Sequence record: OM386656.1
Direction: 5' to 3' (one strand)
Origin: Escherichia phage vB_EcoM_ESCO25
Length of the DNA stretch: 64,000 bases
Shown here: in pieces, positions 1 through 64,000 of the stretch
How positions within the stretch are numbered: position 1 is the first letter of the stretch
How the letters are laid out: the number at the start of each line of letters is the position of its first letter
Position numbers and translations under genes: made by a program
The notes under the pieces: model-generated
The model's database searches: none
The model's input: only the letters and a program-made list of their open reading frames with translations
Told to the model about the DNA's origin: nothing

Positions 1-994
1 CTAACCACCAATCGCCATCCCTCTCTTCCAAATGACCATCATGTTTCTTAGCAAAATTGATCATATGGTTAGTTGGCTCTAAGTTCTTTTTAATTTGCAA
101 CTTAGGTGGAATAAAAGCCTTAAGATAGCCTTTTGTTGCTGGTTTAGGTGGCAAAATAGGCTCAACGAGTAAACGAAGACGCTCCATTTCTGCATCCAAA
201 AAAGCAAGGTTCTCTTCTGCTTGCTTCATGTTAAAAGCAAACCCACGGTGTTCCTGGCGTGTGATAATGTCTGCTACACGTTGTTCAAGTTCAAATGGAC
301 CTTCCCATTTATCATAATCACCCCATTCTTCCATGAGGTAATTATATACACTTGTGTTGGCTTTGTTATCATAGATACAGTAATAAAGCATATCCGCAGC
401 AAAAGTCTTAAATCGATCTTCTTCTGGAATCTCTTTACGGAAATCTATTTTTACATCCCCGCCTGCCTTTCGAGAAAGTGCTGCCAAGCTATGTCCTGAT
501 TTGCCCTCAATCTTTCGATCTGGGTTTAACACTTTACTCAAAATTAAGGAGTCAATAAGTTTTACCTTGCTTTTACCCCACGTGTTATATTTAACACTGT
601 AATCTAATCCATAAAACAGTTTTGTAGCCAACCAGTCATAGTTGATACCGTTGTGTGCCACAGCCATTTCAACCAAATATTCAGGCTTGTCTTTAAAATA
701 ACCTTCATGATTAATAAAATCTGGGAAATCTTTTAGTTGAAAATGTGTGTAATCTTGCGCCACATATTCTTTAAGAACATATGTATATTTATCATCTGAC
801 TCTTCATAAGGACGACCATCAAAAATGTATTTAGGGCCATCGTGGAAAGCTACTATTTCTCCTGTTTCATGGTTCTCTAAGACAATACAGTGCATTTGAA
901 ATGTGTCTTTGAGACGATAAGGACTAGCTAAATAATCAATAGTATCATTATTCAACAATCCATTTGCTTCAATATCCCATGTAAACTTACTCAC
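1..994 (-). CDS. DNA polymerase, family A (T7 gp5-like), N-terminal 3'-5' exonuclease part; partial, continues beyond window start
   Basis: Minus-strand translation from GTG at 994 (GGAGG upstream) gives VSKFTWDIEANGLL...FHDGPKYIFD...DSLILSKVLNPDRK...GHSLAALSRKAGG, which parallels the T7 DNA polymerase N-terminus (SDIEANALL, FHNGHKYD, DTLVLSRLIH, GSHALEAWG). Not on the ORF track because it runs off the edge. Confidence 0.8.
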   Translation of the reverse strand, partial: MSKFTWDIEANGLLNNDTIDYLASPYRLKDTFQMHCIVLENHETGEIVAFHDGPKYIFDGRPYEESDDKYTYVLKEYVAQDYTHFQLKDFPDFINHEGYFKDKPEYLVEMAVAHNGINYDWLATKLFYGLDYSVKYNTWGKSKVKLIDSLILSKVLNPDRKIEGKSGHSLAALSRKAGGDVKIDFRKEIPEEDRFKTFAADMLYYCIYDNKANTSVYNYLMEEWGDYDKWEGPFELEQRVADIITRQEHRGFAFNMKQAEENLAFLDAEMERLRLLVEPILPPKPATKGYLKAFIPPKLQIKKNLEPTNHMINFAKKHDGHLEERDGDWWL

Positions 995-1788
995 TATTCC
1001 TCCTTTCTAATGTTCTCCAGAACCCACTGAAGTTCTTTTAAACTTAAACTTCTTACTCCCGCAGTTTTACTAGCTTCAGTTTTAAGTAACGGGTAAGCCT
1101 CAATGATACGTGTTTTAAGATCAGAAGTCAAGGCTTTTAAAAAATAGGTAGATGCTTCAGATAAAGAATCTTCTTCTGTTAGCACTTTACCTGCGCTTGC
1201 TCCGGCTCTCCTAACAGCTATGTCGTAGTCTTTGCTGTTACCTAATACGAACAGTCGATTCTCTCCTAAAACAACGGGAGAACGCTTCTGGCTGCGTTTA
1301 ATCCATATTTGGAATACACAAGGAACATCCCAAGGTTCTCCATGAAGAATAAAAGATCCTTTGGGACACTCTTCTTCGTGAAGAAGATGCATATAAGGAT
1401 TTAGTTTGTGTGCAAAAAAGATTTTTTGAAATGTGCGAGGTAAGATAAAACAAATACCACCTTCGTTATCCAGCATTTCAGCACAATGGTTAAAGAACTT
1501 AATGGCAAGACTAGCGTTTTTTCCGAATGGAGGATTACCAACAAAAGCCGTTACACTACCAACAGACTCAACAGATTGAGCTAAAAAATCTGCCTCAATA
1601 CAATCTTCAAACTTAGGGTCAATATCAAAAGAAGTTATGTTTTTAAAACAAGAAGAGAAAGCTCCTTCTCCCGCAGATGGTTCTACGTAGTTAGCTTCCT
1701 CTCCAAAAATTTCTTTGATCTTATCACATAAGAACCCCGCATAAGCGGGGTTAGTGTAATATTGATCAAGTGTGTTCAACTTGCTCAA
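994..1788 (-). CDS. DNA amino-methyltransferase (N6-adenine or N4-cytosine type)
   Basis: 264 aa; motif X-like DQYYTNP, AdoMet motif I VEPSAGEGAF, catalytic motif IV NPPFG. Confidence 0.7.
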   Translation of the reverse strand: MSKLNTLDQYYTNPAYAGFLCDKIKEIFGEEANYVEPSAGEGAFSSCFKNITSFDIDPKFEDCIEADFLAQSVESVGSVTAFVGNPPFGKNASLAIKFFNHCAEMLDNEGGICFILPRTFQKIFFAHKLNPYMHLLHEEECPKGSFILHGEPWDVPCVFQIWIKRSQKRSPVVLGENRLFVLGNSKDYDIAVRRAGASAGKVLTEEDSLSEASTYFLKALTSDLKTRIIEAYPLLKTEASKTAGVRSLSLKELQWVLENIRKEE

Positions 1789-1797
1789 TAGTCCTCC

Positions 1798-2229
1798 TTA
1801 GTTGTTAGCGAACTCAATAGTGAGGTCAACTTTACCATCATCAGAAATAACCATGTTTTTGGTATTTTTAAAGATGATATCTACTTTACCTTCACTTACA
1901 CGACAGAATGCAACACCATCTGCAACTTTATCGATATAATATTTGTAAGAAAGAATACCCACTTTACTACGACCAGCACCTTTTGTGAAAGAAGGGCTTA
2001 CATCGAAACGAAAACCTTTAGAAGAAACAACACGGTAAGAACGTCCAGTTGGAAGATGTTCAATAACAGAGACATTGTTCTCAACAACTTTTACAGCAAA
2101 CTCTTCAGGATGATCCTCAACAATCATGTGTGGGATGGCAAATGCCAACGCTTGTTTGTGTTTAATAACACCAGCACCCAGAGCACCAGCAGCTTTAACT
2201 TTTGCATTCAGATCGATTGTCATACGCAT
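1798..2229 (-). CDS. hypothetical protein
   Basis: 143 aa ORF; consensus promoter and RBS agaggag upstream; function not recognised. Confidence 0.55.
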   Translation of the reverse strand: MRMTIDLNAKVKAAGALGAGVIKHKQALAFAIPHMIVEDHPEEFAVKVVENNVSVIEHLPTGRSYRVVSSKGFRFDVSPSFTKGAGRSKVGILSYKYYIDKVADGVAFCRVSEGKVDIIFKNTKNMVISDDGKVDLTIEFANN

Positions 2230-2262
2230 TTTTACTTCTCCTCTTGTTTGGTTGATGAGACA

Positions 2263-2291
2263 AGTATAAGTCCCTTCCGCAAAGTTGTCAA
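2263..2291 (-). promoter_or_regulatory. sigma70-like promoter (TTGACA-N17-TATACT) for gene 1798..2229
   Basis: Minus-strand reading: TTGACA (2291-2286), 17-nt spacer, TATACT (2268-2263), then RBS and ATG. Confidence 0.6.
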
Positions 2292-2295
2292 CAGG

Positions 2296-2321
2296 TATTT
2301 TTAATAAAAGGGCCGAAGCCC
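2296..2321 (-). terminator. intrinsic terminator after primase-helicase
   Basis: Minus strand: GGGC-TTCG-GCCC hairpin followed by TTTTATT, directly after the stop at 2322. Confidence 0.55.
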
Positions 2322-4100
2322 TTAGTAGTTGCTATCCGTAGGTAAGTTAGCAGGGTTGTTAAAATACTGCTCTTTGTCGTGAAGAGTTGCAGTTCTAATG
2401 TCATAGTAAAACTGCCCTGCTGGACCAGTCTCCGAGAACTCACGGTTTTTTAGGATAAAGCAATGAGTTGTATTACGTTCTACAGGATCTTCAGCAGCCT
2501 TATCTCGTTCCAAAGCCAAGGTAATACCAGCACCTTTAGCCAAGAAACTACTACCCATTGCATCGTCCTCTGTTAAGTGCTCATTGCCACCATTAGCTGA
2601 CTTCTTAACGTGTGAGATGACGATAATAGTTATAGCATACTCTTTCATGATTCGCTTCAACCATGTTGCTAACTCTTCCTGGGCTTGAACATCCATACCA
2701 GAAAGCAAATCAGAATAAGGGTCGATAACAAGAATTGTTACTCCAAAATAGATGATCATCTCCAAAACTTTTTCTTTGATAGACTCCACATCTGCTCCAC
2801 GATCATCACACACGTAAAAACGTGGTGATCCATCTTCTCTTTCGTAAAAATCTAGGATTTTTTCTTTATTCTCTTCCAAGATTTGAAATTTCTCTTCCGG
2901 TGTTTTCCTGTGTAGAGGAATGTGTAGGAAAGAGGATAACAGGTTACGAGAATACTTTTTATAAGTCGCTTCCAAGGACAGAATACCTAGGGTATGTTCT
3001 GGGTGTGCAACAATAATATGTTTGGTGATCTCGTTCACCATCAAAGTTTTACCGATACTGGTCTTTGCCAGGATGACTGTAATCTCTTCCTCTACTAAAC
3101 CACCACCCAACATGTTTGCAGCAACACGCATAAAAGGAGGCAAGGTAATCATCTTGGATTCCAAGCATTCCAATGCAGCTTCATACAAGACATTAGAAGC
3201 ATAAACACCTGCTGGGGTGTATAGACGAGCACTCCAAAAAGCTTTTACGAAATCTTTTGCACGGCCTTCTTCCAGATACTGATTGGCATCCTTAAGATCC
3301 ATCTGCATACGGTAGACTTTGTTACGAGGCAGCACCTTAACAATATTTTCAAATGCCTCGTTACCTGCTTTGTCGTTATCCATGCAAACAATAATCTTCT
3401 TAAATTTTTCAAAGAAAGGATATTGTGCCTGAACTTGTTTATACATACTGGTTTCACCAGTTGTGCCACTTACTACGGCTGGAAGCTCATATTTACTGTC
3501 CAAGTTTTCAGATAGCATTTGATAAGCTGCCAGAGCATCGTGTTCACCACCTGTAATTACAACAGTATGAGAACGATCTGCAAAACGAATTTGTCCAAAA
3601 AGATCTACATCTTTACCTACTTGACCAATAGGTTTACTGAAATCTTTAGGATGAATACGACGCTTAAAACCAACCAATTCTTTACCGATGGTAGTTGGAT
3701 ATAAACAACTTTCTACTACCATCTGATCCCCTTCCTGACGGTATTCATAACGAACACCATAGAAAGATGAAACTTTTTCTTTAATGCCTCGATAACCACG
3801 TGGGTTGGTTGATGTTTCTTGAACAATTTTACGATGAATCTGTTTATTAAATTCCGAACCCACAATCTCCTCCTCTTCTTCTAAAACTTCACCATTTTCT
3901 CGTAACCATTCTACGCTAGGAATAGTGTATTCACACGCAAAGCACTTAGCACCTTTATGCTCTCCATTAGAATCTAATCCATAAACCATCAGGTTATTAC
4001 GAGAGCGATCCTTGCCATTTTTCATGCAGCGCGGACAACCTGTATGTCCTTCCTTGCTAAGATCAACATCAAATCCATATTTAGTTATAATGTGCGACAC
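2322..4100 (-). CDS. bifunctional DNA primase-helicase (T7 gp4-like)
   Basis: 592 aa; N-terminal zinc ribbon CPRC...CFAC; TOPRIM-like VVITGGEHDALAAY and CMDNDKAGNEA; C-terminal helicase Walker A AKTSIGKT and Walker B-like VLVIDPYSD. Confidence 0.85.
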   Translation of the reverse strand: MSHIITKYGFDVDLSKEGHTGCPRCMKNGKDRSRNNLMVYGLDSNGEHKGAKCFACEYTIPSVEWLRENGEVLEEEEEIVGSEFNKQIHRKIVQETSTNPRGYRGIKEKVSSFYGVRYEYRQEGDQMVVESCLYPTTIGKELVGFKRRIHPKDFSKPIGQVGKDVDLFGQIRFADRSHTVVITGGEHDALAAYQMLSENLDSKYELPAVVSGTTGETSMYKQVQAQYPFFEKFKKIIVCMDNDKAGNEAFENIVKVLPRNKVYRMQMDLKDANQYLEEGRAKDFVKAFWSARLYTPAGVYASNVLYEAALECLESKMITLPPFMRVAANMLGGGLVEEEITVILAKTSIGKTLMVNEITKHIIVAHPEHTLGILSLEATYKKYSRNLLSSFLHIPLHRKTPEEKFQILEENKEKILDFYEREDGSPRFYVCDDRGADVESIKEKVLEMIIYFGVTILVIDPYSDLLSGMDVQAQEELATWLKRIMKEYAITIIVISHVKKSANGGNEHLTEDDAMGSSFLAKGAGITLALERDKAAEDPVERNTTHCFILKNREFSETGPAGQFYYDIRTATLHDKEQYFNNPANLPTDSNY

Positions 4101-4112
4101 TTTGTTCTCCTG

Positions 4113-4391
4113 TTAAAATGGTTCGTTAGTCTCCATCATATATTCTGCTTCTAGTTCTTCCATGTGCTTTCTAAATTGGAAAGCAATTTCTGCTACAGTT
4201 ACATTTAAATCTTTTTCAAAAACTTCTGTAGATCCTTCATAAAAACGAATACCGTCAATTAAAAGCCCTCCGTGGTAATCCCAATCGCTTTCACGAGAAA
4301 GTGGATTAGGTTCTTCATAATAGTAATCCACCTCCACGACCAAGGCTTTCCCGTTACGAGTGGTGTATTCAAAATCAAAAGTGTTAATCAT
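4113..4391 (-). CDS. hypothetical protein
   Basis: 92 aa ORF, co-oriented and abutting neighbours. Confidence 0.5.
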   Translation of the reverse strand: MINTFDFEYTTRNGKALVVEVDYYYEEPNPLSRESDWDYHGGLLIDGIRFYEGSTEVFEKDLNVTVAEIAFQFRKHMEELEAEYMMETNEPF

Positions 4392-5335
4392 TATAGCTCC
4401 TCAAATAAAAGTCTACGACGCTCATTCAACACATCAATGTGATAATGAGTCCTGACATACTTAGCTAATGCTAATCCTTTCTCCATGCAAACATCGGGAG
4501 CACTTAATAAGTATTCCGTAATATCTTTCCACTCGGAAGGTGTTTCAGCAAAGAATAACAAATCTTTAAACTCTTGTGTATGATAATTCTCACGAGGAGA
4601 GCAGATTAAAGGTAAACCCTTAGCACCTGCCTCAAGAATTTTAAGATTGCTTTTTGCATTATTAAACACGTTATCGATCAATGGTGCAAGACTGATTTGA
4701 TGACCATCGTAAGATTCCATGTAGTTGGCATATGGTCTTACACCTTCATAAACACAAGTTGGTGCTACATTTTCCCTGATTAAAGACCATTCACGACTAC
4801 TTAAAACTTCAGAATCCCTACGAAAACCACATATTGTAAGATCTTTACCAAAATCGGGCAAGATAGCCAAATCTTGTTTATGTGTTTCACTTCCAGCCCA
4901 GACTAATGGAGTTTTGGAGTAGCGATCACGGGTCAACACAAATTGACCTTCATCGTAAGGAAGTCCATTAGGGATTATGTGCACATTATCATTGTATTGT
5001 GAAAGTTCAACTTGCAAGGCAGGTGTCGTAGTTGTAACAAGATCACTGTGCTCTAAAAACCATTTTAAATGTTCACGAATACCTGATTCAAAAATACCTT
5101 CTAACATGTGTCCTTTTGGAATAACTAAAGAGTCATCCAAATCCATAACCATTTTAAAGCCCAGGTTTTTAAGGGCTAAAAAGCCCTCTTTACCTTTTGT
5201 TGGCACTCCGTTAAAAACGAAAACGTTGTGTTTAGGTTGTGAAGAGAACTGCCTTGAGTAAGGCAGCACTACCCTATGGAAATCGCAGACACTATAATTG
5301 ATTCCGTTACGATTGTCAAGAATTATTTGTCCCAT
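4391..5335 (-). CDS. glycosyltransferase (GT-B-like C-terminal motif)
   Basis: 314 aa; C-terminal NLKILEAGAKGLPLICS resembles the GT4 family E-x7-E/EAG motif; paralog of 5343..6291. Confidence 0.55.
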   Translation of the reverse strand: MGQIILDNRNGINYSVCDFHRVVLPYSRQFSSQPKHNVFVFNGVPTKGKEGFLALKNLGFKMVMDLDDSLVIPKGHMLEGIFESGIREHLKWFLEHSDLVTTTTPALQVELSQYNDNVHIIPNGLPYDEGQFVLTRDRYSKTPLVWAGSETHKQDLAILPDFGKDLTICGFRRDSEVLSSREWSLIRENVAPTCVYEGVRPYANYMESYDGHQISLAPLIDNVFNNAKSNLKILEAGAKGLPLICSPRENYHTQEFKDLLFFAETPSEWKDITEYLLSAPDVCMEKGLALAKYVRTHYHIDVLNERRRLLFEEL

Positions 5336-5342
5336 ACTTCAC

Positions 5343-6291
5343 CTACAAACTTTCAATAACCTGGCGTCGCAATTCGTTTGCATCTGCCAGATTATAATGT
5401 GTTCGAACATGTTCCGCTAAGAACAAGCCGCGATCTTCCCGATAGTTCGGATTTCGAAGAAGCTTAACAATTTCGTAATGCCATTCTGCTTTATTCTCTG
5501 CATAAGCAACAGCGCGAGCATCTACAGGGTTAAAATAAGGTAATACCTTAGAACAAACAATCGGAATACCTTTTGCCCCCAGCTTCAAGGATTTTGAGAT
5601 TACTTTTACAATTATTAAAATCATTATCTACCAAAGGAGCTATAGCAATAGCATGACTTTCGTAAACACTCATGTAATTATCTAAATCTTTTACAGCAGC
5701 TTTATATTTGGCATTTGGTAAATTTCTACGGATCTTAATCCACTCTTGCCCTGTGATACTCTGCGATGCTTCATATCCTGCAATAGTAAGAAGTTCATCA
5801 TCGAAAGTATTAGAGACTAGTCGTAAATCGGGTTCGTGACTAGCACCGCCAGCCCATACAACAGGGGTACCGGATGAACGATCATTTGACAAAGTGAATT
5901 GTCCGCTATCAAAAGGAAGTGCATTTCGGATCACAACAACATTCCTATTTAAGTGACGGATCTTATATGCCAAATATTCCGTAGTCACAATGACCACATC
6001 GGCAAGCTTAACCATAGCTACAATAGCATGAGTGTTTGACTCATATAAACTTGCTAAATAATGTTCTGGATTAAGTTGGTAGAAATCATCTAAATCTACA
6101 ACAATCTTAACACCTTGACGTTTCAGGGACAGAACATATTCTGCCCCTTTAGAATGAATACGGTTAAACACGACAACATCTTTCTTAGGCTGAAAATTAT
6201 TGTTGTTAAATGGTATAACAATACGATGATAATCACAACCACTGTGAGGTTTTGCATCAATTTTCAGTTTAGTCCATTTTTTATTTGACAT
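5343..6291 (-). pseudogene. glycosyltransferase paralog interrupted by a frameshift (two overlapping ORFs 5548..6330 and 5343..5624)
   Basis: N-part ends ...NLKILEAGGKRYSDCLF*; C-part in another frame reads KLGAKGIPIVCSKVLPYFNPVDARAVAYAE...HVRTHYNLADANELRRQVIESL, colinear with the C-terminus of paralog 4391..5335 (...AKYVRTHYHIDVLNERRRLLFEEL). Confidence 0.5.
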
Positions 6292-6964
6292 GTGCCAGTG
6301 CCTCCTCATAAGAAATTCGGATTTTCCCATTTTTAATATCTTCTAAAGACGCTTTATATTCTTCCCAGTTAATGCCAATAGCAGCTTCTTTCTCTTCTTT
6401 TGTCAGATTAGCAAAAGGCATAGGATTGTTTCCAAAAACATCGTCTGGGTGGATATAAGCCATGATACGAAGTGGACAAGGTATTGCCTGAATGCCCTGA
6501 TTCAAACCAGCAGCTTTCAAACGGTGTACCCATTCAGCATCTTCAAAACCATAGCCGTGAGTGTAAGGGCGGAAATAACCCATCTTCTCAACAACGGCAC
6601 GAGAATACATTGCAAATTGACACATTGCAAGTTCCCAGAGAATAACTTCTCCTTTACTCCCAACAACTTTATCTTTGAAATACTCCGGCATACCAAAGAA
6701 ATCCCATCCTCCAGAGACAGCTTGATCTACAAAATATGTTTCCCATCCCTCCATGATTGGGTAGCAATCGTCGTCAAAAATAAACCAATAATCATAACCT
6801 TCTTCATAAAACTGGTGCATAAGTTCATTCCTGGCGTAAGCTACACCTTTACGATCTGGATCGTTGAATACTCGAAAATCTGCATGTGGATCTGTTACAA
6901 GATAGTCTTTAAGTGGACGGACACCTACAGTGATAACACCCACTCCGATTTTAATATTTTCCAT
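6281..6964 (-). CDS. glycosyltransferase, GT-A fold (DDD motif)
   Basis: 227 aa; YWFIFDDDCYP acidic motif typical of GT-A nucleotide-sugar transferases. Confidence 0.5.
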   Translation of the reverse strand: MENIKIGVGVITVGVRPLKDYLVTDPHADFRVFNDPDRKGVAYARNELMHQFYEEGYDYWFIFDDDCYPIMEGWETYFVDQAVSGGWDFFGMPEYFKDKVVGSKGEVILWELAMCQFAMYSRAVVEKMGYFRPYTHGYGFEDAEWVHRLKAAGLNQGIQAIPCPLRIMAYIHPDDVFGNNPMPFANLTKEEKEAAIGINWEEYKASLEDIKNGKIRISYEEALAHVK

Positions 6965-6972
6965 TTTCTCTC

Positions 6973-7536
6973 CTAGATAGTTTTACTGTGATCGTGACAG
7001 TGTAATAAATGATGTATAGACCGTTGAGGATTTGTTTGACCTAATCTGTAAATGTGAAACAGATACATTCCCCGCATCAATCCTAACCTTTTTCCTTTTT
7101 CATGTAAAGTGCGAGAGAAAATTAGGTCGAATTGGATAGATTTTTCTTCGAAAGGAATTTCATTCCACAATGATTTTCTAAAAAGCAAAAAGAAACCTGC
7201 CAGAGGTGTTCCGAAAGGAACTTCTTCAACACTCACTTTATGATATTCTCTTGCAATCTTAGCATATTCTATATGGTTTAGAATATTTGGATCATCGTTA
7301 ATTTGGTTAGAGAAAAGCTGATAACCACTACCTAACCTGTTACAAGTTGCACCTATTACATCAAAAGGCGGGTTTGACATAATAAGCTCTTCAAGCATAG
7401 ATGGTTGATCAGGCAGGAGGAACATTGTATCGGTATCTCTTAAGCACACCCAACTATCATCTGGAAGAACGGCAATAGCTTCATTGATAGCCTTGCCGAT
7501 ATTTCCTGTCAGATAGGGAGTAATATAATAAATCAT
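6973..7536 (-). CDS. hypothetical protein, possible GT-A glycosyltransferase (DTD motif)
   Basis: 187 aa; VCLRDTDTMF DxD-like motif. Confidence 0.4.
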   Translation of the reverse strand: MIYYITPYLTGNIGKAINEAIAVLPDDSWVCLRDTDTMFLLPDQPSMLEELIMSNPPFDVIGATCNRLGSGYQLFSNQINDDPNILNHIEYAKIAREYHKVSVEEVPFGTPLAGFFLLFRKSLWNEIPFEEKSIQFDLIFSRTLHEKGKRLGLMRGMYLFHIYRLGQTNPQRSIHHLLHCHDHSKTI

Positions 7537-7552
7537 TCTCCCCTCCGTTATA

Positions 7553-7744
7553 TTAACTGTCAGCTACAATCCCACGTTTAATCATTTCTTGTTGGATTTG
7601 GATGACACGATCTCGTGCTTCCATATATTCTTTAAAAGATTCTTGGAGATGGTCACGAGCTACATCCCGTAGTTTAATCAGCTTGTCGTTTGTCACTTCT
7701 TGAAGAGAGATCTCGCCAGTTTCATTGGTCCCAAGCGTTTTCAT
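7553..7744 (-). CDS. hypothetical protein
   Basis: 63 aa ORF in operon. Confidence 0.45.
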   Translation of the reverse strand: MKTLGTNETGEISLQEVTNDKLIKLRDVARDHLQESFKEYMEARDRVIQIQQEMIKRGIVADS

Positions 7745-7952
7745 TTACAACCTCCTTAATAGCTACTGCACAGTTCTTACAAATACATTGACCTTTGTTC
7801 TTAGAAATTTCAATGTAAGGTTCATTTTCGTTTTCTCCGCGTCGTGAATCGTATATTACAGTATTGAAGCAGACAACGCAAATGTTTTTAATAACAACAT
7901 ATTTTTGCACTTTTTGTTTAGTGCGAAAATTTACTTCAATGACTTCTCCCAT
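7722..7952 (-). CDS. small Cys-rich protein (zinc-ribbon-like)
   Basis: Track ORF trimmed to internal ATG (MGEVIEV...) that overlaps the upstream stop as TGATG; CVVCFN...CICKNC Cys pairs. Confidence 0.45.
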   Translation of the reverse strand: MGEVIEVNFRTKQKVQKYVVIKNICVVCFNTVIYDSRRGENENEPYIEISKNKGQCICKNCAVAIKEVVNENAWDQ

Positions 7953-8236
7953 CAGTGAATCTCCCCTAAAATGTTGTTTTGAGACATTACTGCGGAGCAT
8001 TCTACAGCATCATGAGTCCTTGCAAAACGCTCCCACAGCACAGCATCTACTTTAAGAACCATACAAGGATAAATACTGTCGTTGATCATATCAATGCTAT
8101 ATTTATCTACATCCTTTTCATCTTCCATAAACAAAGTAGCGTATGCTTCCAAATGTTTACGGGTGTAGTATACGTCCTCTTCGGTAAGACCGACAACCAG
8201 GTAACTTGCTACAACAACAGTATTATCTTCTTGCAT
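7952..8236 (-). CDS. hypothetical protein
   Basis: Track ORF 7952..8299 trimmed to ATG at 8236 (MQEDNTVVV...) with RBS aaggggag. Confidence 0.5.
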   Translation of the reverse strand: MQEDNTVVVASYLVVGLTEEDVYYTRKHLEAYATLFMEDEKDVDKYSIDMINDSIYPCMVLKVDAVLWERFARTHDAVECSAVMSQNNILGEIH

Positions 8237-8237
8237 T

Positions 8238-8759
8238 TTAACTCCCCTTTGGTAGATAGAAACCATGCACTTTATCTCGATAAACAAGACGCATATCACG
8301 CTCCCAGTGTGTCCTTATATTCCGTTTCTTGAAGTATAGAGCACCTTTAGTAACATCTAAAACAGACCGCAATTCAGGAAAATGTTTCTCTAAATAAAGT
8401 AAACGCTCCGCTATTGCTTTTGCTTCCTGCCACTTATCTTTCTCTGTCACGTTAAAAGTTTTCGCATATGAGAATTGCCCTTTCTGGAACAAGACTCCCT
8501 TGACTGTGTTAGGGAAGTAGGCATCATTTCTTCTGTTGATTACCACATTCCCAACGGCATTCATTCCTTTTTTACCCAGACCGCGACCTTCTGCGTAAAT
8601 TGCACAAGCTAATAGAATTTTATCATTATATTGCTTTGTACATTTGTGAACTACTTTAGCGGTTTTTACGTTTGCAGCTTCGGCTTTCGCCACAACAGGT
8701 GTAAATGTAAAAGCAGTTAAGGATAGTAACGCAACTGTTACAAAGTTTTTTATCAGCAA
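8238..8759 (-). CDS. SleB-like cell-wall hydrolase with signal peptide
   Basis: TTG start with GGAGG 6 nt upstream; N-terminal signal peptide LLSLTAFTFTPVVAKA; LACAIYAEGRG...AVGNVVINRR matches the hydrolase_2 (SleB) core. Confidence 0.6.
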   Translation of the reverse strand: MLIKNFVTVALLSLTAFTFTPVVAKAEAANVKTAKVVHKCTKQYNDKILLACAIYAEGRGLGKKGMNAVGNVVINRRNDAYFPNTVKGVLFQKGQFSYAKTFNVTEKDKWQEAKAIAERLLYLEKHFPELRSVLDVTKGALYFKKRNIRTHWERDMRLVYRDKVHGFYLPKGS

Positions 8760-8791
8760 ATTTTGCCTCCTTTTTAAGTTAACGAACTTCT

Positions 8792-8820
8792 AGTATAACA
8801 CGATAGAGGCTTTATTGCAA
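8792..8820 (-). promoter_or_regulatory. sigma70-like promoter (TTGCAA-N17-TATACT) for the SleB-like gene
   Basis: Minus-strand TTGCAA (8820-8815), 17-nt spacer, TATACT (8797-8792). Confidence 0.5.
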
Positions 8821-8841
8821 GAGGGGGACTTCTCCCCCCTC
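8821..8841 (-). terminator. GC-rich stem-loop after terD (possible terminator or processing site)
   Basis: GAGGGGGA-cttc-TCCCCCCTC inverted repeat directly after the terD stop; weak T-tract. Confidence 0.4.
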
Positions 8842-8859
8842 AAAATCATTTGTTAATTA

Positions 8860-9462
8860 TTATGGACATTCATACCATTCTTTTTTACCACCGAAGGCCA
8901 TCACCACATCGCAAATATCCAGACCAGCTTTACCTACACCATATGCTTTCAGCTTCCATTCTCCATCTTCACGAACCAGGGAAGCCACGTGGCAGATTGT
9001 GTTGCCAGCTACTTCAGGAGCCAGGAAGTCAAAATCCAGAATTTCCACATTGCGCTCGGAGTCGAAGATTTTAAGCATACCTTCAGAAGCATGACCAAAA
9101 CGTTTCAGACCTGTATCATCATCAATGGTCAGAACAAAGGCAATCTCTTGTGCATCAGGAGAGATTTTAGCCAGAGTAATATCAATCTGCTCCATGCTGC
9201 CAGTTCCATCACGAACATCGTCACCAGCGAAGGTAGAACGTTCAGGATCAAACTTGTTAGCATAGCAAACCAGATGACGTGCAGACAGCATTTCAGGATT
9301 GCCAGCGGCATTGTGACGACAAACCAGTGCACTTACATCCAGATCCAGTTTAGAATCAGATTTCCAAGAGAATTCCAGACGCAGTTCTTTCAGAGCCGGA
9401 GCAACTTTCTTCAGGGAAATTTTTTCGCTAGAACCTTTTTTCAGGGAAATTTTATCAGTCAT
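8860..9462 (-). CDS. terD: TerD-family stress protein
   Basis: 200 aa; N-terminal KISLKK repeats, then LDLDVSAL, GDDVRDGTG, EIAFVLTIDD and REDGEWKLKAYGVGKAGL matching the TerD/TerE/TerZ fold signature. Confidence 0.8.
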   Translation of the reverse strand: MTDKISLKKGSSEKISLKKVAPALKELRLEFSWKSDSKLDLDVSALVCRHNAAGNPEMLSARHLVCYANKFDPERSTFAGDDVRDGTGSMEQIDITLAKISPDAQEIAFVLTIDDDTGLKRFGHASEGMLKIFDSERNVEILDFDFLAPEVAGNTICHVASLVREDGEWKLKAYGVGKAGLDICDVVMAFGGKKEWYECP

Positions 9463-9477
9463 CTTTTGTCTCCTCTA

Positions 9478-9747
9478 TTATTTAAGTGTAATACCAGTTA
9501 CAGTCAATTCTACTTCCAAAAGCTTAGATGTGTTTTGGATTGATACTAATTGTGCATGATGGTTTAGTTCTACAGCAGAATAATCATTTTCCCCATCATC
9601 TACTTTTAAATAAACAATGATTTCACTAAGGTCTAAACCATTTTCGTCAAATGCATTTTCATAGACGAAAGTATCTCCTACATCCAAATCTTTAATGGTA
9701 AGGCATCGTTTATTTACTTTTTGCTCATCAATTTCGAAGTTTAACAC
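9478..9747 (-). CDS. hypothetical protein, paralog of 10769..11065
   Basis: 89 aa; shares DLDVGDTFVYENAFDENGLD and C-terminal LEVELTVTGITLK with 10769..11065 (DLGIGATFMYYDAYEDAGLD, VEVDLEVTNITLK). Confidence 0.55.
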   Translation of the reverse strand: MLNFEIDEQKVNKRCLTIKDLDVGDTFVYENAFDENGLDLSEIIVYLKVDDGENDYSAVELNHHAQLVSIQNTSKLLEVELTVTGITLK

Positions 9748-9976
9748 TTCTTCCTCCTAATGTTATCTCCGGTTTGTATATACGAAGAATTATAGCATTT
9801 TCATTTTCTTTGTCAACCCATTCTTCATAATCAGGCCATACATGAATCTCTACTCTACTTACAATATCTTCCATTCGCACAGTCCCAATGAAATACTCTT
9901 TGAGACTGCGCATAATGAAAGCTTCTCTCTCGCGCCAATAATTTTCTATGACTTGAGAGGCAAGCTCGTCGATCAT
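9728..9976 (-). CDS. hypothetical protein
   Basis: 82 aa ORF in operon. Confidence 0.5.
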   Translation of the reverse strand: MIDELASQVIENYWREREAFIMRSLKEYFIGTVRMEDIVSRVEIHVWPDYEEWVDKENENAIILRIYKPEITLGGRSVKLRN

Positions 9977-10767
9977 TTTTTAGCACCTACTTTAACAACC
10001 CACTCTCCGAACTCTTCAGATAAGAGTTTGTCATAAAGCTCTGAATCTGTCAAGTCTAAATCTTTAATGCCAATAAAACCAACATTATCATAAGCATTTG
10101 CCAGTTCTTTCAGGAAGCCAAACTTCTCATTACCAACGCCAACCATGAACCAATAAATAGGTTTATTCTTATTCTCTTCAATAAGACGACGAACAGCACT
10201 AGGATCACCATTCTCACCATCCGTCTGGAAGAATACAACACCAGGGGTAACGTCAGCACCTGGTTCAGACACAGCTACAACCTTTTCACGCTCTACAGAT
10301 ACTGTTTCAGTTTTACCAAGCAGACGATTAAAGAAGCCTTTCTTTGGAGCCTCCTCTTGTACCACTTGTTTAGTGGTAATATATTTGGTAACAGTGCCAA
10401 AATACTCATCGTAGATATCTGCCATTACAGGGGCGTAATTTGTTCCACCTCCGATACGAACATTGCGCATACATTTACCAACATAGTCATCGTAAACGTC
10501 TGCTGTTGCTGGAGTAAGCTCTTGGGAACTCGTATTGAAGGCCCACATATCAATTTGTTGATTATCGTCGAACAGCATACCAAAAGGAAGCAGTTTACCT
10601 ACAAAATCACTCACTACCCCACTAGAATATAGACCATGCATACTACCAGAAATATCTAGAGCACATGCTACACGAAGAACAATCTTACCTTCATTCAGGT
10701 TCTTATTCTTTTTCAGAGAGAAAGCAAGGTTTTCTTGACGTTTTTTCAGGCTGATTTTCTCGGACAT
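9973..10767 (-). CDS. von Willebrand factor A (vWA) domain protein, TerY-like, with TerD-like ISLKK N-terminus
   Basis: 264 aa; N-terminal KISLKK...FSLKK, then a MIDAS-type ACALDISGSM (DxSxS), GGGTNYAPVM and VVFFQTDGENG. Confidence 0.7.
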   Translation of the reverse strand: MSEKISLKKRQENLAFSLKKNKNLNEGKIVLRVACALDISGSMHGLYSSGVVSDFVGKLLPFGMLFDDNQQIDMWAFNTSSQELTPATADVYDDYVGKCMRNVRIGGGTNYAPVMADIYDEYFGTVTKYITTKQVVQEEAPKKGFFNRLLGKTETVSVEREKVVAVSEPGADVTPGVVFFQTDGENGDPSAVRRLIEENKNKPIYWFMVGVGNEKFGFLKELANAYDNVGFIGIKDLDLTDSELYDKLLSEEFGEWVVKVGAKK

Positions 10768-10768
10768 A

Positions 10769-11065
10769 TTATTTCTCCTTCTTAAGTGTAATATTGGTAA
10801 CTTCTAAATCTACTTCCACCATATTTGTATCTGGCGGGATGCAATGAGTATAGCCTCGTTGTGCTAGTGATCCATTAATACAGATCGCACTGTTTGTGGA
10901 ATTTTTAATGAACACCAAGTTACGGTAGGTATCCAACCCTGCGTCTTCATAGGCATCATAATACATGAATGTGGCCCCTATGCCAAGATCTTCGAAAGCA
11001 ATAGGTAAATCCTGACACTTTTCTTCTTGAATATTGAATCTAAACACGCATACCTCCTCTACCAA
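10769..11065 (-). CDS. hypothetical protein, paralog of 9478..9747
   Basis: 98 aa; see paralog motifs above. Confidence 0.5.
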   Translation of the reverse strand: MVEEVCVFRFNIQEEKCQDLPIAFEDLGIGATFMYYDAYEDAGLDTYRNLVFIKNSTNSAICINGSLAQRGYTHCIPPDTNMVEVDLEVTNITLKKEK

Positions 11066-11603
11066 TTTTGAAGCCCAAATCGTAAGCTTCTTTAGTGATC
11101 TTTTGCAACTCGCTTATAGGAAGTGTTACAAGAGGATCATCTTCTTCAATTTCCATCTTGTCATCTTCTGTTTCAATGAGAGTATTATGCACTTTATGAT
11201 AAGGGTTGTCAACACGTTTAAACTTATTCTTTTCTGTGCTGAAGAAACAATCTGGATCTTCTTCACCATCACCCCAACCTTGATTAGGATCTCTGTCAGA
11301 TTGTTCTGTAGGGATCTCACCTGTAAAGTACTCTTCCAGCACCATAGCGATGCCGTCCCTTGGATTTGAGGAATGCATCAAATCACAAACCTTACTCCAA
11401 TCCATAGCCCAGTCGAACCGTTCACGAACGCCATTTTCATCCTCTTTTCCAGAGAAAACACAACCATAACTATCATAGTTGCCATACATCTCTTCAATAA
11501 CAACACCGTCCTTCAAAAGAAAGAGGTAGCAAGGTGATCCGTCGAAAGAAGTAGAAAGGGCAGCTTTGCCCGATTCTTTGCACAAAAAGCTAAAACAACC
11601 CAT
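11040..11603 (-). CDS. hypothetical acidic protein
   Basis: 187 aa ORF; Asp/Glu-rich. Confidence 0.5.
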   Translation of the reverse strand: MGCFSFLCKESGKAALSTSFDGSPCYLFLLKDGVVIEEMYGNYDSYGCVFSGKEDENGVRERFDWAMDWSKVCDLMHSSNPRDGIAMVLEEYFTGEIPTEQSDRDPNQGWGDGEEDPDCFFSTEKNKFKRVDNPYHKVHNTLIETEDDKMEIEEDDPLVTLPISELQKITKEAYDLGFKIGRGGMRV

Positions 11604-11806
11604 TACAAACCCTCCTTCAGATTATCAAGAGCTACAGTGGTTTCACAAAATTCTCCATAAGCTTTATGATGTTCCAGAAAAGCTTCGGGTCCACCCCAAT
11701 CATTGTCTTGTGTATTCCAGCCATCAATAAAAGCATCTTCAATGATTGTGATCAGTTCTTGTCGGGTTAACTGGATAATATTAGGGTCGTTATCGTAGTT
11801 AAACAT
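11603..11806 (-). CDS. hypothetical protein
   Basis: 67 aa ORF. Confidence 0.45.
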   Translation of the reverse strand: MFNYDNDPNIIQLTRQELITIIEDAFIDGWNTQDNDWGGPEAFLEHHKAYGEFCETTVALDNLKEGL

Positions 11807-11972
11807 CCTCTTCCTCCTCTAAAATATGGAACCCGTAATTACAATAGTCCTGAAAGGTTTCGTGTGCAAGATCTTCTATATCCTCTTGAGACATATCATC
11901 TTCAATTTCGATATCCACAACCTCATTGCATCCACACCAAGCAGTTTCAATATTCACTCGTAATATTTTCAT
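11799..11972 (-). CDS. hypothetical small protein (57 aa), not on ORF track
   Basis: Manual translation MKILRVNIETAWCGCNEVVDIEIEDDMSQEDIEDLAHETFQDYCNYGFHILEEEDV; start overlaps the upstream stop as TAATG with a GAGGAGG RBS; fills an otherwise unexplained gap. Confidence 0.4.
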   Translation of the reverse strand: MKILRVNIETAWCGCNEVVDIEIEDDMSQEDIEDLAHETFQDYCNYGFHILEEEEDV

Positions 11973-12169
11973 TACTCCTCCTCCTCATTGAAGTCAATAT
12001 CTGCAAGGAGTTCGAATTTACGGAAGTTACGACAACCTTCATAAATATAACAATCACGACAAACTGCTAGAACACTTGGGGGATATATGCCTCCCATCGG
12101 CGCGAATCGTTTTTCGTCATCATAACGGACACCAATGTCCTCATCAATTATATAGATACGGATTCTCAT
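11972..12169 (-). CDS. hypothetical protein (Cys-containing)
   Basis: 65 aa ORF. Confidence 0.45.
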   Translation of the reverse strand: MRIRIYIIDEDIGVRYDDEKRFAPMGGIYPPSVLAVCRDCYIYEGCRNFRKFELLADIDFNEEEE

Positions 12170-13278
12170 TTACCAAGCCCTCGTTTCACAGCAGCTACCA
12201 TCCCGTCTTCCAAAGATTGAACTTCATTAATATAATCAACACGAGCAGCACGGGCTTCCGTATTGATGCGGTTAGTTTCTTCCAACATCTTAACCAAGTT
12301 TTCCTGATCGTGACGCAGAGTTTCAATATCCAACACTTGACGGTTAGCCAGTGCTGCTGCTTCGATCTGATTCTGTGTGGCAAGATCGCTACCCAGTTTA
12401 ATTGCCAGGTTAAATTCATCAAGAACGTTATTCTGCGTCTCTGCTGCTTTCATTTGACGTAAGCTCTCGATATACATTGAGAAGTTAGCAGAGTAAGCAG
12501 GAATAACATTATTTACTATGTTACGCGCAGATCGCATTAAGCTTGCAGAAACTTTTTGCATACCTTGTACACGCGGTCCCATTTGGACACACAGTAGGCG
12601 CAATGCTTTTAAATCTGCAATACGAATCTCCAGAAGATCCAAAGTATCTCGGATCACTTGTCGCTGTTCTACTGCATCTTCTGGAAGAGCAGCCAAAGCT
12701 TGTTCTTCTTTTTCATAGGTTGCTGTTAGAAGCTGCATATCTCGGTTCAAACTTGCAGCATATTGTCCAATAGCTTGATGTAGCTTTTCAAGATATACCA
12801 AGGAATCTTCTTCTTTGCGAATATCCATTTGAAGGTTTTTTACCAACTCTTCAATACGGTTATTAACATTATCAAACTCCCCAAACAGATCTTCTTTCAT
12901 ACCCATAACTTTTTTAATGAGTTTAGTAATACCCTTGCTTTGTTTAATAGAGTTTGGATCAAGTTGTTTTGCCTGTTTAATCAAAGCTGTGAGTCGTTCA
13001 CTCATCTGATCGCCTTGATTACTACGTTGATGTTTTAATACCTCGGCATTCAAGGAACGCAAGGTTGTTCCTGCCTCTGCCCCAATCTCTTCGATCTCCT
13101 GTCGGGTCATAGAAGGCAAAACTGGAACTTCTTGCGGTGCCGCTGGTGCATAAACAGGACTGGCATCTAACACGCTTGGAGCGAATACAGATTTACTTGC
13201 ATCTGTTGTTGCAGCAAATACGCTCATTTCAGGTTTCTTCTGACAGCCAGTAGCTGCTTTTAAAAATGGACTTGTCAT
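12166..13278 (-). CDS. TelA-like toxic-anion-resistance family protein
   Basis: 370 aa, predicted all-helical; N-terminal EIEEIGAEAGTTLRSLNAEVLKHQRSNQGDQMSERLTALIKQAKQLDP parallels the conserved TelA/KlaA N-terminal block. Confidence 0.6.
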   Translation of the reverse strand: MTSPFLKAATGCQKKPEMSVFAATTDASKSVFAPSVLDASPVYAPAAPQEVPVLPSMTRQEIEEIGAEAGTTLRSLNAEVLKHQRSNQGDQMSERLTALIKQAKQLDPNSIKQSKGITKLIKKVMGMKEDLFGEFDNVNNRIEELVKNLQMDIRKEEDSLVYLEKLHQAIGQYAASLNRDMQLLTATYEKEEQALAALPEDAVEQRQVIRDTLDLLEIRIADLKALRLLCVQMGPRVQGMQKVSASLMRSARNIVNNVIPAYSANFSMYIESLRQMKAAETQNNVLDEFNLAIKLGSDLATQNQIEAAALANRQVLDIETLRHDQENLVKMLEETNRINTEARAARVDYINEVQSLEDGMVAAVKRGLGK

Positions 13279-13865
13279 TCTTCATTCTCCTCTTCTGCAT
13301 CTCTTATATATGGTGAAACACCGTACTCTTTAGCTACTTTAACCCAATCGTCCCATTTATACAACCATAATTTTCCTTCGGTCCCTTCTTTATCTGATTT
13401 CAACCACATATTAGGTTGCTTACCTGGGTACATGCGATTAGGTTTACGATTATAACCTCTAACACATCTTGTCGCAAACCTATCTACCAGAACAAGAACA
13501 TATTTATATTCGTGGTTCAACGGCTCTTTGGAAGTGGCTTTAGGATTAGCCCCTAACTCTGCTGCCAGTTTTTGCCAATGAGCACCGTGTCTACTAAACT
13601 TACCCATACAACCATCAATAGCATGAGCAATTTCGTGCTTCATTGTATCCACGATCATATCTCTTGTAGAGTTCTTATGCAAGTGCCAATTTACAACAAC
13701 AATTTTATCTCGGTAGTTGCACCAACCGAAAGAGTTATTCACTTTGTTTCTAACACAAGCTTTATATCCTGCTTCACGTAACATGTTGTAGTAAACAGGA
13801 AAATCTTCTTTTATTTCCTGCATCACTTCCCACCACAAGAGTTGCAAGTCTCTCTCGGTATACAT
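13275..13865 (-). CDS. SprT-like zinc metallopeptidase domain protein
   Basis: 196 aa; HExxH motif MKHEIAHAIDGCMGKFSRHGAHW with an SprT-like N-terminal region. Confidence 0.55.
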   Translation of the reverse strand: MYTERDLQLLWWEVMQEIKEDFPVYYNMLREAGYKACVRNKVNNSFGWCNYRDKIVVVNWHLHKNSTRDMIVDTMKHEIAHAIDGCMGKFSRHGAHWQKLAAELGANPKATSKEPLNHEYKYVLVLVDRFATRCVRGYNRKPNRMYPGKQPNMWLKSDKEGTEGKLWLYKWDDWVKVAKEYGVSPYIRDAEEENEE

Positions 13866-13868
13866 AAC

Positions 13869-14462
13869 TTACACCTTAAAAGTGAAATGCGTGGTCGTGG
13901 TTTCAAAATCAGGACCAGATAAACGTGCACTGAAATCTGAAATATTTGTAATTAAAAAGCTTTTATGCATACCTAACACAGCTACGCTTTCAATATCTTC
14001 TACTAACATTTCAATCATGTTAGAAACATGGCTGAACGTAGAGTTTTGTTTTTTGATGGTGTAGAAAGAAAGATTCCCACCTGCTGTATAAGATACCTCT
14101 TCAAAATCTTTAATGGTATATTGTGTGCCATCAGTAAAGAAAATGGTAGCTTTATTAGTAGCACGTTTCTTGTTTTTTGGTCCTTTTTTACGTTTACTGC
14201 GAGTAGGCAAACCGTTTGGGAACACCATAGCTACAAATTCTTCAGCAGAAACCTCCTTACCGAAATCATAACCATAAGAAACAGCGTCTATAAACTCGTC
14301 ATCTTCATTTTTAAAATAATGGAAATAGGGCCAATTTGAAAGATTATCAAGCATCTTATGCTCGTCCACAGCAGAGAATGTATCCCTCAAAGCGCGTGTG
14401 ATTTGCAAAGCATTAGGCAACCTTTTAACACCTACGATGGAAGTACGAATAGAAATTGTCAT
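13869..14462 (-). CDS. hypothetical protein
   Basis: 197 aa ORF. Confidence 0.5.
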   Translation of the reverse strand: MTISIRTSIVGVKRLPNALQITRALRDTFSAVDEHKMLDNLSNWPYFHYFKNEDDEFIDAVSYGYDFGKEVSAEEFVAMVFPNGLPTRSKRKKGPKNKKRATNKATIFFTDGTQYTIKDFEEVSYTAGGNLSFYTIKKQNSTFSHVSNMIEMLVEDIESVAVLGMHKSFLITNISDFSARLSGPDFETTTTHFTFKV

Positions 14463-14476
14463 TGTTTTTCTCCTTA

Positions 14477-14914
14477 TTAACGTCGCTTGCTACGAGATGA
14501 ACTCTTTTTACTTAAAGGGCTATTGTAAGATTTACGAGTTGTATAGCTACTATTTGTTTTAAAAGTTTGTCTCGGCTTTTCATAAGTTTTTATCTCTTGT
14601 TTAGGCTTACTATAAAAATTAGTTTTCGGTTTAGGTGTATTATAATGCTTATTAATAATCGTTCTGTTATCGTTATAATCCCCACTGCTACGATTACTAC
14701 CGCCACTCATCATATGCCCTAACAACATACCTGTAGCAAACTCACCAACACCGCTACTACTAGAACCGCCACCATTGTTGATAATAGTTGTATCTCCGTC
14801 AGATCCTTGTTGAGCGTATTGTTGAGGAGGTTGTTGGTATTGTGCAGGATTTGTCTCATCCTCGCAAGCTGTTAAAAAGATACAACCAATTAAAATCAGG
14901 GCTAGTTTTTTCAT
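14477..14914 (-). CDS. lipoprotein, low-complexity Q/G/S-rich
   Basis: Start trimmed to MKKLALILIGCIFLTAC (lipobox LTAC); the remainder is Gln/Gly/Ser/Lys-rich. Confidence 0.6.
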   Translation of the reverse strand: MKKLALILIGCIFLTACEDETNPAQYQQPPQQYAQQGSDGDTTIINNGGGSSSSGVGEFATGMLLGHMMSGGSNRSSGDYNDNRTIINKHYNTPKPKTNFYSKPKQEIKTYEKPRQTFKTNSSYTTRKSYNSPLSKKSSSRSKRR

Positions 14915-15101
14915 ATTTGCTTTCCTCGTTTTGGCTATTAATACATCTGTGTTTGAAATCTCCAGAGAAGCAATAAAGTTGCTCTCCATCTCGGTATAAA
15001 CTCACTTTACTGCCGTTGATTACGCTTGTCAATACAAAAATTACAACAAACAACCCTATTGCAAAACAAATATTTTCAAACACAACCAACAAGTATTTCA
15101 T
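14856..15101 (-). CDS. possible small membrane protein
   Basis: 81 aa ORF with hydrophobic N-terminus LLVVFENICFAIGLFVVIFVLTSVI; overlaps the lipoprotein start, so uncertain. Confidence 0.35.
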   Translation of the reverse strand: MKYLLVVFENICFAIGLFVVIFVLTSVINGSKVSLYRDGEQLYCFSGDFKHRCINSQNEESKYEKTSPDFNWLYLFNSLRG

Positions 15102-15448
15102 TTTAAAAATACCTCATCATCAGTTTCATTATCCCAGAAGAACAAGTCCCAACCATTCGGATCATTCCATTTAGCTGCTGGAGAAGTCCATATTTGCTCG
15201 ATATCAATATTCAAAACTTCACCGTTTCGTTTTGAAACAGCTTTAGTTAATTCCCAACGGGATACAGGCTCCACTTCCCCTGAACCACTCCCACAACAAG
15301 CTACCACATTAGGAGGCAAATTAATTGGATCTTTGGTCACGATCATAACGCTTACCCCAGGGTAAACTTTTGAAAGATAATCTAAAACGTAATCCACATC
15401 ACCAGATAAATCCCAAACAAGTTCTTGAATTTCATCAAAATTACTCAT
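15098..15448 (-). CDS. hypothetical protein
   Basis: 116 aa ORF; RBS aggagag. Confidence 0.5.
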   Translation of the reverse strand: MSNFDEIQELVWDLSGDVDYVLDYLSKVYPGVSVMIVTKDPINLPPNVVACCGSGSGEVEPVSRWELTKAVSKRNGEVLNIDIEQIWTSPAAKWNDPNGWDLFFWDNETDDEVFLK

Positions 15449-15454
15449 AAGTCT

Positions 15455-15484
15455 CTCCTATAAAATAGCCTCCCGAAGGAGGCT
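15455..15484 (-). terminator. intrinsic terminator after terC
   Basis: AGCCTCC-cgaa-GGAGGCT hairpin (15467-15484), followed on the minus strand by TATTTTATA. Confidence 0.55.
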
Positions 15485-15490
15485 CATTTA

Positions 15491-16465
15491 TTAAACAGTA
15501 GCTTCTTCTTTTTCAGGGAAGATAAAGCTTGCAATAACACCAAGAGATAATGTGCCTAGAACAATCATCAGACTTACGTTAGGGGAAATATCATGCGGGA
15601 GGAATGACCACTTGGCATGAAGTGTTTCACCGAACGGGTGATACATAAGTTTAGCACCAACAAACACCAGAACCACAGCAACAGCTTTCTCTAAGTGAAC
15701 CAGATATTTCACAGCTACACTTAACACAAAGAAAAGTGCACGTAAACCAAGAACAGCCATCAGCATTGCAGAATAAACTAGCAGAGGTTCTTGTGTCACA
15801 CCGATCACAGCCGGAACTGAATCAAAAGAGAAGACAATATCTGTAAGCTCAATAACAAACACACAAAGAAGAGCAGGAGTTGCATATTTAATACCATTCT
15901 TAATGGTGATGAACTTTTCACCATCCAGTGCATTGTGCACAGGCAGAACTTTACCTACTAAACGAACAGCCCAATGTTTAGAGTAATCAATATCCTCTTC
16001 TTTGTCACCACCTTTGATGATAGCCACGGCAGACCAAGCTACAATCAAACCGAACAACACTTGGACCGACCAATGAAGGTTAAACAAAGCGGTCCCTGCT
16101 GCAACAAAAATACCTCGGAAGACAATGGCTCCTGCAATCCCCCAAAGTAGAATCTTATGTTGGAGATGTGTGCTCTTAATTCCAAAGCTTGCAAAAATTG
16201 CCATGAACACCATTAGGTTATCTACAGAAAGACTCTTTTCCAACACATAGCCACTTAGGAAAAGCGCGGCAAACTCTTTACCATGTTCTACCCAAATGAA
16301 TGCGTAATACCCTAAAGCTAAAGCAATCCAAAAAACAGACCAAAGCAAAGCAGATTTAATTCCAATTTCTTTATTCTCTTTATGACCAAAGAAATCGATA
16401 CCAATAGACAATGCTAAAATACCAACTAAAACAACTACATCAATAATTGGGAAACCGAGTTGCAT
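15491..16465 (-). CDS. terC: TerC-family integral membrane protein
   Basis: 324 aa, multiple transmembrane helices; LSGYVLEKSLSVDNLMVFMAIF and downstream helices match the TerC/Alx signature (LSxDNxxVF). Confidence 0.8.
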   Translation of the reverse strand: MQLGFPIIDVVVLVGILALSIGIDFFGHKENKEIGIKSALLWSVFWIALALGYYAFIWVEHGKEFAALFLSGYVLEKSLSVDNLMVFMAIFASFGIKSTHLQHKILLWGIAGAIVFRGIFVAAGTALFNLHWSVQVLFGLIVAWSAVAIIKGGDKEEDIDYSKHWAVRLVGKVLPVHNALDGEKFITIKNGIKYATPALLCVFVIELTDIVFSFDSVPAVIGVTQEPLLVYSAMLMAVLGLRALFFVLSVAVKYLVHLEKAVAVVLVFVGAKLMYHPFGETLHAKWSFLPHDISPNVSLMIVLGTLSLGVIASFIFPEKEEATV

Positions 16466-16482
16466 TCTTTTCTCCTCTCTTT

Positions 16483-16541
16483 GCGGGGAACTATTCCCCG
16501 CTTCATGTGATATATCTTACTCTTTTTAAGAACTATGTCAA
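16483..16541 (-). promoter_or_regulatory. PeSL-like cassette (promoter plus 5' stem-loop) upstream of terC
   Basis: Minus strand: TTGACA (16541-16536), N16, TAAGAT (16519-16514), atatcacatgaa, hairpin GCGGGGAATAGTTCCCCGC (16501-16483), RBS gagaggag; same architecture as the plus-strand array at 38.3-48.2 kb. Confidence 0.6.
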
Positions 16542-16544
16542 CAC

Positions 16545-16766
16545 TTATTTTGTTGAATGAGAGGAAAAGATTCCTCGTAATACCGCCAAAATAAACGAAA
16601 CACAAACCACGGTCCAGAAGGTTACTGGGACAGTGATATCTGCATGACCCATAACTTCAGCAACATAGTTGTAAGCCAGCAACAGTAACCAAGCTGGAAT
16701 CAAACTAAGCATAAAAGCAATAACAAAAAAGCTTACCACTGCAACAATACCTGCAAAAACACCCAT
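16545..16766 (-). CDS. small membrane protein
   Basis: 73 aa, two or three hydrophobic helices. Confidence 0.5.
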   Translation of the reverse strand: MGVFAGIVAVVSFFVIAFMLSLIPAWLLLLAYNYVAEVMGHADITVPVTFWTVVCVSFILAVLRGIFSSHSTK

Positions 16767-16778
16767 ACTAATCTCCTC

Positions 16779-17252
16779 TTAAAGTTTATAAATAGTCACA
16801 TCGTGACCTGTTTTTACTAAAGTTTCTTCAATCATCACTTGGATGATAGCCCAATTACCTCCGGCATGTCCCGCTCCAATCATAGGTAAACCGATCTTAC
16901 ATTTTTGGTCACGGAGAAGCAAATCATTAGCCATAGCTATTAGTGCATCGTAAAGTGCATCATAGTCCAACTGACGACCTTTAGCATTGTATCCGTAACG
17001 GTATTGCCCGTATAGATTATATACCAAAGGGTCTGATTGTTCGTCTGGCACCCCTAAACTAAAAGAACCTAACTTACTTTGATCACCAGCCATTGTGTCT
17101 AAATCTGCCGCATATGCATAAGGGAATGCTCGTTTAATTTGCGGAGCAATTCCTGCTCCCATATTACACATACAATTGCAACAATGAGCAATAACAGTTA
17201 CTTCACCTGCTTTAGCGGCATCAATAAGATTACCTGTTTTCATTTTAAGCAT
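16779..17252 (-). CDS. macro domain protein (ADP-ribose binding or hydrolysing)
   Basis: Start set at MLKMK with AAGGAG RBS; VIAHCCNCMCNMGAGIAPQIKRAFP and GLPMIGAGHAGG resemble the macro-domain Gly-rich loops. Confidence 0.65.
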   Translation of the reverse strand: MLKMKTGNLIDAAKAGEVTVIAHCCNCMCNMGAGIAPQIKRAFPYAYAADLDTMAGDQSKLGSFSLGVPDEQSDPLVYNLYGQYRYGYNAKGRQLDYDALYDALIAMANDLLLRDQKCKIGLPMIGAGHAGGNWAIIQVMIEETLVKTGHDVTIYKL

Positions 17253-17265
17253 TTTTAGCTCCTTA

Positions 17266-18093
17266 TTACAGAATGTGTTGTTTTGTGTAACGATCCAAGA
17301 ATTCAAAGTTTTCAGCATACTTTGAAATTCGGTTGTAACCTTCTCCCAAACATCCGAAGAAAAGTTGCTCTACATAGTAGTGTGGCAATTGGCTAAGAAT
17401 GATTTTGAAGTCTTCGTGATTTTGGCCCATAAGATACTTAATAGGACGAACAAGACACTGTGCATCACGTTCTTCATTAATCATTTTAACAAACGCTTCT
17501 GGTGTATTGATGTAGTTAAAATTCAGTTTAGCTTCAGTATCTGCTTGATTACCTTCATATTTTGCAAAATACAAGAAGTAAACATCATTTTTAACTTGAT
17601 TTTCATCAAGAATCTCAATCAGTTTGTCTTCATGAGTTCCGGTGATATTTACATCATCAATGAACACAAGCTTCTTATCACCCCAGAATTCTTTGTTGCA
17701 GTAGAATGTATCCCCATCAATAAGTTTCTTACGACTAGCTTTATCCAAGAAACCATAATCGTTGATATAGCTAACTTTACGATGAATAATATCCAGTTCT
17801 GCTGAACGACCTTGATCATATTGTGCTTGCAACATATTAAAGTAATTAATAAAATGATCTGTCATCATTGTTGCAGCATTGTGCACATGGTTATAAGGAG
17901 AAGGGATGATAACAAATTGTTCCCCAATATGTTTCATTGCCACTTGAGCAAAAAACTGAAGTACCAATTCTTTACCCATACGACGCGCAGCTTGGTTACT
18001 ACCAAATTTCAATTTTGAATAGTCTTTGATATCAAAAGTAGCAGTTTCCAGGTCATCAAATTTATTTGCAAAAATTTGAGTTTGATTACGCAT
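17266..18093 (-). CDS. phosphoribosyltransferase-like protein (type I PRTase motif)
   Basis: 275 aa; KKLVFIDDVNITGTHEDKL resembles the PRPP-binding motif (hydrophobic-DD-x-ITTG-T). Confidence 0.45.
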   Translation of the reverse strand: MRNQTQIFANKFDDLETATFDIKDYSKLKFGSNQAARRMGKELVLQFFAQVAMKHIGEQFVIIPSPYNHVHNAATMMTDHFINYFNMLQAQYDQGRSAELDIIHRKVSYINDYGFLDKASRKKLIDGDTFYCNKEFWGDKKLVFIDDVNITGTHEDKLIEILDENQVKNDVYFLYFAKYEGNQADTEAKLNFNYINTPEAFVKMINEERDAQCLVRPIKYLMGQNHEDFKIILSQLPHYYVEQLFFGCLGEGYNRISKYAENFEFLDRYTKQHIL

Positions 18094-18742
18094 TTACAAT
18101 TTCTCCTCTTTTAAGTTTCTCTAGTAAGTCGTTAGGGTTCTTAATATGACAGAAGTTAATCCCTATGTCAACACATTTACCATCAAATTCTTCGCTGTCC
18201 CCAACATGTAAAATCTCTTCAGCCTTCAAAGGAATGCTTGAATATGTGGCGGTCCTAACAAAGAATCTAGGATCTGGTTTACATAACAGATGTTCGTCTG
18301 AAAAATGCATAAATTCAAAACAATTCCAACTGTCGAACATACAAGCACGACGCAAAATATCCCCAGATATAAAATTAGTATTGCTTTTAATACTAAGATC
18401 ATATTTACCAGACAAGTATAGCAAACAAACTGGCAAATCTAAAGCGATATGTGGAGGAAATTTAAGAAACCATTGCTCACACTCAAAACGCATTTGTGCA
18501 GATTCTACAGGGGTTAAACCTATCTTTCTTCCCAACATATTCCATGCATATGCTACACCTTCTGCACACCCATTTAGTGCAGCATTATCCATAATTTCTT
18601 TGGCATCTTTATATGCTTCTTTTGCCGCACGTTCAGACATTCTACCATATGTAGCAATAGTGTGCGTACGTGCATCTGCATAGTTTTGATTGGCAGAAAT
18701 AAGAGTATTCCATACATCAAAAGAAATATGTTTTATTGTCAT
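18086..18742 (-). CDS. HAD-superfamily hydrolase-like protein
   Basis: Start set at MTIKHISFDVWNTL; HAD motif I-like FDVWNTL (second Asp absent, as in dehalogenase-like members), motif III KPDP, motif IV HVGDSEEFD. Confidence 0.5.
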   Translation of the reverse strand: MTIKHISFDVWNTLISANQNYADARTHTIATYGRMSERAAKEAYKDAKEIMDNAALNGCAEGVAYAWNMLGRKIGLTPVESAQMRFECEQWFLKFPPHIALDLPVCLLYLSGKYDLSIKSNTNFISGDILRRACMFDSWNCFEFMHFSDEHLLCKPDPRFFVRTATYSSIPLKAEEILHVGDSEEFDGKCVDIGINFCHIKNPNDLLEKLKRGEIVNA

Positions 18743-18743
18743 A

Positions 18744-19349
18744 CTAGGCCCACCACGCATCAAGATTTAAGTTACTGTCTACCACAACTTGTTCTATGTG
18801 GTAGCCTTTTATCTGTATCCCACTGTTCAAGAGCATATCATATGCTTCATTGAAACGCAACTTATCTTCTGCGGAATATAAGCGAGCATTGTAAAATCGG
18901 TAATCAAGTTCTTCAGCATTAGAAGAAATACGGAAGAAGTTTGTTTCTACTTCAGGATCACTTGCTGAAGTTTTAATGTGAACTTCTCCGTAATTTTCTT
19001 TGCTTAGATCCATGAAAAGAACACAGGCAACATGTTTAAACATTCGTTCCAGTTTGTAACGAACAACATTGAAACCTGCGTTCTCAAGTTTTTCTACACA
19101 TTGCAACATTAACGTAGTGTCGAGATCGCTTTGATACTTTGTTAACATACGATCACGTTGAGACTTTGTATCCCGATGTAAATCAATTGTTGTGCATTTG
19201 GCACCAATGATCTTAGCTGCTTTCATCAACTCTTCAGAACTAACGTTAGATAAAGTAAGATGAAAATGGGCTTTCCACACTTTTTTAGCAGGGACACCAA
19301 AAGATTTATCCCCACTATTCGGCATGTTGACTACTACACTATGTTGCAT
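18744..19349 (-). CDS. hypothetical protein
   Basis: 201 aa ORF. Confidence 0.5.
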   Translation of the reverse strand: MQHSVVVNMPNSGDKSFGVPAKKVWKAHFHLTLSNVSSEELMKAAKIIGAKCTTIDLHRDTKSQRDRMLTKYQSDLDTTLMLQCVEKLENAGFNVVRYKLERMFKHVACVLFMDLSKENYGEVHIKTSASDPEVETNFFRISSNAEELDYRFYNARLYSAEDKLRFNEAYDMLLNSGIQIKGYHIEQVVVDSNLNLDAWWA

Positions 19350-19364
19350 TACTTATCTCCTCAC

Positions 19365-19556
19365 TTAAAATGGAAGTCTTTGAAGTTCATCTCCTCCGAT
19401 ATCAAGTAATTTAGCAACATCTCGATCAGAAAGCAACTCTTTTCTTTGTAAAATATCCACAAGGGTTGCAAGAATGTCCTTAACGTCCCGATCATTGTTC
19501 TTCAAAAGTTCTCCTGCCGTCCCTACCCTATCTCCTACAGCAAAATATGTAACCAT
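19365..19556 (-). CDS. hypothetical small protein
   Basis: Start trimmed to ATG with GGAGG 5 nt upstream (MVTYFAVGD...). Confidence 0.4.
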   Translation of the reverse strand: MVTYFAVGDRVGTAGELLKNNDRDVKDILATLVDILQRKELLSDRDVAKLLDIGGDELQRLPF

Positions 19557-19569
19557 AAAACCTCCTACG

Positions 19570-20040
19570 CTAATCTGATTGCCAACCACTCGCCGTTTTG
19601 GTCCATAATCTTTGATTATCTGACCCTCTGAAAGGTTTTGTGGTTGGATTGTTTATTTCATACTTTCCGTCTACAATAATGTCAACAAGATTTTTAATAT
19701 ACAAAGGCACTTCCTCAAAAGTATATCCTGTATACACCATTATATCTTTGCTTGACCCATAAACGTCTCTAACCTTTTCTATAAGGTTTTTAACATTGTA
19801 AATATTCTGCGGATCTAATGGTTCTCCTCCTAAAATTGTTAAACCTTTTACAAACGGTCTTGACAAATCTTTTAAAACTTGCTCTACATTTTCGTTAGTG
19901 AACGGTTTCCCATAAGAATAAGACCAGGCTTTCTGGTTAAAACAGCCACGACAACCGTGGCTACAACCACTAACCCAGAGGGAGCACCTAACTCCCTCAC
20001 CATTAATAAGATCTACAGGTTCATATCCTGCAAAATTCAA
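19570..20040 (-). CDS. nrdG: anaerobic ribonucleotide reductase activating protein (radical SAM)
   Basis: 156 aa; CSLWVSGCSHGCRGCFN cysteine cluster; overlaps nrdD by 4 nt. Confidence 0.85.
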   Translation of the reverse strand: MNFAGYEPVDLINGEGVRCSLWVSGCSHGCRGCFNQKAWSYSYGKPFTNENVEQVLKDLSRPFVKGLTILGGEPLDPQNIYNVKNLIEKVRDVYGSSKDIMVYTGYTFEEVPLYIKNLVDIIVDGKYEINNPTTKPFRGSDNQRLWTKTASGWQSD

Positions 20041-21851
20041 AGATGTTTCTCCCTTTGCAAAACTTCCTGCATTTTACCTTTGTTATAAGGCCGTGAATTA
20101 GGGGCAGAAAGATACCCTGATACACGTCTAACTACAGAAATAGTTTCTTCTTCATGGTTGCCACAATTAGGACACTCAAACCCTTTAGCCGTTGCCTTAA
20201 ATTCTCCATGAAAACCACACTTAAAGCATTGATCCACGGGCTGATTAATACCAAAATAGTGAATATGTTCATAAGCGTAGTCTACTAAAGTCTCCAAAGC
20301 TTCTAAGTTATTCTTTAAGTTTGGTGTTTCGACATAACTTATGTTACCACCATTGCTAATCTGTGCAAAACCTGCTTCATAATCCCATTTTTCAAAAGGA
20401 TTTGTTACCAACCATACAGGTTGATGAAAAGAATTAGTAAGATAGTCTCTTTCTACCAGACCTGGATATTTTTCATTTAAAGCTGTTGCAAATTTATAGC
20501 ACAAGGATTCTGCTGGAGTTCCATAAAGACTAAATGCCAACTTAGATCGTTCTTTAAACACAGCACACACATCTTTCATATGTTGCAGAATGTTTTTACC
20601 TAGTTCCTTTTTATCTTTTTCCTCTGGATAAAGGATTTCCAAAGCTTCGGCAAGACCTACATAACCAATACTAATAGAAGCATAACCACCTTCAAACAAA
20701 GCACCAATTTCATCGTTGGCATTTAAACGCGCTAAAGCCCCTTCCATGAAAAGAATAGGGTTTTCAGATGCTTTGGTATGTCTGATACGGTTTACACGTA
20801 GCATGTGAGCATCGTAGGCTATCTCCATATGTTTATTAAGAAGATCGGTGAAAGATTCTCCTTTACTTCTCGCTTCCGCAGCAATCAGAGGCAAGTTGAT
20901 AGAAACTACTCCAAGGTTGAATCGTCCATCATATTTTTCTCCTTGTTCGGTGGCATAGTACGACAAAAAGGAACGACAACCCATACTCGTAACGGTACCA
21001 TCTGCTGATCCCGTAACTTCTTTGTTCAAAGGAACAGAAATAAAATCTGGATAAATACGATCAGCACAACATGCCAAAGCTTGTTGCTTAAGGTCGTAGT
21101 TAGGATCACTAGGTTTCATGTTAACACCTTCTTGTAAAAAGAAAATAACTTTAGGGAATACAGGCGTTACATGATCTTTACCTAGACCGTTACTATGCAC
21201 TTTAAGATAGTTAGCTGTGATCATTCTGCCAAAAACAGAGGTATCCAGACCCATACTGATTGTAATAAAAGGAGATTGTCCATTAACACTCATTAAAGTG
21301 TTAACCTGATACAAAAGAGTTTGCATAGCGTCATATACATCTTGTTCGGTCATTTCTAGGGCTTCTTTCCTTGCATAACAACCGTAGCGACGTTTGGTTA
21401 TCTCCATGTTTTTAAGGAAACTGGCTTCAACATAAGGACTAAGACCTTTATCAATGTGCGCACACGTCTGACCTCCATACTGACTGGAGGCAACAGCTTG
21501 GATGATTTGAGTTAGCACTGTAGTAGCTACTCCAATAGATTTTGGTTTTTCTATCTGTGCAGCACCGATCTTAAAACCATTCTCTAACATATCTTGATAA
21601 TTAACAAGACAACAGTTTGTAAGAGGAGAGAGCAGATAATCCAAGTCGTGAATATGTCCAAAACCTTCTGTATGCCATTCTGACAAGTTTTTTGGCAGTA
21701 TCTGTGTCATTGCCATATGTTTGCTTAAAATCCCCGCCAAGAGATCCCTGTGCGTGTTAACAAGGTGGGAAGGTTTGTTTGCATTCTCTCTAGTGTATGT
21801 TTCTGAAGTGCGATCTAAAAAAGAAAAAACATCTTGGTACAAATCTTTCAT
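20037..21851 (-). CDS. nrdD: anaerobic ribonucleoside-triphosphate reductase (class III)
   Basis: 604 aa; C-terminal zinc ribbon CFKCG...CPNCG and glycyl-radical motif RRVSGYL. Confidence 0.9.
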   Translation of the reverse strand: MKDLYQDVFSFLDRTSETYTRENANKPSHLVNTHRDLLAGILSKHMAMTQILPKNLSEWHTEGFGHIHDLDYLLSPLTNCCLVNYQDMLENGFKIGAAQIEKPKSIGVATTVLTQIIQAVASSQYGGQTCAHIDKGLSPYVEASFLKNMEITKRRYGCYARKEALEMTEQDVYDAMQTLLYQVNTLMSVNGQSPFITISMGLDTSVFGRMITANYLKVHSNGLGKDHVTPVFPKVIFFLQEGVNMKPSDPNYDLKQQALACCADRIYPDFISVPLNKEVTGSADGTVTSMGCRSFLSYYATEQGEKYDGRFNLGVVSINLPLIAAEARSKGESFTDLLNKHMEIAYDAHMLRVNRIRHTKASENPILFMEGALARLNANDEIGALFEGGYASISIGYVGLAEALEILYPEEKDKKELGKNILQHMKDVCAVFKERSKLAFSLYGTPAESLCYKFATALNEKYPGLVERDYLTNSFHQPVWLVTNPFEKWDYEAGFAQISNGGNISYVETPNLKNNLEALETLVDYAYEHIHYFGINQPVDQCFKCGFHGEFKATAKGFECPNCGNHEEETISVVRRVSGYLSAPNSRPYNKGKMQEVLQREKHL

Positions 21852-21921
21852 TATTAATCCTTATTTTGTGAGTAGAACTATTATTCTACCTCTTTCAACC
21901 GAAAAAAGCTTTGAGGGAAAT

Positions 21922-21947
21922 CAAAAAAGGCGCAAAGTGCGCCTTTA
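21922..21947 (-). terminator. intrinsic terminator after gene 21955..23370
   Basis: GGCGCA-aag-TGCGCC hairpin; on the minus strand followed by TTTTTTGATTT. Confidence 0.6.
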
Positions 21948-21954
21948 AGTTTTA

Positions 21955-23370
21955 TCATTTGGAGAGGAATTGTCTTCCCATGATCTTACCGTTCTTCACA
22001 GCGGTCCCATCGTGTCCATTGTAATCCCAGGTTCCATCGATATTACGCAAGAAGCTATCACGAACAGTATAGGCTTTACCGTTCTCTACTTTACTTTCTT
22101 CCACAATGATTGCCATAACAAGCTTATTTTCAATTTCGGTAGTAACCGATTCTTTGATACCCTCTGTAACTTCACGATCATATTGGATATAAACTCGCTC
22201 CTCGGTTACTTGCACGTCTACCACATTTTTAAATGTGTAGGTCTGTTGCGTAGTGTAGAGGACACGAACGACACTCTTCTTACCTACCGGAGGCTTCTTA
22301 CGAGGCTTACGGTAACGTGGTTTAGGGTTGTTAGTTGGAAGCCAACCAACAATATCCCGATCATATCCAACATGACCCCAAGTGAAATGCGTAGCCGATC
22401 CACTATCCGTAGTTCCGTCACGAAAGAGAACTTCTACGTGACCACCACAAGGGCGGTGTCCACCATTATTATAGTTGTATTTTGCCGTGCGCGGGAGAAT
22501 GAAGTATTCTTTAATCGCCCACTCTTCCAGATTGTCGATATTCCAAGTGAATACTGTTCCCTTAGCAACATCTGTTTGACCATTGTTGAAGCGAACCTGC
22601 ACGAAATCTTCCGAAGGCATAACACCTGTGTTCGGCAGATATTCAAATGCAGTATCTTCCGCTACAAACTGTTCTTCCTCTTGCTCCTCAATACTTGGCA
22701 CAGGCGCAGCTTCATCGTATTTCGCAGCAAACATATTTTTAAATTCTTGAGCCGTGACTTCTACAAGGCCGCGATCACCAGTAGCAGCAGAGTGTGGGCG
22801 TGGTAAATCCCCAACTTCAATATGCATTGCATCTAAGCCTGCTTGACGATCAAAGAAGATAACCTTGCGGAATTGTTTATCTTTATATTGTGGCAGTTCA
22901 TACATACTTGGATCGATTGTCTTCAAACGTTCAGCATCTTCTGGCTTCCAGAAGCTTTTACCTGTTGCAAATCTAAAGTCTACCAGTAGTTTAACAACAT
23001 CTCCTAATGATAAACTATCTGCATCTACGAAAACGTCTTCGATTCCCAATAACCCTGATTTCTTAAGAATCAAATCTAACATGTAACCTCCTGTGGTTTG
23101 TTCTGCGTCTGGATAACGATCAACACTGGTGCTGGTTACACCGTTTATTTCACCAGTGGAGGCATTGTAGGAAATATATGGGAAGGTCATATCGTTCATT
23201 GCAAAATCACCTGAACAGGTTGGATCATCTTCTCCCTCCCAGCCATACACCTTCACAATACCTTCACACAATTTGTCATACACACCAGCGCGACGTGCTG
23301 CTTCAGCAACTTCCTGTTTACGGGCAAATTTATTAATCATGATTCCTCCTGTTAATTGCCATAGATGCAC
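21955..23370 (-). CDS. hypothetical protein (471 aa)
   Basis: Long ORF, co-oriented; no motif recognised. Confidence 0.55.
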   Translation of the reverse strand: MHLWQLTGGIMINKFARKQEVAEAARRAGVYDKLCEGIVKVYGWEGEDDPTCSGDFAMNDMTFPYISYNASTGEINGVTSTSVDRYPDAEQTTGGYMLDLILKKSGLLGIEDVFVDADSLSLGDVVKLLVDFRFATGKSFWKPEDAERLKTIDPSMYELPQYKDKQFRKVIFFDRQAGLDAMHIEVGDLPRPHSAATGDRGLVEVTAQEFKNMFAAKYDEAAPVPSIEEQEEEQFVAEDTAFEYLPNTGVMPSEDFVQVRFNNGQTDVAKGTVFTWNIDNLEEWAIKEYFILPRTAKYNYNNGGHRPCGGHVEVLFRDGTTDSGSATHFTWGHVGYDRDIVGWLPTNNPKPRYRKPRKKPPVGKKSVVRVLYTTQQTYTFKNVVDVQVTEERVYIQYDREVTEGIKESVTTEIENKLVMAIIVEESKVENGKAYTVRDSFLRNIDGTWDYNGHDGTAVKNGKIMGRQFLSK

Positions 23371-23890
23371 GAGGTTCGGCTATGGCTGTTGCATAAATAT
23401 ATGGATGACCTTGTGGGGACAATCTTGTTCCGAATGACCCTAATTCTAAACCATTCATGTCTTCCACGTCAAGCCCTATTTCTGTTTCTACAATTCTTGT
23501 TTGGACTTTGTAGTAGGTCCAGAAGAAGTATCGCATTTCTTCGGCATACTCTTTCACTTCACCAAAGCTGGGATAGAACTCAATCAACTCCAGCTTCAAG
23601 AAGATGTTGAAGTGAGAATCATCCAACACTTCCTCTGTGCGGTAACATGGTGTCAGGGCCATGTAGGGATGACCAGCGATAAACTCGTAGCCATCCTTTT
23701 CCATTTGCAAGAATGATTGCTCGGCACTGGCAACATAAAACTTCCCATTAGGATGCCCCAAAGGAGCATCTTCTTTGCCAGGTGGCAGTGTGAATGCCAA
23801 AATATCTGCATCCACTAAATAAGGAACATCTAACATTTCAGCAAAGCGTCCATAACTCTGGATGGCTTCGGCAATCACACCTGTGTTCAT
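23333..23890 (-). CDS. hypothetical protein
   Basis: 185 aa ORF. Confidence 0.5.
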   Translation of the reverse strand: MNTGVIAEAIQSYGRFAEMLDVPYLVDADILAFTLPPGKEDAPLGHPNGKFYVASAEQSFLQMEKDGYEFIAGHPYMALTPCYRTEEVLDDSHFNIFLKLELIEFYPSFGEVKEYAEEMRYFFWTYYKVQTRIVETEIGLDVEDMNGLELGSFGTRLSPQGHPYIYATAIAEPRASMAINRRNHD

Positions 23891-24138
23891 GACCTTCCTC
23901 CTGTGCTGAAAGCGCGTTTAGTAATGTTGGACATAATGATTAAATCTTGTAAAGTCATATCTGGGAACTGTTGTTCTAAAACTCCCTCGACAGCCCCTAT
24001 AATATCTGACAATTCAACAAGTTGCATTATTTTGCAATCCTGCTCAACAGCATCAAAAAGTTCTTCTACTTCCTCTTTAATCTTTTCTATGCTGCCATAA
24101 GGTTGTTTCTTAATGTCTGTTATGTGATACCCTGCCAT
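23887..24138 (-). CDS. possible MazG-like nucleotide pyrophosphohydrolase domain protein
   Basis: 83 aa; IKEEVEELFDAV...ELSDIIGAVEGV resembles the MazG E-x2-E / E-x2-D helices; weak. Confidence 0.35.
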   Translation of the reverse strand: MAGYHITDIKKQPYGSIEKIKEEVEELFDAVEQDCKIMQLVELSDIIGAVEGVLEQQFPDMTLQDLIIMSNITKRAFSTGGRS

Positions 24139-25731
24139 TTAACGATCCTCTCTGATTTGATTAATCTTACGAGCAAGGGCAGCTATAAGCTTATCTTCTT
24201 CAGATACAGGAGCCGTGCTCTTACCTAAACGATGCATGTCTAAAATCTCTTGAACAGTTCGGTTCCATTGCAGACATTTAATACAACGTGTATGTGCAAC
24301 ATACAGAAGATTTCGTTCTGATTCTTCAAGACCTACCCACTCACCCTTCTTATCGTAATTAGAAGGGAAGTCATTTGCAACAATAACCTGATCCCATTCC
24401 AAACCTTTTGATTTGTGGGCTGTAGTTAAAGTAACTTTAGCCGTTGGAGAGTTACGGTGCATACGTAAAGTGTATGCAATATTATTAGCTTTACCAGAAA
24501 CAACAATGTTTAAAAGTCGTTTTGCATCAGGATCTGATTCTGCACACTCTACAAATTCTTCCCAAGAAGTGTAAGGTAGAACTGTCTCATGCTTAACTTT
24601 GTCCAAATCACCTCTACGTAAAGCATTAACACTATCAACCATAGAAATGAAATCTTTGGTATCTACGTTAATAATAATCTCTTCTCCGTTAGCGATTCGG
24701 TCCATAGCTTCGAGCAACAGGGTCAAATTCTTACGGAAAATAATGGTGTAAGGTTTACTATAATCTACCACATCAGAATGAAAACTTCCAGTGACAGTAT
24801 CATAACCTTTCCCTACCAGCGGATGCTTCAGAGGTGAGCGATCAGAAAGGATCGCATTAGCAATGTCCGCAACTTTAGGACCAAAGCGAAAACAAGCTGT
24901 CAGAGGCAACTCAACCCCATATGTAGCCGTTTGCTTCATCATGTTCTGGCTTCCACGGAACTGATAAATACTCTGAAACTCATCACCCACAACAACAATA
25001 CGTTTAGCCGATTTAGCATTGCGAAGGATAGACAGGAATGCAGGGTTAACATCCTGGAATTCATCTCCAAAAATAATATCGTATCCTAAATCTTCTTTAC
25101 TCAATTCAAAGAGTTTCACATAGGTGTCATGAGTCATAATGGTTTCTGATTTAGGATCAATACGCTCACGCCAAAGTTGCTTCGCATATTTAACAACTTC
25201 GTTAATAAGTTTTTGTTCGTTGATGTTCTTACGTTTAAGATCTGACATATGCACTTTAGGAAAATGTTTATGTCCAATATGTTCATCGTCAGAAAACTCG
25301 TATTTAGCTAAAGTTTGTTTTACCATTAACCCGATCATTGCACGAGTCAGTAGCACTTTACCATTCTTATCAATCAAGTTCTGAATCTTGAATTTTTTGG
25401 CAATCTCACTACCAGTTCCAGCTACGTTAACATATTGACCTTCTGGACGAGACAATTTGTGTCGAAGGTTTTGTGGAAGACGCTGGTAACAGATTGAATG
25501 TAGCGTTCGGCACATAACATTAGGCGGCATTTTACGTCGAGCTTCCTCTGCCATACTTTTGTTAAACGCCAAGTATAGAATACTATCATTTGTGCCATTA
25601 GCCAACATATACAGCGTTGACGTTTTACCTGATCCAGATTTAGCTTGAATTGTAACGAAACGATTTTCTTGATACCCACTTTCAATAGCGTATTGTTCGT
25701 CGGTAGGTGTAAAACTCAATTGTGTAGACAC
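24139..25731 (-). CDS. UvrD/Rep-like superfamily 1 DNA helicase
   Basis: 530 aa; Walker A AKSGSGKTS, DEFQD box (IIFGDEFQDVNPAF), C-terminal VAHTRC. Confidence 0.7.
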   Translation of the reverse strand: MSTQLSFTPTDEQYAIESGYQENRFVTIQAKSGSGKTSTLYMLANGTNDSILYLAFNKSMAEEARRKMPPNVMCRTLHSICYQRLPQNLRHKLSRPEGQYVNVAGTGSEIAKKFKIQNLIDKNGKVLLTRAMIGLMVKQTLAKYEFSDDEHIGHKHFPKVHMSDLKRKNINEQKLINEVVKYAKQLWRERIDPKSETIMTHDTYVKLFELSKEDLGYDIIFGDEFQDVNPAFLSILRNAKSAKRIVVVGDEFQSIYQFRGSQNMMKQTATYGVELPLTACFRFGPKVADIANAILSDRSPLKHPLVGKGYDTVTGSFHSDVVDYSKPYTIIFRKNLTLLLEAMDRIANGEEIIINVDTKDFISMVDSVNALRRGDLDKVKHETVLPYTSWEEFVECAESDPDAKRLLNIVVSGKANNIAYTLRMHRNSPTAKVTLTTAHKSKGLEWDQVIVANDFPSNYDKKGEWVGLEESERNLLYVAHTRCIKCLQWNRTVQEILDMHRLGKSTAPVSEEDKLIAALARKINQIREDR

Positions 25732-25745
25732 GTGTTTCTCCTCTC

Positions 25746-26255
25746 TTAATAAAAACTCTTGACAATCCTCATCATTTCCTTAGCTCTGCTGGCATAAGGT
25801 TCTTTTAGATTAGGTGGCAAATGTGCATTAATGTATCCCATTTGTTTTTCCCATGTCCACTTATCTTTAAATCTTGGCATGGTATCTCCTGCTAAACTGT
25901 TTTCTTTTCGTGTTTGAATAATCCAATTACATGGAAAATGCACACCACCTTTACGGAAGGGAATATAATGTCCCAATGTGAATGCCTTATTGTTCTTTAA
26001 ACGTCCAGCTAAATTAAGATTAACAATAAGACTACGAAACACATAGTATTGATAAAGATTGTCAACAGTATATACAGAGTAGTATGCTCTAAGTGCATTA
26101 TCTCTACTAAGATTACCAACATCCAAACTGCACCAGTTTAAATTACTTGGATCATAGTTGTGATTATCAATCCATTCTTCTCTTTCCTCAAATTCTGCAT
26201 TAACAGCAGATTGCCCTGCTGTAGATACAAAAAGAGAATTTGCATCAAAGAACAT
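25746..26255 (-). CDS. hypothetical protein, possible HNH-like nuclease
   Basis: 169 aa; GHYIPFRKGGVHFPCNW is HNH-like (His...GG...N); weak. Confidence 0.35.
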   Translation of the reverse strand: MFFDANSLFVSTAGQSAVNAEFEEREEWIDNHNYDPSNLNWCSLDVGNLSRDNALRAYYSVYTVDNLYQYYVFRSLIVNLNLAGRLKNNKAFTLGHYIPFRKGGVHFPCNWIIQTRKENSLAGDTMPRFKDKWTWEKQMGYINAHLPPNLKEPYASRAKEMMRIVKSFY

Positions 26256-26265
26256 ACTCCCTCCT

Positions 26266-26676
26266 TTAGTTTACATCGTTTAGAGCATTACCAATCTTTA
26301 AGATAATAACATCGTTAAGGGCTTCTTCTCCATTAAGGCCAGAGAAAGCAGGAGTAACGAAAGTTACCATATAATAATGGTCTTCTTGTAGGATTGCGAT
26401 AACGCCGTCTAGTTTAACATCTCCTGTGAAACGAAAAACTTTCAACTTTTGTTCTAAAGGAAGATCTCCTTCAACATTTAAAACCATATCTCCAACACCA
26501 AACTTTTCTGCCCCGATGTAGATGTAAGCTTGGTCCTCTTTTTTATGATAATACAGTGTTGCTTGTTTGTCTTGTAGTGTTGTGATACCAAACACATCTA
26601 CATCAATAATATTTTTCAAAAATTCTCCTCCCAAATCCAATAATTGTCTACATAAGTAGGATGCCTTTTGTCCCAC
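26266..26676 (-). CDS. hypothetical protein
   Basis: 136 aa; 61-nt overlap with the upstream gene; an alternative TTG start overlapping the upstream TGA (TTTTGA) is possible. Confidence 0.45.
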   Translation of the reverse strand: MGQKASYLCRQLLDLGGEFLKNIIDVDVFGITTLQDKQATLYYHKKEDQAYIYIGAEKFGVGDMVLNVEGDLPLEQKLKVFRFTGDVKLDGVIAILQEDHYYMVTFVTPAFSGLNGEEALNDVIILKIGNALNDVN

Positions 26677-26984
26677 TCTTTTCTAGCCCAAGCCACGGCT
26701 GCTATCAATACATCTCCATGACAAGGTTGAGGGGAGCAGAAGCAAACTAAATCTTTCCCTTCTAGCTCTAATAAATCTTCAAGAGTGATCTTACCACAAC
26801 GAATTTGCTCCCACAACCACTCTTTATACCTTTGTATAGTTGATCCTCGTGGTTCATCATCTTTTAACTTAAAAGGGTTTGCAAACTTGGAGGCTTTTAG
26901 TCCCATGTGTGGCATTGCTCTACCAATATAAACAGCACCTTCTGGGATTGTTTTGCCTAAATGGTAAAAGTTTAATACCTTCAT
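26616..26984 (-). CDS. conserved Cys/His-motif protein (DUF4326-like)
   Basis: 122 aa; LVCFCSPQPCHGDVL motif. Confidence 0.4.
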   Translation of the reverse strand: MKVLNFYHLGKTIPEGAVYIGRAMPHMGLKASKFANPFKLKDDEPRGSTIQRYKEWLWEQIRCGKITLEDLLELEGKDLVCFCSPQPCHGDVLIAAVAWARKEWDKRHPTYVDNYWIWEENF

Positions 26985-26985
26985 A

Positions 26986-27348
26986 TTAACCTAAACACAT
27001 ACGTGCGATCAGACCTTGAATTAGTTTATCTGCTTCTTCTCGATCATAGTCGGTATCTTCTATACCACCATCTTCGTCACGATAAACTTTACCTTCCAGG
27101 TACCCAGCATCGATCAAACCAATAATCAAATCGAACTGCCAACAAGAATTACCGAAAGGACGTTTTCCACTGAAACTGTCTTCTTCTTCCCAAAGTGTAG
27201 AGAGCAGTCGTCTGAAATATTCACGCACAGTAACAGTGCCAAGATCATCGTCTTCAAAAACAACATCTAAAGCATCTGGTTCAGCTTTATCTACAACAGG
27301 CACATAACGTTGACCATTAATAACAACATCTACAATCGTTTCTCTCAT
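26986..27348 (-). CDS. hypothetical protein
   Basis: 120 aa ORF. Confidence 0.5.
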   Translation of the reverse strand: MRETIVDVVINGQRYVPVVDKAEPDALDVVFEDDDLGTVTVREYFRRLLSTLWEEEDSFSGKRPFGNSCWQFDLIIGLIDAGYLEGKVYRDEDGGIEDTDYDREEADKLIQGLIARMCLG

Positions 27349-27707
27349 TTTTCCTCCTTCTTGTATTCTAAGAACATGTCAACTTCATAAGCTGCCCGTT
27401 CATTAAATTTACTAGGATCTACTAAAATAAAAAGTTGTTTATTTATATCTTGAAACTCTTTTACTACAATGTAAAGGTGTTTCTTACAAGAGAAGCCTGT
27501 TGCTTGATAAGCATCGCCCCAATCATCCACACCTTTTAATGTTTCTACATACTTACATTTTATTTTATCTTTACCGTCTTGGTAAAGTGCTTCACCTCCG
27601 AACCATGTGAAGAATTTAGTGCGATCTGCCCCAACCTTAAAGCCGTCACGAGCAAAAACACCAGTAGAGGCTAATAACAGCAAGGCAAACAGCACTTTTC
27701 TCATCAC
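27345..27707 (-). CDS. secreted protein (signal peptide)
   Basis: MMRKVLFALLLLASTGVFA signal peptide. Confidence 0.55.
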   Translation of the reverse strand: MMRKVLFALLLLASTGVFARDGFKVGADRTKFFTWFGGEALYQDGKDKIKCKYVETLKGVDDWGDAYQATGFSCKKHLYIVVKEFQDINKQLFILVDPSKFNERAAYEVDMFLEYKKEEK

Positions 27708-28015
27708 ATCTCCTCGTCGGACTTCAAGGCTTTAGAGAATACTACATTAAACATTTCACCGCAACCATTATTAACATAATACATGATGTAATTATCATCT
27801 TCGTCTACAGGCGCACGATACTCCAATTCATAACTATACAGATTAGAATTACTTGTGCAACCTTGTGGATACCAAAAGTAAAGTTCACCACAAGATTCTA
27901 CCCATTTAAGACCAGTCCGATCTTCAAACACCAATGTAGAAGGGTTTTCTGAATCTTTCACAGCTTCTTCATACTGTTGATGTACCATAACTGCTAATGA
28001 TAATGTACTCATCAC
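27704..28015 (-). CDS. hypothetical protein
   Basis: 103 aa ORF. Confidence 0.5.
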   Translation of the reverse strand: MMSTLSLAVMVHQQYEEAVKDSENPSTLVFEDRTGLKWVESCGELYFWYPQGCTSNSNLYSYELEYRAPVDEDDNYIMYYVNNGCGEMFNVVFSKALKSDEEM

Positions 28016-28185
28016 GCCTCCAAATAGTGTTTACAAATGACAAAACGCCATGTTTGTTTATAATAGTCTCTTTTTTCAAGAGCCTCTTTGTAAGAGGGTA
28101 TACGTTGCGACAGAAGCATCCATTCACAATCTGCACCCATTCTTCCATAAAGCGCGTAACGGATGTTACTTTGTTTATCTCCCAT
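28009..28185 (-). CDS. hypothetical small protein (58 aa), not on ORF track
   Basis: Manual translation MGDKQSNIRYALYGRMGADCEWMLLSQRIPSYKEALEKRDYYKQTWRFVICKHYLEA; RBS aaggagg; ATGA overlap with the next gene. Confidence 0.4.
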
Positions 28186-28228
28186 AAATGCCTCCTTAAT
28201 CTTGTTTACAAGTATACCCTCTAATTAG

Positions 28229-28426
28229 TTACACTTTTTCCCAAGTACCAAAAGCACAGGAAGGGTAGATTCCAACTTGAGGGTTTCCGTTATCATCTTT
28301 GAAAGTAAAACTGTTGTTGTCTTTATCAAGAACTGTAGAATAAATCTTACCAACAGTAACGCAGTTGGAAGCTTGACCCAGTTCAGTAAGAGTAAGACAT
28401 TTCATTTTCTGTTTCTTTGTAGCCAT
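28229..28426 (-). CDS. hypothetical protein
   Basis: 65 aa ORF directly downstream of promoter 28457..28486; RBS aggagac. Confidence 0.5.
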   Translation of the reverse strand: MATKKQKMKCLTLTELGQASNCVTVGKIYSTVLDKDNNSFTFKDDNGNPQVGIYPSCAFGTWEKV

Positions 28427-28456
28427 TTATAAAGTCTCCTTAGTAAGTGAATCTTT

Positions 28457-28499
28457 ATTCTACACAAAGAGCTTTGCACATGTCAAGTAACTCTTTGTG
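28457..28499 (-). promoter_or_regulatory. sigma70-like promoter (TTGACA-N18-TAGAAT) flanked by a 9-bp inverted repeat
   Basis: Minus strand: TTGACA (28486-28481), TAGAAT (28462-28457); inverted repeat CACAAAGAG (28463-71) / CTCTTTGTG (28491-99) brackets the -35. Confidence 0.55.
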
Positions 28500-28508
28500 A
28501 GATTAATC

Positions 28509-28775
28509 TTAATGATTGATGTTGATGACGATCTTAGTTTCAACCTTAGCCCAACAGGAATCTGCTTCATTAAAACGACTATTTGCAATGTATTCTCCTG
28601 CACGAGAACCTGTTAAGCAAACTGCACCTGTATCTGTAGCTAAGTAGTAGTCCCGTTCTTGTTCATTTACTTCTGAGTTGTAGTAATAGAAAACAGACAT
28701 AGGTTCAATTTCAGATAAACGGTATAACTTTGGAACAGGGGATTTCTCGATAAACTCAACAGAAGTTTTACTCAT
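28509..28775 (-). CDS. hypothetical protein
   Basis: 88 aa ORF. Confidence 0.5.
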   Translation of the reverse strand: MSKTSVEFIEKSPVPKLYRLSEIEPMSVFYYYNSEVNEQERDYYLATDTGAVCLTGSRAGEYIANSRFNEADSCWAKVETKIVININH

Positions 28776-28969
28776 TTGTTTTCTCCTAGATCTAAACTAA
28801 TTAAGAAGTCACGAAGGATGATCATTTGTTCTGTAGACAATGATAATACACCTTCTCCATAAATATCACCAGACCATTCAGCAGTTAGATCTAGTGTACC
28901 AGTACCAGGAAACCAATCAATAGTGATCTGATTACCATTAGAGTCAGGTAGTATTTCACTGACTAACAT
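28772..28969 (-). CDS. hypothetical protein
   Basis: Start trimmed to ATG with RBS aggagag (MLVSEIL...). Confidence 0.45.
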   Translation of the reverse strand: MLVSEILPDSNGNQITIDWFPGTGTLDLTAEWSGDIYGEGVLSLSTEQMIILRDFLISLDLGENK

Positions 28970-29138
28970 AACACACTCTCCTATTATTGTTCTTGATCTT
29001 ACGATCATCTACCGATAAGAACAAGTACTTAAATCTCTGTTCTTCGAACATCTAACGATAGAGATTAATCTATTACATAATCTATACTCGCTATCGCTCG
29101 ACCCTTCGGGGTTAGGGTAGCATATTTTTTGAAAAAAG

Positions 29139-29462
29139 TCAACACTTATTTTTGGTAAGTAGATAAATCAATTGTTCACCTGCTTCTGGTGCATATAGTG
29201 CTTTAGTATCGAAGTCAAAGAAGTGAGTGACTCCTGTTACTTTGGATGCCTGAATAGATAATCGTGCAAGCTTAAGCAGATTATCCATTTCTGCAATCTT
29301 TGCACGAAACACTGCACGTGTAGCGTCAAAAGCTGCATGTGGCATGTATTTACGATTTAGACTACTACGTTTAAATTTACGATAATCTGCAATGATCTTG
29401 TTACGTTCTTTGTTCAAGTGCTTTACCAGTGCAGTGTATACATGTGGTTCTTTGTTAGCCAT
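29139..29462 (-). CDS. hypothetical protein
   Basis: Start trimmed to MANKEPHVYT with RBS gaggag. Confidence 0.5.
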   Translation of the reverse strand: MANKEPHVYTALVKHLNKERNKIIADYRKFKRSSLNRKYMPHAAFDATRAVFRAKIAEMDNLLKLARLSIQASKVTGVTHFFDFDTKALYAPEAGEQLIYLLTKNKC

Positions 29463-29667
29463 TGTTAATCTCCTCTTCATATGTTGGTAGTGCATGGTAT
29501 GCGATCACAGGTGCCAAGTCAAAATAAAAATGACCATTGATAACAGCTATCGTGCCATTGCGTGTTTTGTTAACTTCACAGAATCCCTTCTTGCCGTTTG
29601 CCATGATTACAAGCCACTCTCCGATAGGAACATCCTCGGTACCAGATACTTTAATCCATCCACTCAC
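29455..29667 (-). CDS. hypothetical protein
   Basis: 70 aa ORF. Confidence 0.5.
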   Translation of the reverse strand: MSGWIKVSGTEDVPIGEWLVIMANGKKGFCEVNKTRNGTIAVINGHFYFDLAPVIAYHALPTYEEEINNG

Positions 29668-29921
29668 TTTACTTCCCCTTTGTAATCGGACACTATACCA
29701 GGTCTTACTTTTGCCTTAAGATGTTTCAACTCTACCATAGGAGTTGCCACTTGTATAGGGCTAACTTCAACCTTGTAGATAGTATATTCATAAGTCGCAT
29801 ATTTACCGATGGAATGCAAATACTTAATTGCGTGTTCAGGGGAATCTGCTTCAACATACCCTAAATCTTTCGTAGTACGACCTTCGGTATCGCCTTCAGT
29901 GGTTACGTGATAAAGTGTCAT
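29664..29921 (-). CDS. hypothetical protein
   Basis: 85 aa ORF. Confidence 0.5.
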   Translation of the reverse strand: MTLYHVTTEGDTEGRTTKDLGYVEADSPEHAIKYLHSIGKYATYEYTIYKVEVSPIQVATPMVELKHLKAKVRPGIVSDYKGEVK

Positions 29922-30241
29922 AAAACCTCCTTCTGGTTGGCTGCTTCAATCATAACGTTAAGAGTCTCCATACCGCTTTCAACTGCTTGAGCAATCTCTT
30001 GGAACACTGTTTTCTTAAAGATGTATAAAGATCCTGCCTGTAAGCGTTGCACACAGCATAAGAGGGTTTGGTGATCCATAACAAAGTCTCCATAAGCACA
30101 ATCAATTTTCCCTGTGATTGGGTTGTCTCGTGAGCGAGGATCGTATTCTAATGTGATATGCGTTACACCAGGTAAAGTAACAAACTGACAACGGATGTTG
30201 ACACGTGGTGCAATTGACACGCTAAACAAACTGTTTGACAT
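29918..30241 (-). CDS. hypothetical protein
   Basis: 107 aa ORF; RBS ggagg. Confidence 0.5.
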   Translation of the reverse strand: MSNSLFSVSIAPRVNIRCQFVTLPGVTHITLEYDPRSRDNPITGKIDCAYGDFVMDHQTLLCCVQRLQAGSLYIFKKTVFQEIAQAVESGMETLNVMIEAANQKEVL

Positions 30242-30388
30242 TTAAACCTCCTCGTAGTAAGGCAAAGCTTTGATCAGCTGTTCTGAAGTGCCATTCTCTG
30301 TCCATGTAACCCCGTTGTCAAGAGAAACATACCCTTTCTTATCGATAAATTTACGGAGACAACCAGTGAACTTGTTTTTGTAGATCAT
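30242..30388 (-). CDS. hypothetical small protein (48 aa), not on ORF track
   Basis: Manual translation MIYKNKFTGCLRKFIDKKGYVSLDNGVTWTENGTSEQLIKALPYYEEV; ATGA overlap with the upstream stop. Confidence 0.4.
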   Translation of the reverse strand: MIYKNKFTGCLRKFIDKKGYVSLDNGVTWTENGTSEQLIKALPYYEEV

Positions 30389-30819
30389 TTCTTCTTTCCT
30401 TTCTTTAATTTGTTGTGACCTTTACCCTTATAAAGCTTGTGATTACGAGCAGATGGGTTATTTTGGTTCTCCAGTCGGCTAACAGGTGTATTCCAAAGAT
30501 TTCCTGCTACAAAAGATGCTGCCACAAGTTCTTCCAGGTATACAAAATCCAAAGCAGGTATCTTTGTTTCCCTCATCTTGCGTTCTACATTAGACAACAC
30601 GCCTTCTTCCTTACTGTCTTCTTTTTCAATTACAGACCAACCCTCTTCCTGCCAAGCTTCCCCTCTGAACCAAGTTTCCATGTTATAACCTTGTTCGTCG
30701 AGAATAACACCATCTCGCATCTCAAACCATTCACCACCGCAAAAATAACTGTGCTCAACACGTCTACCTTCCTTCATTGCTTCTTTAGCTTCGGTCCAAG
30801 TCAGTTTGATGTTTTGCAT
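30385..30819 (-). CDS. hypothetical protein (first gene of minus-strand block)
   Basis: 144 aa; RBS agaggag; Lys-rich C-terminus. Confidence 0.5.
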   Translation of the reverse strand: MQNIKLTWTEAKEAMKEGRRVEHSYFCGGEWFEMRDGVILDEQGYNMETWFRGEAWQEEGWSVIEKEDSKEEGVLSNVERKMRETKIPALDFVYLEELVAASFVAGNLWNTPVSRLENQNNPSARNHKLYKGKGHNKLKKGKKK

Positions 30820-30849
30820 TTGTTTTCTCCTCTTGTTTTGTATGAGTTG

Positions 30850-30877
30850 ATCTTAACAGGACTAAAAAGCATGTCAA
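30850..30877 (-). promoter_or_regulatory. sigma70-like promoter (TTGACA-N16-TAAGAT) driving the minus-strand block
   Basis: Minus strand: TTGACA (30877-30872), TAAGAT (30855-30850). Confidence 0.5.
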
Positions 30878-30880
30878 TAC

Positions 30881-30908
30881 TTGATCTGAAATTATTTTCA
30901 GGTATCAT
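30881..30908 (+). promoter_or_regulatory. candidate divergent promoter (TTGATC-N16-TATCAT) for the plus-strand block
   Basis: TTGATC at 30881-86, TATCAT around 30903-08; gene 30934 follows with RBS agagagg. Confidence 0.4.
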
Positions 30909-30933
30909 ATATGAACATTAACAAGAGAGGTAG

Positions 30934-31227
30934 ATGATGAACATTACTTTAGCAACTAAGAATATTTCTGAGACAATTAACGGTTTTGGTGTCATTGTAG
31001 CCTTACACGGTAACAACGAGAAATGGTTGGCTTCTTTTGAAGAGGATCGTCAGCACAACATTATTTTAGATGCTCCTATAAAAGTTATGCATATCGTTGG
31101 TGAAAGCAAAGTGCTCACTTCCTCCCGTTCAAAAGAACAAATTACAAATGAATTAGTAAAACTGCTTGACAATGTTCTTAACATGTTTGATAATGCACCC
31201 ATCGATACAAAACGTGTCTTAATGTGA
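30934..31227 (+). CDS. hypothetical protein
   Basis: 97 aa ORF. Confidence 0.5.
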   Translation: MMNITLATKNISETINGFGVIVALHGNNEKWLASFEEDRQHNIILDAPIKVMHIVGESKVLTSSRSKEQITNELVKLLDNVLNMFDNAPIDTKRVLM

Positions 31228-31239
31228 GAGGAGAACCAA

Positions 31240-31527
31240 ATGTATTATTCACAAAATGAAGTAGCAAACATTAAACTGGCAGTTGGCGATCTTATTGTGT
31301 CACCTAACTACCATTGGGATAACACAGACTTGGTTGAAGTAGTAACTCATGTTGGGTTTGAGGGTGTTGTGCTCTACACCCTGGGTGGAGGTGTTGTTGG
31401 GGAAATGGAACGTTATACAACGACCAAGAAACTGGTAAGTTCTTATCGTATGTTCTTGCATCAAGGCTCAGAAGAGTATGCAACCTTCTTGTTGAAATTG
31501 GACGCAGATCGGGAGAAGGCACGATGA
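31240..31527 (+). CDS. hypothetical protein
   Basis: 95 aa ORF; RBS gagaggag. Confidence 0.5.
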   Translation: MYYSQNEVANIKLAVGDLIVSPNYHWDNTDLVEVVTHVGFEGVVLYTLGGGVVGEMERYTTTKKLVSSYRMFLHQGSEEYATFLLKLDADREKAR

Positions 31528-31880
31528 AAATTGTACACGATGAAATTCAAATAGAAGAAAGTGACCTGATGGATTTGGATGCAGCTTTGGGGAAGGTAAT
31601 CTATGCAGGAATTAAAGCCTTCCGTGAGAAGGCAAACAATAGCACGTTTGTCATGATCCCCACTAAACTGATGCGTGTTTTGTATCCAAATAGAAGTGCG
31701 CCGTATACAGATGAAGAAGAGGAGACAGGTAGAAGAGAGTGGTTAAATATTTTAGAAAAGATGGAGAATGCTTTTATTGATAGTGGTAATCCAGAAATCG
31801 TGTATGCTGAAGATCAAAGGAAGGCACGGTTAGAGGGCCGTCTTTTATTCGCTAGTTATTTTGATAATCTTTGGAGCTAA
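31524..31880 (+). CDS. hypothetical protein
   Basis: 118 aa ORF; ATGA overlap. Confidence 0.5.
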   Translation: MKIVHDEIQIEESDLMDLDAALGKVIYAGIKAFREKANNSTFVMIPTKLMRVLYPNRSAPYTDEEEETGRREWLNILEKMENAFIDSGNPEIVYAEDQRKARLEGRLLFASYFDNLWS

Positions 31881-31882
31881 AT

Positions 31883-32059
31883 ATGTCTGAATTCTTCACA
31901 ATGGCTTTCTTAGGGATCTATCTGATTATTAGTGCTGTTGGCTTAATCATGTCTCTAATAGAGGAAATGGGAATTAAGTGGAATTGTGCATTCGGTATAG
32001 CTCTTATGCTCACTCCGGTTTGGATCTACATCTGCAAAGCAGTTGAACTCATTGGTTAA
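31883..32059 (+). CDS. small membrane protein
   Basis: Start trimmed to MSEFFTMAFLGIYLIISAVGLIM...; two hydrophobic helices. Confidence 0.45.
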   Translation: MSEFFTMAFLGIYLIISAVGLIMSLIEEMGIKWNCAFGIALMLTPVWIYICKAVELIG

Positions 32060-32069
32060 TGGAGGTAAT

Positions 32070-32408
32070 ATGTTTAGTAAAGAAATGAGAGAGGTGATCG
32101 CTACTCTGGTAGTAGATCATGGTGTTGAAGTTGAGCGTCACGTTTGGAAAGATGAGCCTCCTTTCTTTGATTTGGCATCACGGGCTAAAAGTCACATGTA
32201 TCTCCTTGAAGATGATAAGGATTTTATTCTGCGTATGCGTTATGATCGAGAGTTTAGAATTCCTCTTGACACAGATCCTGGTGATGTAGTATTGTGGTTG
32301 GCAGAGCATTTCGCATTTAACGCTCTACATGGAAGAAGTTTTGGTAATGAACGTTGGGATACCATTTGTCGTAAACATAATATTGAACCAGAATACGGGA
32401 GTATGTAA
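32070..32408 (+). CDS. hypothetical protein
   Basis: Start trimmed to MFSKEM with RBS ggaggt. Confidence 0.5.
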   Translation: MFSKEMREVIATLVVDHGVEVERHVWKDEPPFFDLASRAKSHMYLLEDDKDFILRMRYDREFRIPLDTDPGDVVLWLAEHFAFNALHGRSFGNERWDTICRKHNIEPEYGSM

Positions 32409-32659
32409 TGTTAAGTATCAAACCTAAAATGATTACTGAAGATCAAAAAGATTACATTTATAAATGTGGTCGGGTGTGGAAAGAATACACTAAAGGTAAT
32501 GAAGTTATTGTAGTTACGGAACATGCTATTTCTTTATCAGATCTTTTTGGTGATTATTTGCAAGTCATTAAAATTGGTATTGACAGAGGTTTGGTGCAGG
32601 TGTTAACATTATCCCAAGTTGAAGCAGAACACTTAGACAAAATCATTGTCGAGTTCTAA
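32408..32659 (+). CDS. hypothetical protein
   Basis: 83 aa ORF. Confidence 0.5.
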   Translation: MLSIKPKMITEDQKDYIYKCGRVWKEYTKGNEVIVVTEHAISLSDLFGDYLQVIKIGIDRGLVQVLTLSQVEAEHLDKIIVEF

Positions 32660-32672
32660 GAGGAGAAAGAAT

Positions 32673-32837
32673 ATGATCTCTTTAGAATCAATAGCTTTTA
32701 AGAAGGGGTATACCGCAGGGTTCAAGTTTGGTATGTTTAATAAAGTAAATCCATATTGTCCAATGACACACAAAAAGGAATTCGAAGAATGGGAAGATGG
32801 ATTTTCTAAAGGCTATCAGGCAAAAGGTTGGTTGTAA
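32673..32837 (+). CDS. hypothetical small protein
   Basis: Start trimmed to MISLES with RBS gaggagaa. Confidence 0.45.
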   Translation: MISLESIAFKKGYTAGFKFGMFNKVNPYCPMTHKKEFEEWEDGFSKGYQAKGWL

Positions 32838-32846
32838 GGAGAGAAT

Positions 32847-33011
32847 ATGATTTTAAACTTCATCATCAACTTGTGTTTGACATTGGGGTTACTCTGTGCA
32901 ATAGTATCCCCTTTGGTTGGTGAATATTGTTCTGAACTGGCGATGTTTATAGTTCTTGGTGCGGCTATTGCTAATATGTTTGTCGCTGCGATTTGTATGT
33001 TGTGGGAATAG
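32847..33011 (+). CDS. small hydrophobic membrane peptide (54 aa), not on ORF track
   Basis: Manual translation MILNFIINLCLTLGLLCAIVSPLVGEYCSELAMFIVLGAAIANMFVAAICMLWE; RBS aaggagag. Confidence 0.45.
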   Translation: MILNFIINLCLTLGLLCAIVSPLVGEYCSELAMFIVLGAAIANMFVAAICMLWE

Positions 33012-33022
33012 GAGGGAAGTTT

Positions 33023-33379
33023 ATGAAAAAACTAATCTTAGCCACATTGCTGGCTACCGTAAGCTTCACCACTTACGCTCAAAAATTTGTAGCAGTTAAA
33101 ACAGATATTGGTAAAGATGTTGTGATCACAGGCAACAAGTTTTACTATACACCTGGGAATGGTGTTCTAGAAGAGTGTAAAGATGTTGAGGCATATACGG
33201 GAAAAGAAGATAACACGGAACGTCCTTTTTATTCGATTATAGCTACTTGCAAAAATGAAATAGTAGCTATTAAACAATACAAAGATGCCCCTGGAGGAGA
33301 ATACTTATTAGTCAAGAATATTAAGAGTGAAAAAACTGCAAAGTTTACAGTAATTATTTTAAAAGGAGAAACGTTCTAA
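33023..33379 (+). CDS. secreted or periplasmic protein (signal peptide)
   Basis: MKKLILATLLATVSFTTYAQ signal peptide; RBS ggaggga. Confidence 0.55.
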   Translation: MKKLILATLLATVSFTTYAQKFVAVKTDIGKDVVITGNKFYYTPGNGVLEECKDVEAYTGKEDNTERPFYSIIATCKNEIVAIKQYKDAPGGEYLLVKNIKSEKTAKFTVIILKGETF

Positions 33380-34518
33380 TGAAATACACTATTTTTGGAG
33401 ATGTAGCTGTTGTAAATAAGGAATATGGCGTTGAAGCTAATAAACTTCCTGCTGGAGTTTGGGTTGTCAACTGCGATCCGCACGGTAACTACTCTTTAGT
33501 GCGTGGTGAAAGTTTCTCTCTTCCGAACACTCTTTATGGGGAAACTAAAGATCGCGCCGCACATGTTATTAAAACATTTGCTCGTCGTAGTAAAGAAGGT
33601 AAAAATACTGGGGTGTTACTGACAGGGACAAAAGGCAGTGGTAAGACGATGTTAGCTAAACTAATTAGCATGTCTCTAATGTCCACAGAAGGTTTAGGTA
33701 TTCCAACCATTTTGGTTACACAGCCTTACACAGATGCTGGCTTCTTAGAATTTATGAGTAAAATTACAGATCGGGCTGTTGTTTTATTTGACGAATTTGA
33801 TAAAGTGTACGCTAAGAAAGAAGATCAGGAAGCACTGTTGACCTTGTTGGATGGAACAGGAAGTGGGAATAAACTTTACATCCTCACTAAAAATAGTGGT
33901 TATATCTCGGAATATTTTGTAAACCGTCCTAGTCGTATCTACTACAGTTTCAATTACGATAAACTGTCTAGTGAAACTATGTTAGATTACTTGGATAAGA
34001 ACTTGGTAAATAAAAAGCACGTAGATAACTTCCAACGTTTATGGGATGTTAGCACAGAGTTGTCTTTCGATGTTATTCAAGGCATTGTAGAAGAATTGAA
34101 TTTCTATCCAAAAATGACTTTTAAAGAATGTCTTGAAATGATGGGTATTTCTTTAGGGAACGATGCTAAATGGAATGTGGCTTCTATCGTAGCTAATGGC
34201 AAAACCTTGAAGGTGAATTGGATCAATAACTGGCACGACTTCACCCCTACTAAGTTTTTGTCGGGTGCTTGTTCCCTGAACATCTATCTACAAAGTTTGA
34301 AAGATGATGAAGTGGAAGCAATGGAAACCAACAGTTATGTTATCCTGGATGAAGATGGTGATCCACATATTGATCTATGTGCAACGGCTGATGGTCTAAC
34401 TTGTGATCTGATTGAAGGTGGTAAGATTCTGGTTATGAGCACTACACCAGGAAACACTTTGCGAGTGGTGCTGGAGCCTGTAACACAACGTTCCACTACA
34501 CTTGGTAGCGTGTTCTAA
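33379..34518 (+). CDS. AAA+ ATPase
   Basis: 379 aa; Walker A LLTGTKGSGKTMLAK, Walker B VVLFDEFDK. Confidence 0.7.
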   Translation: MKYTIFGDVAVVNKEYGVEANKLPAGVWVVNCDPHGNYSLVRGESFSLPNTLYGETKDRAAHVIKTFARRSKEGKNTGVLLTGTKGSGKTMLAKLISMSLMSTEGLGIPTILVTQPYTDAGFLEFMSKITDRAVVLFDEFDKVYAKKEDQEALLTLLDGTGSGNKLYILTKNSGYISEYFVNRPSRIYYSFNYDKLSSETMLDYLDKNLVNKKHVDNFQRLWDVSTELSFDVIQGIVEELNFYPKMTFKECLEMMGISLGNDAKWNVASIVANGKTLKVNWINNWHDFTPTKFLSGACSLNIYLQSLKDDEVEAMETNSYVILDEDGDPHIDLCATADGLTCDLIEGGKILVMSTTPGNTLRVVLEPVTQRSTTLGSVF

Positions 34519-34523
34519 TAAAG

Positions 34524-34546
34524 ATGCCCCGCAAGGGGCATTTGTT
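34524..34546 (+). terminator. intrinsic terminator after the AAA ATPase gene
   Basis: ATGCCCC-gcaa-GGGGCAT hairpin followed by TTGTTAT. Confidence 0.55.
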
Positions 34547-34606
34547 ATGGAGGGATTTTAGTTATTCTTTTGTTGTAGGCTCGCACTAATAGCTAAAGGG
34601 GGAGGT

Positions 34607-36067
34607 GTGCCAAAAATAGTCACTTGGGAACAATATAAAACAGATATAAAACAAGCTTATCAAGGTAAGTCTTGGACTGTTGTAGATTATATTGAGCCGT
34701 GGAACGGCAATAAAACTAAACTTAGATGCATCTGTGCTCTGCATGGAGAATGGAAAACAACAAGCATAAATACCGCTAAACTAGGGAGGGGTTGTCCAGA
34801 ATGCGGTAGGGAGATTATAAGTAAAGCAGTATCTATAAACAAATCAAAAACCTGGGAGCAATATAAAGAAGAAGTGCAAACCACTTACAATCAGGCAGGT
34901 AAGTTTTGGACTGTTACAGGATGGCACGGAGAATGGAAAGGATGGAATACTAAACTGGTTTGTTGTTGTGCTTTACATGGGGAGTGGAGGTCTACTTCTA
35001 TATCTTCTGCGAAAAACGGGAGTGGATGCAGGAAGTGTATGGGAGAAGCAAACAGAGAAAGAACATCGATTGCATGGGAGAAACATAAAGAAGAAGTAGA
35101 AGAAGCTTATAAAGAAAAACCCTGGATTGTTAGAGGCTATGTGGAACCGTGGAACGGTTCCCGCACTAAGTTGATTTGTGAGTGTAAGGTTCATGGTCAA
35201 TGGTGCACTACCACTGTAAACAGTGCTAAACAAGGGACTGGATGCTACAGTTGTCAAAGAGAAATGACGAAACAAAGGAATACAATGGAGGATAAACAAC
35301 ATGTTGAAGATTTTATAAAAGCTTGTCCTGATAATGTAGAGCGTAAATATTATCGTAGCGATAGAGTAGATAGATTAGGTCGTCAGGTTTACTGGATTGT
35401 AGAATGTCCTATATGTGCAGAGGATGATTATTGTAAAGAAGGCTTATGCGATAATAAATTTGAGATGAAGATGAGTCATTTGAAAAGGGGTGGCCTTCCT
35501 TGCCGTTGTTCTAAATATTATCATTACACTCCTGAACAATGGGCCTACCGTATGACCAAAGCTTGCCAGGAACGAGGGGATCAATTTATAGGATTCATTG
35601 ATAAGGTAAGCAATAACAGCAAGTTTAAATATCTATGTAGGGAGCATGGAGAGCAAACGATCACACCTACCGATTATCTCAATGGGAAAGGTTGTCCAGG
35701 CTGTAAGAACAGAAATATGCAAGAATTTTACATCAATATTATTCTTGATGAGTACGGAGAAGACACGGGAGCTTACAAGTTGGGGATTGCAAAGGACAGT
35801 GATATCAGGATCAAAGGGCAGAATGCAAACAACAATTACTCTATGCGCCGTATAGCATTGTTCGATCTGCCGTCCTACCAAGCTTGCAGGGCGTTAGAGA
35901 GTAAGCTAAAGTCTAAGACTGATCAGATTCTACCGTCTATTGGCTGTGTAGAACGCTTGCACATGAAAGATGGTCATAGTGAAACCTTCCTGCGCGAGGA
36001 TTTGGCTATCGTCTTAAGTGCTATCAACCAAGCAGGTGGAATAATGAGAGAGGAGGAAACATGTTAG
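34607..36067 (+). CDS. Cys-rich tandem-repeat protein with C-terminal GIY-YIG/T5orf172-like region
   Basis: 486 aa; three ~70-aa repeats (W-E-Q-Y-K ... TKL-C-C-ALHGEW ... AK-G-GC-x-C) plus a fourth degenerate Cys module; C-terminal EFYINIIL...AYKLGIAKD...RRIALFDL resembles a GIY-YIG-like motif. GTG start. Confidence 0.5.
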   Translation: MPKIVTWEQYKTDIKQAYQGKSWTVVDYIEPWNGNKTKLRCICALHGEWKTTSINTAKLGRGCPECGREIISKAVSINKSKTWEQYKEEVQTTYNQAGKFWTVTGWHGEWKGWNTKLVCCCALHGEWRSTSISSAKNGSGCRKCMGEANRERTSIAWEKHKEEVEEAYKEKPWIVRGYVEPWNGSRTKLICECKVHGQWCTTTVNSAKQGTGCYSCQREMTKQRNTMEDKQHVEDFIKACPDNVERKYYRSDRVDRLGRQVYWIVECPICAEDDYCKEGLCDNKFEMKMSHLKRGGLPCRCSKYYHYTPEQWAYRMTKACQERGDQFIGFIDKVSNNSKFKYLCREHGEQTITPTDYLNGKGCPGCKNRNMQEFYINIILDEYGEDTGAYKLGIAKDSDIRIKGQNANNNYSMRRIALFDLPSYQACRALESKLKSKTDQILPSIGCVERLHMKDGHSETFLREDLAIVLSAINQAGGIMREEETC

Positions 36068-36426
36068 TTGACGTTCAAATTATGCGCAACGAAAGAATGG
36101 ACTTCTTTGAAGCAGTAGAGAAACATCTGATCAGATGGGACTATGAATTTGTTCCTGCTGGATGTGGACCAGTAGAGCATTTAGCGGAAGACGACGATGT
36201 ATACATGATCATTCGTCAAGTGTACCAGACAGACCAGTGTGAAGAAACTCCCGAACTGATTTTGTTTGAGTGTAAAGATCTTGCAAAATATTTTGACTAT
36301 GGCGGAAAAGAGGGTCATAATCTCTCCAGATACAATAAACGTCTACTTATCTTAGACTACATGCGGAACAACAAACACAAACTCATCGACGCAGACGCAG
36401 TTTATGGCTACTGGTGGATGGACTAA
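36061..36426 (+). CDS. hypothetical protein
   Basis: 121 aa ORF. Confidence 0.5.
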   Translation: MLVDVQIMRNERMDFFEAVEKHLIRWDYEFVPAGCGPVEHLAEDDDVYMIIRQVYQTDQCEETPELILFECKDLAKYFDYGGKEGHNLSRYNKRLLILDYMRNNKHKLIDADAVYGYWWMD

Positions 36427-36439
36427 CAAAGGAGAAACT

Positions 36440-36619
36440 ATGGCACGTTTAGCAGATCATGAAATCTTTAAACCTATTCTGAACCACTATGATGAACTTA
36501 AAGCAGTGTTGGATTGTTATAGAGAGGATGAAGAACGTTTGGAAGTCAATCTTAAGATAGTTCTGATGAAAGCTTTTCAAGACGGGCAAGCTAAAGTTTT
36601 AGAAGGCATGAAAAAATGA
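36440..36619 (+). CDS. hypothetical small protein
   Basis: Start trimmed to MARLADH with RBS aaaggagaa. Confidence 0.45.
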   Translation: MARLADHEIFKPILNHYDELKAVLDCYREDEERLEVNLKIVLMKAFQDGQAKVLEGMKK

Positions 36620-37158
36620 GAATAACTGATGAATATGTATTCTTCTTTTCACATAAAGATGTGTTTAGTAATTGGTATATTGCACCCTTTACAGAAACTG
36701 AACCAGGTTACAATGAGACTTTCTGTTGTGTTGAGCAATATATGATGTGGCGTAAGGCTTTGCTGTTCAAGGATCATGCGATTGCAGCAGCTATCCTTGA
36801 TCACTCAACTATACGTGACAACGAGAGGAAACAAGCATACTACAAACGTATGGGTCGAGCGGTATCTGGTTTTAATAATGATATGTGGGAAGAGAACCGT
36901 GAGCGTATTGTTATGCGAGGCTTATGCTTGAAATATGTACAGAATCCAGATTTGTATGCAGACTTACACCTTTACCAATACAAAACGTTTGTTGAAGCAA
37001 GTCCTTACGATAAGGTTTACGGTATTGGAATGGGAATGTATGAACCAGGGGTGCTAAACCCTGCTACCTGGAAAGGGCAGAATCTTTTAGGAAAATATCA
37101 TAATAAACTGATCGAAATACTTTTCCCAGACAAAATACCGCAAAGACGATATTTGTGA
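36616..37158 (+). CDS. NADAR (YbiA-like) domain protein
   Basis: 180 aa; FFFSHKDVFSNWY, CVEQYMMWRKALLF, RERIVMRGLCLKYVQNPDL and VEASPYDKVYGIGMG match the NADAR/DUF1768 signature. Confidence 0.7.
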   Translation: MRITDEYVFFFSHKDVFSNWYIAPFTETEPGYNETFCCVEQYMMWRKALLFKDHAIAAAILDHSTIRDNERKQAYYKRMGRAVSGFNNDMWEENRERIVMRGLCLKYVQNPDLYADLHLYQYKTFVEASPYDKVYGIGMGMYEPGVLNPATWKGQNLLGKYHNKLIEILFPDKIPQRRYL

Positions 37159-37213
37159 TATTTTAACTTTTTTCATTTTTAGAACAAAGGTGTCACTTTG
37201 TAGCACAGAAATA

Positions 37214-37249
37214 AGGCTCCTACAGCACCGTAGAGAGCCTGTTATTTTG
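37214..37249 (+). terminator. intrinsic terminator after the NADAR gene
   Basis: Nested hairpin AGGCTC-[CTAC-agcacc-GTAG]-a-GAGCCT followed by GTTATTTTG. Confidence 0.55.
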
Positions 37250-37400
37250 TCCTATACAAACCCTTGTCTTTTTCAGTTTGCATCACTAGGATTCGATCTG
37301 AGTGGGTTCCTGAAGGTTTACCAATAAGATTAAAGGTTATATCAAATTCCCACTATCTTTTATCTCAAAAATCCCTCAAATTATTTAAACTTTTTAAGAA

Positions 37401-37578
37401 TTTACAAAAGTGAAAGTTGAAAACCAAAATTTAAAGTTTAGGAAAATTATCTTAAAATATTAGATACAAAACAAAACTCAAAAGTCAAGGAAAATTTTAA
37501 AAATTTTGCGCGCCCACAGTATTTAAAGTTTTTTTGCTTTTACAAAAATGAAAGTACAAAAGCAAAATTTAAAGTTTA
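37401..37578. repeat. two ~40-bp AT-rich direct repeats (37401-37440 and 37539-37578)
   Basis: TTTACAAAAGTGAAAGTTGAAAACCAAAATTTAAAGTTTA versus TTTACAAAAATGAAAGTACAAAAGCAAAATTTAAAGTTTA, about 34/40 identical. Confidence 0.6.
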
Positions 37579-37600
37579 CAAAAATTTTTATGCAGGTGAA

Positions 37601-37707
37601 AATGAGAAGAGTTCTCATATGGAAATGCAAATGATAATGATTCGCATTTAAGTTTATAAATGAGATTGATTCTTATTTAATAAGGTAAATGACAATCATT
37701 CTCATTT
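37601..37707. promoter_or_regulatory. array of four ~20-bp AT-rich palindromes at ~29-bp spacing (operator or Fur-box-like)
   Basis: AATGAGAAgagTTCTCAT (37601), AATGATAATGATTCGCATT (37629, contains GATAATGAT), AATGAGATTGATTCTTATT (37658), AATGACAATCATTCTCATT (37687). Confidence 0.45.
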
Positions 37708-37966
37708 AGAGAATGACGCGCAGGGGCGGTGTTTGTCTCGCGCTCCCGTGTCCCCTCGCCATGTAATAAGAATAACAGATCCAGCCAGGAAAGCAAGCGA
37801 TTATTTTATCTTTACATTTCTTTACAAATATATAGCACCCAGCCTACCGGCGATCAACCTTCCAACCAGTGCCCCCTGGTATGTTAGCCCCGCCTTTACG
37901 CCGTGGGGTGGCGCTTCCTCTTCTGTATGTAAAACAGTATAAGCCCGATCCCTGGGCTTGTCAAGA

Positions 37967-38233
37967 TTATTTTTTGTTTTCTTGCCAGGATAGGACACCT
38001 AACCAAAAATACATATCGCCCCGCGCCCCTGGTGGTATCTTGCTTTCCCCGCCGCCACTGCAAGCCCATAGATAACCATTTGCGAACGTATCAAAATGAT
38101 CTATCTCTTCCACCTTATGATCGCCCAGGTTGAGAACGGTTTCAACCTTTAAGCCCGTTGCGCTTGCTACCTGGTGCACCGTGCCGCCTTGCCAGCCCAA
38201 TGAGTGCATAAGGTGTAATGTAGTATTTGTCAT
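37967..38233 (-). CDS. possible hypothetical protein in an otherwise non-coding GC-rich island
   Basis: 88 aa ORF with weak RBS (aaggg); no recognisable promoter; low confidence. Confidence 0.3.
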   Translation of the reverse strand: MTNTTLHLMHSLGWQGGTVHQVASATGLKVETVLNLGDHKVEEIDHFDTFANGYLWACSGGGESKIPPGARGDMYFWLGVLSWQENKK

Positions 38234-38419
38234 GATATCGCCCTTTCTTTGTTGTGCGCCCTGGTTGGCGCGGTAGAAAGATAATAGCCCTTTTCTTTAT
38301 ATATAGCAAGCAAAAAGAAAATAAAAAAGATTGAAAAATGGTTGACGTTAACCAGGCGGCGGCGTAGTATTCATCTTGTAGGGCGGCAATGGTGCCGCTC
38401 ACTATTTGGAGTTAAGATC

Positions 38420-38617
38420 ATGGCAACATTGCACATTGTGGCGAAAGCTGGACAAATCAACGTAGTGGTAAACGGTTTTACTGAGTTCAGTCACCCCCAG
38501 GATGATCATGAAACGGTTTTATCTTTCATTGATTCCCTGTTAGAAATGGGAGTCATTACAGAAGACCAGCACGCTACAAAATGCAAGCGCGTTAATCAAA
38601 TCGCAGGAATAGAATAA
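38420..38617 (+). CDS. hypothetical small protein (cassette gene)
   Basis: Start set at ATG after cassette hairpin (MATLHIVAKAG...); the track ORF began upstream of the promoter. Confidence 0.5.
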   Translation: MATLHIVAKAGQINVVVNGFTEFSHPQDDHETVLSFIDSLLEMGVITEDQHATKCKRVNQIAGIE

Positions 38618-38707
38618 AAACTATTGACAACAAACAACAACCTGATAAGATGTATCACATAGGGCGGGAAGTGGTTTCCCGCTCGTAACAGAAGAGAGAT
38701 TATCATC

Positions 38708-38980
38708 ATGGCATCATATAGCGCAACAATGATCGTAGCTGGCACAACTGGTAAACCTATGAGCGGTGGCGGATCTTTCGCTAATATCAATATTGACGGG
38801 CGTTTATCCCTGGACGCAGCGATCGCTATTGCACGGGAAACATTTAAGAAAGAATGTAATTTCAACAAGCAAGATTATCTCGGTTTCGCTATTGAAAAAA
38901 CCGCGCGCTTTGTTGATTATAAAAGCCCGAAAATGGTTGATACTACACTAAAAGCGCAAGATGTAGCGTTTTTGCTTTAA
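38708..38980 (+). CDS. hypothetical small protein (cassette gene)
   Basis: 90 aa ORF after cassette; RBS agagag. Confidence 0.5.
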   Translation: MASYSATMIVAGTTGKPMSGGGSFANINIDGRLSLDAAIAIARETFKKECNFNKQDYLGFAIEKTARFVDYKSPKMVDTTLKAQDVAFLL

Positions 38981-39056
38981 GGCTTGACATTAACGAATAA
39001 TTTGTTAATATGTTACATAAAGCGGGAATAGTTCCCGCTATTTGTAAGGTGGTAGA

Positions 39057-39314
39057 ATGTTTTACATCAAATTAAAAGGTCACGTGATCGCGTTCAAAGA
39101 TAACGCTTTTTACAGATTAGCAAAATATGCGTTAATACATCCCCACTATGTTTATATAAGGAGGCGTGATGAAATAAATATCTTTGATCAAACAACATGC
39201 GAGAACATCGAGATCCGCAAGGTTGGCGTACGTGATTATCGTACATCTTTCTACCCTTGCAAGGATTCAGCAAGTCTTTTTAAAGTATGCCAATTGTTGA
39301 AAAAAGGTGGTTAA
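39057..39314 (+). CDS. hypothetical small protein (cassette gene)
   Basis: 85 aa ORF after cassette. Confidence 0.5.
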   Translation: MFYIKLKGHVIAFKDNAFYRLAKYALIHPHYVYIRRRDEINIFDQTTCENIEIRKVGVRDYRTSFYPCKDSASLFKVCQLLKKGG

Positions 39315-39873
39315 TATGGGCCGCGAATATGTGATCCAGTCTTGGGTAAAACATGAAGCAGATGATCCGCGCATCATTCCCGATCATCTTATCGATGAAT
39401 CCACGGGATATAGCGGTGAGCAAATAGGTAACAGATTAGCACGTAGTAACGGCAACGTAAAAGCGCGTTATGTGCGCCCTGGTTGGCTGGCAAATGGTAA
39501 CGCTGATTTATCCAGTGCGGAAGATGCGAGCGACGGCGCGAAAGATAATCCTTTGTACAAAGTTGATCCGGCTTTTCGTGTCCTGGATGAATACCCCAGC
39601 AAGATAGCGGCGCTCGATCAGGCCCTGGAAAGTAAGCGCATCACCTGGACCGCTTACAACATGGCAAAAAACGTACTTGATGGTAAATTGATTCAAGCTG
39701 AAAGAAAATTAGCCAAAATTGCAGCCATAGCCCAGGAGGAAGACGAGGAGACAACGGAAGAGGAAGAGTACGAAGAGATCCCGCCGTTGTTGTGTGTTGA
39801 TGCTTTTCCTGATTATCAGCCGACAGAGGAAGAAAAAAGGATCGCACTAGAAAACTTTGAAAATAGTCTTTGA
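39307..39873 (+). CDS. hypothetical protein, acidic C-terminus
   Basis: 188 aa ORF; EEDEETTEEEEYEE tail. Confidence 0.5.
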   Translation: MVNMGREYVIQSWVKHEADDPRIIPDHLIDESTGYSGEQIGNRLARSNGNVKARYVRPGWLANGNADLSSAEDASDGAKDNPLYKVDPAFRVLDEYPSKIAALDQALESKRITWTAYNMAKNVLDGKLIQAERKLAKIAAIAQEEDEETTEEEEYEEIPPLLCVDAFPDYQPTEEEKRIALENFENSL

Positions 39874-39955
39874 CATATCGCCGCCACTGGCATAATATTT
39901 ACCACGTAGGGCGGCAATGGTGCCGCTCATAGTGAAATTATGCAAGAGGCTTACA

Positions 39956-40051
39956 ATGATTAATAAAGAAAATAGCTTGACGGTTGGAACGATTAACGCT
40001 ATCATTCTAGCCGTTCCATTTTGGATTGTAGTAGCGGCTATTATTTTCTAA
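39956..40051 (+). CDS. hydrophobic micro-ORF (31 aa), not on ORF track
   Basis: MINKENSLTVGTINAIILAVPFWIVVAAIIF, downstream of cassette 39870..39927. Confidence 0.35.
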   Translation: MINKENSLTVGTINAIILAVPFWIVVAAIIF

Positions 40052-40141
40052 AAATATTCTTGACAACGTTTTTTAATCTGATAAGATGTATCACATAGGG
40101 CGGCGGAATACTTCCCCGCCAAAACAAAAAAGGGTAACACA

Positions 40142-40504
40142 ATGAGCAAGCAAATCAATACTATCATGTTAAACCTGGTATCCTTCCGCGATGATATGAA
40201 AAATTTACCACGTGAAACGGTTGATATTCATGTTTCAGCTTATCGCGCCCTTATTGACATGTTACCGCTAAAACGTGATCAACATGCCGCTAACATGATG
40301 CTTAATGCTATGCTTAAAAAGATGATTCAAACGGATCTCATCCTGGCGTATGAGTATCAAGGGCGCTTATATGCTACTTACAACAAGGCGGTACCTGGTC
40401 TGGGAAGTACCGAAGAGTTGCACGGCTTAAACCTGGATCAGAACACTTGGGATAGTATGCGCCGCGTTATGGTATGGGCCGAAAGCGGTAAAATTTACGA
40501 ATAA
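40142..40504 (+). CDS. hypothetical protein (cassette gene)
   Basis: 120 aa ORF after cassette. Confidence 0.5.
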   Translation: MSKQINTIMLNLVSFRDDMKNLPRETVDIHVSAYRALIDMLPLKRDQHAANMMLNAMLKKMIQTDLILAYEYQGRLYATYNKAVPGLGSTEELHGLNLDQNTWDSMRRVMVWAESGKIYE

Positions 40505-40586
40505 AACGGTTGACACTGTTTAAAATTCTGGTATAGTTTATCACGTAGGGCGGCAATGGTGCCGCCAACAATAAAAGGTTAACATC

Positions 40587-40766
40587 ATGACTATCATTGC
40601 AAAAACTGAGATTATAGGTTTAGATTCGATCCTCCTGGCTTATGAGGAAACTTTAAAAATGTATGTAGTGACCTATGGTGATTATGTGCGTGAATACGAA
40701 TACATTGATCTTGCTTTCGAATGTTACATTCGCCAGGTCAATAAAGCCTATAACGATTATCGTTAA
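40587..40766 (+). CDS. hypothetical small protein (59 aa), not on ORF track
   Basis: MTIIAKTEIIGLDSILLAYEETLKMYVVTYGDYVREYEYIDLAFECYIRQVNKAYNDYR after cassette 40510..40566. Confidence 0.45.
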   Translation: MTIIAKTEIIGLDSILLAYEETLKMYVVTYGDYVREYEYIDLAFECYIRQVNKAYNDYR

Positions 40767-40863
40767 AAGTTTTAGTCTTATACTATTGACAATGAGTGAT
40801 AGTATAAGCATAATAACTTTTATCGGGAATACTTCCCACTAACCAAAAAAAGAGAGTAATATC

Positions 40864-41229
40864 ATGGCTATTAATATCAATGTTTCCTCTTATGCTACCC
40901 TGGCTGACACGGCTAAAATTGAATTATCCAGCATTGAGGCGGTGCATATTAGCGCCCGTCGTTGGTTTCAACAGTCCTACGGTAACACATATTTTTCTTT
41001 AATGGTTGACGTTGAGATCGGCGGTAAACTGATCGAGGTGGTTAACGTTCCGTTTCAATATGGTTATGGTGATCATTTTGATACCGTCGCCCTGGAAGAA
41101 TTTAGCAAGGTTATTAATATGGAAGGTAAAGAGTTTTCACGCGGCGCGTATCTTTCCCGTTTTTGCCGTGACAATGGGATCACTGTATACAGTCATGCAA
41201 GCGATGTTAAACGTAAAAAAGATTTATAA
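40864..41229 (+). CDS. hypothetical protein (cassette gene)
   Basis: 121 aa ORF after cassette. Confidence 0.5.
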   Translation: MAININVSSYATLADTAKIELSSIEAVHISARRWFQQSYGNTYFSLMVDVEIGGKLIEVVNVPFQYGYGDHFDTVALEEFSKVINMEGKEFSRGAYLSRFCRDNGITVYSHASDVKRKKDL

Positions 41230-41321
41230 AAAGCATTGACAGCACGAATAAAAAGAGTAAACTGTATTACATCAAGGCGGCGGAATGGTCCACCGCCTAA
41301 CAAAGAGAAGAGGAAAACATC

Positions 41322-41489
41322 ATGATCACTTTCGCTACCCGTGAAGCCGCTCGCAACGTTGCCCGTAAAGTTAACGCCGCCAACCTGGGCGCTACGCTTA
41401 AAGCCCCTGTAAAAGATGAATCAGGAAAATGGATCTTCCCTGGTCTGCGTCATGCTGACAAGTTAGGTACTTTAAGCCTTAAAAAATAA
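41322..41489 (+). CDS. hypothetical small basic protein (55 aa), not on ORF track
   Basis: MITFATREAARNVARKVNAANLGATLKAPVKDESGKWIFPGLRHADKLGTLSLKK; shares the first 15 coding nt and RBS context with the next gene. Confidence 0.45.
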   Translation: MITFATREAARNVARKVNAANLGATLKAPVKDESGKWIFPGLRHADKLGTLSLKK

Positions 41490-41563
41490 TCGTTGACTTT
41501 TCGTTATAGCGCCTTATAATGGGCGCTATAGAGAAGAGAAACCACTACTAACAAGGAAACATC

Positions 41564-41785
41564 ATGATCACTTTCGCTATTGTCGCCGTTGTCGCTGGTC
41601 AGGTTTACATAAACGATACATTCACCACAGAAGACAAGGCCGCAGGAGACATAACCGCCGTTTACAATGAGTGCAAGGCAGTAGAAAGGATGTTAGCGCC
41701 TTGTATGCTAATGAGTGAACGCCAGGACGGGATAACAGTATTTACTAACATTGAAACAGGGTACCAAATGGTAGTAACAAAATAA
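41564..41785 (+). CDS. hypothetical small protein (cassette gene)
   Basis: 73 aa ORF; starts MITFA, identical 5' junction to the previous gene. Confidence 0.5.
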   Translation: MITFAIVAVVAGQVYINDTFTTEDKAAGDITAVYNECKAVERMLAPCMLMSERQDGITVFTNIETGYQMVVTK

Positions 41786-41864
41786 AGCTTGACACGGATT
41801 TAATTTTTAGTAAACTGTTACACGTAGGGCGGGAATAGTTCCCGCTCAAAAAGAGAGAAAGACC

Positions 41865-42218
41865 ATGAAAGCACAAAATGCAATTAAAGAGTACATCCTT
41901 GCCGCTATCGATTTTAATGATTACGGTATTACAACCGAAAAAGAGAAGATCGCGGAATTGATGCGCCGTTTTAATTCCGAGTACTGGTACCCTGATAACC
42001 AATCACGTTTTAATTATAGTATTGTTAAAGCACTTGCATCATGGTTACAAGGCTTGCCATCAGATATCAATATCGCTTTCGAATATTGGGAAATTGATCG
42101 CCTGTTAACATCCTGGGGATACATTAAAGAGAATAGCAGCGATGATAAAATCCAACGAGAAAGGGAAAATTATTGGCTTTATATTGCAGGCGTGATCCTT
42201 GCTTGCTCTTATGAATGA
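41865..42218 (+). CDS. hypothetical protein (cassette gene)
   Basis: 117 aa ORF. Confidence 0.5.
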   Translation: MKAQNAIKEYILAAIDFNDYGITTEKEKIAELMRRFNSEYWYPDNQSRFNYSIVKALASWLQGLPSDINIAFEYWEIDRLLTSWGYIKENSSDDKIQRERENYWLYIAGVILACSYE

Positions 42219-42297
42219 TAAACCTTGACAATTTTACAAAACAGTTTAAATTAACAATATAGCGGCAATGGTGCCGCTCATATGAAGAGGAAACAAA

Positions 42298-42444
42298 ATG
42301 AATACATCTAATCGCGCAGAAAAAATTCAATCTTCCAAGATCCGCAAGGCCTGGAACGAGGAAGTGATCCGCAAAGGCGACAAGCGCAATAAAACAAAGC
42401 GTGGGAAGAGTGACAAATATAATTGGATGGATTTAGAGGATTAA
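42298..42444 (+). CDS. hypothetical small basic protein (48 aa), not on ORF track
   Basis: MNTSNRAEKIQSSKIRKAWNEEVIRKGDKRNKTKRGKSDKYNWMDLED; followed by a terminator. Confidence 0.4.
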   Translation: MNTSNRAEKIQSSKIRKAWNEEVIRKGDKRNKTKRGKSDKYNWMDLED

Positions 42445-42452
42445 CATAACAA

Positions 42453-42479
42453 GGGGCGCACCAAGCGCCCTTTCTTTTT
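42453..42479 (+). terminator. intrinsic terminator (copy 1 of a repeated terminator)
   Basis: GGGGCGCACCAAGCGCCC followed by TTTCTTTTT; identical to the copy at 48656. Confidence 0.65.
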
Positions 42480-42500
42480 ACATGTAGAGGATAAACAAAG

Positions 42501-42686
42501 ATGACTTTAAGCGAGCTTAAAACAGCCTACAACGCAACGTTAAAAATAGCCGTGCGTTACCGTGACGAATACGGTTTTATTGCGCAGGGCGTGATCCTGG
42601 GCTTTTCTGACGATGGTTTGATCTATGTTGATGCACATCACAATAAGGTTAAACCTGAAAACGTCATTAGCATAAAATATCTTTAA
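42501..42686 (+). CDS. hypothetical small protein
   Basis: 61 aa ORF; RBS agagga. Confidence 0.45.
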   Translation: MTLSELKTAYNATLKIAVRYRDEYGFIAQGVILGFSDDGLIYVDAHHNKVKPENVISIKYL

Positions 42687-42770
42687 AAGTGGTTGACACC
42701 ATAACCGGACCTGTTAAACTGTATTACATCAGGCGGGGAATAGTTCCCACCATACAAAAAGGTAAATATT

Positions 42771-42977
42771 ATGATCACCGCAAAACAAGAAAAAATCATT
42801 ATCGACGTTGCAGCCGTTGCTGCTATTGCTATTATTGGATCTTATTATGACACCGCGCGTCCTTCCTCCTTGCATGAGGTCGCCGCCGTTGCATCAGTTG
42901 GCGTACTGTTTTACGTTGGTAAACGCTATTTATCACCAATGATTAACAAGCTGACACCGTGGAAAAATAAAGGTTGA
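42771..42977 (+). CDS. small membrane protein (cassette gene)
   Basis: 68 aa; hydrophobic IIIDVAAVAAIAIIGSYY. Confidence 0.5.
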   Translation: MITAKQEKIIIDVAAVAAIAIIGSYYDTARPSSLHEVAAVASVGVLFYVGKRYLSPMINKLTPWKNKG

Positions 42978-43048
42978 TCCTGTTTTATATTGTGTTATAG
43001 TTATCGTGTAGGGCGGCAATGGTGCCGCGCCCTTTTGAGGATGCAATC

Positions 43049-43333
43049 ATGAGTAAAGCTAACACCGTGCTAATGTTTTCCCTGATTAATGATTCCGCTT
43101 ACTTGTCCAACATGACGCAGGAGGGTAACACATTAACGGCAACATTCACCAATAAGCTTGACCGGGTGATCATCGTCTCACTGAAAACAGTTAGTAAAGG
43201 CTTTTACTCGTTAGCTTATCATTGGATCACCGATACCGATGAGACAAGCCAGGACTATAGCACCCCTTTCCCTGAATCAATGGCACGGGAGGTCATCGCC
43301 GCCGTTGTAAATGATGGTTTGTTTACTGCATAA
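43049..43333 (+). CDS. hypothetical protein (cassette gene)
   Basis: Start trimmed to MSKANTVLMF. Confidence 0.5.
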   Translation: MSKANTVLMFSLINDSAYLSNMTQEGNTLTATFTNKLDRVIIVSLKTVSKGFYSLAYHWITDTDETSQDYSTPFPESMAREVIAAVVNDGLFTA

Positions 43334-43431
43334 AATAATTTAGAAAAAGGCTTGCAATCATTTTGAGATAGTGTATATTTAATTCATAGGGCGGCGGGAA
43401 TAGTTCCCAAAGCAAACGAGAGGATTACACG

Positions 43432-43551
43432 ATGAGCAAGTACACAGTAGAATACACGGTAGAGAATCCGGCAGTATCCGAAGGTAAAAAGATGACATTT
43501 GCCATCAGTATAATCGCTTTCGTTGTCACTATCTTATCAATCATCTTATAA
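43432..43551 (+). CDS. hydrophobic micro-ORF (39 aa), not on ORF track
   Basis: MSKYTVEYTVENPAVSEGKKMTFAISIIAFVVTILSIIL after cassette 43352..43408. Confidence 0.4.
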   Translation: MSKYTVEYTVENPAVSEGKKMTFAISIIAFVVTILSIIL

Positions 43552-43561
43552 GGTGCACACC

Positions 43562-43723
43562 ATGAAAACAACAGATATTATCAAAGAGATCGCCCTTGCC
43601 GCTGACGTTGAGATCGAGGAAGTGATCGCGCTCAATCTTACAGAAAACGATCTGCGCAACTATGAAGCGGAAAGCGTGAAAGCAAGTGGCGCGGTCCTGG
43701 CATATAATCCGGCTAACAAATAG
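43562..43723 (+). CDS. hypothetical small protein
   Basis: Start trimmed to MKTTDIIKEI. Confidence 0.45.
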   Translation: MKTTDIIKEIALAADVEIEEVIALNLTENDLRNYEAESVKASGAVLAYNPANK

Positions 43724-43803
43724 TTTGACAAGCTGAATCAACCTGATAAGATGTATCACATAGGGGCGACAAGCGCCCCGCCTAACAGAAGAGAGAAAAA
43801 ATC

Positions 43804-44082
43804 ATGACCATCGTTAAATTAACAACCGAAGAAATGAAAACAATGTTAACCACTAATTTACAAAATTGGAAAATTGGTGTTGACGTTGAAACAGTGTGCA
43901 AGTTGAACGACAAACTAACACCGGACGACATTGAAACGATCATCCGTGCAGATTTCTATGATGCTTTATACGATGATTCCACAGTCCTTGAAACGATGTT
44001 GGATAACGCTTGGATCAATCCCGATTTGGCGGCTTATGGTCATCTTGCCTTTGAAGCCATCCATAATGTTTATAATCGTTAA
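43804..44082 (+). CDS. hypothetical protein (cassette gene)
   Basis: 92 aa ORF. Confidence 0.5.
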   Translation: MTIVKLTTEEMKTMLTTNLQNWKIGVDVETVCKLNDKLTPDDIETIIRADFYDALYDDSTVLETMLDNAWINPDLAAYGHLAFEAIHNVYNR

Positions 44083-44092
44083 GGGGGATAAC

Positions 44093-44203
44093 ATGAATCC
44101 GAAAGATATGCAAGCATGGAAAGGGTACGACGATCTAAGCGCCTTGCGCAATAAGTCAAGCCGTAACCTTAGACGGTTGGAAGCAAAGAAAAAGAAAAAA
44201 TAG
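44093..44203 (+). CDS. hypothetical small basic protein (36 aa)
   Basis: MNPKDMQAWKGYDDLSALRNKSSRNLRRLEAKKKKK; RBS aaggggga. Confidence 0.4.
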   Translation: MNPKDMQAWKGYDDLSALRNKSSRNLRRLEAKKKKK

Positions 44204-44281
44204 TTTGACAAGTCCGCCTAGTCTGATAATATGTATCTTGTAGGGCGGCAATGGTGCCGCTCACAAGAAGAGAGAAAAATC

Positions 44282-44566
44282 ATGAAAATCACAAAAAGCC
44301 TGACTAATTATGCAGCACGTCGCGGATTATGTTTAACCGTTGAAAACTTAGGGAAAGAAGACTTTTTGTGTTTTTGGGAGCTTGAAAATGATTGCGAGTG
44401 GATGTTTTCTTATTCTATCTGCGAAGATCAAAACGGTTGTTTGTTAACCTGGCGCGGTAATATCTATTTACCGGAAGAAATTAAAGAAGAGTTACCAGGT
44501 ACGATCATGACAGAGAGACAGCTTAAGGAAGTGATCAATTTTGTAGGGCAAAACATTAAAAAATAA
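44282..44566 (+). CDS. hypothetical protein (cassette gene)
   Basis: Start trimmed to MKITKSLTNY. Confidence 0.5.
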   Translation: MKITKSLTNYAARRGLCLTVENLGKEDFLCFWELENDCEWMFSYSICEDQNGCLLTWRGNIYLPEEIKEELPGTIMTERQLKEVINFVGQNIKK

Positions 44567-44651
44567 TTTGACAGTAGGCAAACAACGTAGTAAAGTTTAT
44601 TACATAGGGCGGCGGAATGGTCCACCGCTCACAACAGAAGAGAAACAAATC

Positions 44652-44822
44652 ATGATCCCGACTATGTTTTATGTATCGCGCAAAGGTCATAATATTTTTT
44701 GGTCTGAAGATTTAAATGAAGCCATGACGTTTGCCCGTGATCGTGTCGCTATCGGTGGCGTTAACATCACCGTAACCGATGAAAACGGCATTGAATACTA
44801 TAACGGCAACGATGAAGAGTAA
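44652..44822 (+). CDS. hypothetical small protein (cassette gene)
   Basis: Start trimmed to MIPTMFYVSRKG. Confidence 0.5.
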   Translation: MIPTMFYVSRKGHNIFWSEDLNEAMTFARDRVAIGGVNITVTDENGIEYYNGNDEE

Positions 44823-44866
44823 TCAACAAGGCGGGATTAATCCCGCCTGTATTAAAGGGTAATATA

Positions 44867-45013
44867 ATGAAAACTTTCAACGCAACAGCCTCGACAATTG
44901 GTTATATTATTACAGTGCAAGCCGTGGATCTGGTAGCAGCAACAAACAAGATTAAAAGAATGATCCCGATAGGCAGTGAATTTTCCGTTTGGGAAGTAAA
45001 AAATAAATCTTGA
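44867..45013 (+). CDS. hypothetical small protein (48 aa), not on ORF track
   Basis: MKTFNATASTIGYIITVQAVDLVAATNKIKRMIPIGSEFSVWEVKNKS; preceded by hairpin GGCGGGATTAATCCCGCC. Confidence 0.4.
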   Translation: MKTFNATASTIGYIITVQAVDLVAATNKIKRMIPIGSEFSVWEVKNKS

Positions 45014-45089
45014 CGATAATTTGTTATCTGATAGAATGTATTTCGTAGGGCGGGGCAATAAGGCAACGCCCATTAATGAGGGTAGAATC

Positions 45090-45194
45090 ATGTTAGAGAA
45101 AATTTTCACGGTTGTAGTAGTTGGCCTGGCGTTATCGGTTGGAGTGGTTGCAACTATGGCTAACATGATCCTATCTTCCCACGGTATCGGTTAA
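45090..45194 (+). CDS. hydrophobic micro-ORF (34 aa), not on ORF track
   Basis: MLEKIFTVVVVGLALSVGVVATMANMILSSHGIG after cassette 45010..45070. Confidence 0.4.
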   Translation: MLEKIFTVVVVGLALSVGVVATMANMILSSHGIG

Positions 45195-45195
45195 G

Positions 45196-45420
45196 GTGAA
45201 ACAAATGATCACGAACAAAACAGGCAAAACGGAATTTTTACGCGGCTTACAAGTTGGTAAGCCTGAGATCTGGCATTGCACGAAGTCCGCGCATAATGAA
45301 ATGAAAGATTTCACCGCTACTTTACAACGTGTTAAAATATCTATCACACAGAAAAAAGCCTTGTTGGTAGTAGAAAACGAGATCCCGCAAACTATTATTA
45401 TTGTCGAGCGTACAGCATGA
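45196..45420 (+). CDS. hypothetical small protein
   Basis: 74 aa ORF (GTG start; ATG at 45205 is an alternative). Confidence 0.45.
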   Translation: MKQMITNKTGKTEFLRGLQVGKPEIWHCTKSAHNEMKDFTATLQRVKISITQKKALLVVENEIPQTIIIVERTA

Positions 45421-45803
45421 AAACAGAAATCATTAACGAAATCATCAACGGCTATAAAGAAGCCTTTATTTTTGCTGAATCAGCAAGGGATCATGAAGGT
45501 AATTTTATTGATAACTTAGACGATTATGATTTTTCTCCTAGCGCGGACGAACGGATCGCCCAGGATGTAACAGCCTTTATTAATGCTAATCTTGCCGCTA
45601 TCTCTGAGGCAATGAGCGACGGCGCAACAGCCAACCAGATCGGGAATGATTTACATTTTACCCGTAACAGTCACGGCGTAGGCTTTTGGGATCGCCCTGA
45701 AATATACACCACTAACACGGCGAACCGCCTAACCAATGCAGCTAAGTTTATGCCGAACGTGTCGGCTTACATTGGTGAAGATAATTTGATTTATATTGAA
45801 TAA
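45417..45803 (+). CDS. hypothetical protein
   Basis: 128 aa ORF; ATGA overlap. Confidence 0.5.
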   Translation: MKTEIINEIINGYKEAFIFAESARDHEGNFIDNLDDYDFSPSADERIAQDVTAFINANLAAISEAMSDGATANQIGNDLHFTRNSHGVGFWDRPEIYTTNTANRLTNAAKFMPNVSAYIGEDNLIYIE

Positions 45804-45884
45804 AAAGTATTGACACAGATCGCCAGTGTGCTAATATTTACCACGTAGGGCGGCAATGGTGCCGCCGATAATGAGGAAAGTAAA

Positions 45885-46184
45885 ATGGAAACTATCGCTA
45901 TTGTTACCGTAGAAAAACTGGTTGTTGGTGATGTATTCGCGTTAATGGTGCCTAACAGCAGCAAACTGGGTGCTTATGAAGTAATGGATCATAAAAATGA
46001 ATCATTTGGCGACGGTTGCACAATGGCGGTAAAATCTTTAAAGGATGGAATCATCCGCCAGGCTAACTGGCACAAAGGGAATCAAGTCGGTTTAATATCA
46101 GCTAATTTCTTGCCAGAAGAGCAAACGTTAGACCAACTATCAGGCGGTAAGACGTTAGCCGAACTACTGGAAACAGCGATCTAA
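45885..46184 (+). CDS. hypothetical protein (cassette gene)
   Basis: 99 aa ORF. Confidence 0.5.
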   Translation: METIAIVTVEKLVVGDVFALMVPNSSKLGAYEVMDHKNESFGDGCTMAVKSLKDGIIRQANWHKGNQVGLISANFLPEEQTLDQLSGGKTLAELLETAI

Positions 46185-46228
46185 TCAACAAAGGGGCGGC
46201 AACGCCCCACATCAGAAAGGAAAAGATT

Positions 46229-46465
46229 ATGAGTATTGCAACAGTATTAAACGCCGTTAAAACCGCTGAATCATCCGGCTTGCATGTTGAGCTTATAGAT
46301 CAACCAGGTGGCGATCTCCTTGTCCAGGTTTACCCGCCGAAAGTAGGGGATGATTATTATTGGGCTTATTCTGATACGTTCGAACAAGTAGACACGAAAG
46401 CGATCACGGCTTTTATTTTAAAAGCTATTGAAGAAAATAACTTTCATCATAACATCAATCAATAA
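46229..46465 (+). CDS. hypothetical protein
   Basis: 78 aa ORF after hairpin GGGGCGGCAACGCCCC. Confidence 0.5.
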   Translation: MSIATVLNAVKTAESSGLHVELIDQPGGDLLVQVYPPKVGDDYYWAYSDTFEQVDTKAITAFILKAIEENNFHHNINQ

Positions 46466-46519
46466 ACCATAAGCGGGGCGGTAACGCCCCATTAAACGCA
46501 ATAGGAAGAGGATAGGCGC

Positions 46520-46804
46520 ATGAAAAAGATGATCGCAGTAGTTGCCCTGGTTGTTGGTATTAACGCGCCTGTAATGGCGAAAGAGTTGCCAGAATCCATC
46601 ACGTTAACCGATATTAACGCAGTGAACCGGATCGGCGTTAATTATCGCCTATACCTTGCCGCTAAAACTTTCCAGGACGGCACAACAGAGTACTACGGAT
46701 TCGAGGGTGTCCGGTGCGGTGAGCTTGCACGCGACCTTAAGGAAGATCCAGACCTTGAGGCCATACCGATGACCGTAAACGGTAAAGCCCAGGTAAACCG
46801 CTAA
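46520..46804 (+). CDS. secreted protein (signal peptide)
   Basis: MKKMIAVVALVVGINAPVMA signal peptide. Confidence 0.55.
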   Translation: MKKMIAVVALVVGINAPVMAKELPESITLTDINAVNRIGVNYRLYLAAKTFQDGTTEYYGFEGVRCGELARDLKEDPDLEAIPMTVNGKAQVNR

Positions 46805-46806
46805 CC

Positions 46807-46941
46807 ATGAGAAAGGTAATCATCACAATGGGGATCGTAGTAGCAACGCTGGCGCTTATCCCCTTCATGGTTGAATATGTGCTGATTAATGTTGTCCTGG
46901 TAGTCAGTGACCTATTGGAAACGGTTGGCACCTGGTTTTAA
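46807..46941 (+). CDS. hydrophobic micro-ORF (44 aa), not on ORF track
   Basis: MRKVIITMGIVVATLALIPFMVEYVLINVVLVVSDLLETVGTWF. Confidence 0.4.
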   Translation: MRKVIITMGIVVATLALIPFMVEYVLINVVLVVSDLLETVGTWF

Positions 46942-46953
46942 GGAGTAATAAAA

Positions 46954-47145
46954 ATGAATGCAGAACAAGTTAGAAAGGTATTAGCAGCGTTGCGGTATCA
47001 CAACCATAGCAAGGTAAAAAATGATCCTGATTATGTGGATTCAAGCCTGGAAGAAGACACATTGCAAGCTATAAGCCATATGCAAGAATTGTTTAAGCGT
47101 ATGACAGAGAAGAACAGATCTGATTATATAGGTGACGAGATCTAA
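46954..47145 (+). CDS. hypothetical small protein
   Basis: 63 aa ORF; RBS aaggag. Confidence 0.5.
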   Translation: MNAEQVRKVLAALRYHNHSKVKNDPDYVDSSLEEDTLQAISHMQELFKRMTEKNRSDYIGDEI

Positions 47146-47154
47146 TCTTTACAA

Positions 47155-47186
47155 AAACAGGGCTTGCTTTTGTCCTGTTTTTTGTT
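47155..47186 (+). terminator. intrinsic terminator
   Basis: AACAGG-gcttgcttttgt-CCTGTT followed by TTTTTG. Confidence 0.5.
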
Positions 47187-47399
47187 ATGCTTATTGAACG
47201 GGCGGCACTTGGGAGCAGGGGAAGATAATCACCGGAAGACCCCGCTATATATTGATAGCTAATACCTATCAAACAACAAAACATCAAAGAGATAAACTAT
47301 CAAATCTTTACAATCCCACCTATTGACACCGGATCACGCTTACATTATTATTTATCACGTAGGGCGGGAATGTTTCCCACCTGATTTAGGAGTCATATC

Positions 47400-47633
47400 A
47401 TGATCGAACAAATTAAAAGCACTACACCAAATGTTAACGGTAATGTTTCTCACTTTATCAGGGATAATGAAAGAGGTACACCGTACGCCGCCGTAACCGT
47501 TCAACCTAACGGGGATTATTGGTTTACCGTGTACGGATCTTACTCTTTTGGACGTTCGGCACATGATAAGATCTTGCAAGTGGTTAAGCCTACTGGGAAG
47601 AATATCACAGCAGAAAAATTTTATAAAAAATAA
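47400..47633 (+). CDS. hypothetical protein (cassette gene)
   Basis: 77 aa ORF; RBS aggag. Confidence 0.5.
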   Translation: MIEQIKSTTPNVNGNVSHFIRDNERGTPYAAVTVQPNGDYWFTVYGSYSFGRSAHDKILQVVKPTGKNITAEKFYKK

Positions 47634-47711
47634 CTTGCTTTATAGCTCCTGTTAACTTATAGTTATTGCGTAGGGCGAGCAATACAGCAAGCCCACAAAG
47701 AGGAAAATAAA

Positions 47712-48080
47712 ATGAGCAAATCAGCAATTAAAGCACTTGAAAAAGCACAAGAAGTGATCGCAACGTCAACCACTGGCGCAAAGGTTAATCTCGTTGGTTA
47801 TCTGACAGATGAAACTATCCGTAAAAATTGGCGTAATGCTGATTTACTGGCTTGCTTATTGATTAATAGTGTCGCTAATGCTTTCCAGTGTGAAACAGCC
47901 GAGAGCCTGGAGGAAAACTTGTTTGATAATATGGATCAAGCCATTGAAACCTATATACAATCAAACCTGGATAGCTGGAACAGTAAAACATGGCCCGACA
48001 ATTTACGCGATACAACTGATCAACTGATCCGCCTTGCCCTGATGGTTGAACGCGATAACGTTCACAACCGCACAAAGTAA
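47712..48080 (+). CDS. hypothetical protein (cassette gene)
   Basis: 122 aa ORF. Confidence 0.5.
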   Translation: MSKSAIKALEKAQEVIATSTTGAKVNLVGYLTDETIRKNWRNADLLACLLINSVANAFQCETAESLEENLFDNMDQAIETYIQSNLDSWNSKTWPDNLRDTTDQLIRLALMVERDNVHNRTK

Positions 48081-48090
48081 GATTATACAA

Positions 48091-48112
48091 GGGGCGCACT
48101 AAGCGCCCTTTA
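48091..48112 (+). terminator. stem-loop/terminator, near-copy of the 42453 element
   Basis: GGGGCGCACTAAGCGCCC followed by TTTAACG (weak T-tract). Confidence 0.45.
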
Positions 48113-48220
48113 ACGTAAAGAAATGTAAATAATGCGCTATCCCCTATTGACAGGGGATCGGCGTTATATTATATTTAACTCACTGGCAGCAAACAACGAA
48201 ACGAAACAAAGGACAACATC

Positions 48221-48640
48221 ATGAACATTAAATCAAATAATCCAGCTTACTCCTTCGATAACGCTTTTTGTCACGGTAGCGCCGCCAAAGGCTTCGAAAT
48301 CGATGGTAAATTGGTTATCGTGAACGTTGACGGGGAAGAGGTTGCAGTGTATCCGGTAAACGATGTTAAAAGCCGTTTACAATGCCGCATGGATGTTACC
48401 GCATATCAGCTTGATCCGGTCCGTGTAGTTGCCCTGGTATTAGAGGAAGAGATCAAAGCAATGCATCACAGTAATAAGTTTATTGGTGACGCGCAGGATA
48501 ATATGAACGTTTGCCGCCATAAAGTTAACGAAGCATTGAAAGAATACGGTTTTAAGGATCTGATGATCAAACGTGATGAAAAATTCCGCTTTCGTAATGA
48601 CCTGGCAAACCGGATCTACTCAATCTATGAAGCTTTATAA
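48221..48640 (+). CDS. hypothetical protein (last cassette gene)
   Basis: 139 aa ORF. Confidence 0.5.
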   Translation: MNIKSNNPAYSFDNAFCHGSAAKGFEIDGKLVIVNVDGEEVAVYPVNDVKSRLQCRMDVTAYQLDPVRVVALVLEEEIKAMHHSNKFIGDAQDNMNVCRHKVNEALKEYGFKDLMIKRDEKFRFRNDLANRIYSIYEAL

Positions 48641-48655
48641 TCAACAACAAAACAA

Positions 48656-48682
48656 GGGGCGCACCAAGCGCCCTTTCTTTTT
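48656..48682 (+). terminator. intrinsic terminator (copy 2 of the repeated terminator)
   Basis: GGGGCGCACCAAGCGCCC followed by TTTCTTTTT. Confidence 0.65.
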
Positions 48683-48888
48683 GCCCGAACAATGTTGATA
48701 GCTTTCGCCTATGAAAAACCGACACAGAACAAAACTGAATAAATCGCGGTATCGAGCTAATCAACCAGCAAACGAATAACCATACCTCCCAGGGTTACAG
48801 GCTGTTAGAGAGCTATTTAGAGCGGTTAAAATCGATCAACAACCAACAACAAACCATCAAAAACACCCTTTTACCTCCTTTCTAGTGC

Positions 48889-48906
48889 AATGATAACCAT
48901 TATCAT
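48889..48906. promoter_or_regulatory. Fur-box-like palindrome
   Basis: AATGATAACCATTATCAT, close to the Fur consensus core AATGATAATCATTATC. Confidence 0.4.
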
Positions 48907-50102
48907 CTACCCATGATTATCTATGCAATATAAGCGCATAATTATAATGTTGATAATAGTTCGCAACAACTAACCAACAAACAACATAAAACAATAAGCA
49001 AACTAATCATAATCAAAGGAATAATAGCAAGATGATTGATAACGACAAACAATCAAACCATGATGAATACTAAGCAAAATAACGATAACACGACAAAACA
49101 ACCAACTAACGAACAATAACAAACGAAACCATTAAAATAATAACTATTAGCAAAATAGTGCCTGAATGAAATCATTACAAAACGAATCATTCACAGAGTC
49201 ATCATTAGCACGCTATGCCGGACACATAGCGAGCTAATAATAAGCCAACTACACCCCAACAATCATAACCATCGGTGATGGTTATTTCTTGTTACTGCGT
49301 AGCTTGCAATAATTGCAAGCGTAATGACGCTTACACTTATTGCGCTGGCTTATTATTAGCATTATATGTAATTACCAAGATCATAACATTAGCGCAATAA
49401 CAATAATCATTGTAATAATTATGTAAGGAAATAATTAACATGGCAATAATTATGGGGGCGAAATGTTACCGCCACAGGCGGGAATGTTGAGCAAGTTCTC
49501 TTAAACGTAAATAAAATCAGAAAATTCTTGATTTATTTTAGTTTTTATGTTAATAAACGTTTAAATAATAATCATTCTCATATAAATAATAGTCCGTCTG
49601 TCATGAGCGGCATTAGTTGACATTGTTCCGTCATATGATGAAGTTGCCAAGCCATTGATAAATAAGTGTTTGTGTGATTTATAATCAGGTGGCCCACCTT
49701 GTCGCTATGTTGGCATGAGCCTTGCATAAGTCATTGAATACGAATGATAATTATTCTCATTCGCATGATATTTGGGAATTGTCGCTGCGTGGACCTGACG
49801 GCCCGAAAATTCGCGTTAAGCACTTCTTACGTATGCGCCATGATTTTTGCCATATCATATTGATTCTATTAGATATTCTTGCCATGATTGCCATGAAACA
49901 GGGTGTCCCGAAATAATCTCTCCCCGTAGATATTTTGGGTTACTTTTTATACAAGAGCGGGGTGTCAAAAATAATCGGTATATATGGGATAATTGATAGG
50001 AATCCCCTATGATAATTCGATTGTAATTCCCTAAGATTGATCGTATGATGTTGGTGATTGATGATTGCCATGAAAGATGGCTAACGATGAGAGGAGATTG
50101 TC

Positions 50103-50447
50103 ATGCAAGAGAGTAAAAATGTTCCGTTGAGTAGTTTACGTCTAATGAAGTTTTACAAAGCTTGGCTTGCTGGTGAGGTAGAAGGTCACACAACGAGTGG
50201 TTTGTGCATATGTTTGATTAAGTATGTAGAGGGAACATACCCTGATGAACTGTTACCTCGTCTACAACAAGAGATGAAATCACAGTTTATTGGTGCAGGA
50301 TTGGATTACAATTTCCCGTTTAATGAAGGTGGTTATGAGGAATACACCTTTGAACATAAAAAACATATTTGCCATAAAAACAAACATCGTATACAATGGG
50401 TGCTAGATAGAATTCAAGATTATGAAGGAGAGAAAGATGACAAATAG
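50103..50447 (+). CDS. paralog family A member 1 (GLC...WV-D-R small protein)
   Basis: 114 aa; FYKAWL...TSGLCICL...GLDYNFPF...RIQWVLDR; RBS gagaggag. Confidence 0.55.
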   Translation: MQESKNVPLSSLRLMKFYKAWLAGEVEGHTTSGLCICLIKYVEGTYPDELLPRLQQEMKSQFIGAGLDYNFPFNEGGYEEYTFEHKKHICHKNKHRIQWVLDRIQDYEGEKDDK

Positions 50448-50805
50448 TATTCCGTTGAGCAGTGCAACATTGCTTCGCTTCTATAAAGCATGGATTGCCA
50501 ACTATCCTGCAATGAATCGCACAACGAGTGGCTTATGTGGTTGTCTGGTAGATTATGTAGATGATTTTGTTGGTGATACACCTAGAGAAGAAGATAGAAA
50601 ATGGCGTGATCATTTGTTGGACCGTTTGAAATATGAAATGAGGAAACAATTTACATGTGCAGGGCTGGACTACAATCTTCCGTTCAATGTGGATTGCATG
50701 GATTACCTTTCAGAGTGTATAAACTTGGCGTGTCATACCAACACGTTACGTCTTCAGTGGGTGAAAGATCGGATTGAAGATGCAAATAATGCTTGCATTG
50801 AATAA
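50437..50805 (+). CDS. paralog family A member 2
   Basis: Start trimmed to MTNSIPLSS; FYKAWI...TSGLCGCL...GLDYNLPF...RLQWVKDR. Confidence 0.55.
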   Translation: MTNSIPLSSATLLRFYKAWIANYPAMNRTTSGLCGCLVDYVDDFVGDTPREEDRKWRDHLLDRLKYEMRKQFTCAGLDYNLPFNVDCMDYLSECINLACHTNTLRLQWVKDRIEDANNACIE

Positions 50806-50854
50806 AGATGTTTGTATAATGGATGACATAACAGATAGCCAATGAGGAGGTGAA

Positions 50855-51064
50855 ATGAAGAATTTGAAAACTGTCGCAATGTTCTTGACTGATCCTACAC
50901 GTGTGCAAGCACTGGCTAAAGCCAGCCGTGTAGCTGTAGAATTCCAAAACTTTAAGCCGTCCGTTGTGACAGGCAGTGAAACGTGTGTTATCGATTTCAT
51001 TAACGAATACTTCCGAGGGAATCCGGTTGGTCGTTACTTTATTAAGGGTCTGAAGGATGCATAA
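50855..51064 (+). CDS. hypothetical protein
   Basis: 69 aa ORF; RBS gaggagg. Confidence 0.5.
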   Translation: MKNLKTVAMFLTDPTRVQALAKASRVAVEFQNFKPSVVTGSETCVIDFINEYFRGNPVGRYFIKGLKDA

Positions 51065-51065
51065 C

Positions 51066-51287
51066 ATGAAACGCATGAAAATTCGTATTGAGAATGATGG
51101 TGGTTATAAAGGATTGGCACATGCAAAATTTCCACTTGTGTTGGAAGCTACTGTGGAATACAGTGGGCTTGCTCATGTGCGATTCTCGAAGATGATGGAA
51201 GTGCAGGAATGGTTTTGGGACGAGATAGATGCACGAGAAGGGGAAGATTATGTTTTCTTTCCTCACGAATATGAAATTGTCTATTAA
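51066..51287 (+). CDS. hypothetical protein, paralog of 56151..56372
   Basis: WFWDEIDAREGEDYVFFPHEYEIV versus WEWFEEDVWEGCDYVFFSDEVKVL. Confidence 0.5.
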   Translation: MKRMKIRIENDGGYKGLAHAKFPLVLEATVEYSGLAHVRFSKMMEVQEWFWDEIDAREGEDYVFFPHEYEIVY

Positions 51288-51299
51288 GGGTTGTGTGCA

Positions 51300-51539
51300 A
51301 TGATCACACCACAACAGAATGAAGCAGCAATGGATCTTCTCGATAGTTTGTATTTCGATAATTGGTACTCTGAATGTGAATGGATGAATATGCAAACTCT
51401 GAAAGAGAAGACAGAAGCGTTGATTACAGCAGATCAATTTCTTGCAGAGACGGAAAGAATGAATTATGATATGGCATCTCGCGCACGACGCGTTTCCATT
51501 TTCAATAAAATGTTAGCATTATGGGGAGGTAGAAAATGA
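51300..51539 (+). CDS. hypothetical protein
   Basis: ORF 51291..51539 with probable ATG at 51300. Confidence 0.45.
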   Translation: MITPQQNEAAMDLLDSLYFDNWYSECEWMNMQTLKEKTEALITADQFLAETERMNYDMASRARRVSIFNKMLALWGGRK

Positions 51540-51997
51540 GACAATTCACTATACTGGCAGCTTATGTGCAATGTGTTCACGATTATGTTAGTGCTCATAC
51601 AGGTTTGCTGGAAGTTACCAGTAAAATTGAAGGTAATATGGGTACTGTCTGTGTGCAACATACTTTATCCAATGTGCCGTTTAAAGTGTTCACTGTTGTA
51701 GCTGCCGATTACAATCGTGTAGATGTGCGTTTCTTGGATCATAATTTTCGTAACGCACTAGATAATATTGAAGATTATCTTCCCGTGAAACCTTTGTCAT
51801 TTCCACCAAGTCGTGCAAATAATGTAGTGACAAATCTTAATGAAAGAAATGTGGCTATGCACAAAAAAGTCCGTCAATTGAAAATGCTGATGGAAATGCA
51901 AGAAGAGATTGAAAAAGAGCTAAAAGAAGATTTTGGTATGCTTCCAAAAGACGCTTTGAAATGGTATGATGAACTAGGAGGAGAGAGCAATGTTTAA
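51536..51997 (+). CDS. hypothetical protein
   Basis: 153 aa ORF; ATGA overlap. Confidence 0.5.
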   Translation: MRQFTILAAYVQCVHDYVSAHTGLLEVTSKIEGNMGTVCVQHTLSNVPFKVFTVVAADYNRVDVRFLDHNFRNALDNIEDYLPVKPLSFPPSRANNVVTNLNERNVAMHKKVRQLKMLMEMQEEIEKELKEDFGMLPKDALKWYDELGGESNV

Positions 51998-52448
51998 AGA
52001 AGGTCATGTCTACCGTTTCCAGGATGAGGATTATATGCGACTATATTCTACCTTTGATAACAGTATTGCGGCTATCATTGGAGAGAATTTTTTCGAGGTG
52101 TTGAGCACTGATGCAAATGGTAATATCTTGTCAATGGTTGTAATAGGTATGAGAGATGGTATTATCACTGCTGGTGATGGGGATCGTTACATAATCAATT
52201 CTGCTCATATAGATTATTTTGTTGACGGCGGTGTTCGTGGTGGTCGTGGAAAACCCCAAGAAGAACCTGTTGATACAACAAAAGAAGAGTGGTATGTTGT
52301 AATGACTGGTGACACCTGTATTTCTGGATCTCAAAATTATGAAGAAGCTTTGAAAGAAGCAGCGGAGCATAAAATGGCTAATCCTACAGAAGAGGTTGAA
52401 GTTTATAAACGTTTGGTTGTTGCTACCATCGGCGTATCTTTTGTTTAA
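51990..52448 (+). CDS. MFK-family paralog 1
   Basis: 152 aa; N-terminal MFKEGHVYRFQDEDY shared with the next two genes. Confidence 0.5.
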   Translation: MFKEGHVYRFQDEDYMRLYSTFDNSIAAIIGENFFEVLSTDANGNILSMVVIGMRDGIITAGDGDRYIINSAHIDYFVDGGVRGGRGKPQEEPVDTTKEEWYVVMTGDTCISGSQNYEEALKEAAEHKMANPTEEVEVYKRLVVATIGVSFV

Positions 52449-52460
52449 AAGGAGAATGTT

Positions 52461-53246
52461 ATGTTTAAAGTAGGTTTTGTTTACAACTTCAAATCGGAAG
52501 ATACCAAAAACAATTTTGGTAAAGCTAGTATTCGTAATGCCTTTTTTGTAGGTTGCATCCAAGATAGTAAATTTAAAGTTTTGGATGTTGATTTTCTTGG
52601 TTCTGTATCCAAGGTGAAGGTATTAGACACAAATAAAATCATCGAAGGTGGTTCTGGGCTTTTCCCTGAAGGTTATAAGCTTGTAAGTTGTATGGATTAT
52701 ACTCGTTTTGAAGAACATACCCCTGAAGATTATGAAGATTCTCCTACAGGAGGCTGTGTCTTTGTAGAAGGTGGTGTCTATAAGTTTGCAAGTGAACAAG
52801 ATCGTAAGCTTTTCGCCAATTATATTGACGGAGGACAAACGACAAACAATGTAAACCGAAAAATTTCCGATCTTATTGGTGATGATCCTTTCGTGATCAC
52901 AAAGATGGTTGGACAAGATGTAACAGCAATCCGTAGGCTTGTATGTAATACAAATCATGTAGCAGGTGAAGGTTGGTTCAAGGAAGCTTGTGCGCTGCTA
53001 ATCAAAAGCGATAACCCTTATTTTAAAAATATTAAAGATGTTGTTGAGCCTAAACAAGAGGAATCCGCAGCGAATTTTAAACACTATGCTATTGTTAAAG
53101 GTATGAATGTCCAACTGGTGTCACATTCTTACGAAGAGATCGCCACAGAAGCAAAAAAGATGAAAGAAGAATACCCAATTTCTACTGTTGAGATCTATGA
53201 GCGTATTGGTGTTGTTAGTATTGAGCCTACTGCGGTAATAAAATAA
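52461..53246 (+). CDS. MFK-family paralog 2 (internally duplicated)
   Basis: 261 aa; MFKVGFVYNFKSEDTKNNF and an internal second copy VFVEGGVYKFASEQDRKLF. Confidence 0.5.
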   Translation: MFKVGFVYNFKSEDTKNNFGKASIRNAFFVGCIQDSKFKVLDVDFLGSVSKVKVLDTNKIIEGGSGLFPEGYKLVSCMDYTRFEEHTPEDYEDSPTGGCVFVEGGVYKFASEQDRKLFANYIDGGQTTNNVNRKISDLIGDDPFVITKMVGQDVTAIRRLVCNTNHVAGEGWFKEACALLIKSDNPYFKNIKDVVEPKQEESAANFKHYAIVKGMNVQLVSHSYEEIATEAKKMKEEYPISTVEIYERIGVVSIEPTAVIK

Positions 53247-53255
53247 GGAGCTATT

Positions 53256-53693
53256 ATGTTCAAAGCTAATGCTGTTTACTGTTTCAAAAGCAAAGCTGCA
53301 TGTGAAGCTTTCTCTACAATCTCTGATGAAAATTTCAAAATGGCAGCTTTGATTGAAGGGTCTTGTTTCCGCGTCGAAGATGTTAGTGAATCAGGATCTG
53401 TTTGCTCGTTGACTTTATTGGACAGCGGAGATATTATTGAAGCTGGACAGTATCCGTTCAGAAGTTGGGAGATATTGTTAGCTCGCGGAGAGCGTAACTT
53501 TTTTATGTGCGTGTCTGCGGGGGAAGTTGTGAAAGAAACTAAGGATGTTTCTGTTTACAATTCTGAATTTATAAGTTATAGTGAGTATCAACATCTGGAA
53601 GGCATTGTTGGTCACTTGTTATCTCTGATTGACATTGAATGTGACTTGCCTGAATCATTGAAAGAAGAGTTGAAAGCATTAGATCTGCTGTAA
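53256..53693 (+). CDS. MFK-family paralog 3
   Basis: 145 aa; MFKANAVYCFKSKAACEAF. Confidence 0.5.
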   Translation: MFKANAVYCFKSKAACEAFSTISDENFKMAALIEGSCFRVEDVSESGSVCSLTLLDSGDIIEAGQYPFRSWEILLARGERNFFMCVSAGEVVKETKDVSVYNSEFISYSEYQHLEGIVGHLLSLIDIECDLPESLKEELKALDLL

Positions 53694-53720
53694 TGTTCCG
53701 CACAACGAAAGGAGAATAAA

Positions 53721-54020
53721 ATGAATCTGACCGAACAGTTACGCCGTATTGCAAAAGAAGCTTCCTTCAACTTCCCTGTTGAAGAAGTGATCGAGACATG
53801 TTTTGCTGAAGCACGAGCGGGAAACTCTTCAAGAAATTTCACGCCATCTGATTTTGGTCTGGATAATTCCCCTACCCACCCAGGGGAGATCTACAATCAG
53901 GTGAAGTGGATGGATGAAGCAGTAGCAATTCTTCGTGAGCGTGGGCTTATTGTTTATAAAGAAATGGATCTGAACGGGGCATACGAGTGGATCACTATTG
54001 ATTGGTCGGAGGTGAAATAA
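53721..54020 (+). CDS. hypothetical protein
   Basis: 99 aa ORF; RBS aaggagaa. Confidence 0.5.
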   Translation: MNLTEQLRRIAKEASFNFPVEEVIETCFAEARAGNSSRNFTPSDFGLDNSPTHPGEIYNQVKWMDEAVAILRERGLIVYKEMDLNGAYEWITIDWSEVK

Positions 54021-54229
54021 TGGTTACTATCACATTGACAGTTACACAAGAGCAAGCAGAAGAATTACGTGATGCAGTGGCATACATGGGACGCTCTTAT
54101 TATATGCCTTATAAATCACAAGATGTTTTTGCTACAGCCATTGAGAAAGCTTTAAACAAATATCGAGAAACTCATGCCGTTCCTAAAGTATCAGCAGAAG
54201 AGTTTGGCACTTGGCACGAAGTTAACTAA
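54020..54229 (+). CDS. hypothetical small protein
   Basis: Start trimmed to MVTITLTV with RBS ggaggtg. Confidence 0.45.
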   Translation: MVTITLTVTQEQAEELRDAVAYMGRSYYMPYKSQDVFATAIEKALNKYRETHAVPKVSAEEFGTWHEVN

Positions 54230-54239
54230 GGAGGTATCG

Positions 54240-54473
54240 ATGAAAGGTAACAAGATGAAAGTTAATCAGGTACCGAGTGCATACACTTTGTGGCTTGCGC
54301 GAGCGTTACACCAGACGATCAAAAATCCTAAGAAGCCAATGAAGAGTGGGAAGAAGTTTATGTCTAAGGGCAAAACAACCTTTGGCTTCACTCGTATGTC
54401 TGTTAAGATGAAAAGGCTGGGGTATAAGCCAAACTACGCTCGTTACCCTTCTGAATACAACTGGTTTGACTAA
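54240..54473 (+). CDS. hypothetical small basic protein
   Basis: Start trimmed to MKGNKMKV with RBS aaggagg. Confidence 0.45.
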   Translation: MKGNKMKVNQVPSAYTLWLARALHQTIKNPKKPMKSGKKFMSKGKTTFGFTRMSVKMKRLGYKPNYARYPSEYNWFD

Positions 54474-54488
54474 AAAGGAGAACAAAAC

Positions 54489-54707
54489 ATGAAAACATCT
54501 ATTCGCGTGAAACATGATCCGAACAGCAGTTACCCATACGTGTATGTTGAACGTCATGAAGGGGACTATTACACCATAAAACGTAAAGTCCCAACTGATA
54601 CAGGGTTTAACTTTGATGTTATTGCGCTGGATGATCAAGGTGTTGATAATCTGGTGAATGCATTACTCGCATTGAAGGAAGTACGATATGAAAATCAGAC
54701 TAATTGA
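54489..54707 (+). CDS. hypothetical protein
   Basis: 72 aa ORF; RBS aaggaga. Confidence 0.5.
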   Translation: MKTSIRVKHDPNSSYPYVYVERHEGDYYTIKRKVPTDTGFNFDVIALDDQGVDNLVNALLALKEVRYENQTN

Positions 54708-54879
54708 AAAGGGTGATACCATCTTCGAAACCCGTAAAGGTGAAATCACAGAGGTTCCAGAAGAAAGATCAACAATTCTTGTCGATGGTGTTTTGAAATA
54801 TTGCTGTAGTGTCTATAAATCTTACGAGAAGGATCAGTATGGCGATCCAGAAATCTGGTTTGTAGGTGATGTGTATTAA
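54688..54879 (+). CDS. hypothetical small protein
   Basis: 63 aa ORF. Confidence 0.45.
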   Translation: MKIRLIEKGDTIFETRKGEITEVPEERSTILVDGVLKYCCSVYKSYEKDQYGDPEIWFVGDVY

Positions 54880-54888
54880 GGGGGTAAA

Positions 54889-55248
54889 ATGAGCGGAGAA
54901 TTTCGTAAAGTAAAAGATATCTCCCTCTTTGAGGGAGACGTTGTTCGGATCAATGGGAGATTGTTAAAATTTCACCAGTTGATGTATCCAAGTACATCTC
55001 GTAATGTGATGGTGATCTTCCAGGACGCTTTTGCTGCAAGCGATTACACTCCGTATTCAGCAGAAACTGAAGTATATTTTGAAGGATATGTTGATCGACC
55101 ACTTGCAAAAGAGATGTGGGACAAGTATCATATAAACATTACAGATTCACAGGGTGTCTTCTGGAACTACCCTAGTGAAGGTAAGATGGCTTTCGATTCT
55201 TGTGATCGTTTAGCCGAAGAGATTGCCGAATGGCGTGATACTCACTAA
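54889..55248 (+). CDS. hypothetical protein
   Basis: 119 aa ORF. Confidence 0.5.
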   Translation: MSGEFRKVKDISLFEGDVVRINGRLLKFHQLMYPSTSRNVMVIFQDAFAASDYTPYSAETEVYFEGYVDRPLAKEMWDKYHINITDSQGVFWNYPSEGKMAFDSCDRLAEEIAEWRDTH

Positions 55249-55263
55249 AACAGGAGAAAGATT

Positions 55264-55440
55264 ATGGCTACTTTTCAACAATTGAAAGATGTTTCACGTT
55301 TAGTAAGAAAAATCCGAGAAGCAGACGCTGCTGTGCGGAATGCATTAACGCCAGCAGAGCGTGAAGATCTTGAAGAGGAGGTGAAAACAGCCGAGAATGC
55401 TTTTGCTGTGTATCTTTCGACACTGCATACAGGAGGTTAA
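55264..55440 (+). CDS. hypothetical small protein (58 aa), not on ORF track
   Basis: MATFQQLKDVSRLVRKIREADAAVRNALTPAEREDLEEEVKTAENAFAVYLSTLHTGG; RBS caggaga. Confidence 0.4.
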   Translation: MATFQQLKDVSRLVRKIREADAAVRNALTPAEREDLEEEVKTAENAFAVYLSTLHTGG

Positions 55441-55755
55441 ATGTCAGAGGAACTTAAAGAATTTTATCAGGCATATCATAACTGGCTATTAGCTGGTGCT
55501 CCAGATAATAATCCTTTCTGGCATGATAAAGGATTATGTAGTTGCCTCTATCTTTGGTCTGGTGGTTATGATGACCTAAATTATGAAATGCAAATGCAAT
55601 TTCGAGAAGCAGGATTGTCTGAAGAATACCCGTTTGATGACGGAGACTGGTTTAAATATGATTTTGCACAAAGAAACGGGCTATTGCATTTGAATGCTGC
55701 CCGTATAAAATGGGTAAAAGATCATGCTACACAGGAGGATGTGCAATGCCAATAG
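55441..55755 (+). CDS. paralog family A member 3
   Basis: 104 aa; FYQAYHNWL...KGLCSCL...AGLSEEYPF...RIKWVKDH. Confidence 0.55.
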   Translation: MSEELKEFYQAYHNWLLAGAPDNNPFWHDKGLCSCLYLWSGGYDDLNYEMQMQFREAGLSEEYPFDDGDWFKYDFAQRNGLLHLNAARIKWVKDHATQEDVQCQ

Positions 55756-55946
55756 TGTTTAGTTTCTTGGTAATTGTTATGGTTGTTCTTTTCGCGGCAT
55801 GGCTTTGGGATTTTGACCCAGGAGCAGCGCAGCAAAGAGCTACAGACTGGAAAGAACAATGTATTGTGCTCAAACATGAACGAAATGCGGAGAAATTTCT
55901 TGACCTGGAGTGTGATCGCCTTGTAAGATACAAGCAAGACAAATAA
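55746..55946 (+). CDS. small membrane protein
   Basis: Start trimmed to MPIVFSFLVIVMVVLFAAWLW; RBS caggagga. Confidence 0.45.
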   Translation: MPIVFSFLVIVMVVLFAAWLWDFDPGAAQQRATDWKEQCIVLKHERNAEKFLDLECDRLVRYKQDK

Positions 55947-55960
55947 CCTTGAGGTGCAAA

Positions 55961-56149
55961 ATGGTAATTGAGATTAAACTTGAGTATGCTGGCGCTGTTG
56001 CTCTGATCGCACAAATGCTTGGAGCAAAGATTGAAGAAGTGTATATCAACGCTTGGAGCGTAGAGATTGATGTTCCTATGGACAACATTGCTAATCGCTT
56101 GCTGGTGGCAGAGTGTGAACGCACCAACATAATCTACAAAGGAGCATAA
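55961..56149 (+). CDS. hypothetical small protein
   Basis: Start trimmed to MVIEIKLEY. Confidence 0.45.
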   Translation: MVIEIKLEYAGAVALIAQMLGAKIEEVYINAWSVEIDVPMDNIANRLLVAECERTNIIYKGA

Positions 56150-56150
56150 T

Positions 56151-56372
56151 ATGAAAATTAGAGTTTGTGATGTATTGGGTTATGTTGGTTTTGAGAATGT
56201 TCAGATTCCTTTTGTTGTTGAAGCACATCTTGTTAGTGAGGATATGACAACATTCTTTGTTACGATAGAAGAAATGTCCAAAGTCGAGGGATGGGAGTGG
56301 TTTGAAGAAGATGTTTGGGAAGGTTGTGATTACGTATTCTTCTCTGACGAAGTGAAGGTTCTTGCGGAGTAG
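56151..56372 (+). CDS. hypothetical protein, paralog of 51066..51287
   Basis: 73 aa; see paralog motif above. Confidence 0.5.
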   Translation: MKIRVCDVLGYVGFENVQIPFVVEAHLVSEDMTTFFVTIEEMSKVEGWEWFEEDVWEGCDYVFFSDEVKVLAE

Positions 56373-56374
56373 GC

Positions 56375-56581
56375 ATGTCTTGTTTTACGAAAGCAGTGTC
56401 CATATGTAAGAAACAGTATGAAAGTGATTACGGAATATTTAATATTCCTGCGGATCATACAGAGTATTGTTCATGCGGTGGCAGAATGAAGAAAACAGTG
56501 ATTTATGCGGATAATGGAGATGAACTTGTTCCGGTTATTGTTTGCAAAGCTTGTCATTCTGTTAAAACATTAAAAGCGTAA
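56375..56581 (+). CDS. small Cys-containing protein
   Basis: 68 aa; CSCGG...CKAC. Confidence 0.45.
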   Translation: MSCFTKAVSICKKQYESDYGIFNIPADHTEYCSCGGRMKKTVIYADNGDELVPVIVCKACHSVKTLKA

Positions 56582-56676
56582 GGAGTCGGGACACCCGACG
56601 ATTGGAGCTAAAAATTTTGCGTACAACCCTTTCCGCCCAACAGGGGCGCGTCGGGTAAATAAAGAGGAGAGTTTAT

Positions 56677-57075
56677 ATGAAAAAGATCATTGTAGGTTTA
56701 TTGCTACTCGTTGCATCACTTGGAACAGCAAATGCGTCTCAAGTTTATGAGTGTGTGTCAGATGTGGTTGTTAAAAATCTGAAAGGTGAAGTGATTTCTG
56801 GTCCTAAGAAAATGGCTTCTGTTGTCATTAATAAAGATAACTCCTTTATCCTTAAAAATTCAGGTGGTGCTTTGATGAGTGGCATTCTGCAATACACAGG
56901 AGAAAAAAGTAAAGATGGTAGTGCTATGTACGGTTCACAACAATTTATTGGCACTACTGAAGTAGTAATGATGCGCACAGAGTATCGAGACACTTTGGCT
57001 TGGTTTGCATTTCTAAAAAATGATAAAACAATAACGAATGTTCTTACTCTAGAAGCTGATTGTACGCAACGATAA
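56677..57075 (+). CDS. secreted protein (signal peptide)
   Basis: MKKIIVGLLLLVASLGTANA signal peptide; RBS agaggaga. Confidence 0.55.
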   Translation: MKKIIVGLLLLVASLGTANASQVYECVSDVVVKNLKGEVISGPKKMASVVINKDNSFILKNSGGALMSGILQYTGEKSKDGSAMYGSQQFIGTTEVVMMRTEYRDTLAWFAFLKNDKTITNVLTLEADCTQR

Positions 57076-57084
57076 GGGGGATTT

Positions 57085-57531
57085 ATGACTAAAATGAGAC
57101 ATTACGCTGTAAACTGCAACGATGTTTGGCGTTTGTGTCCTGATGATCCGACAGAAGGCACATTTGTAAGATATGAGGATTATAAAGAGTTATCGGATGC
57201 TGTAGTCGCATTGTTAACAGATATCCGTTCACGTTATCCAGGACAAGATTTCACTTGCCCTCACATCAAACTTCTTGCCCTTCTGGTAGAAGGTGAGAAA
57301 GAAGTGGAAGATGGCTTCAAGCGTGTAGAGTATCAAGGTGAAACTTTAGAGGTTCCTGAATTTGTTAATTATATTGCAACAGATTCGAGTGGCGAGCGTT
57401 ATGGCTACAGCCATAAGCCAGAGATTCCTGATTGGATTCCCGCTTGGAGATATTCCGTTAGTACCGGAGACTATATCTTCCTTGGTGTAGGTAGTAGTAA
57501 GGATTGGCGTTTCTCTTTGACAGAGGTTTAA
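57085..57531 (+). CDS. hypothetical protein
   Basis: 148 aa ORF; RBS aaggggga. Confidence 0.5.
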   Translation: MTKMRHYAVNCNDVWRLCPDDPTEGTFVRYEDYKELSDAVVALLTDIRSRYPGQDFTCPHIKLLALLVEGEKEVEDGFKRVEYQGETLEVPEFVNYIATDSSGERYGYSHKPEIPDWIPAWRYSVSTGDYIFLGVGSSKDWRFSLTEV

Positions 57532-57535
57532 TAAT

Positions 57536-57799
57536 ATGAAAGAGACATTGCCAGCAGCATACCGTTTGAATGATGAACGTATTTGGGAGTGGACCGACGT
57601 TTCTTGTTTTTACCCTGAAATAGTTCAATATTGGCGAGCAAAAGGGTGTGTTGTAGTTATCAACCCTTGTGGACCAGTGGATGAAGATTGCTTGTATCTC
57701 GATGGAAAGTGGCACAGTTATTGTCGCTGGCCTTTTGAGTGGATGTGTAAAGAAGATCTCCCAGAGGGTTGGGAGTATCCAAAAGCAAATAGGAGATAA
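57536..57799 (+). CDS. hypothetical protein
   Basis: 87 aa ORF. Confidence 0.5.
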   Translation: MKETLPAAYRLNDERIWEWTDVSCFYPEIVQYWRAKGCVVVINPCGPVDEDCLYLDGKWHSYCRWPFEWMCKEDLPEGWEYPKANRR

Positions 57800-57800
57800 T

Positions 57801-58163
57801 ATGTCTAAAGATTTTGTTGAAGTGTTTGTCAAAGATGAAGAAACTGGTTTAGGCACGGGTTTCATTTGTGAAGAAACTTTTAAACGTGAACAAGAAAAAG
57901 CTATCCTTATGCGAAACTATGATCATGCATTAGAACAATGGAAAAATGCAGAACAAAAATGCAAAAACCTTTATGCAGAAAATAGAAAACTACAAGATCA
58001 AATGGAGTTGTTAGCTATCAGTTTACGATCTCTCATTTTGGCTGTAGAAGACGGTTTTAAAAATCCAGATGGTTTTCCTGTGAGCGATATTGAACATGAT
58101 TTGTATCTTGCTCGTGGTGCTTACTTTTATGTTAAACAGAAGTCTGTAGAAGGAGAGAAGTGA
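57801..58163 (+). CDS. hypothetical protein
   Basis: Start trimmed to MSKDFVEVFV with RBS ataggaga. Confidence 0.5.
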   Translation: MSKDFVEVFVKDEETGLGTGFICEETFKREQEKAILMRNYDHALEQWKNAEQKCKNLYAENRKLQDQMELLAISLRSLILAVEDGFKNPDGFPVSDIEHDLYLARGAYFYVKQKSVEGEK

Positions 58164-58360
58164 TGGAAGAAAAACTGGAACGTATTATCGAGTTAGCCAT
58201 GTCTATTGGCTACGACGATTGTTTTCTCCAAACTATTGGAGAAACACAGAACGATTACGACTCTTGGGTGAAAGAGTTGGAAGAACTCAAAACTTCCTTG
58301 ATTGCTGACTTTGCTGAAGCCGAGGATAAAGCAGATCGTTACAACTATCTGTGTCGATAA
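58160..58360 (+). CDS. hypothetical small protein
   Basis: 66 aa ORF; ATGA overlap. Confidence 0.45.
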   Translation: MMEEKLERIIELAMSIGYDDCFLQTIGETQNDYDSWVKELEELKTSLIADFAEAEDKADRYNYLCR

Positions 58361-58422
58361 GCCTTGACATTTATTTTATGTATGGTATACATACATTATC
58401 AACGTGAGCAAGGTGGTGTAAT

Positions 58423-58695
58423 ATGAATAAAGATCGGTTTCTTTCTTTAGTCGCGGAAGCTCCTTTTGATGTTCTTGGGGTGAGATTATGGAAAGACAGA
58501 AACTATGGGTTAGATGTTCAAACATATTCTCTTTGGTTGGTTGGGGAGCACAGCTTAGATGAAAGCTTGTGCATGGGTAGGGATTCTCGTTCCCTTTGTT
58601 TAAAGTTCAGAAGCTTAGAACGCGCAAACAAAGAGCAAGAAAAACTAACGAGGTGGCTAAATGAAAACAAGCACAGGGTTGATGGAGTTTTATAA
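58423..58695 (+). CDS. hypothetical protein
   Basis: 90 aa ORF; candidate promoter TTGACA at 58374 upstream. Confidence 0.5.
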   Translation: MNKDRFLSLVAEAPFDVLGVRLWKDRNYGLDVQTYSLWLVGEHSLDESLCMGRDSRSLCLKFRSLERANKEQEKLTRWLNENKHRVDGVL

Positions 58696-58987
58696 AATTT
58701 ATCTAGCATGGATTGATGTTGGTGCTCCTGATGGTAAACCTTTTCGGCGGGATTGTGGTTTGTGTGCCAACTTGTTCGATTATGTGCACAGAGGTAATTA
58801 CAACCCCATTATAACAACCTTGTCAGATGAAATGCACGCACAGTTTTACCATAAAGGGTTGAATCAAGGACTCCCTTTCAATGAGAACTACGATGCATAT
58901 GTCTTAGAGTCAGATGCAGATGCCTGTCACCTGAACGTGGACAGAATTAATTGGGTAAGAGATCGTATTGCAGAGGAGGATGAATAA
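58661..58987 (+). CDS. paralog family A member 4
   Basis: 108 aa; FYKIYLAWI...CGLCANL...KGLNQGLPF...RINWVRDR. Confidence 0.55.
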   Translation: MKTSTGLMEFYKIYLAWIDVGAPDGKPFRRDCGLCANLFDYVHRGNYNPIITTLSDEMHAQFYHKGLNQGLPFNENYDAYVLESDADACHLNVDRINWVRDRIAEEDE

Positions 58988-59214
58988 TGTCGGATTATAA
59001 CTGGTATGAACTTGAAGCTGTTTGTCAGTTTTATGATTCAATAGTTCTACGTGATCCAATCTGTCAAGAATTGAGTCGCCGTGCAAGTGCATTGGCAATC
59101 CGTGTTAAAATAAATGGTTGGAACCCAGACTTGGAAAAAGAGTTGGAATTTCTCTTAGAAACAACACGTGTCTTCCACAAAGTGTTCCCTGAATGGTTCG
59201 AGATGGAAGAATGA
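58987..59214 (+). CDS. hypothetical protein
   Basis: 75 aa ORF. Confidence 0.5.
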   Translation: MSDYNWYELEAVCQFYDSIVLRDPICQELSRRASALAIRVKINGWNPDLEKELEFLLETTRVFHKVFPEWFEMEE

Positions 59215-59432
59215 TCATGTGGATTGTACGTCTTAAATATGATGGCCCTGATCCTTGGGTGCATAACGTTTGCGGTTGTGATTCCGAAGAAGCAGCACAT
59301 AAAGCAGGAAGAGCAGCAAGTGCCTTCTATAATGACAAACCTTTTTGTTTAGAAATGGCAGGTGTGGTTTGTATGAGCATGTTCGAATACTACTCTTATG
59401 AAATCAAAGAACACCAAGGGGAATGGAAATAA
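59211..59432 (+). CDS. hypothetical small Cys-containing protein
   Basis: Start trimmed to MIMWIVRLKY. Confidence 0.4.
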   Translation: MIMWIVRLKYDGPDPWVHNVCGCDSEEAAHKAGRAASAFYNDKPFCLEMAGVVCMSMFEYYSYEIKEHQGEWK

Positions 59433-59494
59433 ATCGTTGACAGAAGGATCTGTCTTTGTCATAATCATCTCATCGAAACAAAGAGGAGAAAATC

Positions 59495-60049
59495 ATGAAA
59501 AAGTTTATTTGCACCCGTTCCACTAACAGTGATATCCTTGTAGGTAAGGTTATCAAAGGAGAACTCTTCCATGCAAACGGTAAGAAATATATTCTGCTGA
59601 AAGATTCTTTCAACGGGGAATATCCGCGCTGCACTTTCTTCAATTACAACACTCCATTTGCTTTAGAAGGAGATGCTTGGGACTGGGCTGAACTTCATCC
59701 TTTCTGTGAAGATGGACAGACAGAAGAGCAGGAAGAATCTACGGGAAGTTTACGTGATAAACTGCGTAATAAAGCACTGCAAGCAAATTCCCATTTTACT
59801 GAAATGGTAGACGCCGTTCTATTAGAGATTGAAGATTGTGCGGAACAAGGGAAGTTTGAAAAATACTTTGAACCTTCCAGTTTTGGTTTGTGCAATAACC
59901 CTTCTTCTTATGAACAGATAAGTGAACAGAAAAGAGGGGCAAATGTTGTAGCTACAATGCTACGTGCAAAAGGTTTGGATGTAACATTGGCAACCGCAGA
60001 GCACAGTATTTTTGGGATTATCAAACACATCATTATTAGTTGGAACTAA
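59495..60049 (+). CDS. hypothetical protein
   Basis: 184 aa ORF; candidate promoter (ttgaca at 59447) and RBS agaggaga upstream. Confidence 0.5.
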   Translation: MKKFICTRSTNSDILVGKVIKGELFHANGKKYILLKDSFNGEYPRCTFFNYNTPFALEGDAWDWAELHPFCEDGQTEEQEESTGSLRDKLRNKALQANSHFTEMVDAVLLEIEDCAEQGKFEKYFEPSSFGLCNNPSSYEQISEQKRGANVVATMLRAKGLDVTLATAEHSIFGIIKHIIISWN

Positions 60050-60060
60050 AGGAGATAGAT

Positions 60061-60360
60061 ATGCAAGTTGAAGACCTGATCAAAATTTTGAATAAAGCAA
60101 AAGAAAAAGGTGCTATCAAGGACTGGAAACGTGAAACAAGTGAAGACCTATCTCACTGTTGCCGAGAATTTTACATCGAAGGTATTGCTGACGATCATTA
60201 TATTATCGAATGGTATATCAACTTAATGACTCTTAAGCACGGTTCGTTTGAGGTTTGGTTTGATGACATTGATGTAAATGGTTTTCATCCTGGCTATAAA
60301 ATCGCTATGCAGTTATCTTATCGTAGAGAAGTTGTAGCACATTTGGGTTTACATAACTAA
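60061..60360 (+). CDS. hypothetical protein
   Basis: Start trimmed to MQVEDLIKIL with RBS aaggaga. Confidence 0.5.
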   Translation: MQVEDLIKILNKAKEKGAIKDWKRETSEDLSHCCREFYIEGIADDHYIIEWYINLMTLKHGSFEVWFDDIDVNGFHPGYKIAMQLSYRREVVAHLGLHN

Positions 60361-60370
60361 GGAGAAAAGA

Positions 60371-60694
60371 ATGCAAGCAGTTGTTAACGAAGCTATTATG
60401 AACTTATCCTTTTTGTTAGCTGGTTTAGGAGGTGTTCTCATAGGTTTGGCTCTTATCTGGTGTATTCGTCGATTAATCGGGTACCGACAAAAAGGTGTTT
60501 CATGTTTTGTATCTTACAATTTTACAACTGCTTACAGCAATGAGGTTGGATCTGGCAATGCTCAAGCATTTTTACCAACATATCCTCCTACGGTGGAAGA
60601 TATTCGAAACTTGGAAGTAGAACTTATGGGACTAAGTGATAACTATACATCTCTAGTTATTCAAAATATTTTTCGACTAAAACAGGAGGCGTGA
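60371..60694 (+). CDS. membrane-anchored protein
   Basis: 107 aa; N-terminal helix LSFLLAGLGGVLIGLALIWCI. Confidence 0.5.
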   Translation: MQAVVNEAIMNLSFLLAGLGGVLIGLALIWCIRRLIGYRQKGVSCFVSYNFTTAYSNEVGSGNAQAFLPTYPPTVEDIRNLEVELMGLSDNYTSLVIQNIFRLKQEA

Positions 60695-60907
60695 ATGAAG
60701 GTACATTACCCTCATCCCTTTGATCCTAAAAACAAAGCCGTAATTCTTCGTCAGTGGCAACGGGTTTGTCGTACTAAATGTCCAATCAATAGCCCACACA
60801 ATGTAGACAAGGACTATCTTGGGACATTTGTTGAATACACTTACATAGACAAAAACAAGCGTAAACAACATGTCGAGGAATACTGCTTAAGAGTAGAATG
60901 GCTGTAA
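60695..60907 (+). CDS. hypothetical small protein
   Basis: 70 aa ORF. Confidence 0.45.
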   Translation: MKVHYPHPFDPKNKAVILRQWQRVCRTKCPINSPHNVDKDYLGTFVEYTYIDKNKRKQHVEEYCLRVEWL

Positions 60908-60977
60908 ATAATAAATACCTTGACAAGTGTTTATTCGTTTTGTAAAGTGAGGATACAGCAATGGTTTAGGAGTGGTT

Positions 60978-61649
60978 ATGAAAAAGTTTGTTGTTTACAG
61001 TCGTCTTTCTAAACAGAAAAAAGGTGAGGCACAATATGGTATGGAGAGCCAAGAGAATGATATCCGTTACTTCTTAGACTCTGTGCCTGATGCGGAAGTT
61101 ATTGGTCAATTTTCTGAATACTATTCGGGTAAGGGCGATTGGAAGCAACGTAAGGAACTGGTTAAAGCGGTTGAAATGTGTAAAGCTACCGGAGCAACTT
61201 TATTGGTAGCTAAAGTTGACCGCTTGGGTCGTAACAACGCCTCCGTAGCAACTCTTCTAGAAATGATTGATGTTAAGATAGCCATCATGCCAGACGCAGA
61301 TAAAATGGTTATACAGCTTCTGTCTGTTCTGGCTGAACAAGAAGTTAGAGGTATTGCTGATCGTATTAAAAAGGGTCTTGCTGTAGCAAAAAGCAAAGGT
61401 GTTTTATTAGGCAGTGCTAATCCTAAAACTGCCGCTGCACGTAGAAAAGGAAAAATGGAATACAATTCTGTTAAAGCAGACGCTTTTGCAGAGACATTTC
61501 GTGAACGCTTGGAGATCCTTAGAGATTTAAATACACCTTACAAAACTATTGCTGAAAAATTCAATAGTAAGAAAATAGCAACAGCACGTGGTGGTAAATG
61601 GGATGCTAAAACTGTTTCTCGTTTGTGTGCCAGACTGAACATTAAATAG
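60978..61649 (+). CDS. small serine recombinase (resolvase/invertase family)
   Basis: Start trimmed to MKKFVVYSRLSKQKKGEAQYGMESQ (catalytic-Ser region), LLVAKVDRLGRN, C-terminal HTH-like region; own promoter (ttgacaagtg...) at about 60921. Confidence 0.65.
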   Translation: MKKFVVYSRLSKQKKGEAQYGMESQENDIRYFLDSVPDAEVIGQFSEYYSGKGDWKQRKELVKAVEMCKATGATLLVAKVDRLGRNNASVATLLEMIDVKIAIMPDADKMVIQLLSVLAEQEVRGIADRIKKGLAVAKSKGVLLGSANPKTAAARRKGKMEYNSVKADAFAETFRERLEILRDLNTPYKTIAEKFNSKKIATARGGKWDAKTVSRLCARLNIK

Positions 61650-61657
61650 GAGAGGAT

Positions 61658-62068
61658 ATGAAACAAGAAAATGAATCTGTAGATCACTTAATCATGCTGT
61701 CAGCCCTTTTTGCCGGATGGGAGGTATTTTTTGAAAATTTGTTCAATTCTGCTACAGATGGTTCTGATTTTATGCGCCAATTTAAACGACGAACTGTTGA
61801 GGACTATACTTTCTATTCAGGTCGGATTGAAAAAGGTTACGAAGATATAGATACAATACTTACAATTAAAGTTTTAGATGTGATGTTTAGTGTTATAGAT
61901 GCTATCGATGAAAGTCTTCCGATTTTAGAAGATTGCAATACGAAAGCTTATGTTTACAAAATAGCCCGTGCTTATGTGTCTGCAAACAGTTGTCTTCTTT
62001 CCACCCAAATTGCGGTGAACAATCTTGCCAACTTGTTCGATGAAGGAGAAACTTTTTATGACAATTGA
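61658..62068 (+). CDS. hypothetical protein
   Basis: 136 aa ORF; RBS aggagagga. Confidence 0.5.
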   Translation: MKQENESVDHLIMLSALFAGWEVFFENLFNSATDGSDFMRQFKRRTVEDYTFYSGRIEKGYEDIDTILTIKVLDVMFSVIDAIDESLPILEDCNTKAYVYKIARAYVSANSCLLSTQIAVNNLANLFDEGETFYDN

Positions 62069-62423
62069 TTTGAAGTGTAAGAGGATTCTTTTAGATTTCT
62101 ATAATAATTGGTTAGAACACCTCCGTCTCTTTCCACGAGAAAGTGGTTACGCTGATGTTGGCTTATGCCGAGGTCTACGTATGTATATAAGTGATGAATT
62201 TCGAGCCGATCATTCTTTAGCATATTCTGTTTATGGTATGCAATTAGCCAGTTTTGAAAATGCTGGTTTAGATACAACTTTCCCGTTTAACACAGCAAAA
62301 TCTTTTGAGCAAGAGTGTAAGGAAAAACGTTGCATGTTTAATGAAAAACGTGTACAGTGGGTTAAGGATCGAGTTAAACAACTGGAACAAGAGTTGGATT
62401 TCTTCTATGATGAGGCAGAATAA
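62058..62423 (+). CDS. paralog family A member 5
   Basis: Start trimmed to MTIDLKCKRILLDFYNNWL; ...VGLCRGL...AGLDTTFPF...RVQWVKDR. Confidence 0.55.
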   Translation: MTIDLKCKRILLDFYNNWLEHLRLFPRESGYADVGLCRGLRMYISDEFRADHSLAYSVYGMQLASFENAGLDTTFPFNTAKSFEQECKEKRCMFNEKRVQWVKDRVKQLEQELDFFYDEAE

Positions 62424-62695
62424 TGGATAGACAAACCTTAAAAACAATGGCAGATGCCACTAATTCCCCGTACTTTGAAAAAGTAAGTAAATTGGTAGCT
62501 CAAGCCGCAGAGGAAGGATATTATAACATAAACATCCACAACCCAAGTCTTATACTAGAAATGCCAAGTGATAAGAAGATACAAGAGAGTATCTGTGAAG
62601 GTATTGTTAGTTACTGGCGCGAGCGTGGGTGTGGTGCAAACATGGCTTTAGACAGTGCAAACATTGTAAGATATATAAATATTTCTTGGGGGTGA
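62423..62695 (+). CDS. hypothetical protein
   Basis: 90 aa ORF. Confidence 0.5.
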   Translation: MDRQTLKTMADATNSPYFEKVSKLVAQAAEEGYYNINIHNPSLILEMPSDKKIQESICEGIVSYWRERGCGANMALDSANIVRYINISWG

Positions 62696-62700
62696 TTTTT

Positions 62701-63312
62701 ATGATCCAATGCACTCATATCCAAATTACTTGGAGAGATGAACTTTACCATTTAGGACAATTTACTGTAGGGGAAACATACCCTGTCATTAAACATAATC
62801 CTAACATCGCAAACTTTGACAGGATGGTTCTTGTTGAGGACGATCTAGGTCAAACTTATTCTTTAGATCTAAAATATCCGTTTTCTTACGGCTACGATTG
62901 GATCGTTACTTTTGAAGACGTGGAGGAAAATAAAGCAATGAACGAAAAAAATTCTTGGTATTATCGTTGTGAACTGCCGCCAGTAGGTGAAAAGGTTATC
63001 TTTGTTCCTGATTTGGAAAGATATTCTTGGGACAGTTCTTATTCTGTTCCTAAAGAAGGCACCGAAGTTGAAGTTATTGCACATCGCACAACTTCGCATG
63101 GTAACGATGTAGCAGTTGTTTTCTGGGATGATGAAGGCGCTGCTTGTGCAGGTGGCTTTGTTGCAGGTAATTTTGAACCCCTGCCAGATCCTTTGAAGGA
63201 GGCAATTTTAGGCGTAGCTTCTTTTGGACTCTCTTACACATCTGCACAAGAGATCGTAGAAGGTATTTTAAACGGTACCGTTCCAAACGAAATTTTTAAA
63301 CAGATTAAATAA
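62701..63312 (+). CDS. hypothetical protein
   Basis: Start trimmed to MIQCTHIQITW. Confidence 0.5.
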   Translation: MIQCTHIQITWRDELYHLGQFTVGETYPVIKHNPNIANFDRMVLVEDDLGQTYSLDLKYPFSYGYDWIVTFEDVEENKAMNEKNSWYYRCELPPVGEKVIFVPDLERYSWDSSYSVPKEGTEVEVIAHRTTSHGNDVAVVFWDDEGAACAGGFVAGNFEPLPDPLKEAILGVASFGLSYTSAQEIVEGILNGTVPNEIFKQIK

Positions 63313-63363
63313 TAGTTGCACCCCGTTCTGCGGGGTGTTATTGTATACGTAAAGGAGGCGCTA

Positions 63364-63702
63364 ATGTATTACACTGAAGACTACATATTGTATAACTTTT
63401 TTAAAGGCTGGTTGGAATGGGCGGAAAAAGCTCCTGTTGGAGATTGTGTTTTTCCTTGGGACTCTCGTCAAGGTTTGTGTCGTTGTTTGGAAGACTGGCT
63501 TATAACCACAAGCTACAATTCAGAGACTAAGAAATCTACATCAAAGAGACTAAAAATGTTATTTGAAGAAGATGGTTTAGATCCGATTTATCCTTTCGGT
63601 GCTGAAAGCTTCCACAATGGTCTTTTTCTTGGCACTCAACATTATGACAAAGATCGCGTAGATTGGGTAAAAGAAAAGGTAGCACAATATGAATGGGGCT
63701 AA
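63364..63702 (+). CDS. paralog family A member 6
   Basis: Start trimmed to MYYTEDYILYNFFKGWL (RBS aaggagg); ...QGLCRCL...DGLDPIYPF...RVDWVKEK. Confidence 0.55.
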   Translation: MYYTEDYILYNFFKGWLEWAEKAPVGDCVFPWDSRQGLCRCLEDWLITTSYNSETKKSTSKRLKMLFEEDGLDPIYPFGAESFHNGLFLGTQHYDKDRVDWVKEKVAQYEWG

Positions 63703-63892
63703 GATTTATCATCGTTGGTTAGAAAGTTATATTAAGAAATGTGAACTTGGTGTTCCAGGCTATACTTACGACACGGACGAGATTCTTGATGAAATGGAAG
63801 TTTGGTTTAAAGAGCCTCGTGAACTATTGGAAAACATTCTAATGGCTTGGAATGGTACGGCACAAAGCATCGGAGGAGGTAGAAATGAGTAA
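63689..63892 (+). CDS. hypothetical small protein
   Basis: 67 aa ORF. Confidence 0.45.
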   Translation: MNGAKIYHRWLESYIKKCELGVPGYTYDTDEILDEMEVWFKEPRELLENILMAWNGTAQSIGGGRNE

Positions 63893-64000
63893 GAAATTGT
63901 TTAATATTCGTGAGAATCGTGATGGATCGTTCTCTGTAGTCAATGAGTTTAACGTTTCGGTTGGGACTTTTATTACTAAACGTCAAGCAGAACAAGTAAG
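63885..64000 (+). CDS. hypothetical protein, partial (runs off window end)
   Basis: ATG at 63885 after RBS ggaggagg; MSKKLFNIRENRDGSFSVVNEFNVSVGTFITKRQAEQV... Confidence 0.4.
   Translation, partial: MSKKLFNIRENRDGSFSVVNEFNVSVGTFITKRQAEQV

What the first reader, a model, noticed from the sequence alone, without database searches (positions are those of the whole stretch)
8860..19349. Phage-borne Ter-like stress module (TerD, vWA, TelA-like, TerC) with linked macro-domain, PRTase-like and HAD-like enzymes
Within about 10 kb of one operon set the phage encodes a TerD-family protein (8860-9462), a vWA protein with a TerD-like ISLKK N-terminus (9973-10767), a TelA-like helical protein (12166-13278), an SprT-like metallopeptidase (13275-13865), a lipoprotein, TerC (15491-16465), a macro domain (16779-17252), a phosphoribosyltransferase-like protein (17266-18093) and a HAD-like hydrolase (18086-18742), immediately upstream of nrdDG. 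As I recall, comparative genomics of bacterial ter loci (Anantharaman, Iyer and Aravind 2012) linked TerD/TerY/TelA/TerC with PRTase and HAD enzymes proposed to make a nucleoside-like metabolite. Finding the whole association in a virulent-looking phage suggests the phage brings its own stress/metabolite module, possibly for host takeover, membrane stress during lysis or counter-defence. This is not a standard annotated phage function.
Basis: partly seen in the sequence, partly recalled or inferred. Interest (0 to 1): 0.8.

Follow-up and report, generated by a model that had tools for sequence, protein, structure and literature searches.

The report
Phage-borne Ter stress module with nucleoside cassette
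A lytic E. coli phage of the phAPEC8 group carries its own copy of the bacterial "tellurite-resistance" (Ter) envelope-stress genes plus a two-enzyme cassette predicted to make a nucleoside-like molecule; the gene calls are correct and the linkage recurs in unrelated phages, but this kind of phage Ter system has been described before and its function is still untested.

Summary
All the genes lie on the minus strand. Profile searches confirm TerD, a TerF-type vWA protein, TelA, an SprT-like protease, an Alx-type TerC, a TARG1/DarG-like macro domain, a PRTase_3 (ComF-like) phosphoribosyltransferase and a HAD-IA hydrolase.

The window is a Phapecoctavirus, 99.9% identical to phage AV125. Sixty-one phage records carry at least 80% of the block.

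Comparison with the sister genus Justusliebigvirus and with divergent metagenomic phage contigs defines the conserved core: HAD, PRTase_3, (macro), TerC, TelA, vWA and TerD. The SprT-like gene and the 201-aa protein are not part of it.

The overlapping HAD-PRTase_3 pair is the tightest unit. It sits inside Ter clusters in three phage lineages. It also occurs away from Ter genes in other phages and on rhizobial plasmids.

New details found here:
- The HAD has an invariant Trp where phosphatases have the Asp+2 acid/base.
- TerD has lost the GDDE acidic cluster.
- TerC has its own promoter-like site and terminator-like hairpin, and no riboswitch.

Novelty is low. Iyer et al. 2021 described phage Ter systems with PRTase and HAD, and the ZCKP1 paper noted the Ter genes in this phage group. 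The most likely role is envelope and ion-homeostasis remodelling that excludes competing phages. That is inferred, not shown.

The parts
18086..18742 (-). HAD-IA family hydrolase, the first gene of the HAD-PRTase_3 pair; its end overlaps the PRTase start by 8 nt. Motif I reads D9-V-W11-N-T13, with Trp at the Asp+2 position.
   Evidence: Pfam Hydrolase E=1.4e-3, below cut-off. NCBIfam DREG-2/CTE7/HAD-II hits. PDB 2om6 has the identical FDVWNTL motif. Invariant D9, W11, T13, S117, N121, K155, G181-D182 and D187 across 9 PRTase_3-linked HADs.
17266..18093 (-). PRTase_3 (ComF-like type I phosphoribosyltransferase) with an intact PRPP loop, LVFIDDVNITGTH.
   Evidence: PF15610 E=2.7e-41. Invariant D146, D147, V148, I150, T151, G152 and H154 in 9 homologues. 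156 phage records carry it; 241 homologues found, and PF15610 is recorded for all 120 listed.
16779..17252 (-). Macro domain protein of the TARG1/DarG/SCO6735 type, 13 nt downstream of the PRTase.
   Evidence: Pfam Macro 22.8 bits. DarG models E=4.5e-9 and 1.6e-10. PDB 5e3b E=1e-12, 5m31 and 4j5r. PHROG 335. Follows the PRTase in the same order in phage muut.
16545..16766 (-). 73-aa hydrophobic (membrane) protein, conserved in Justusliebigvirus (60% identity).
15491..16465 (-). TerC family membrane protein of the Alx subfamily.
   Evidence: PF03741 E=3e-40. TIGR03718, 318 bits against a cut-off of 246. 72% identical in muut. 174 phage records.
16514..16541 (-). Sigma70-like promoter (TTGACA-16-TAAGAT) upstream of TerC, followed by a short 5'-UTR hairpin (GCGGGGAATAGTTCCCCGC). 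No yybP-ykoY riboswitch.
15467..15484 (-). Intrinsic-terminator-like hairpin (AGCCTCCTTCGGGAGGCT followed by a T-rich tail), 7 nt after the TerC stop codon.
14477..14914 (-). Predicted lipoprotein (lipobox LTAC) with low-complexity G/S- and K/S-rich stretches. Conserved weakly in Justusliebigvirus. The adjacent 81-aa membrane protein (14856-15101) is also conserved.
13275..13865 (-). SprT-like zinc metallopeptidase (HEIAH); its end overlaps the TelA start by 4 nt. Absent from Justusliebigvirus, so it is not part of the conserved core.
   Evidence: PF10263 E=4e-9; no hit in muut.
12166..13278 (-). TelA-like helical protein.
   Evidence: PF05816 E=3e-33. 78.5% identical in muut. 29% identical to the TelA of contig L007. 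224 phage records.
10769..11065 (-). 98-aa protein (phrog_11278) immediately upstream of vWA. It is a paralogue of the 89-aa protein upstream of TerD, and an 11/12 sigma70-like promoter (11212-11184) precedes it.
9973..10767 (-). TerF-type vWA protein with a MIDAS motif (D-I-S-G-S ... T ... D) and an N-terminal KISLKK motif shared with TerD.
   Evidence: PF10138 E=1.6e-37. Sequence read directly. 32-38% identical to vWA proteins in L005-L007. 219 phage records.
9478..9747 (-). 89-aa protein (phrog_11278), paralogue of the 98-aa protein. A perfect 12/12 extended sigma70 consensus promoter (9816-9789) precedes it.
8860..9462 (-). TerD-domain protein. It keeps the DLD motif, but GDDVR-DGTGSME replaces the canonical GDNxTGEGDGDDE acidic loop.
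   Evidence: PF02342 E=3e-28. PDB 2kxt E=1.5e-15. Alignment A5. 81% identical in muut.

Best explanation
The block is a phage-encoded Ter system. It combines the Ter "functional hub" with a two-gene HAD-PRTase_3 cassette.

The hub has four parts:
- an Alx-type TerC membrane transporter;
- one TerD-domain protein;
- a TerF-type vWA protein with an intact MIDAS site;
- TelA.

The cassette is predicted to work in two steps. The PRTase would couple a base-like nucleophile to PRPP, and the HAD enzyme would then process the 5'-phosphoribosyl product. The result would be a nucleoside-like small molecule. In this phage subfamily a macro domain follows the cassette directly.

The genes lie in the early/middle accessory region. 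They sit behind nrdDG and host-type sigma70-like promoters. They would therefore be made in the infected cell, not packaged in the virion.

The most likely role is to remodel the envelope and the Mn/Zn/Ca balance of the infected cell. This would give the phenotypes bacterial ter loci confer: inhibition of other phages, colicin resistance and tolerance of envelope stress. In the phage's setting that means superinfection exclusion and protection of the infected cell until lysis. The small molecule would act as the signal or cofactor that connects to the hub.

Shown here: gene identities, intact catalytic and ligand motifs, gene order and recurrent linkage.
Inferred: expression timing, the metabolite, the membrane effect and the exclusion phenotype.

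The confidence of 0.5 applies to the functional reading. That the block is a phage Ter system with a linked HAD-PRTase_3 pair is about 0.9 certain.
For: Family assignments.

Intact motifs:
- PRPP loop in the PRTase.
- HAD motifs I-IV.
- MIDAS site in vWA and HExxH in SprT.

Linkage:
- The same order (nrdDG, HAD, PRTase, Macro, TerC, TelA, vWA, TerD) holds in Justusliebigvirus at 47-81% protein identity.
- TerC-TerD-vWA-HAD-PRTase_3 clusters occur in L005 and L006.
- TelA-vWA-TerC-HAD-PRTase_3-TerD clusters occur in L007 and L015, with the pair embedded between TerC and TerD.
- Examples from the other phage groups with PRTase_3 carry a TerF-type vWA or TelA elsewhere in the genome: Rhizobium phage RHph_TM40, CcrColossus, Caulobacter and Brevundimonas phages.

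Transcription signals:
- Terminator-like hairpins lie before nrdD and directly after TerC. Only weak terminator-like sites (3 G-C pairs) lie between them.
- Sigma70-like promoters sit before TerC, before p98-vWA and before p89-TerD.

Composition: GC of the block (37-40%) matches the rest of the window, so it is not a recent host capture.

Bacterial precedent:
- Deleting terC lowers phage resistance and Zn/Mn resistance (PMC12054061).
- TerC is needed for tolerance to polymyxin B and cetylpyridinium chloride (PMC9933665).
- The R478 ter cluster gives phage inhibition and colicin resistance (cited).

The same interpretation was proposed for jumbo phages (PMC7824862).
Against: - No experiment exists on any phage Ter gene. 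The phiPsa374 authors state that the function is unknown (PMC9796965).
- TerB and the extra TerD paralogues of functional terZABCDEF operons are absent.
- The TerD acidic loop GDDE is lost. From memory of the Klebsiella TerD structure paper, this loop is a Ca2+ site, so this TerD may not bind Ca2+ as Klebsiella TerD does.
- The HAD lacks the Asp+2 general acid/base (invariant Trp), so "phosphatase" is not secure.
- The HAD-PRTase_3 pair is not adjacent to Ter genes in XaC1, Rhizobium phages, CcrColossus or rhizobial plasmids.
- Ter hubs exist without PRTase_3: no Pseudomonas phage is among the PRTase_3 matches, although many carry TelA and vWA.
- Enterobacterial IncHI2 ter plasmids have no PRTase_3 homologue at E<=1e-3.
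- The promoter and terminator calls are consensus matches only (48 promoter-like sites against 41 expected).
Confidence: 0.5

Rival explanations
1. There are two or more unrelated accessory modules that merely share the phage's accessory-gene region. The Ter hub acts at the membrane. HAD-PRTase_3-macro acts on nucleotide, NAD or ADP-ribose chemistry, for example base salvage, a counter-defence metabolite, or reversal of ADP-ribosylation by DarT-like toxins.
For: - The pair occurs without adjacent Ter genes in XaC1, Rhizobium phage and CcrColossus and on rhizobial plasmids.
- Its neighbours there are nucleotide, NAD or RNA-repair genes: an NMN adenylyltransferase/NUDIX gene and PurA in the Rhizobium phage; PnuC and AAA_28 in L006; RNA ligase, 2H-SAK, a CCA-adding enzyme and NUDIX in L014.
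- In the window the pair appears to be co-transcribed with nrdDG and is separated from TelA, vWA and TerD by a terminator-like hairpin.
- The macro domain's best named matches include DarG.
Against: - In L007 and L015 the pair lies between TerC and TerD. In L005 and L006 it directly follows vWA.
- In three lineages whose PRTases are only 47-59% identical to one another, the pair is embedded in Ter clusters.
- At genome level, carriers of PRTase_3 generally also carry Ter genes.
- Macro scores are far below DarG family cut-offs (36 bits against 250).
Confidence: 0.3
2. The module is a metal-supply or detoxification device. Alx-type TerC, helped by TerD and vWA, adjusts Mn2+/Zn2+/Ca2+ in the infected cell to serve phage metalloenzymes or to metalate exported proteins. 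It has no role in phage-phage competition.
For: - TerC belongs to the TerC/Alx metal-homeostasis subfamily.
- terC confers Zn/Mn resistance in Klebsiella.
- The vWA MIDAS site is intact.
- The block sits next to ribonucleotide reductase genes here and in L006.
- TerC occurs alone in Aeromonas, Vibrio and Cronobacter phages.
Against: - NrdDG does not use Mn (established knowledge).
- The TerD acidic loop is degenerate.
- This reading does not explain TelA or the HAD-PRTase pair.
- There is no Mn riboswitch.
Confidence: 0.12
3. The genes are host-benefit morons that give the bacterium tellurite or xenobiotic resistance, as the database names suggest.
For: Database labels read "tellurite resistance". 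The jumbo-phage paper mentions possible xenobiotic resistance during pseudolysogeny.
Against: - The phage belongs to a lytic myovirus subfamily and the window shows no lysogeny genes.
- TerB and the TerZ/A/E paralogues are absent.
- The phiPsa374 authors judge tellurium resistance unlikely for such incomplete sets.
Confidence: 0.03

Closest known systems
Phage-encoded Ter systems described by Iyer, Anantharaman, Krishnan, Burroughs and Aravind 2021 (PMC7824862): the complete system with PRTases and HAD in Acinetobacter phage vB_AbaM_ME3, and abbreviated TerD/TerC/TerF/TelA operons in Caulobacter jumbo phages
   Same: The component set is the same: TerD, TerC, TerF-type vWA, TelA, PRTase and HAD. 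The setting is the same: a large virulent tailed phage. The paper explicitly extends the observation to "certain other related smaller tailed phages".
   Different: This is a 150-kb non-jumbo coliphage (Stephanstirmvirinae). A macro domain follows the PRTase. TerD has a degenerate acidic loop. I did not compare directly with ME3, so orthology of the PRTase to ME3's was not tested.
Bacterial Ter functional hub with its nucleoside-biosynthesis module (Anantharaman, Iyer and Aravind 2012, as cited in PMC7824862, PMC8386662 and PMC12054061)
   Same: TerD, TerC, TelA and vWA are linked to a PRTase and a HAD enzyme. The PRTase belongs to PF15610. From memory, that family was defined in that study.
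   Different: No TerB, TerY-kinase-phosphatase triad, ATP-grasp or C-C lyase was found. There is a single TerD. The 2012 paper itself could not be read here.
terZABCDEF operon of IncHI2 plasmid R478, E. coli O157 and Klebsiella
   Same: It contains TerC and TerD-domain proteins, and TerF combines TerD with vWA. Its documented phenotypes (phage inhibition, colicin resistance, envelope-stress tolerance) are the model for the function proposed here.
   Different: The phage has one TerD and no TerB. Its TerC is Alx-type. Its vWA keeps only a short N-terminal KISLKK motif and has no full TerD domain. No PRTase_3 homologue is found on those plasmids.
Ter genes in Pseudomonas phage phiPsa374 (terC, terD, terF, telA) and Klebsiella phage phiKp34
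   Same: The same four-gene hub occurs in virulent phages, and the function is stated to be unknown.
   Different: No Pseudomonas phage is among the PRTase_3 tblastn matches, so the phiPsa374 group appears to lack the HAD-PRTase_3 pair; phiKp34 was not checked.
CobT/CobC-type two-step nucleoside formation (a PRTase followed by a phosphatase makes alpha-ribazole); analogy from established biochemistry
   Same: The logic is the same: a phosphoribosyltransferase followed by an enzyme acting on the 5'-phosphate yields an unusual nucleoside.
   Different: There is no sequence relationship. The substrate here is unknown, and the HAD lacks the Asp+2 residue of canonical phosphatases.

Membership tests
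Ter system functional hub | TerD-domain protein | tested here: met
   PF02342 E=3e-28; PDB 2kxt E=1.5e-15
Ter system functional hub | TerC family membrane protein | tested here: met
   PF03741 E=3e-40; TIGR03718 at 318 bits, above the cut-off
Ter system functional hub | TelA | tested here: met
   PF05816 E=3e-33, covering 59-361 of 370 aa
Ter system functional hub | TerF/TerY-type vWA protein | tested here: met
   PF10138 E=1.6e-37; the DxSxS MIDAS motif was read in the sequence
Ter system functional hub | TerB | tested here: not met
   No TerB hit among the 20 proteins of the block scanned against Pfam
Ter-associated nucleoside biosynthesis module | PRTase plus HAD enzyme in the same gene neighbourhood as Ter genes | tested here: met
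   PF15610 E=2.7e-41 with an overlapping HAD gene. The linkage recurs in L005, L006, L007, L015 and L012
Ter-associated nucleoside biosynthesis module | Additional enzymes of the bacterial module (ATP-grasp, HpcH/CitE-like lyase; list recalled from memory) | tested here: not met
   No such Pfam hits in the block
Ter system (phenotype) | Confers phage inhibition, colicin resistance or tellurite resistance | not testable with these tools
   Needs wet-lab assays
Type I phosphoribosyltransferase | PRPP-binding loop: hydrophobic run, two acidic residues, then xxTG(T/S) | tested here: met
   LVFIDDVNITGTH; D146, D147, T151 and G152 are invariant in 9 homologues
HAD phosphatase | Motif I nucleophile Asp, motif II Ser/Thr, motif III Lys, motif IV acidic pair | tested here: met
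   D9, S117, K155 and D182/D187 are invariant
HAD phosphatase | Asp+2 general acid/base (DxDxT) | tested here: not met
   Motif I is D-V-W-N-T, and the Trp is invariant in all 9 PRTase_3-linked HADs. The same FDVWNTL motif is present in PDB 2om6
Macro domain, TARG1/DarG-like class | Macro fold and sequence similarity to TARG1, DarG and SCO6735 | tested here: met
   PDB 5e3b E=1e-12, 5m31 E=9e-7, 4j5r E=3.5e-6; DarG models
DarG antitoxin | Full-length DarG (macro plus C-terminal DarT-binding domain) scoring above the family cut-off | tested here: not met
   36 bits against a cut-off of 250, and only the macro part is matched
Alx/TerC riboswitch-controlled transporters | yybP-ykoY Mn riboswitch in the leader | tested here: not met
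   No Rfam hit at E<=1 in 8000-22500. The leader is about 50 nt and holds one small hairpin

The most novel reading that the evidence does not exclude
The HAD-PRTase_3 pair is a self-contained cassette that makes a so far unidentified nucleoside-like molecule in infected cells. Its HAD partner is not a plain phosphatase, because Trp at the Asp+2 position is invariant. The phage would use this molecule to switch on its own TerC/TerD/vWA/TelA envelope machinery. The purpose would be to shut out competing phages or to blunt membrane-targeting abortive-infection effectors. In that case a K-12-infecting coliphage would offer a compact, genetically tractable system for solving what Ter systems sense and do.
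Probability: 0.2. Interest if true: 0.7.

Novelty: new member of a known kind. Interest (0 to 1): 0.35.

Why it matters
What ter loci do has been unclear since the 1990s, even though they are widespread in pathogens. The predicted nucleoside-like metabolite has never been identified.

This phage subfamily carries a minimal version: one TerD, one vWA, TelA, TerC and a two-gene biosynthetic pair. Its members infect E. coli K-12 MG1655. That makes it a practical system for gene deletions, metabolomics and exclusion assays.

For phage biology and therapy, these phages are being developed as therapeutics. A built-in superinfection-exclusion or envelope-stress module would affect cocktail design. 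The database label "tellurite resistance" should not be read as a transferable resistance risk.

The concept itself is already published, so the value here is confirmation and refinement.

Tried and rejected
- **A Mn riboswitch before TerC.** None found.
- **A PRTase_3 homologue in IncHI2 ter plasmids.** None found.
- **Reading Anantharaman et al. 2012.** Not held in the library.
- **Literature on PF15610/PRTase_3, or on TerD in Phapecoctavirus.** None in the held library.
- **The afdb50 fold library.** Unavailable.
- **Similarity of the promoter regions upstream of the two phrog_11278 paralogues.** They do not align.
- **Unknown 311-430-aa proteins inside the metagenomic Ter clusters.** No Pfam hits.

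Full report

Yes. Between 8.2 and 21.9 kb all substantial ORFs lie on the minus strand. Pfam confirms most of the assignments:
- TerD, 8860-9462, E=3e-28
- vWA-TerF-like, 9973-10767, E=1.6e-37
- TelA, 12166-13278, E=3e-33
- SprT-like, 13275-13865, E=4e-9
- TerC, 15491-16465, E=3e-40
- PRTase_3 "ComF-like", 17266-18093, E=2.7e-41

Two assignments are weak in Pfam but hold on other evidence.
- The macro domain (16779-17252) scores 22.8 bits against a cut-off of 22. It matches solved macrodomains: SCO6735 (5e3b) at E=1e-12, Thermus DarG (5m31), and human TARG1/OARD1. It also matches DarG models and PHROG 335.
- The HAD (18086-18742) is below Pfam's cut-off. It matches several NCBIfam HAD-IA models and PDB 2om6. 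It carries conserved HAD motifs.

NCBIfam places the TerC in the Alx subfamily (TIGR03718, 318 bits, cut-off 246). The KISLKK motif shared by the N-termini of TerD and the vWA protein is visible directly in the sequence.

One correction is needed. The genes are on the minus strand, so the block is transcribed after nrdD-nrdG, not before it.

**2. What genome is this?**

The block is 99.9% identical to Escherichia phage AV125 and 99.5% identical to ESCO13 and phAPEC8_ev052. Sixty-one phage records carry at least 80% of it. The window is therefore a Phapecoctavirus (Stephanstirmvirinae), a lytic myovirus of about 150 kb.

The GC content of the block (37-40%) matches the rest of the window. This argues against a recent capture from E. 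coli.

**3. Which genes belong together?**

I compared the block with the sister genus Justusliebigvirus (phage muut). The order there is: nrdD, nrdG, HAD (47% identity), PRTase (64%), Macro (49%), a 73-aa membrane protein, TerC (72%), an 81-aa membrane protein, the lipoprotein, a p197-like protein, TelA (78.5%), p67, p187 (75%), p98, vWA (67%), TerD (81%), endolysin.

Missing from muut are the SprT-like gene, the 201-aa ORF 18744-19349, p116, p82, p57, p65 and the second phrog_11278 paralogue.

I then looked at contigs encoding PRTase_3 homologues that are only 47-48% identical to the window's.
- L005 and L006 carry TerC, an unknown protein, TerD, another unknown, vWA, HAD and PRTase_3, in that order.
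- L007 and L015 carry TelA, vWA..., TerC, HAD, PRTase_3 and TerD, with the enzyme pair embedded between TerC and TerD.
- tblastn confirms that these are homologues of the window's own proteins.

All of these contigs look like phages. They encode YopX, GP88, ribonucleotide reductases, HNH endonucleases, RNA ligase and Acb3.

The linkage of TerC, TerD, vWA, (TelA), HAD and PRTase_3 therefore recurs in at least three phage lineages. Each family is rare among phages:

| Family | Phage records of 50,697 |
|---|---|
| PRTase_3 | 156 |
| TerC | 174 |
| vWA | 219 |
| TelA | 224 |

Chance co-location is not credible.

**4. The HAD-PRTase_3 pair is the tightest unit, and it is separable.**

In every context the HAD gene directly precedes the PRTase gene and often overlaps it. 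In some genomes no Ter gene lies within 12 kb of the pair:
- Xanthomonas phage XaC1 and its metagenomic relative L014;
- Rhizobium phage RHph_TM2_3B;
- Caulobacter phage CcrColossus.

The pair also stands without adjacent Ter genes on Sinorhizobium and Rhizobium plasmids (within the 10 kb flanks examined).

Other genomes hold both sets apart. CcrColossus has a TerF-type vWA about 26 kb from the pair. Rhizobium phage RHph_TM40, of the same phage group, has one near 92 kb. Other Caulobacter and Brevundimonas phages have TelA or vWA. The reverse also occurs: the Pseudomonas phiPsa-like phages have the hub, but no Pseudomonas phage is among the PRTase_3 matches.

The neighbours of the stand-alone pairs are nucleotide, NAD or RNA-repair genes. 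This keeps a "separate module" reading alive.

Enterobacterial ter plasmids have no PRTase_3 homologue at E<=1e-3.

**5. Do the proteins look functional?**

- **PRTase.** It keeps the PRPP loop (DDVxITGxH invariant).
- **HAD.** It keeps the nucleophile Asp9, motif II Ser, Lys155 and the GD...D motif. The Asp+2 position is an invariant Trp (D-V-W-N-T) in all nine PRTase_3-linked HADs. The same motif is in PDB 2om6. From established knowledge of the HAD superfamily, Asp+2 is the general acid/base of phosphatases and mutases. It is replaced in dehalogenases, phosphonatase and P-type ATPases. Calling this enzyme a simple nucleotidase is therefore not secure.
- **vWA.** It has a DxSxS MIDAS motif.
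- **SprT.** It has HEIAH.
- **TerD.** It keeps the DLD motif. However, GDDVR-DGTGSME replaces the canonical GDNxTGEGDGDDE loop, which the other phage TerDs retain. From memory of the Klebsiella TerD structure paper, that loop forms the Ca2+ sites. Calcium binding may therefore be altered.

**6. Transcription signals (consensus scans only).**

- Terminator-like hairpins lie before nrdD (21946-21926) and immediately after TerC (15484-15467). Only weak terminator-like sites (3 G-C pairs) lie between them.
- Sigma70-like promoters lie before TerC (16541-16514), inside p187 before p98-vWA (11212-11184, 11/12), and before p89-TerD (9816-9789, a perfect 12/12 extended consensus).
- p89 and p98 are paralogues (30% identity, E=1e-12; phrog_11278). 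Each precedes a Ter gene.
- No riboswitch precedes TerC.

This suggests expression by host RNA polymerase together with nucleotide-metabolism genes. It is not proof. The scan found 48 promoter-like sites against 41 expected in shuffles.

**7. Mechanism.**

The best-supported reading is the one proposed for bacterial Ter systems and extended to jumbo phages by Iyer et al. 2021 (PMC7824862). In that model:
- a PRTase/HAD pair makes a nucleoside or nucleotide derivative;
- TerD-type proteins bind a ligand;
- TerC alters membrane transport;
- TelA and the vWA protein form sub-membrane assemblies.

Bacterial data support envelope and anti-phage phenotypes:
- Deleting terC lowers phage, Zn and Mn resistance (PMC12054061).
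- TerC is required for tolerance of polymyxin B and cetylpyridinium chloride (PMC9933665).
- The R478 ter cluster gives phage inhibition and colicin resistance (cited).

In a lytic phage this would amount to superinfection exclusion and protection of the infected cell. Everything beyond gene identity, motif integrity and linkage is inference.

The rival readings are independent modules (0.3), metal supply (0.12) and host tellurite resistance (0.03).

**8. Novelty.**

- GenBank records of close relatives already label TelA, TerC, TerD, vWA, PRTase, HAD and macro.
- The ZCKP1 paper noted four tellurite-resistance genes in this phage group and suggested superinfection exclusion.
- phiPsa374 and phiKp34 carry the same hub.
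- Iyer et al. described complete phage Ter systems with PRTase and HAD, and mentioned smaller tailed phages.
- I found no paper in the held library that links the PRTase/HAD pair to the Ter genes specifically in Stephanstirmvirinae.

This is a further member of a known kind. The refinements added here are:
- the core and non-core genes are now distinguished;
- the enzyme pair is separable from the Ter genes;
- the HAD has an invariant Trp at Asp+2;
- the TerD loop is degenerate;
- TerC is Alx-type and has no riboswitch;
- a pair of small paralogues precedes vWA and TerD.

**9. Dead ends.**

The 201-aa and 187-aa proteins both gave confident AF2 models without informative matches to solved structures. 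Neither is linked to Ter genes elsewhere. They are recorded as side observations.

Noticed in passing
[not shown]
   Followed up: partly
window 18744-19349 (-): The 201-aa protein has invariant H28-x-H30-x-T32 and H124-x-K126, and matches PADLOC 'AbiEi' models at 5e-13. Its AF2 model (pLDDT 82) matches only uncharacterised proteins of large phages and giant viruses (Klosneuvirus, Bodo saltans virus, vB_AbaM_ME3). In contig L011 its homologue sits next to an Acb1 anti-CBASS gene. It could be an anti-defence enzyme, but this is unresolved.
   Followed up: partly
window 9478-9747 and 10769-11065 (-): Two paralogous small proteins (phrog_11278, 30% identity) each sit immediately upstream of a Ter gene (TerD and vWA). 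A strong sigma70-like promoter precedes each, and the one at 9816-9789 is a perfect 12/12 extended consensus. Justusliebigvirus has only one copy.
   Followed up: partly
window 16779-17252 (-): The macro domain's closest named relatives are DarG, TARG1 and SCO6735. A phage-encoded free DarG-like macrodomain could reverse DarT DNA ADP-ribosylation (an anti-DarTG function). Not tested.
   Followed up: no
window 5548-7536 (-) and further upstream: In relatives, a run of four glycosyltransferase-annotated genes lies between the endolysin region and the primase/helicase (seen in SF1-1 and muut). The ZCKP1 paper suggested surface-polysaccharide modification to block superinfection.
   Followed up: no
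window 8238-8759 (-): An SleB-type (Hydrolase_2, E=2e-17) cell-wall hydrolase with an N-terminal hydrophobic signal-like segment is annotated as the endolysin in relatives. It lies directly downstream of TerD.
   Followed up: no
L005 4603-5772 and 7094-8029; L006 5392-6600 and 7311-8486; L007 5746-7011 and 11445-12398; L015 3989-6561 and 11530-12468: Unannotated proteins of 311-430 aa recur at fixed positions inside the metagenomic phage Ter clusters (after TerC or vWA, and after TerD). They have no Pfam hit and may be further, undescribed Ter partners.
   Followed up: partly
L014 10967-12562; L002 12941-14527: In the XaC1-like jumbo phages the HAD-PRTase_3 pair is followed by a ~530-aa protein. 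In L014 this protein carries DUF2828/DUF7788; the XaC1 counterpart was not scanned. In L014 the pair sits among RNA-repair genes (RNA ligase, 2H-SAK, CCA-adding enzyme, PTH2). This hints at an alternative, RNA-related context for the pair.
   Followed up: no
window 21955-23370 (-): The 471-aa ORF upstream of nrdD is labelled 'ribonucleotide reductase' in relatives (phrog_15930). It has a low-complexity, basic C-terminal part and was not checked here. The label may be unreliable.
   Followed up: no

What the first reader, a model, noticed from the sequence alone, without database searches (positions are those of the whole stretch)
9478..11065. Duplicated two-gene unit: small paralog followed by an ISLKK-N-terminus protein (TerD versus vWA)
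Genes 10769-11065 and 9478-9747 are paralogs (DLGIGATFMYYDAYEDAGLD / DLDVGDTFVYENAFDENGLD; C-terminal VEVDLEVTNITLK / LEVELTVTGITLK), and each sits immediately upstream of a protein that begins with repeated KISLKK (the vWA protein and TerD respectively). This looks like an ancient tandem duplication of a two-gene unit whose downstream partner then diverged, implying a functional pairing between the small protein and the TerD-type N-terminus.
Basis: seen in the sequence. Interest (0 to 1): 0.55.

Follow-up and report, generated by a model that had tools for sequence, protein, structure and literature searches.

The report
Duplicated small accessory gene in phage Ter module
Two small genes flanking the vWA gene of an E. 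coli phage's tellurite-resistance-like (Ter) gene cluster are true, old paralogs of a phage-only small beta-barrel protein, but only that one gene was copied, not a two-gene unit, and the shared KISLKK start of the two downstream proteins is an ordinary hallmark of their own families.

Summary
The proteins at 10769-11047 and 9478-9747 (minus strand) are paralogs: 30% identity, ungapped, E=1e-12, z=20.8 against shuffles, same PHROG. Each directly precedes a gene whose product starts with KISLKK.

The interpretation mostly fails. The downstream genes are unrelated: a vWA-TerF-like protein (PF10138) and a TerD (PF02342). The [IV]SLxK start is found across each family, including bacterial homologs and phages that lack the small protein. 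In the vWA model it is a helix.

The window is a Phapecoctavirus carrying an abbreviated Ter system (PRTase, TerC, TelA, vWA, TerD). In 38 related loci the TelA...vWA-TerD core persists while the small gene varies:
- absent
- vWA-small-TerD, seen in three separate clades and likely ancestral
- small-vWA-TerD (phi92, 05F01)
- both positions (this phage)
- vWA-small-small-TerD

So the small gene was duplicated alone, at least twice.

Every family member whose context I saw lies next to vWA and/or TerD, which supports a link to the module. The AF2 model (pLDDT 83.5) is an acidic SH3-like small barrel with no informative structural match. I propose an adaptor or regulator role; this is inferred, not shown. 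Interest is modest.

The parts
10769..11047 (-). Small protein copy A (92 aa from GTG 11047; the ORF is open back to TTG 11065). Acidic small beta-barrel, phrog_11278. Sits upstream of vWA; its last codons (AAG AAG GAG AAA) carry the vWA ribosome-binding site.
9973..10767 (-). vWA-TerF-like protein, 264 aa. Complete MIDAS motif (D38xS40xS42, T109, D183). N-terminal KISLKK...FSLKK segment predicted as a helix (residues 7-20). Long beta-hairpin insert at residues 126-167.
9728..9976 (-). 82-aa ORF of unknown function (phrog_22387). Found only in phages that have both small copies. Overlaps the vWA stop (ATGA) and the start of copy B. Contains promoter P2.
9789..9816 (-). P2: perfect sigma-70 consensus promoter-like site (TTGACA-16-TATAAT with a TG extended -10), 41 nt upstream of copy B. 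Both hexamers are conserved 12/12 in three diverged two-copy phages.
9478..9747 (-). Small protein copy B (89 aa, GTG start after GGAGGA), paralog of copy A. Sits between vWA and TerD, the layout seen in the most diverged relatives.
8860..9462 (-). TerD-domain protein, 200 aa, with the standard TerD N-terminus (KISLKKG..KISLKK).
11184..11212 (-). P1: 11/12 sigma-70 promoter-like site (TTGACA-17-CATAAT) inside the 187-aa gene, 136 nt upstream of copy A. Conserved in phi92, phiWec190, L014 and L022.
11040..11603 (-). 187-aa ORF of unknown function (phrog_14928) upstream of copy A. Not related to the 82-aa ORF (hhalign probability 3%).
12166..13278 (-). TelA-like protein (PF05816); conserved upstream anchor of the module.
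15491..16465 (-). TerC-family membrane protein, part of the same abbreviated Ter system.
17266..18093 (-). PRTase_3 (ComF-like phosphoribosyltransferase), a Ter-associated enzyme class.
8238..8759 (-). Cell wall hydrolase (PF07486); conserved downstream neighbour of TerD in nearly all related loci.

Best explanation
The window comes from a phAPEC8-like E. coli phage (Phapecoctavirus) that carries an abbreviated Ter stress/exclusion system: PRTase, TerC, TelA, vWA-TerF-like and TerD. The two small genes are paralogs of a phage-restricted family of acidic proteins of about 90 aa with an SH3-like small beta-barrel fold. This family is an optional accessory gene of the vWA-TerD pair.

The likely ancestral layout is vWA-small-TerD. 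In the ancestor of the phAPEC8/phi92 group the small gene alone was duplicated, and a copy landed in front of vWA. phAPEC8-like phages kept both copies and gained an 82-aa ORF with a strong promoter in front of copy B. phi92-like and 05F01-like phages lost copy B, and some relatives lost both.

The KISLKK N-termini are inherent features of the vWA-TerF-like and TerD families. They are not products of the duplication.

Mechanism (inferred, not shown): the small barrel is co-expressed with vWA and TerD and acts as an adaptor or regulator of the vWA/TerD assembly. Co-expression is suggested by tight spacing, overlapping stops and starts, and shared promoter-like sites. One concrete possibility is that its near-invariant exposed G-L-D loop supplies the acidic ligand for the intact MIDAS site of the vWA protein. 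After duplication the two copies may have specialised.
For: Shown:
- Identity of the phage: 99.9% to phage AV125.
- Paralogy.
- Domain assignments.
- The family is tiny and phage-only: 22 clusters among 5.8 billion sequences. The exhaustive HMM search of 1.84 billion representatives gave 21 hits: 17 full-length standalone proteins of 87-93 aa, 2 fragments of 54-55 aa, and 2 repeat-protein artefacts.
- Layouts in 38 loci plus the window: none; vWA-s-TerD (L010, L011, L013, L038); s-vWA-TerD (phi92, 05F01); both (window, phiWec190, PsgM04F, L007, L014); vWA-s-s-TerD (L035-L037).
- vWA+TerD tree: the vWA-s-TerD layout occurs in three separate clades. L011 and L038 fall in a clade with 93% support. 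L013 and L035 fall in one with 100%. L010 joins the phAPEC8/phi92 clade at 60%. The two-copy clade has 99% support, with L015 (no copy) as sister at 89% and phi92 next at 72%.
- Small-protein tree: A clade 91%, B clade 78%, single-copy lineages outside.
- A and B are 26-43% identical to each other and 27-34% identical to L010.
- The N-terminal motif is family-wide.
- AF2 models: small protein pLDDT 83.5, vWA pLDDT 90 with residues 7-20 helical.
- MIDAS residues are invariant.
- Gene spacing and ribosome-binding sites. Conserved promoter-like sites.

Literature: abbreviated Ter operons in phages have been noted, with superinfection exclusion proposed as their role (PMC7824862; also PMC8386662).
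Against: - Deep nodes are weakly supported in both trees. These are NJ trees on about 90 aa; the L010 placement has 60% support and the 05F01 placement 43%. The timing and direction of the duplication are therefore a parsimony inference.
- No direct evidence of binding to vWA or TerD.
- The small proteins evolve much faster than their neighbours. Window versus L007: TerD 90%, vWA 83%, copy A 51%, copy B 47%. They are also often lost. That is unexpected for an obligate structural subunit.
- The promoters are consensus matches only.
Confidence: 0.62

Rival explanations
1. One reading: an ancestral two-gene unit (small gene plus a gene with a TerD-type N-terminus) was duplicated in tandem. One downstream copy then diverged into vWA and the other into TerD.
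For: - Both small genes directly precede a gene starting with KISLKK.
- A DNA direct repeat of about 80 nt at 76% identity spans the small gene's 3' end, the ribosome-binding site and the first 10 codons of the partner (D1 and D2).
- Each small gene is preceded by a sigma-70-like promoter.
Against: - vWA and TerD are different Pfam families and different folds, with no similarity beyond about 9 residues.
- They are adjacent without any small gene in many phages, and are fused in bacterial TerF-type proteins.
- The motif is family-wide in both families, independent of the small gene.
- phi92 and 05F01 have TerD with no small gene in front of it.
- The DNA repeat is explained by conserved amino acids and Lys AAA codons. 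The Ser codon of the motif is AGC in one copy and TCC in the other, and only about half of the synonymous sites in the C-terminal block agree (read).
Confidence: 0.04
2. The duplication was originally tandem (vWA-small-small-TerD, as in L035-L037). A later rearrangement moved one copy, or the vWA gene, to give small-vWA-small-TerD.
For: A tandem pair between vWA and TerD exists in L035-L037. The two members of that pair are only 32% identical, so the pair is old.
Against: The L035 lineage lies in a different, well-supported clade (100%) from the window. The vWA-proximal copy there (P0098) is no closer to copy A (23%) than to copy B (30%). No intermediate layout was seen in the phAPEC8/phi92 clade.
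Confidence: 0.1
3. The small genes have nothing to do with Ter function. They are fast-evolving accessory genes (for example anti-defence or host-takeover factors) that occupy a permissive, promoter-bearing insertion spot around vWA and TerD.
For: - They diverge much faster than their neighbours and are repeatedly gained and lost.
- Unrelated small ORFs occupy the same slots in L005 and L006.
- Strong promoter-like sites lie at these junctions even where no small gene is present.
Against: All family members seen are in this one neighbourhood across phages whose vWA is only 45-62% identical. That is hard to explain by hitch-hiking alone. The stop-start overlap with vWA in L010, L011 and L038 suggests coupled expression.
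Confidence: 0.2

Closest known systems
Abbreviated Ter (terZABCDEF/telAB-like) operons in phages, as described for jumbo and related phages (Iyer et al. 2021, PMC7824862) and for Klebsiella phage phiKp34 (PMC8386662)
   Same: The window has the same core set: TerC, TelA, a TerF-type vWA protein and TerD, plus a Ter-associated PRTase, all on one strand. The proposed role (membrane-linked stress response or superinfection exclusion) is taken from those papers.
   Different: The passages I read in those papers (text searches for TerD, TelA and vWA) do not mention a small beta-barrel accessory gene or its duplication. Here the vWA and TerD genes are separated or flanked by members of phrog_11278.
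TerF of the enterobacterial ter operon (TerD domain fused to a C-terminal vWA domain; PF02342 + PF10138)
   Same: The phage vWA protein belongs to the same vWA-TerF-like family. It keeps the [IVL]SLxK...LxK segment that in the fusions lies in the linker just before the vWA domain.
   Different: In the phage the TerD and vWA parts are separate genes, in the order vWA then TerD, with small genes between or in front of them.
SH3-like small beta-barrel adaptor domains (ribosomal L2 C-terminal domain, FeoA, DtxR/IdeR C-terminal domain, HspQ, Tudor, KOW)
PHROG family phrog_11278 (unknown function)
   Same: Both small proteins match it end to end, so the paralogy is already implicit in that clustering.
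   Different: The PHROG carries no function or context annotation. The link to vWA and TerD and the variation in position were worked out here.

Membership tests
phrog_11278 (small protein family) | Full-length match to the family profile | tested here: met
   Copy A 3.6e-48 (residues 8-98 of the TTG ORF to profile 2-92). Copy B 7e-45 (1-89 to 1-89).
TerD domain family (PF02342) | Match to the Pfam model above the curated cut-off, including the N-terminal strands | tested here: met
   98.9 bits against a cut-off of 25.3; residues 5-179 to profile 3-177. Homologous to solved TerD 2KXT (1.5e-15) and 3IBZ.
TerD domain family (PF02342) | Ca2+-binding sites as in the solved TerD structures | not tested
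   Residue-level comparison of the metal sites was not done.
vWA-TerF-like family (PF10138) | Match to the Pfam model above the curated cut-off | tested here: met
   130.1 bits against a cut-off of 29.4. Homologs all carry PF10138.
vWA-TerF-like family (PF10138) | vWA fold with a complete MIDAS motif (DxSxS, T, D) | tested here: met
   AF2 pLDDT 90, matching integrin I-domains and copine vWA. D38, S42, T109 and D183 are invariant and S40 nearly invariant in 23 homologs. Metal binding itself cannot be tested here.
Ter system (TerC/TelA/TerD/TerF-vWA core with nucleotide-derivative enzymes) | Co-located TerC, TelA, TerD, vWA and PRTase genes | tested here: met
   All are on the minus strand between 8860 and 18093. 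No TerB was seen among the ORFs scanned. Function in exclusion or stress cannot be tested here.
Tandem duplication of a two-gene unit | Both genes of the unit have a paralog in the second unit | tested here: not met
   The small genes are paralogs. vWA and TerD are unrelated apart from a 9-residue family-wide motif.
Tandem duplication of a two-gene unit | Relatives carry either one unit or two, never a split unit | tested here: not met
   vWA-TerD without a small gene, small-vWA-TerD, vWA-small-TerD and vWA-small-small-TerD all occur.
SH3-like small beta-barrel fold | Significant structural match to solved SH3-like barrels | tested here: inconclusive

The most novel reading that the evidence does not exclude
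The small acidic barrel is a dedicated subunit of the phage Ter module. It docks its conserved G-L-D loop into the MIDAS site of the TerF-type vWA protein and/or bridges vWA to TerD. The two copies in phAPEC8-like phages would then have split these roles: copy A with vWA, copy B with TerD from its own early promoter. If so, this would be the first defined protein-protein link inside a Ter system and a handle on how the vWA/TerD/TelA assembly is controlled during infection.
Probability: 0.15. Interest if true: 0.55.

Novelty: new variant of a known kind. Interest (0 to 1): 0.3.

Why it matters
Ter systems are widespread in bacteria, plasmids and large phages, but their mechanism is poorly understood. 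A small protein found only beside the vWA and TerD genes, and duplicated at least twice independently, is a cheap experimental entry point through pull-downs and deletions in well-studied coliphages such as phi92 and phAPEC8.

As it stands, the finding is mainly a tidy piece of comparative genomics. It shows a real paralog pair in a known phage module, with the original evolutionary reading corrected.

Tried and rejected
- Is the 82-aa ORF upstream of copy B a truncated paralog of the 187-aa ORF upstream of copy A, making a different two-gene unit? BLASTP gives E=0.014 over 31 aa and hhalign gives probability 3%. Rejected.
- Is the small protein derived from a TerD fragment? hhalign probability 0.1%. 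Rejected.
- Are the ORFs next to vWA in L005 and L006 very diverged family members? hhalign is negative.
- Recent gene conversion at the small-gene/partner junction, suggested by DNA repeats D1 and D2. Rejected on codon grounds: Ser is AGC in one copy and TCC in the other, and synonymous sites agree at about the chance level.
- afdb50 fold search: library not available.
- Scan of bacterial genomes with the family alignment: no block conserved enough to search with.
- The two long hits of the exhaustive search (P0096, P0099) are FN3/Ig/cadherin repeat proteins, so they are summed weak repeat matches.
- PADLOC gives nothing for the small proteins, vWA, TerD, TelA or TerC.
- Charge complementarity between the acidic small protein and the basic N-termini is real. 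But the basic N-termini are the same in phages without the small gene, so it does not discriminate.

Full report
**What is there.** All genes in this region lie on the minus strand. In the direction of transcription they are:
- SprT-like protein (13865-13275)
- TelA (13278-12166)
- three tiny ORFs
- a 187-aa ORF (11603-11040)
- small protein A (11047-10769)
- a vWA-TerF-like protein (10767-9973; PF10138, 1.6e-37)
- an 82-aa ORF (9976-9728)
- small protein B (9747-9478)
- TerD (9462-8860; PF02342, 3.2e-28)
- a cell wall hydrolase (8759-8238)

Further upstream on the same strand are TerC (16465-15491), a Macro-domain protein and a PRTase_3 enzyme (18093-17266). The region is 99.9% identical to Escherichia phage AV125 and 98-99% identical to many phAPEC8-like phages of genus Phapecoctavirus, subfamily Stephanstirmvirinae. 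Phage-borne abbreviated Ter operons of this composition have been noted before, and a role in competition with superinfecting phages has been proposed for them (PMC7824862; PMC8386662).

**Checking the observation.**
- The two small proteins align without gaps over 89 residues at 30% identity, E=1e-12.
- Their Smith-Waterman score lies 20.8 standard deviations above shuffles. Each is the other's only notable match in the window.
- Both match phrog_11278 end to end.
- The structure model of A finds B of phAPEC8 as its top viral match, TM about 0.8.
- The listed TTG start of A at 11065 is probably wrong. An in-frame GTG at 11047 follows AGGAGG by 5 nt, gives 92 aa, and agrees with orthologs and the PHROG profile.
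- A ends 1 nt before the vWA ATG, and its last codons contain the vWA ribosome-binding site. B ends 15 nt before the TerD ATG.
- The KISLKK starts are real. They are the only ISLKK occurrences in the six-frame translation.

**The two-gene-unit duplication does not hold.**

The downstream genes are not paralogs.
- They belong to different Pfam families.
- The vWA model (pLDDT 90) matches integrin I-domains and other vWA domains.
- TerD is homologous to the solved TerD structures 2KXT and 3IBZ.
- Apart from about 9 N-terminal residues (E=0.013) the two proteins share nothing.

The N-terminal motif is a hallmark of each family in its own right.
- In an alignment of 23 vWA-TerF-like proteins down to 29% identity, L7 and K9 are invariant and L18 and K20 nearly so. 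The alignment includes a Neobacillus protein.
- The same motif sits in the linker of bacterial TerD-vWA fusions, just before the vWA domain.
- In TerD the motif lies inside the Pfam model and aligns with VSLSKG..VSLSK of the solved protein. All phage TerDs examined have it.
- Phages with no small gene have the same basic KISLKK-type starts on both proteins.
- In the vWA model residues 7-20 (LKKRQENLAFSLKK) form a helix. From general knowledge of the TerD fold, the TerD motif belongs to the first strands of the beta sandwich; I did not model this here.

The direct DNA repeats across the two junctions (76% over 37 + 42 nt) are explained by conserved residues, the ribosome-binding site and AAA Lys codons. 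The motif's Ser codon is AGC in one copy and TCC in the other.

**What the relatives show.** The family is very small. The word-indexed search of 5.8 billion sequences found 22 clusters. An exhaustive profile search of 1.84 billion representatives gave 21 hits. Seventeen are full-length standalone proteins of 87-93 aa. Two (P0020, P0022) are 54-55-aa fragments. Two are repeat-protein artefacts.

I collected 38 loci from GenBank phages, from contigs that encode family members, and from IMG/VR contigs that encode vWA homologs. I labelled their ORFs with my own profiles. TelA, vWA and TerD recur throughout: vWA is present in every locus that reaches that position. A few distant loci lack TerD or TelA within the stretch fetched (L029, L031, L033; L030, L034). 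The hydrolase follows TerD in most of the closer relatives. The small gene varies:

| Layout | Loci |
|---|---|
| no small gene | L005, L006, L015, L019-L034 |
| vWA-small-TerD | L010, L011/L018, L012, L013, L038; probably L009 |
| small-vWA-TerD | phi92-like L001, L017, L022; Klebsiella phage 05F01 |
| small-vWA-82aa-small-TerD | window, phiWec190, PsgM04F, L007/L008, L014 |
| vWA-small-small-TerD | L035-L037 |

In a vWA+TerD tree:
- The middle position (vWA-small-TerD) occurs in three separate clades. L011 and L038 fall in one with 93% support. L013 and L035 fall in one with 100%. L010 joins the phAPEC8/phi92 clade at 60%.
- The upstream position is confined to Stephanstirmvirinae.
- The two-copy phages form a clade at 99%. 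L015, with no copy, is their sister at 89%. phi92 is next at 72%.

In the small-protein tree the A copies (91%) and B copies (78%) form separate clades, and the single-copy lineages fall outside them. A and B are 26-43% identical to each other and 27-34% identical to L010.

The most economical history has four steps:
1. The ancestral layout was vWA-small-TerD.
2. The small gene alone was duplicated to a site in front of vWA, at or before the base of the phAPEC8/phi92 group.
3. B was lost in phi92-like and 05F01-like phages, and both copies were lost in L015.
4. A separate tandem duplication occurred in the L035 lineage.

Deep nodes are weak, so the direction and timing are inferences.

**How it most likely works.**

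Shown:
- The family is confined to the vWA/TerD neighbourhood.
- The small genes are tightly packed with, or overlap, vWA and TerD.
- The vWA protein has an intact MIDAS motif.

Suggestive: conserved sigma-70-like promoters precede each small gene.
- A perfect TTGACA-16-TATAAT site with TG lies at 9816-9789, 41 nt before B. It is conserved 12/12 in three diverged phages.
- An 11/12 site lies at 11212-11184, 136 nt before A. It is conserved in phi92 and phiWec190.
- Similar sites precede TerD, or small-TerD, in relatives.

Inferred: the small barrel is co-expressed with vWA and TerD as an adaptor or regulator of their assembly. Its exposed acidic loop may serve as a MIDAS ligand.

Against an obligate structural role: the small proteins diverge much faster than their neighbours and are often lost. 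Window versus L007 gives TerD 90%, vWA 83%, A 51% and B 47%. The rival view, that they are unrelated accessory genes sitting at a permissive, promoter-bearing junction, cannot be excluded. Co-folding could not be run.

**Verdict.** The paralog pair is real, and its link to the vWA/TerD module is supported. The proposed duplication of a two-gene unit and the special meaning of the KISLKK N-termini are not. This is a known kind of phage module with a previously undescribed, duplicated accessory gene. It is a useful correction and a modest lead, not a surprising discovery.

Noticed in passing
window 9789-9816 (minus strand): Perfect sigma-70 consensus promoter-like site (TTGACA-16-TATAAT with a TG extended -10) embedded in the 82-aa ORF, 41 nt upstream of small gene B. 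Both hexamers are identical in phiWec190, L007 and L014 although the flanks differ.
   Followed up: partly
window 11184-11212 (minus strand): 11/12 sigma-70 promoter-like site inside the 187-aa gene, 136 nt upstream of small gene A. Conserved in phi92, phiWec190, L014 and L022.
   Followed up: partly
L035 4001-4546; L036 1180-1725; L037 257-802: A different phage lineage has two diverged family members (32% identity) in tandem between vWA and TerD. This is an independent duplication of the same small gene.
   Followed up: partly
window 9973-10767 (vWA protein residues 126-167): The AF2 model shows a long two-stranded beta-hairpin insert in the vWA domain (E126-141, E153-167). It is shorter or absent in more distant homologs of 230-250 aa.
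   Followed up: no
window 16779-17318 (minus strand): Macro-domain protein (Pfam Macro 9.6e-5; PADLOC DarG 2.6e-10) between the PRTase_3 and TerC genes. It may be an ADP-ribose-processing component of the phage Ter cluster or a counter-defence gene.
   Followed up: no
window 19570-21851 (minus strand): Anaerobic ribonucleotide reductase NrdD (604 aa) and its activase NrdG (156 aa) lie just upstream of the Ter-related block.
   Followed up: no
GenBank records MG065650, MG065639, MG065656, OR584014, MH252123: Records named Campylobacter phage B15/A150/C3, Pseudomonas phage PsgM04F and Klebsiella phage ZCKP1 are very close relatives of the E. coli Phapecoctavirus/Justusliebigvirus phages. B15 and ZCKP1 are about 98% identical in DNA to the window here. 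A150/C3 match like phi92, and PsgM04F has the phiWec190 gene layout. The host labels look doubtful.
   Followed up: no
window 9478-11047 versus L007: The small proteins evolve far faster than their neighbours. Window versus L007: TerD 90%, vWA 83%, copy A 51%, copy B 47% identity.
   Followed up: partly
L005 4653-4985; L006 5744-6094: In phages lacking the family, unrelated small ORFs (110 and 116 aa) occupy the same slots next to vWA. The junctions around vWA appear to be hot spots for small accessory genes.
   Followed up: partly

What the first reader, a model, noticed from the sequence alone, without database searches (positions are those of the whole stretch)
15455..16541. terC sits in a self-contained cassette: PeSL-like promoter and hairpin upstream, intrinsic terminator downstream
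The only PeSL-like element found on the minus strand (TTGACA-N16-TAAGAT-atatcacatgaa-GCGGGGAATAGTTCCCCGC) lies directly upstream of terC, and a clean terminator (AGCCTCC-cgaa-GGAGGCT plus T-tract) directly downstream. terC therefore looks like an independently transcribed, possibly horizontally inserted, moron-type unit inside the long operon, using the same mobile regulatory cassette as the small-gene array 22 kb away.
Basis: seen in the sequence. Interest (0 to 1): 0.55.

Follow-up and report, generated by a model that had tools for sequence, protein, structure and literature searches.

The report
Phage terC with own promoter cassette
A phage copy of the bacterial metal-transport gene terC carries its own strong promoter, a small RNA hairpin at the start of its message and a hairpin terminator, but it is an old, conserved resident of this phage group and not a recent insertion, and most of these parts were already annotated in sister genomes.

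Summary
On the minus strand, TTGACA-N16-TAAGAT, 12 nt, then the 8-bp hairpin GCGGGGAA-TAG-TTCCCCGC precede terC (15491-16465). AGCCTCC-TTCG-GGAGGCT plus ATTTTAT follows it. A profile built only from the plus-strand cassettes recovers the upstream element at E=3.5e-11, the only full-length minus-strand copy.

The window is a phAPEC8-like coliphage (Phapecoctavirus, Stephanstirmvirinae), not T4-like.

The "horizontally inserted moron" reading is not supported:
- terC has typical composition and codon use.
- It occurs in about as many subfamily genomes as its neighbouring PRTase (132 vs 131 records).
- It keeps its place in a Ter-type block (HAD, PRTase, macro, TerC, TelA, TerD).
- Its nearest named cellular homologues are only about 51-55% identical.

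Independent transcription is plausible but untested. Of 18 related loci, 16 keep promoter plus leader hairpin and all 18 keep the downstream hairpin. Both stems change only by compensatory substitutions.

Unlike T4 PeSLs, the hairpin lies downstream of the -10, inside the transcript. It most likely acts as a 5' mRNA element, not a terminator. The downstream terminator must leak, because the next two genes have no promoter.

In the early array the cassettes mark recombination breakpoints (14 of 26, P about 3e-4). Sister records (phAPEC8, ASO2A) already annotate the parts.

The parts
16514..16541 (-). Sigma70-type promoter: -35 TTGACA (16541-16536), 16-nt spacer, -10 TAAGAT (16519-16514), with an A-rich stretch upstream (aaaataag).
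   Evidence: An orthologous promoter is kept in 16 of 18 related loci with varying hexamers (TTGACT, TATAGT, TAATAT, TAGAAT, TAAAGT). It is annotated as a promoter in phAPEC8 and ASO2A. Activity has not been measured.
16483..16501 (-). Leader hairpin GCGGGGAA-TAG-TTCCCCGC: 8 bp, 3-nt loop, starting 12 nt after the -10. On the inferred start site it would occupy roughly +5 to +24 of the transcript.
   Evidence: It forms in the MFE and centroid folds and leaves the SD unpaired. There are six orthologous stem versions. All pairs are standard, with two independent double compensatory events and no disruptive change.
16466..16482 (-). A-rich spacer with the Shine-Dalgarno sequence (AGGAG) upstream of the terC ATG.
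   Evidence: Annotated as an RBS in ESCO13. Unpaired in the centroid fold.
15491..16465 (-). terC, 324 aa, TerC/Alx-family integral membrane protein.
   Evidence: Pfam TerC 3e-40. TIGR03718 R_switched_Alx 318 bits, cut-off 246. PHROG 7180. 132 phage records at >=60% identity.
15460..15484 (-). Downstream hairpin AGCCTCC-TTCG-GGAGGCT (15484-15467, a C(UUCG)G tetraloop) plus ATTTTAT. It is an intrinsic terminator or attenuator, and possibly a 3'-end stabiliser.
   Evidence: -16.9 kcal/mol, z -4.2. A hairpin is present in 18 of 18 related loci, in 7 versions whose changes are compensatory (G-C to A-T, paired deletion). The T-tract is poorly conserved. Annotated as a terminator in ASO2A.
16545..16766 (-). 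Upstream 73-aa ORF (PHROG 16065). Its stop codon lies 3 nt before the -35. Together with the cassette it forms the divergent patch between the window and phAPEC8.
38335..47392 (+). Early array of about 17 paralogous promoter + leader-hairpin cassettes, each in front of one or a few small ORFs.
   Evidence: Hyperplastic: only 14 of 254 records cover >=80% of window 38000-48500. Breakpoints are enriched at cassettes.

Best explanation
terC is a long-resident, vertically inherited accessory gene of the Stephanstirmvirinae. It encodes an Alx-type TerC-family metal-homeostasis membrane protein. It sits inside a conserved Ter-type block: HAD-like hydrolase, ComF-like PRTase, macro domain, TerC, TelA, TerD/E.

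In most members it has its own host-RNA-polymerase (sigma70) early promoter. In this genome that promoter is a copy of the promoter + leader-hairpin cassette that drives the small early genes.

Proposed mechanism:
1. On infection, host RNA polymerase starts about 6-8 nt after TAAGAT (inferred).
2. The first ~25 nt of the RNA fold into a stable GC hairpin that leaves the Shine-Dalgarno free (shown by folding and by covariation).
3. This 5' hairpin most likely protects or marks the mRNA. The favoured role is 5'-end stabilisation against 5'-end-dependent decay; recognition of its AU(R)G loop is a possible alternative (inferred).
4. terC is therefore expressed early and constitutively. The phage leader has no match to the Mn2+-sensing yybP-ykoY riboswitch for which this TerC subfamily (TIGR03718) is named; that absence is shown.
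5. The conserved downstream UUCG hairpin terminates or attenuates transcription and caps the 3' end. It must leak, because the next two genes have no promoter of their own (inferred from anatomy).
6. Read-through from upstream promoters probably adds to terC transcription.

The cassette, not the gene, is the evolutionarily mobile part.
For: Anatomy:
- All motifs are present as described.
- The element belongs to the cassette family at E=3.5e-11.

Conservation:
- Promoter + leader hairpin is kept in 16 of 18 subfamily loci spanning 71-99% TerC identity; the downstream hairpin is kept in 18 of 18.
- All stem changes preserve pairing. There are two independent double-compensation events in the leader, each with P about 0.011-0.013 under random substitution. 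There is one G-C to A-T switch and one paired deletion in the downstream stem.
- The hairpin forms in the centroid fold with the SD free.
- In Klebsiella-type versions the stem starts 7 nt after the -10, so it would sit at the very 5' end of the RNA.
- Their stem differs from their own early-array hairpins, so structure is conserved rather than stem sequence.

Residency:
- Typical GC, GC3 and codon use.
- 132 TerC records against 131 PRTase records at >=60% identity.
- Conserved Ter-type neighbours.
- Nearest named cellular homologues are 51-55% identical.
- TIGR03718 match above cut-off, with no Rfam hit in the leader even at E<=10.

Leakiness: the RBS and ATG of the next gene follow the T-tract directly, and the next promoter-like site is at 15032.
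Against: - No transcription data exist. Promoter activity, the start site and terminator efficiency are all inferred.
- In the E. coli-phage versions the hairpin starts about 5-7 nt after the inferred start site. From my own knowledge of the ompA 5'-hairpin work, that is at the limit of what protects against 5'-end-dependent decay.
- Other strong minus-strand promoters in the window (30877, 28486, 9816, 2291) have no hairpin, so a hairpin is not required for expression.
- Two lineages do without the cassette (FBKp34, IMGVR_71a).
- The T-tract after the downstream hairpin is poor in phi92-, Klebsiella- and phiWec181-type loci, so it may not terminate there.
- The function of TerC for the phage is unknown.
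Confidence: 0.6

Rival explanations
1. terC is a moron, a recently and horizontally inserted promoter-gene-terminator unit brought in by a mobile regulatory cassette.
For: - The promoter-gene-terminator layout matches the moron definition.
- PHROGs files the family under 'moron, auxiliary metabolic gene and host takeover'.
- The genes immediately flanking terC differ among lineages.
- rV5-type relatives were not seen among the TerC hits.
- TerC is scattered over unrelated phage families, so it was acquired at some point.
Against: - No compositional or codon signal.
- Present in essentially every subfamily genome, with no empty site.
- Embedded among functionally linked Ter-type genes that are also conserved.
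- Nearest named cellular homologues are 51-55% identical.
- Two lineages keep terC and its downstream hairpin without any promoter cassette, so gene and cassette are separable.
- The tuntematon allele replacement has its breakpoints inside the coding sequence, not at the cassette.
Confidence: 0.08
2. The leader hairpin is a terminator or insulator for transcription arriving from upstream. This is how T4-type PeSL stem-loops work, and it is how the hairpin is annotated in phage ASO2A. On this reading the cassette is a true terminator-promoter composite.
For: - WebGeSTer called it a rho-independent terminator in ASO2A.
- T4-type PeSL stem-loops, which are also GC-rich, reduced reporter expression as strongly as rrnB T1.
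- Array genes each have their own cassette, which is consistent with insulation.
Against: - The hairpin lies downstream of the -10, so an efficient terminator would also abort the cassette's own transcripts at about +25.
- It is followed by A-rich sequence with no U-tract (AAAGAGAGG) in nearly all copies.
- The consensus scan did not flag it as a terminator.
Confidence: 0.12
3. The hairpin is a specific recognition site for a phage or host factor acting on the RNA loop. Candidates include an antiterminator, a translational regulator or a nuclease. Alternatively it acts at the DNA level as a recombination or binding site. Stabilisation would then be secondary.
For: - The apical motif A-U-[A/U/G]-G is present in 32 of 40 cassette hairpins, against a random expectation of about 7%.
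- The same motif is present in 4 of the 5 other terC leader versions, including Klebsiella-type hairpins whose stems are unrelated.
- Covarying stems with a conserved loop are the usual signature of protein-bound RNA hairpins (my own knowledge).
- The -10-to-hairpin segment GTATCACATAGG is also strongly conserved.
- Breakpoints cluster at cassettes.
Against: - The copies are paralogues and orthologues, so loop conservation may simply reflect shared ancestry.
- Exceptions exist: GUGG, AUGU, ACAAG, AUAC.
- No candidate binding protein was identified.
- Completely different stems argue against a sequence-specific duplex-DNA operator.
Confidence: 0.18
4. Chance resemblance: an ordinary intergenic sequence that happens to match the sigma70 consensus and contain a palindrome.
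For: Sigma70-like matches are no more frequent than in shuffled sequence.
Against: - Full-length profile match at E=3.5e-11.
- Conservation with compensatory changes across genera.
Confidence: 0.01

Closest known systems
PeSL (promoter-early stem-loop) cassettes of T4-type phages (Arbiol et al. 2010, PMC2839356; Comeau et al. 2014, PMC4122927)
   Same: - Repeated ~80-100 nt composite elements.
- Each has an A/T-rich upstream stretch, a near-consensus sigma70 promoter, a GC-rich stem-loop, and the SD and start codon of a small gene.
- They are clustered in a hyperplastic early region.
- Indel and replacement breakpoints coincide with the elements.
   Different: - The order of parts differs. Here the stem-loop follows the -10 and is transcribed into the leader. 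In T4-type PeSLs it lies upstream of, between or over the promoter hexamers and acts as a terminator.
- The phage lineage is different (Stephanstirmvirinae, with a few copies in an rV5-type Vequintavirus).
- BLAST with the terC cassette found no match outside phAPEC8/phi92-type records.
- The terC copy sits in a stable region, not a hyperplastic one.
- Mini-circle formation was not tested.
Morons of lambdoid and other phages (promoter-gene-terminator units; Juhala/Hendrix definition, from my own knowledge)
   Same: A promoter in front and a terminator behind a non-essential accessory gene inside a co-directional gene string.
   Different: No presence/absence polymorphism, no atypical composition, and the gene is functionally linked to its conserved neighbours.
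Bacterial Alx/TerC genes controlled by the yybP-ykoY Mn2+ riboswitch (TIGR03718 'R_switched_Alx')
   Same: The protein scores above the curated cut-off of this subfamily.
   Different: The phage leader is about 40 nt with a single hairpin, and it has no Rfam match even at E<=10. The metal- or pH-sensing leader expected for this subfamily is not there; a constitutive early promoter drives the gene instead.
5'-terminal stabilising stem-loops (ompA 5' UTR hairpin; phage T7 gene 10 leader) (from my own knowledge)
   Same: A short, stable GC hairpin at or near the 5' end of an mRNA, followed by an unstructured A-rich ribosome-binding region.
   Different: In the E. coli-phage versions about 5-7 unpaired nucleotides would precede the stem. 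No half-life data exist.
Ter stress-response gene neighbourhoods (TerD, TelA, TerC, PRTases, HAD phosphatases; Anantharaman, Iyer and Aravind 2012, from my own knowledge)
   Same: Co-occurrence of TerC, TelA, TerD/E, PRTase_3 (ComF-like) and a HAD-like hydrolase on one strand. Other phage families also pair TerC with TerD, TerB or PRTase genes.
   Different: This is a phage-borne, reduced set interleaved with small ORFs of unknown function. No function has been tested.

Membership tests
T4-type PeSL | Near-consensus sigma70 early promoter | tested here: met
   TTGACA-N16-TAAGAT, 10 of 12 consensus positions. This is a sequence-level test only.
T4-type PeSL | Adjacent stable stem-loop within the same conserved ~100-nt element | tested here: met
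   An 8-bp GC hairpin lies 12 nt after the -10.
T4-type PeSL | Stem-loop placed upstream of or within the promoter, acting as terminator for incoming transcription | tested here: not met
   The hairpin is downstream of the -10 in every copy and has no U-tract.
T4-type PeSL | Many copies clustered in hyperplastic regions in front of small ORFans | tested here: met
   About 17 copies lie at 38.3-47.4 kb, and the region is highly mosaic. The terC copy itself lies outside that region, in a stable locus.
T4-type PeSL | Insertion, deletion or replacement breakpoints coincide with the elements | tested here: met
   14 of 26 distinct breakpoints lie within 20 nt of a cassette, against 21% expected, P=2.8e-4. 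At terC, the phAPEC8 patch ends at the cassette/ATG junction, but the tuntematon patch does not.
T4-type PeSL | Formation of excised mini-circles by recombination between flanking elements | not testable with these tools
   Needs inverse PCR on infected cells or virion DNA.
T4-type PeSL | Sequence relationship to the elements of T4-like phages | tested here: not met
   blastn with the 86-nt cassette hit only phAPEC8/phi92-type records, 78 in all. This test is insensitive below about 75% identity.
Moron | Own promoter and own terminator flanking the gene | tested here: met
   at sequence level. Both are conserved.
Moron | Gene present in some related genomes and absent in others, with the flanking genes then adjacent | tested here: not met
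   132 TerC records against 131 PRTase records at >=60% identity. No empty site was seen in the 18 loci examined. The full record lists were not cross-matched.
Moron | Composition or codon usage different from the surrounding genome | tested here: not met
   GC z +0.24, GC3 z -0.32, synonymous-codon likelihood z -0.31 against 124 ORFs of the window.
TerC/Alx subfamily (TIGR03718) | Score above the curated whole-protein cut-off | tested here: met
   318.2 bits against a cut-off of 246.4. Pfam TerC 138 bits against 27.8.
TerC/Alx subfamily (TIGR03718) | yybP-ykoY riboswitch in the leader | tested here: not met
   No Rfam match in 14500-17500 at E<=10 other than noise, and none in the whole window at gathering scores.
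Intrinsic (rho-independent) terminator | GC-rich hairpin immediately followed by a U-tract | tested here: met
   In the window, a 7-bp stem with 5 GC pairs and AUUUUAU. In relatives the hairpin is always kept but the U-tract is often poor (TTGTTGA, TTCTACA, TCTTACT).
Intrinsic (rho-independent) terminator | Measured termination in vivo or in vitro | not testable with these tools
   No transcriptome for this phage group was found in the searched literature.
Ter-type gene neighbourhood | Co-location of TerC with TerD, TelA, PRTase and HAD-family genes | tested here: met
   PRTase_3 2.7e-41 and TelA 3.2e-33; the HAD-like match is weak in Pfam (0.0014) but PHROG 'hydrolase' gives 9e-121. TerE/TerD is annotated in ESCO13.

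The most novel reading that the evidence does not exclude
Stephanstirmvirinae, and at lower density rV5-type phages, have their own PeSL-analogous system: a family of mobile 'sigma70 promoter + transcribed 5' hairpin' cassettes. The stems covary and the AU(R)G loop is conserved. On this reading the cassettes both set early mRNA fate, through a loop-recognising factor or 5'-end protection, and serve as preferred crossover points for shuffling early genes. One copy has been recruited to drive an Alx-type TerC that lacks the riboswitch leader typical of its bacterial subfamily, which would turn a metal-regulated bacterial gene into a constitutive early phage gene.
Probability: 0.4. Interest if true: 0.5.

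Novelty: new variant of a known kind. Interest (0 to 1): 0.33.

Why it matters
- For terC itself, the result is a correction. It is a conserved member of a phage Ter-type module, not a fresh insertion. Its regulation appears to have been rewired from a riboswitch-type leader to an early host-polymerase promoter. That gives a concrete handle (a reporter fusion, or deleting the cassette) for asking what TerC does for a virulent phage early in infection.
- For the cassette family, the work shows that promoter/stem-loop composites associated with recombination breakpoints are not confined to T4-like phages. It also shows that a different arrangement exists, with the hairpin inside the transcript, which implies an RNA-level role.
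- For annotation, the 'PHIRE promoters' in the phAPEC8 reference record and the leader 'terminator' in ASO2A are most likely the same 5' leader hairpin and should be re-labelled.

Tried and rejected
- Riboswitch or known RNA family in the terC leader: Rfam at E<=10 over 14500-17500, and at gathering scores over the whole window, gave nothing meaningful.
- Recent acquisition from the host: rejected by composition and by the homologue search, where named cellular hits are 51-55% identical and not E. coli.
- Cassette-bounded exchange of terC: the tuntematon terC allele (73% aa) looked like a cassette-flanked swap, but its breakpoints lie about 100 nt inside the 5' end and about 40 nt before the stop. 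A similar patch lies in a cassette-less hydrolase gene. So this is ordinary patch recombination.
- Concerted evolution of the terC hairpin with each genome's array flavour: it holds within Phapecoctavirus but fails in the Klebsiella phage and in phi92-type phages.
- G-U wobble asymmetry to decide which strand folds: the signals conflict between the orthologues (sense strand) and some array paralogues (C-A mismatches on the sense strand), so I did not use it.
- Literature: no paper in the searchable library describes this cassette family or transcript mapping for this phage group. The rV5 paper lists promoters and terminators only generically.
- The first related-loci run, with a single protein, returned only 4 loci. 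An alignment query was needed.
Full report
**What the window is.**
- The 2 kb around the finding is 100% identical to Escherichia phage ESCO13 and 98-99.9% identical to dozens of phAPEC8-like phages (Phapecoctavirus, Stephanstirmvirinae).
- Over the early array the window matches vB_EcoM_REC (100% coverage, 99.7% identity); ESCO13 covers only 51% of it.
- It is therefore not a T4-like phage, the group in which PeSLs were defined.

**Checking the observation.**
- On the minus strand I read TTGACA (16541) - 16 nt - TAAGAT (to 16514) - atatcacatgaa - GCGGGGAA-TAG-TTCCCCGC - aaagagAGGAGaaaaga - ATG (16465).
- After the terC stop (15491) comes AGCCTCC-TTCG-GGAGGCT (15484-15467), then ATTTTAT, and then immediately the RBS and ATG (15448) of the next gene.
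- The ORF is a real TerC: Pfam 3e-40, and TIGR03718 'R_switched_Alx' at 318 bits against a cut-off of 246.
- A sigma70-like match alone means little here: 34 sites against 35.8 expected in shuffles.
- The composite is not chance. The window holds about 17 elements of the same build on the + strand between 38.3 and 47.4 kb.
- An nhmmer profile made only from the + strand copies recovers the terC element over its full length at E=3.5e-11. It is the only full-length hit on the minus strand.

**Is terC a recently inserted moron? No.**
- *Composition.* terC has GC 39.9% (z +0.24), GC3 z -0.32 and synonymous-codon likelihood z -0.31 relative to 124 ORFs of the window.
- *Distribution.* tblastn finds TerC at >=60% identity in 132 phage records. 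The neighbouring ComF-like PRTase is found in 131. In all 18 subfamily loci I examined, terC is present. I found no empty site.
- *Context.* Upstream lie a HAD-like hydrolase, a PRTase_3 protein and a macro-domain protein. Downstream lie TelA and TerE/TerD. This is the gene company TerC keeps in Ter stress-response loci. The same order, hydrolase - PRTase - ... - TerC - ... - TelA, holds in phi92. Unrelated phage families also pair TerC with TerD, TerB or PRTase genes.
- *Origin.* The closest named cellular proteins are only 51-55% identical and are not from E. coli. A continuum of 67-99% homologues sits on 140-155 kb phage-sized contigs.

**Is it independently transcribed? Plausibly, by comparative evidence only.**
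- Across 18 loci spanning 71-99% TerC identity, 16 keep a sigma70-type promoter followed by a hairpin and a free SD. Two lack both (Klebsiella phage FBKp34 and one IMG/VR contig). All 18 keep a hairpin just after the stop codon.
- The leader stem exists in six versions:
  - GCGGGGAA/TTCCCCGC
  - GCGGGGAG/TTCCCCGC
  - GCGGAGGA/TCCTCCGC
  - AAGAGGGGG/CTCCCTCTT
  - AAGAGGGAG/CTCCCTCTT
  - AAGGGAGAG/CTCTCCCTT
- Every pair in every version is a standard pair. Two independent events each changed two pairs on both sides. The chance of keeping all pairs after two random substitutions per arm is about 0.011-0.013 per event.
- The downstream stem shows a G-C to A-T switch, a paired deletion and loop changes, again with no disruption.
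- Both hairpins are therefore under selection for pairing.
- Folding puts the leader hairpin in the centroid structure with the SD unpaired. The downstream hairpin folds at -16.9 kcal/mol (z -4.2).

**How 'self-contained' is it?**
- Upstream, the stop codon of the 73-aa ORF lies 3 nt before the -35.
- Between the strong terminator at 21946-21926 and terC, only two weak, low-GC candidates inside coding sequence are predicted. Read-through into terC is therefore likely.
- Downstream, the 116-aa and 81-aa ORFs have no promoter-like site until 15032. They depend on read-through of the terC hairpin.
- The T-tract is good in this genome (AUUUUAU) but poor in phi92-, Klebsiella- and phiWec181-type loci.
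- I read the downstream element as an attenuator and 3'-end cap rather than a full stop.

**Comparison with PeSLs.**
- The T4-type elements combine an A/T-rich stretch, a strong sigma70 promoter, a GC stem-loop, and the SD and start codon. They cluster in hyperplastic regions and sit at indel boundaries.
- In them the stem-loop lies upstream of, between or over the promoter hexamers, and it terminates incoming transcription.
- Here the composition and the behaviour are the same.
  - The array is highly mosaic: only 14 of 254 records cover >=80% of it, against 64 of 72 for the terC region.
  - In comparisons with seven relatives, 14 of 26 distinct homology breakpoints fall inside or within 20 nt of a cassette, where 21% is expected (binomial P=2.8e-4).
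  - One event is a window-specific insertion that is exactly cassette + ORF (43719-44080). Another is a cassette duplicated around about 1 kb of extra genes in relatives.
  - The breakpoints are not phylogenetically independent, so the P value is indicative only.
- The anatomy differs. In every copy, in this genome, in VEcB (Justusliebigvirus), in a Klebsiella phage and in an rV5-type phage, the hairpin follows the -10 by 7-14 nt and has no U-tract.
- An efficient terminator in that position would abort the cassette's own transcripts. The hairpin is better explained as part of the mRNA.

**What the hairpin does (inferred).**
- *Favoured reading.* It is a 5' leader hairpin that stabilises or marks early transcripts. 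In the Klebsiella-type terC cassettes it would begin at about +1, the textbook arrangement for 5'-end protection.
- *Structure, not stem sequence, is conserved at terC.* The Klebsiella phage's terC hairpin is unrelated in stem sequence to its own array hairpins.
- *A hint of something more specific.* The apex motif A-U-[A/U/G]-G is present in 32 of 40 cassette hairpins and in 4 of the 5 other terC leader versions, whatever the stem. Random expectation is about 7%. Because the copies are related, this is a hint rather than a test.

**At the terC locus, the cassette is the mobile part.**
- It is missing in two lineages and carries a different stem in Klebsiella-type phages.
- Between the window and phAPEC8, a divergent patch (75-85% identity against 97-100% around it) covers exactly the 73-aa ORF plus the cassette and ends at the terC ATG.
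- In contrast, the replacement of the terC allele in tuntematon (73% aa identity, with flanks 98-100% identical) has both breakpoints inside the coding sequence. A similar patch sits in a gene with no cassette.

**What was already known.**
- The phAPEC8 reference record annotates the terC promoter ('host dependent promoter determined with MEME').
- In the array, it annotates the sigma70 parts (MEME) and, separately, 20-nt 'PHIRE promoters'. I show these are the leader hairpin motif RTAGGGCGGCAATGGTGCCG.
- Phage ASO2A annotates the promoter, the leader hairpin (as a 'terminator') and the downstream terminator around terC.
- I found no paper that describes the composite family, its covariation or its link to breakpoints, and no transcript mapping for this phage group.
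- The phage TerC belongs to the subfamily named for riboswitch control, yet its leader has no riboswitch.

**Verdict.**
- The sequence observation is right.
- The 'independent transcription unit using the array's cassette' idea is reasonable and comparatively supported, but untested.
- The 'horizontally inserted moron' idea is not supported.
- 'PeSL-like' is right for behaviour and wrong for anatomy.
- The terC finding as such is ordinary and largely annotated already. The modest novelty lies in the cassette family as a variant of the PeSL idea in another phage lineage.

Noticed in passing
window 37100-37970: A stretch of about 800 nt has no annotated CDS in ESCO13. A minus-strand promoter (TTGACA at 37964, 17 nt, TATACT) is followed by the GC-rich sequence GAAGCGCCACCCCACGGCGTAAAGGCGGGGC, which recurs almost unchanged in VEcB and in Klebsiella phage phi1_175008. 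After it come AT-rich repeats (AAACTTTAAAT...TTTTGTAAA, about 37380-37650) that look iteron-like. There is no tRNA and no Rfam match. It could be an origin or control region, or an unknown small RNA.
   Followed up: partly
window 15540-16365 and 18165-18765 vs L003 (phage tuntematon): There are two sharp mosaic patches of about 60-75% nucleotide identity inside otherwise 98-100% identical DNA. One is within the terC coding sequence and one is within the HAD-like hydrolase gene. Both have their breakpoints inside the genes.
   Followed up: yes
window 43719-44080: A window-specific insertion consists of one cassette, with the atypical hairpin GGGGCG-ACAAG-CGCCCC, plus one 92-aa ORF (43804-44082). 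It is absent from the six compared relatives that span this position. It is a genuine moron-like unit inside the early array.
   Followed up: partly
window 41222-41308 (cassette c41236): All seven compared relatives carry about 0.9-1.2 kb of extra DNA here. In six of them it sits between two copies of the cassette, and the window has the collapsed single-cassette state.
   Followed up: partly
L107 (phAPEC8 JX561091.1, 143712-147561) and L007 (ASO2A): The 20-nt features annotated 'putative promoter determined with PHIRE' in the phAPEC8 reference record are the leader-hairpin motif, which lies directly downstream of sigma70 promoters. The 'terminator' annotated between promoter and terC in ASO2A is the same hairpin. 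Both are probably mis-typed.
   Followed up: yes
L013 (Vibrio phage PhiImVa-1, Schitoviridae), just after its terC stop: Its terC, only 46% identical in protein, is followed by AGCCTCC-TTAAT-TGGAGGCT + ATTTTAT. That is almost the same stem and tail as in the window (AGCCTCC-TTCG-GGAGGCT + ATTTTAT). This may be coincidence or a co-transferred terminator; it is unresolved.
   Followed up: no
window 16779-17318 (minus strand): The macro-domain protein next to terC (PHROG 'phosphatase') gives a weak, sub-threshold match to the DarG antitoxin ADP-ribosyl glycohydrolase model (35 bits, cut-off 250). It might counter ADP-ribosylating defence systems.
   Followed up: no
(public records): Records named Campylobacter phage (B15, A145, C3 and others), Acinetobacter phage ABPW7 and Pseudomonas phage PsgM04F match these E. 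coli Phapecoctavirus/Justusliebigvirus sequences closely; B15 and ABPW7 are >=98% identical to the window here. The host labels look doubtful.
   Followed up: no
L116 (rV5_ev147, Vequintavirinae) 213-288, 6851-6920, 8108-8174: Three copies of the same promoter + leader-hairpin cassette occur in 16 kb of an rV5-type phage, a group that was not seen among the TerC hits. The cassette family therefore extends beyond Stephanstirmvirinae at lower density.
   Followed up: partly
L001 (ESCO13) 1-2964, corresponding to about window 20037-23000: Two consecutive class III ribonucleotide reductase CDSs are annotated: 'class III ribonucleotide reductase', a 104-nt gap, then NrdD. The NrdD gene may be split or interrupted. 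Not examined.
   Followed up: no
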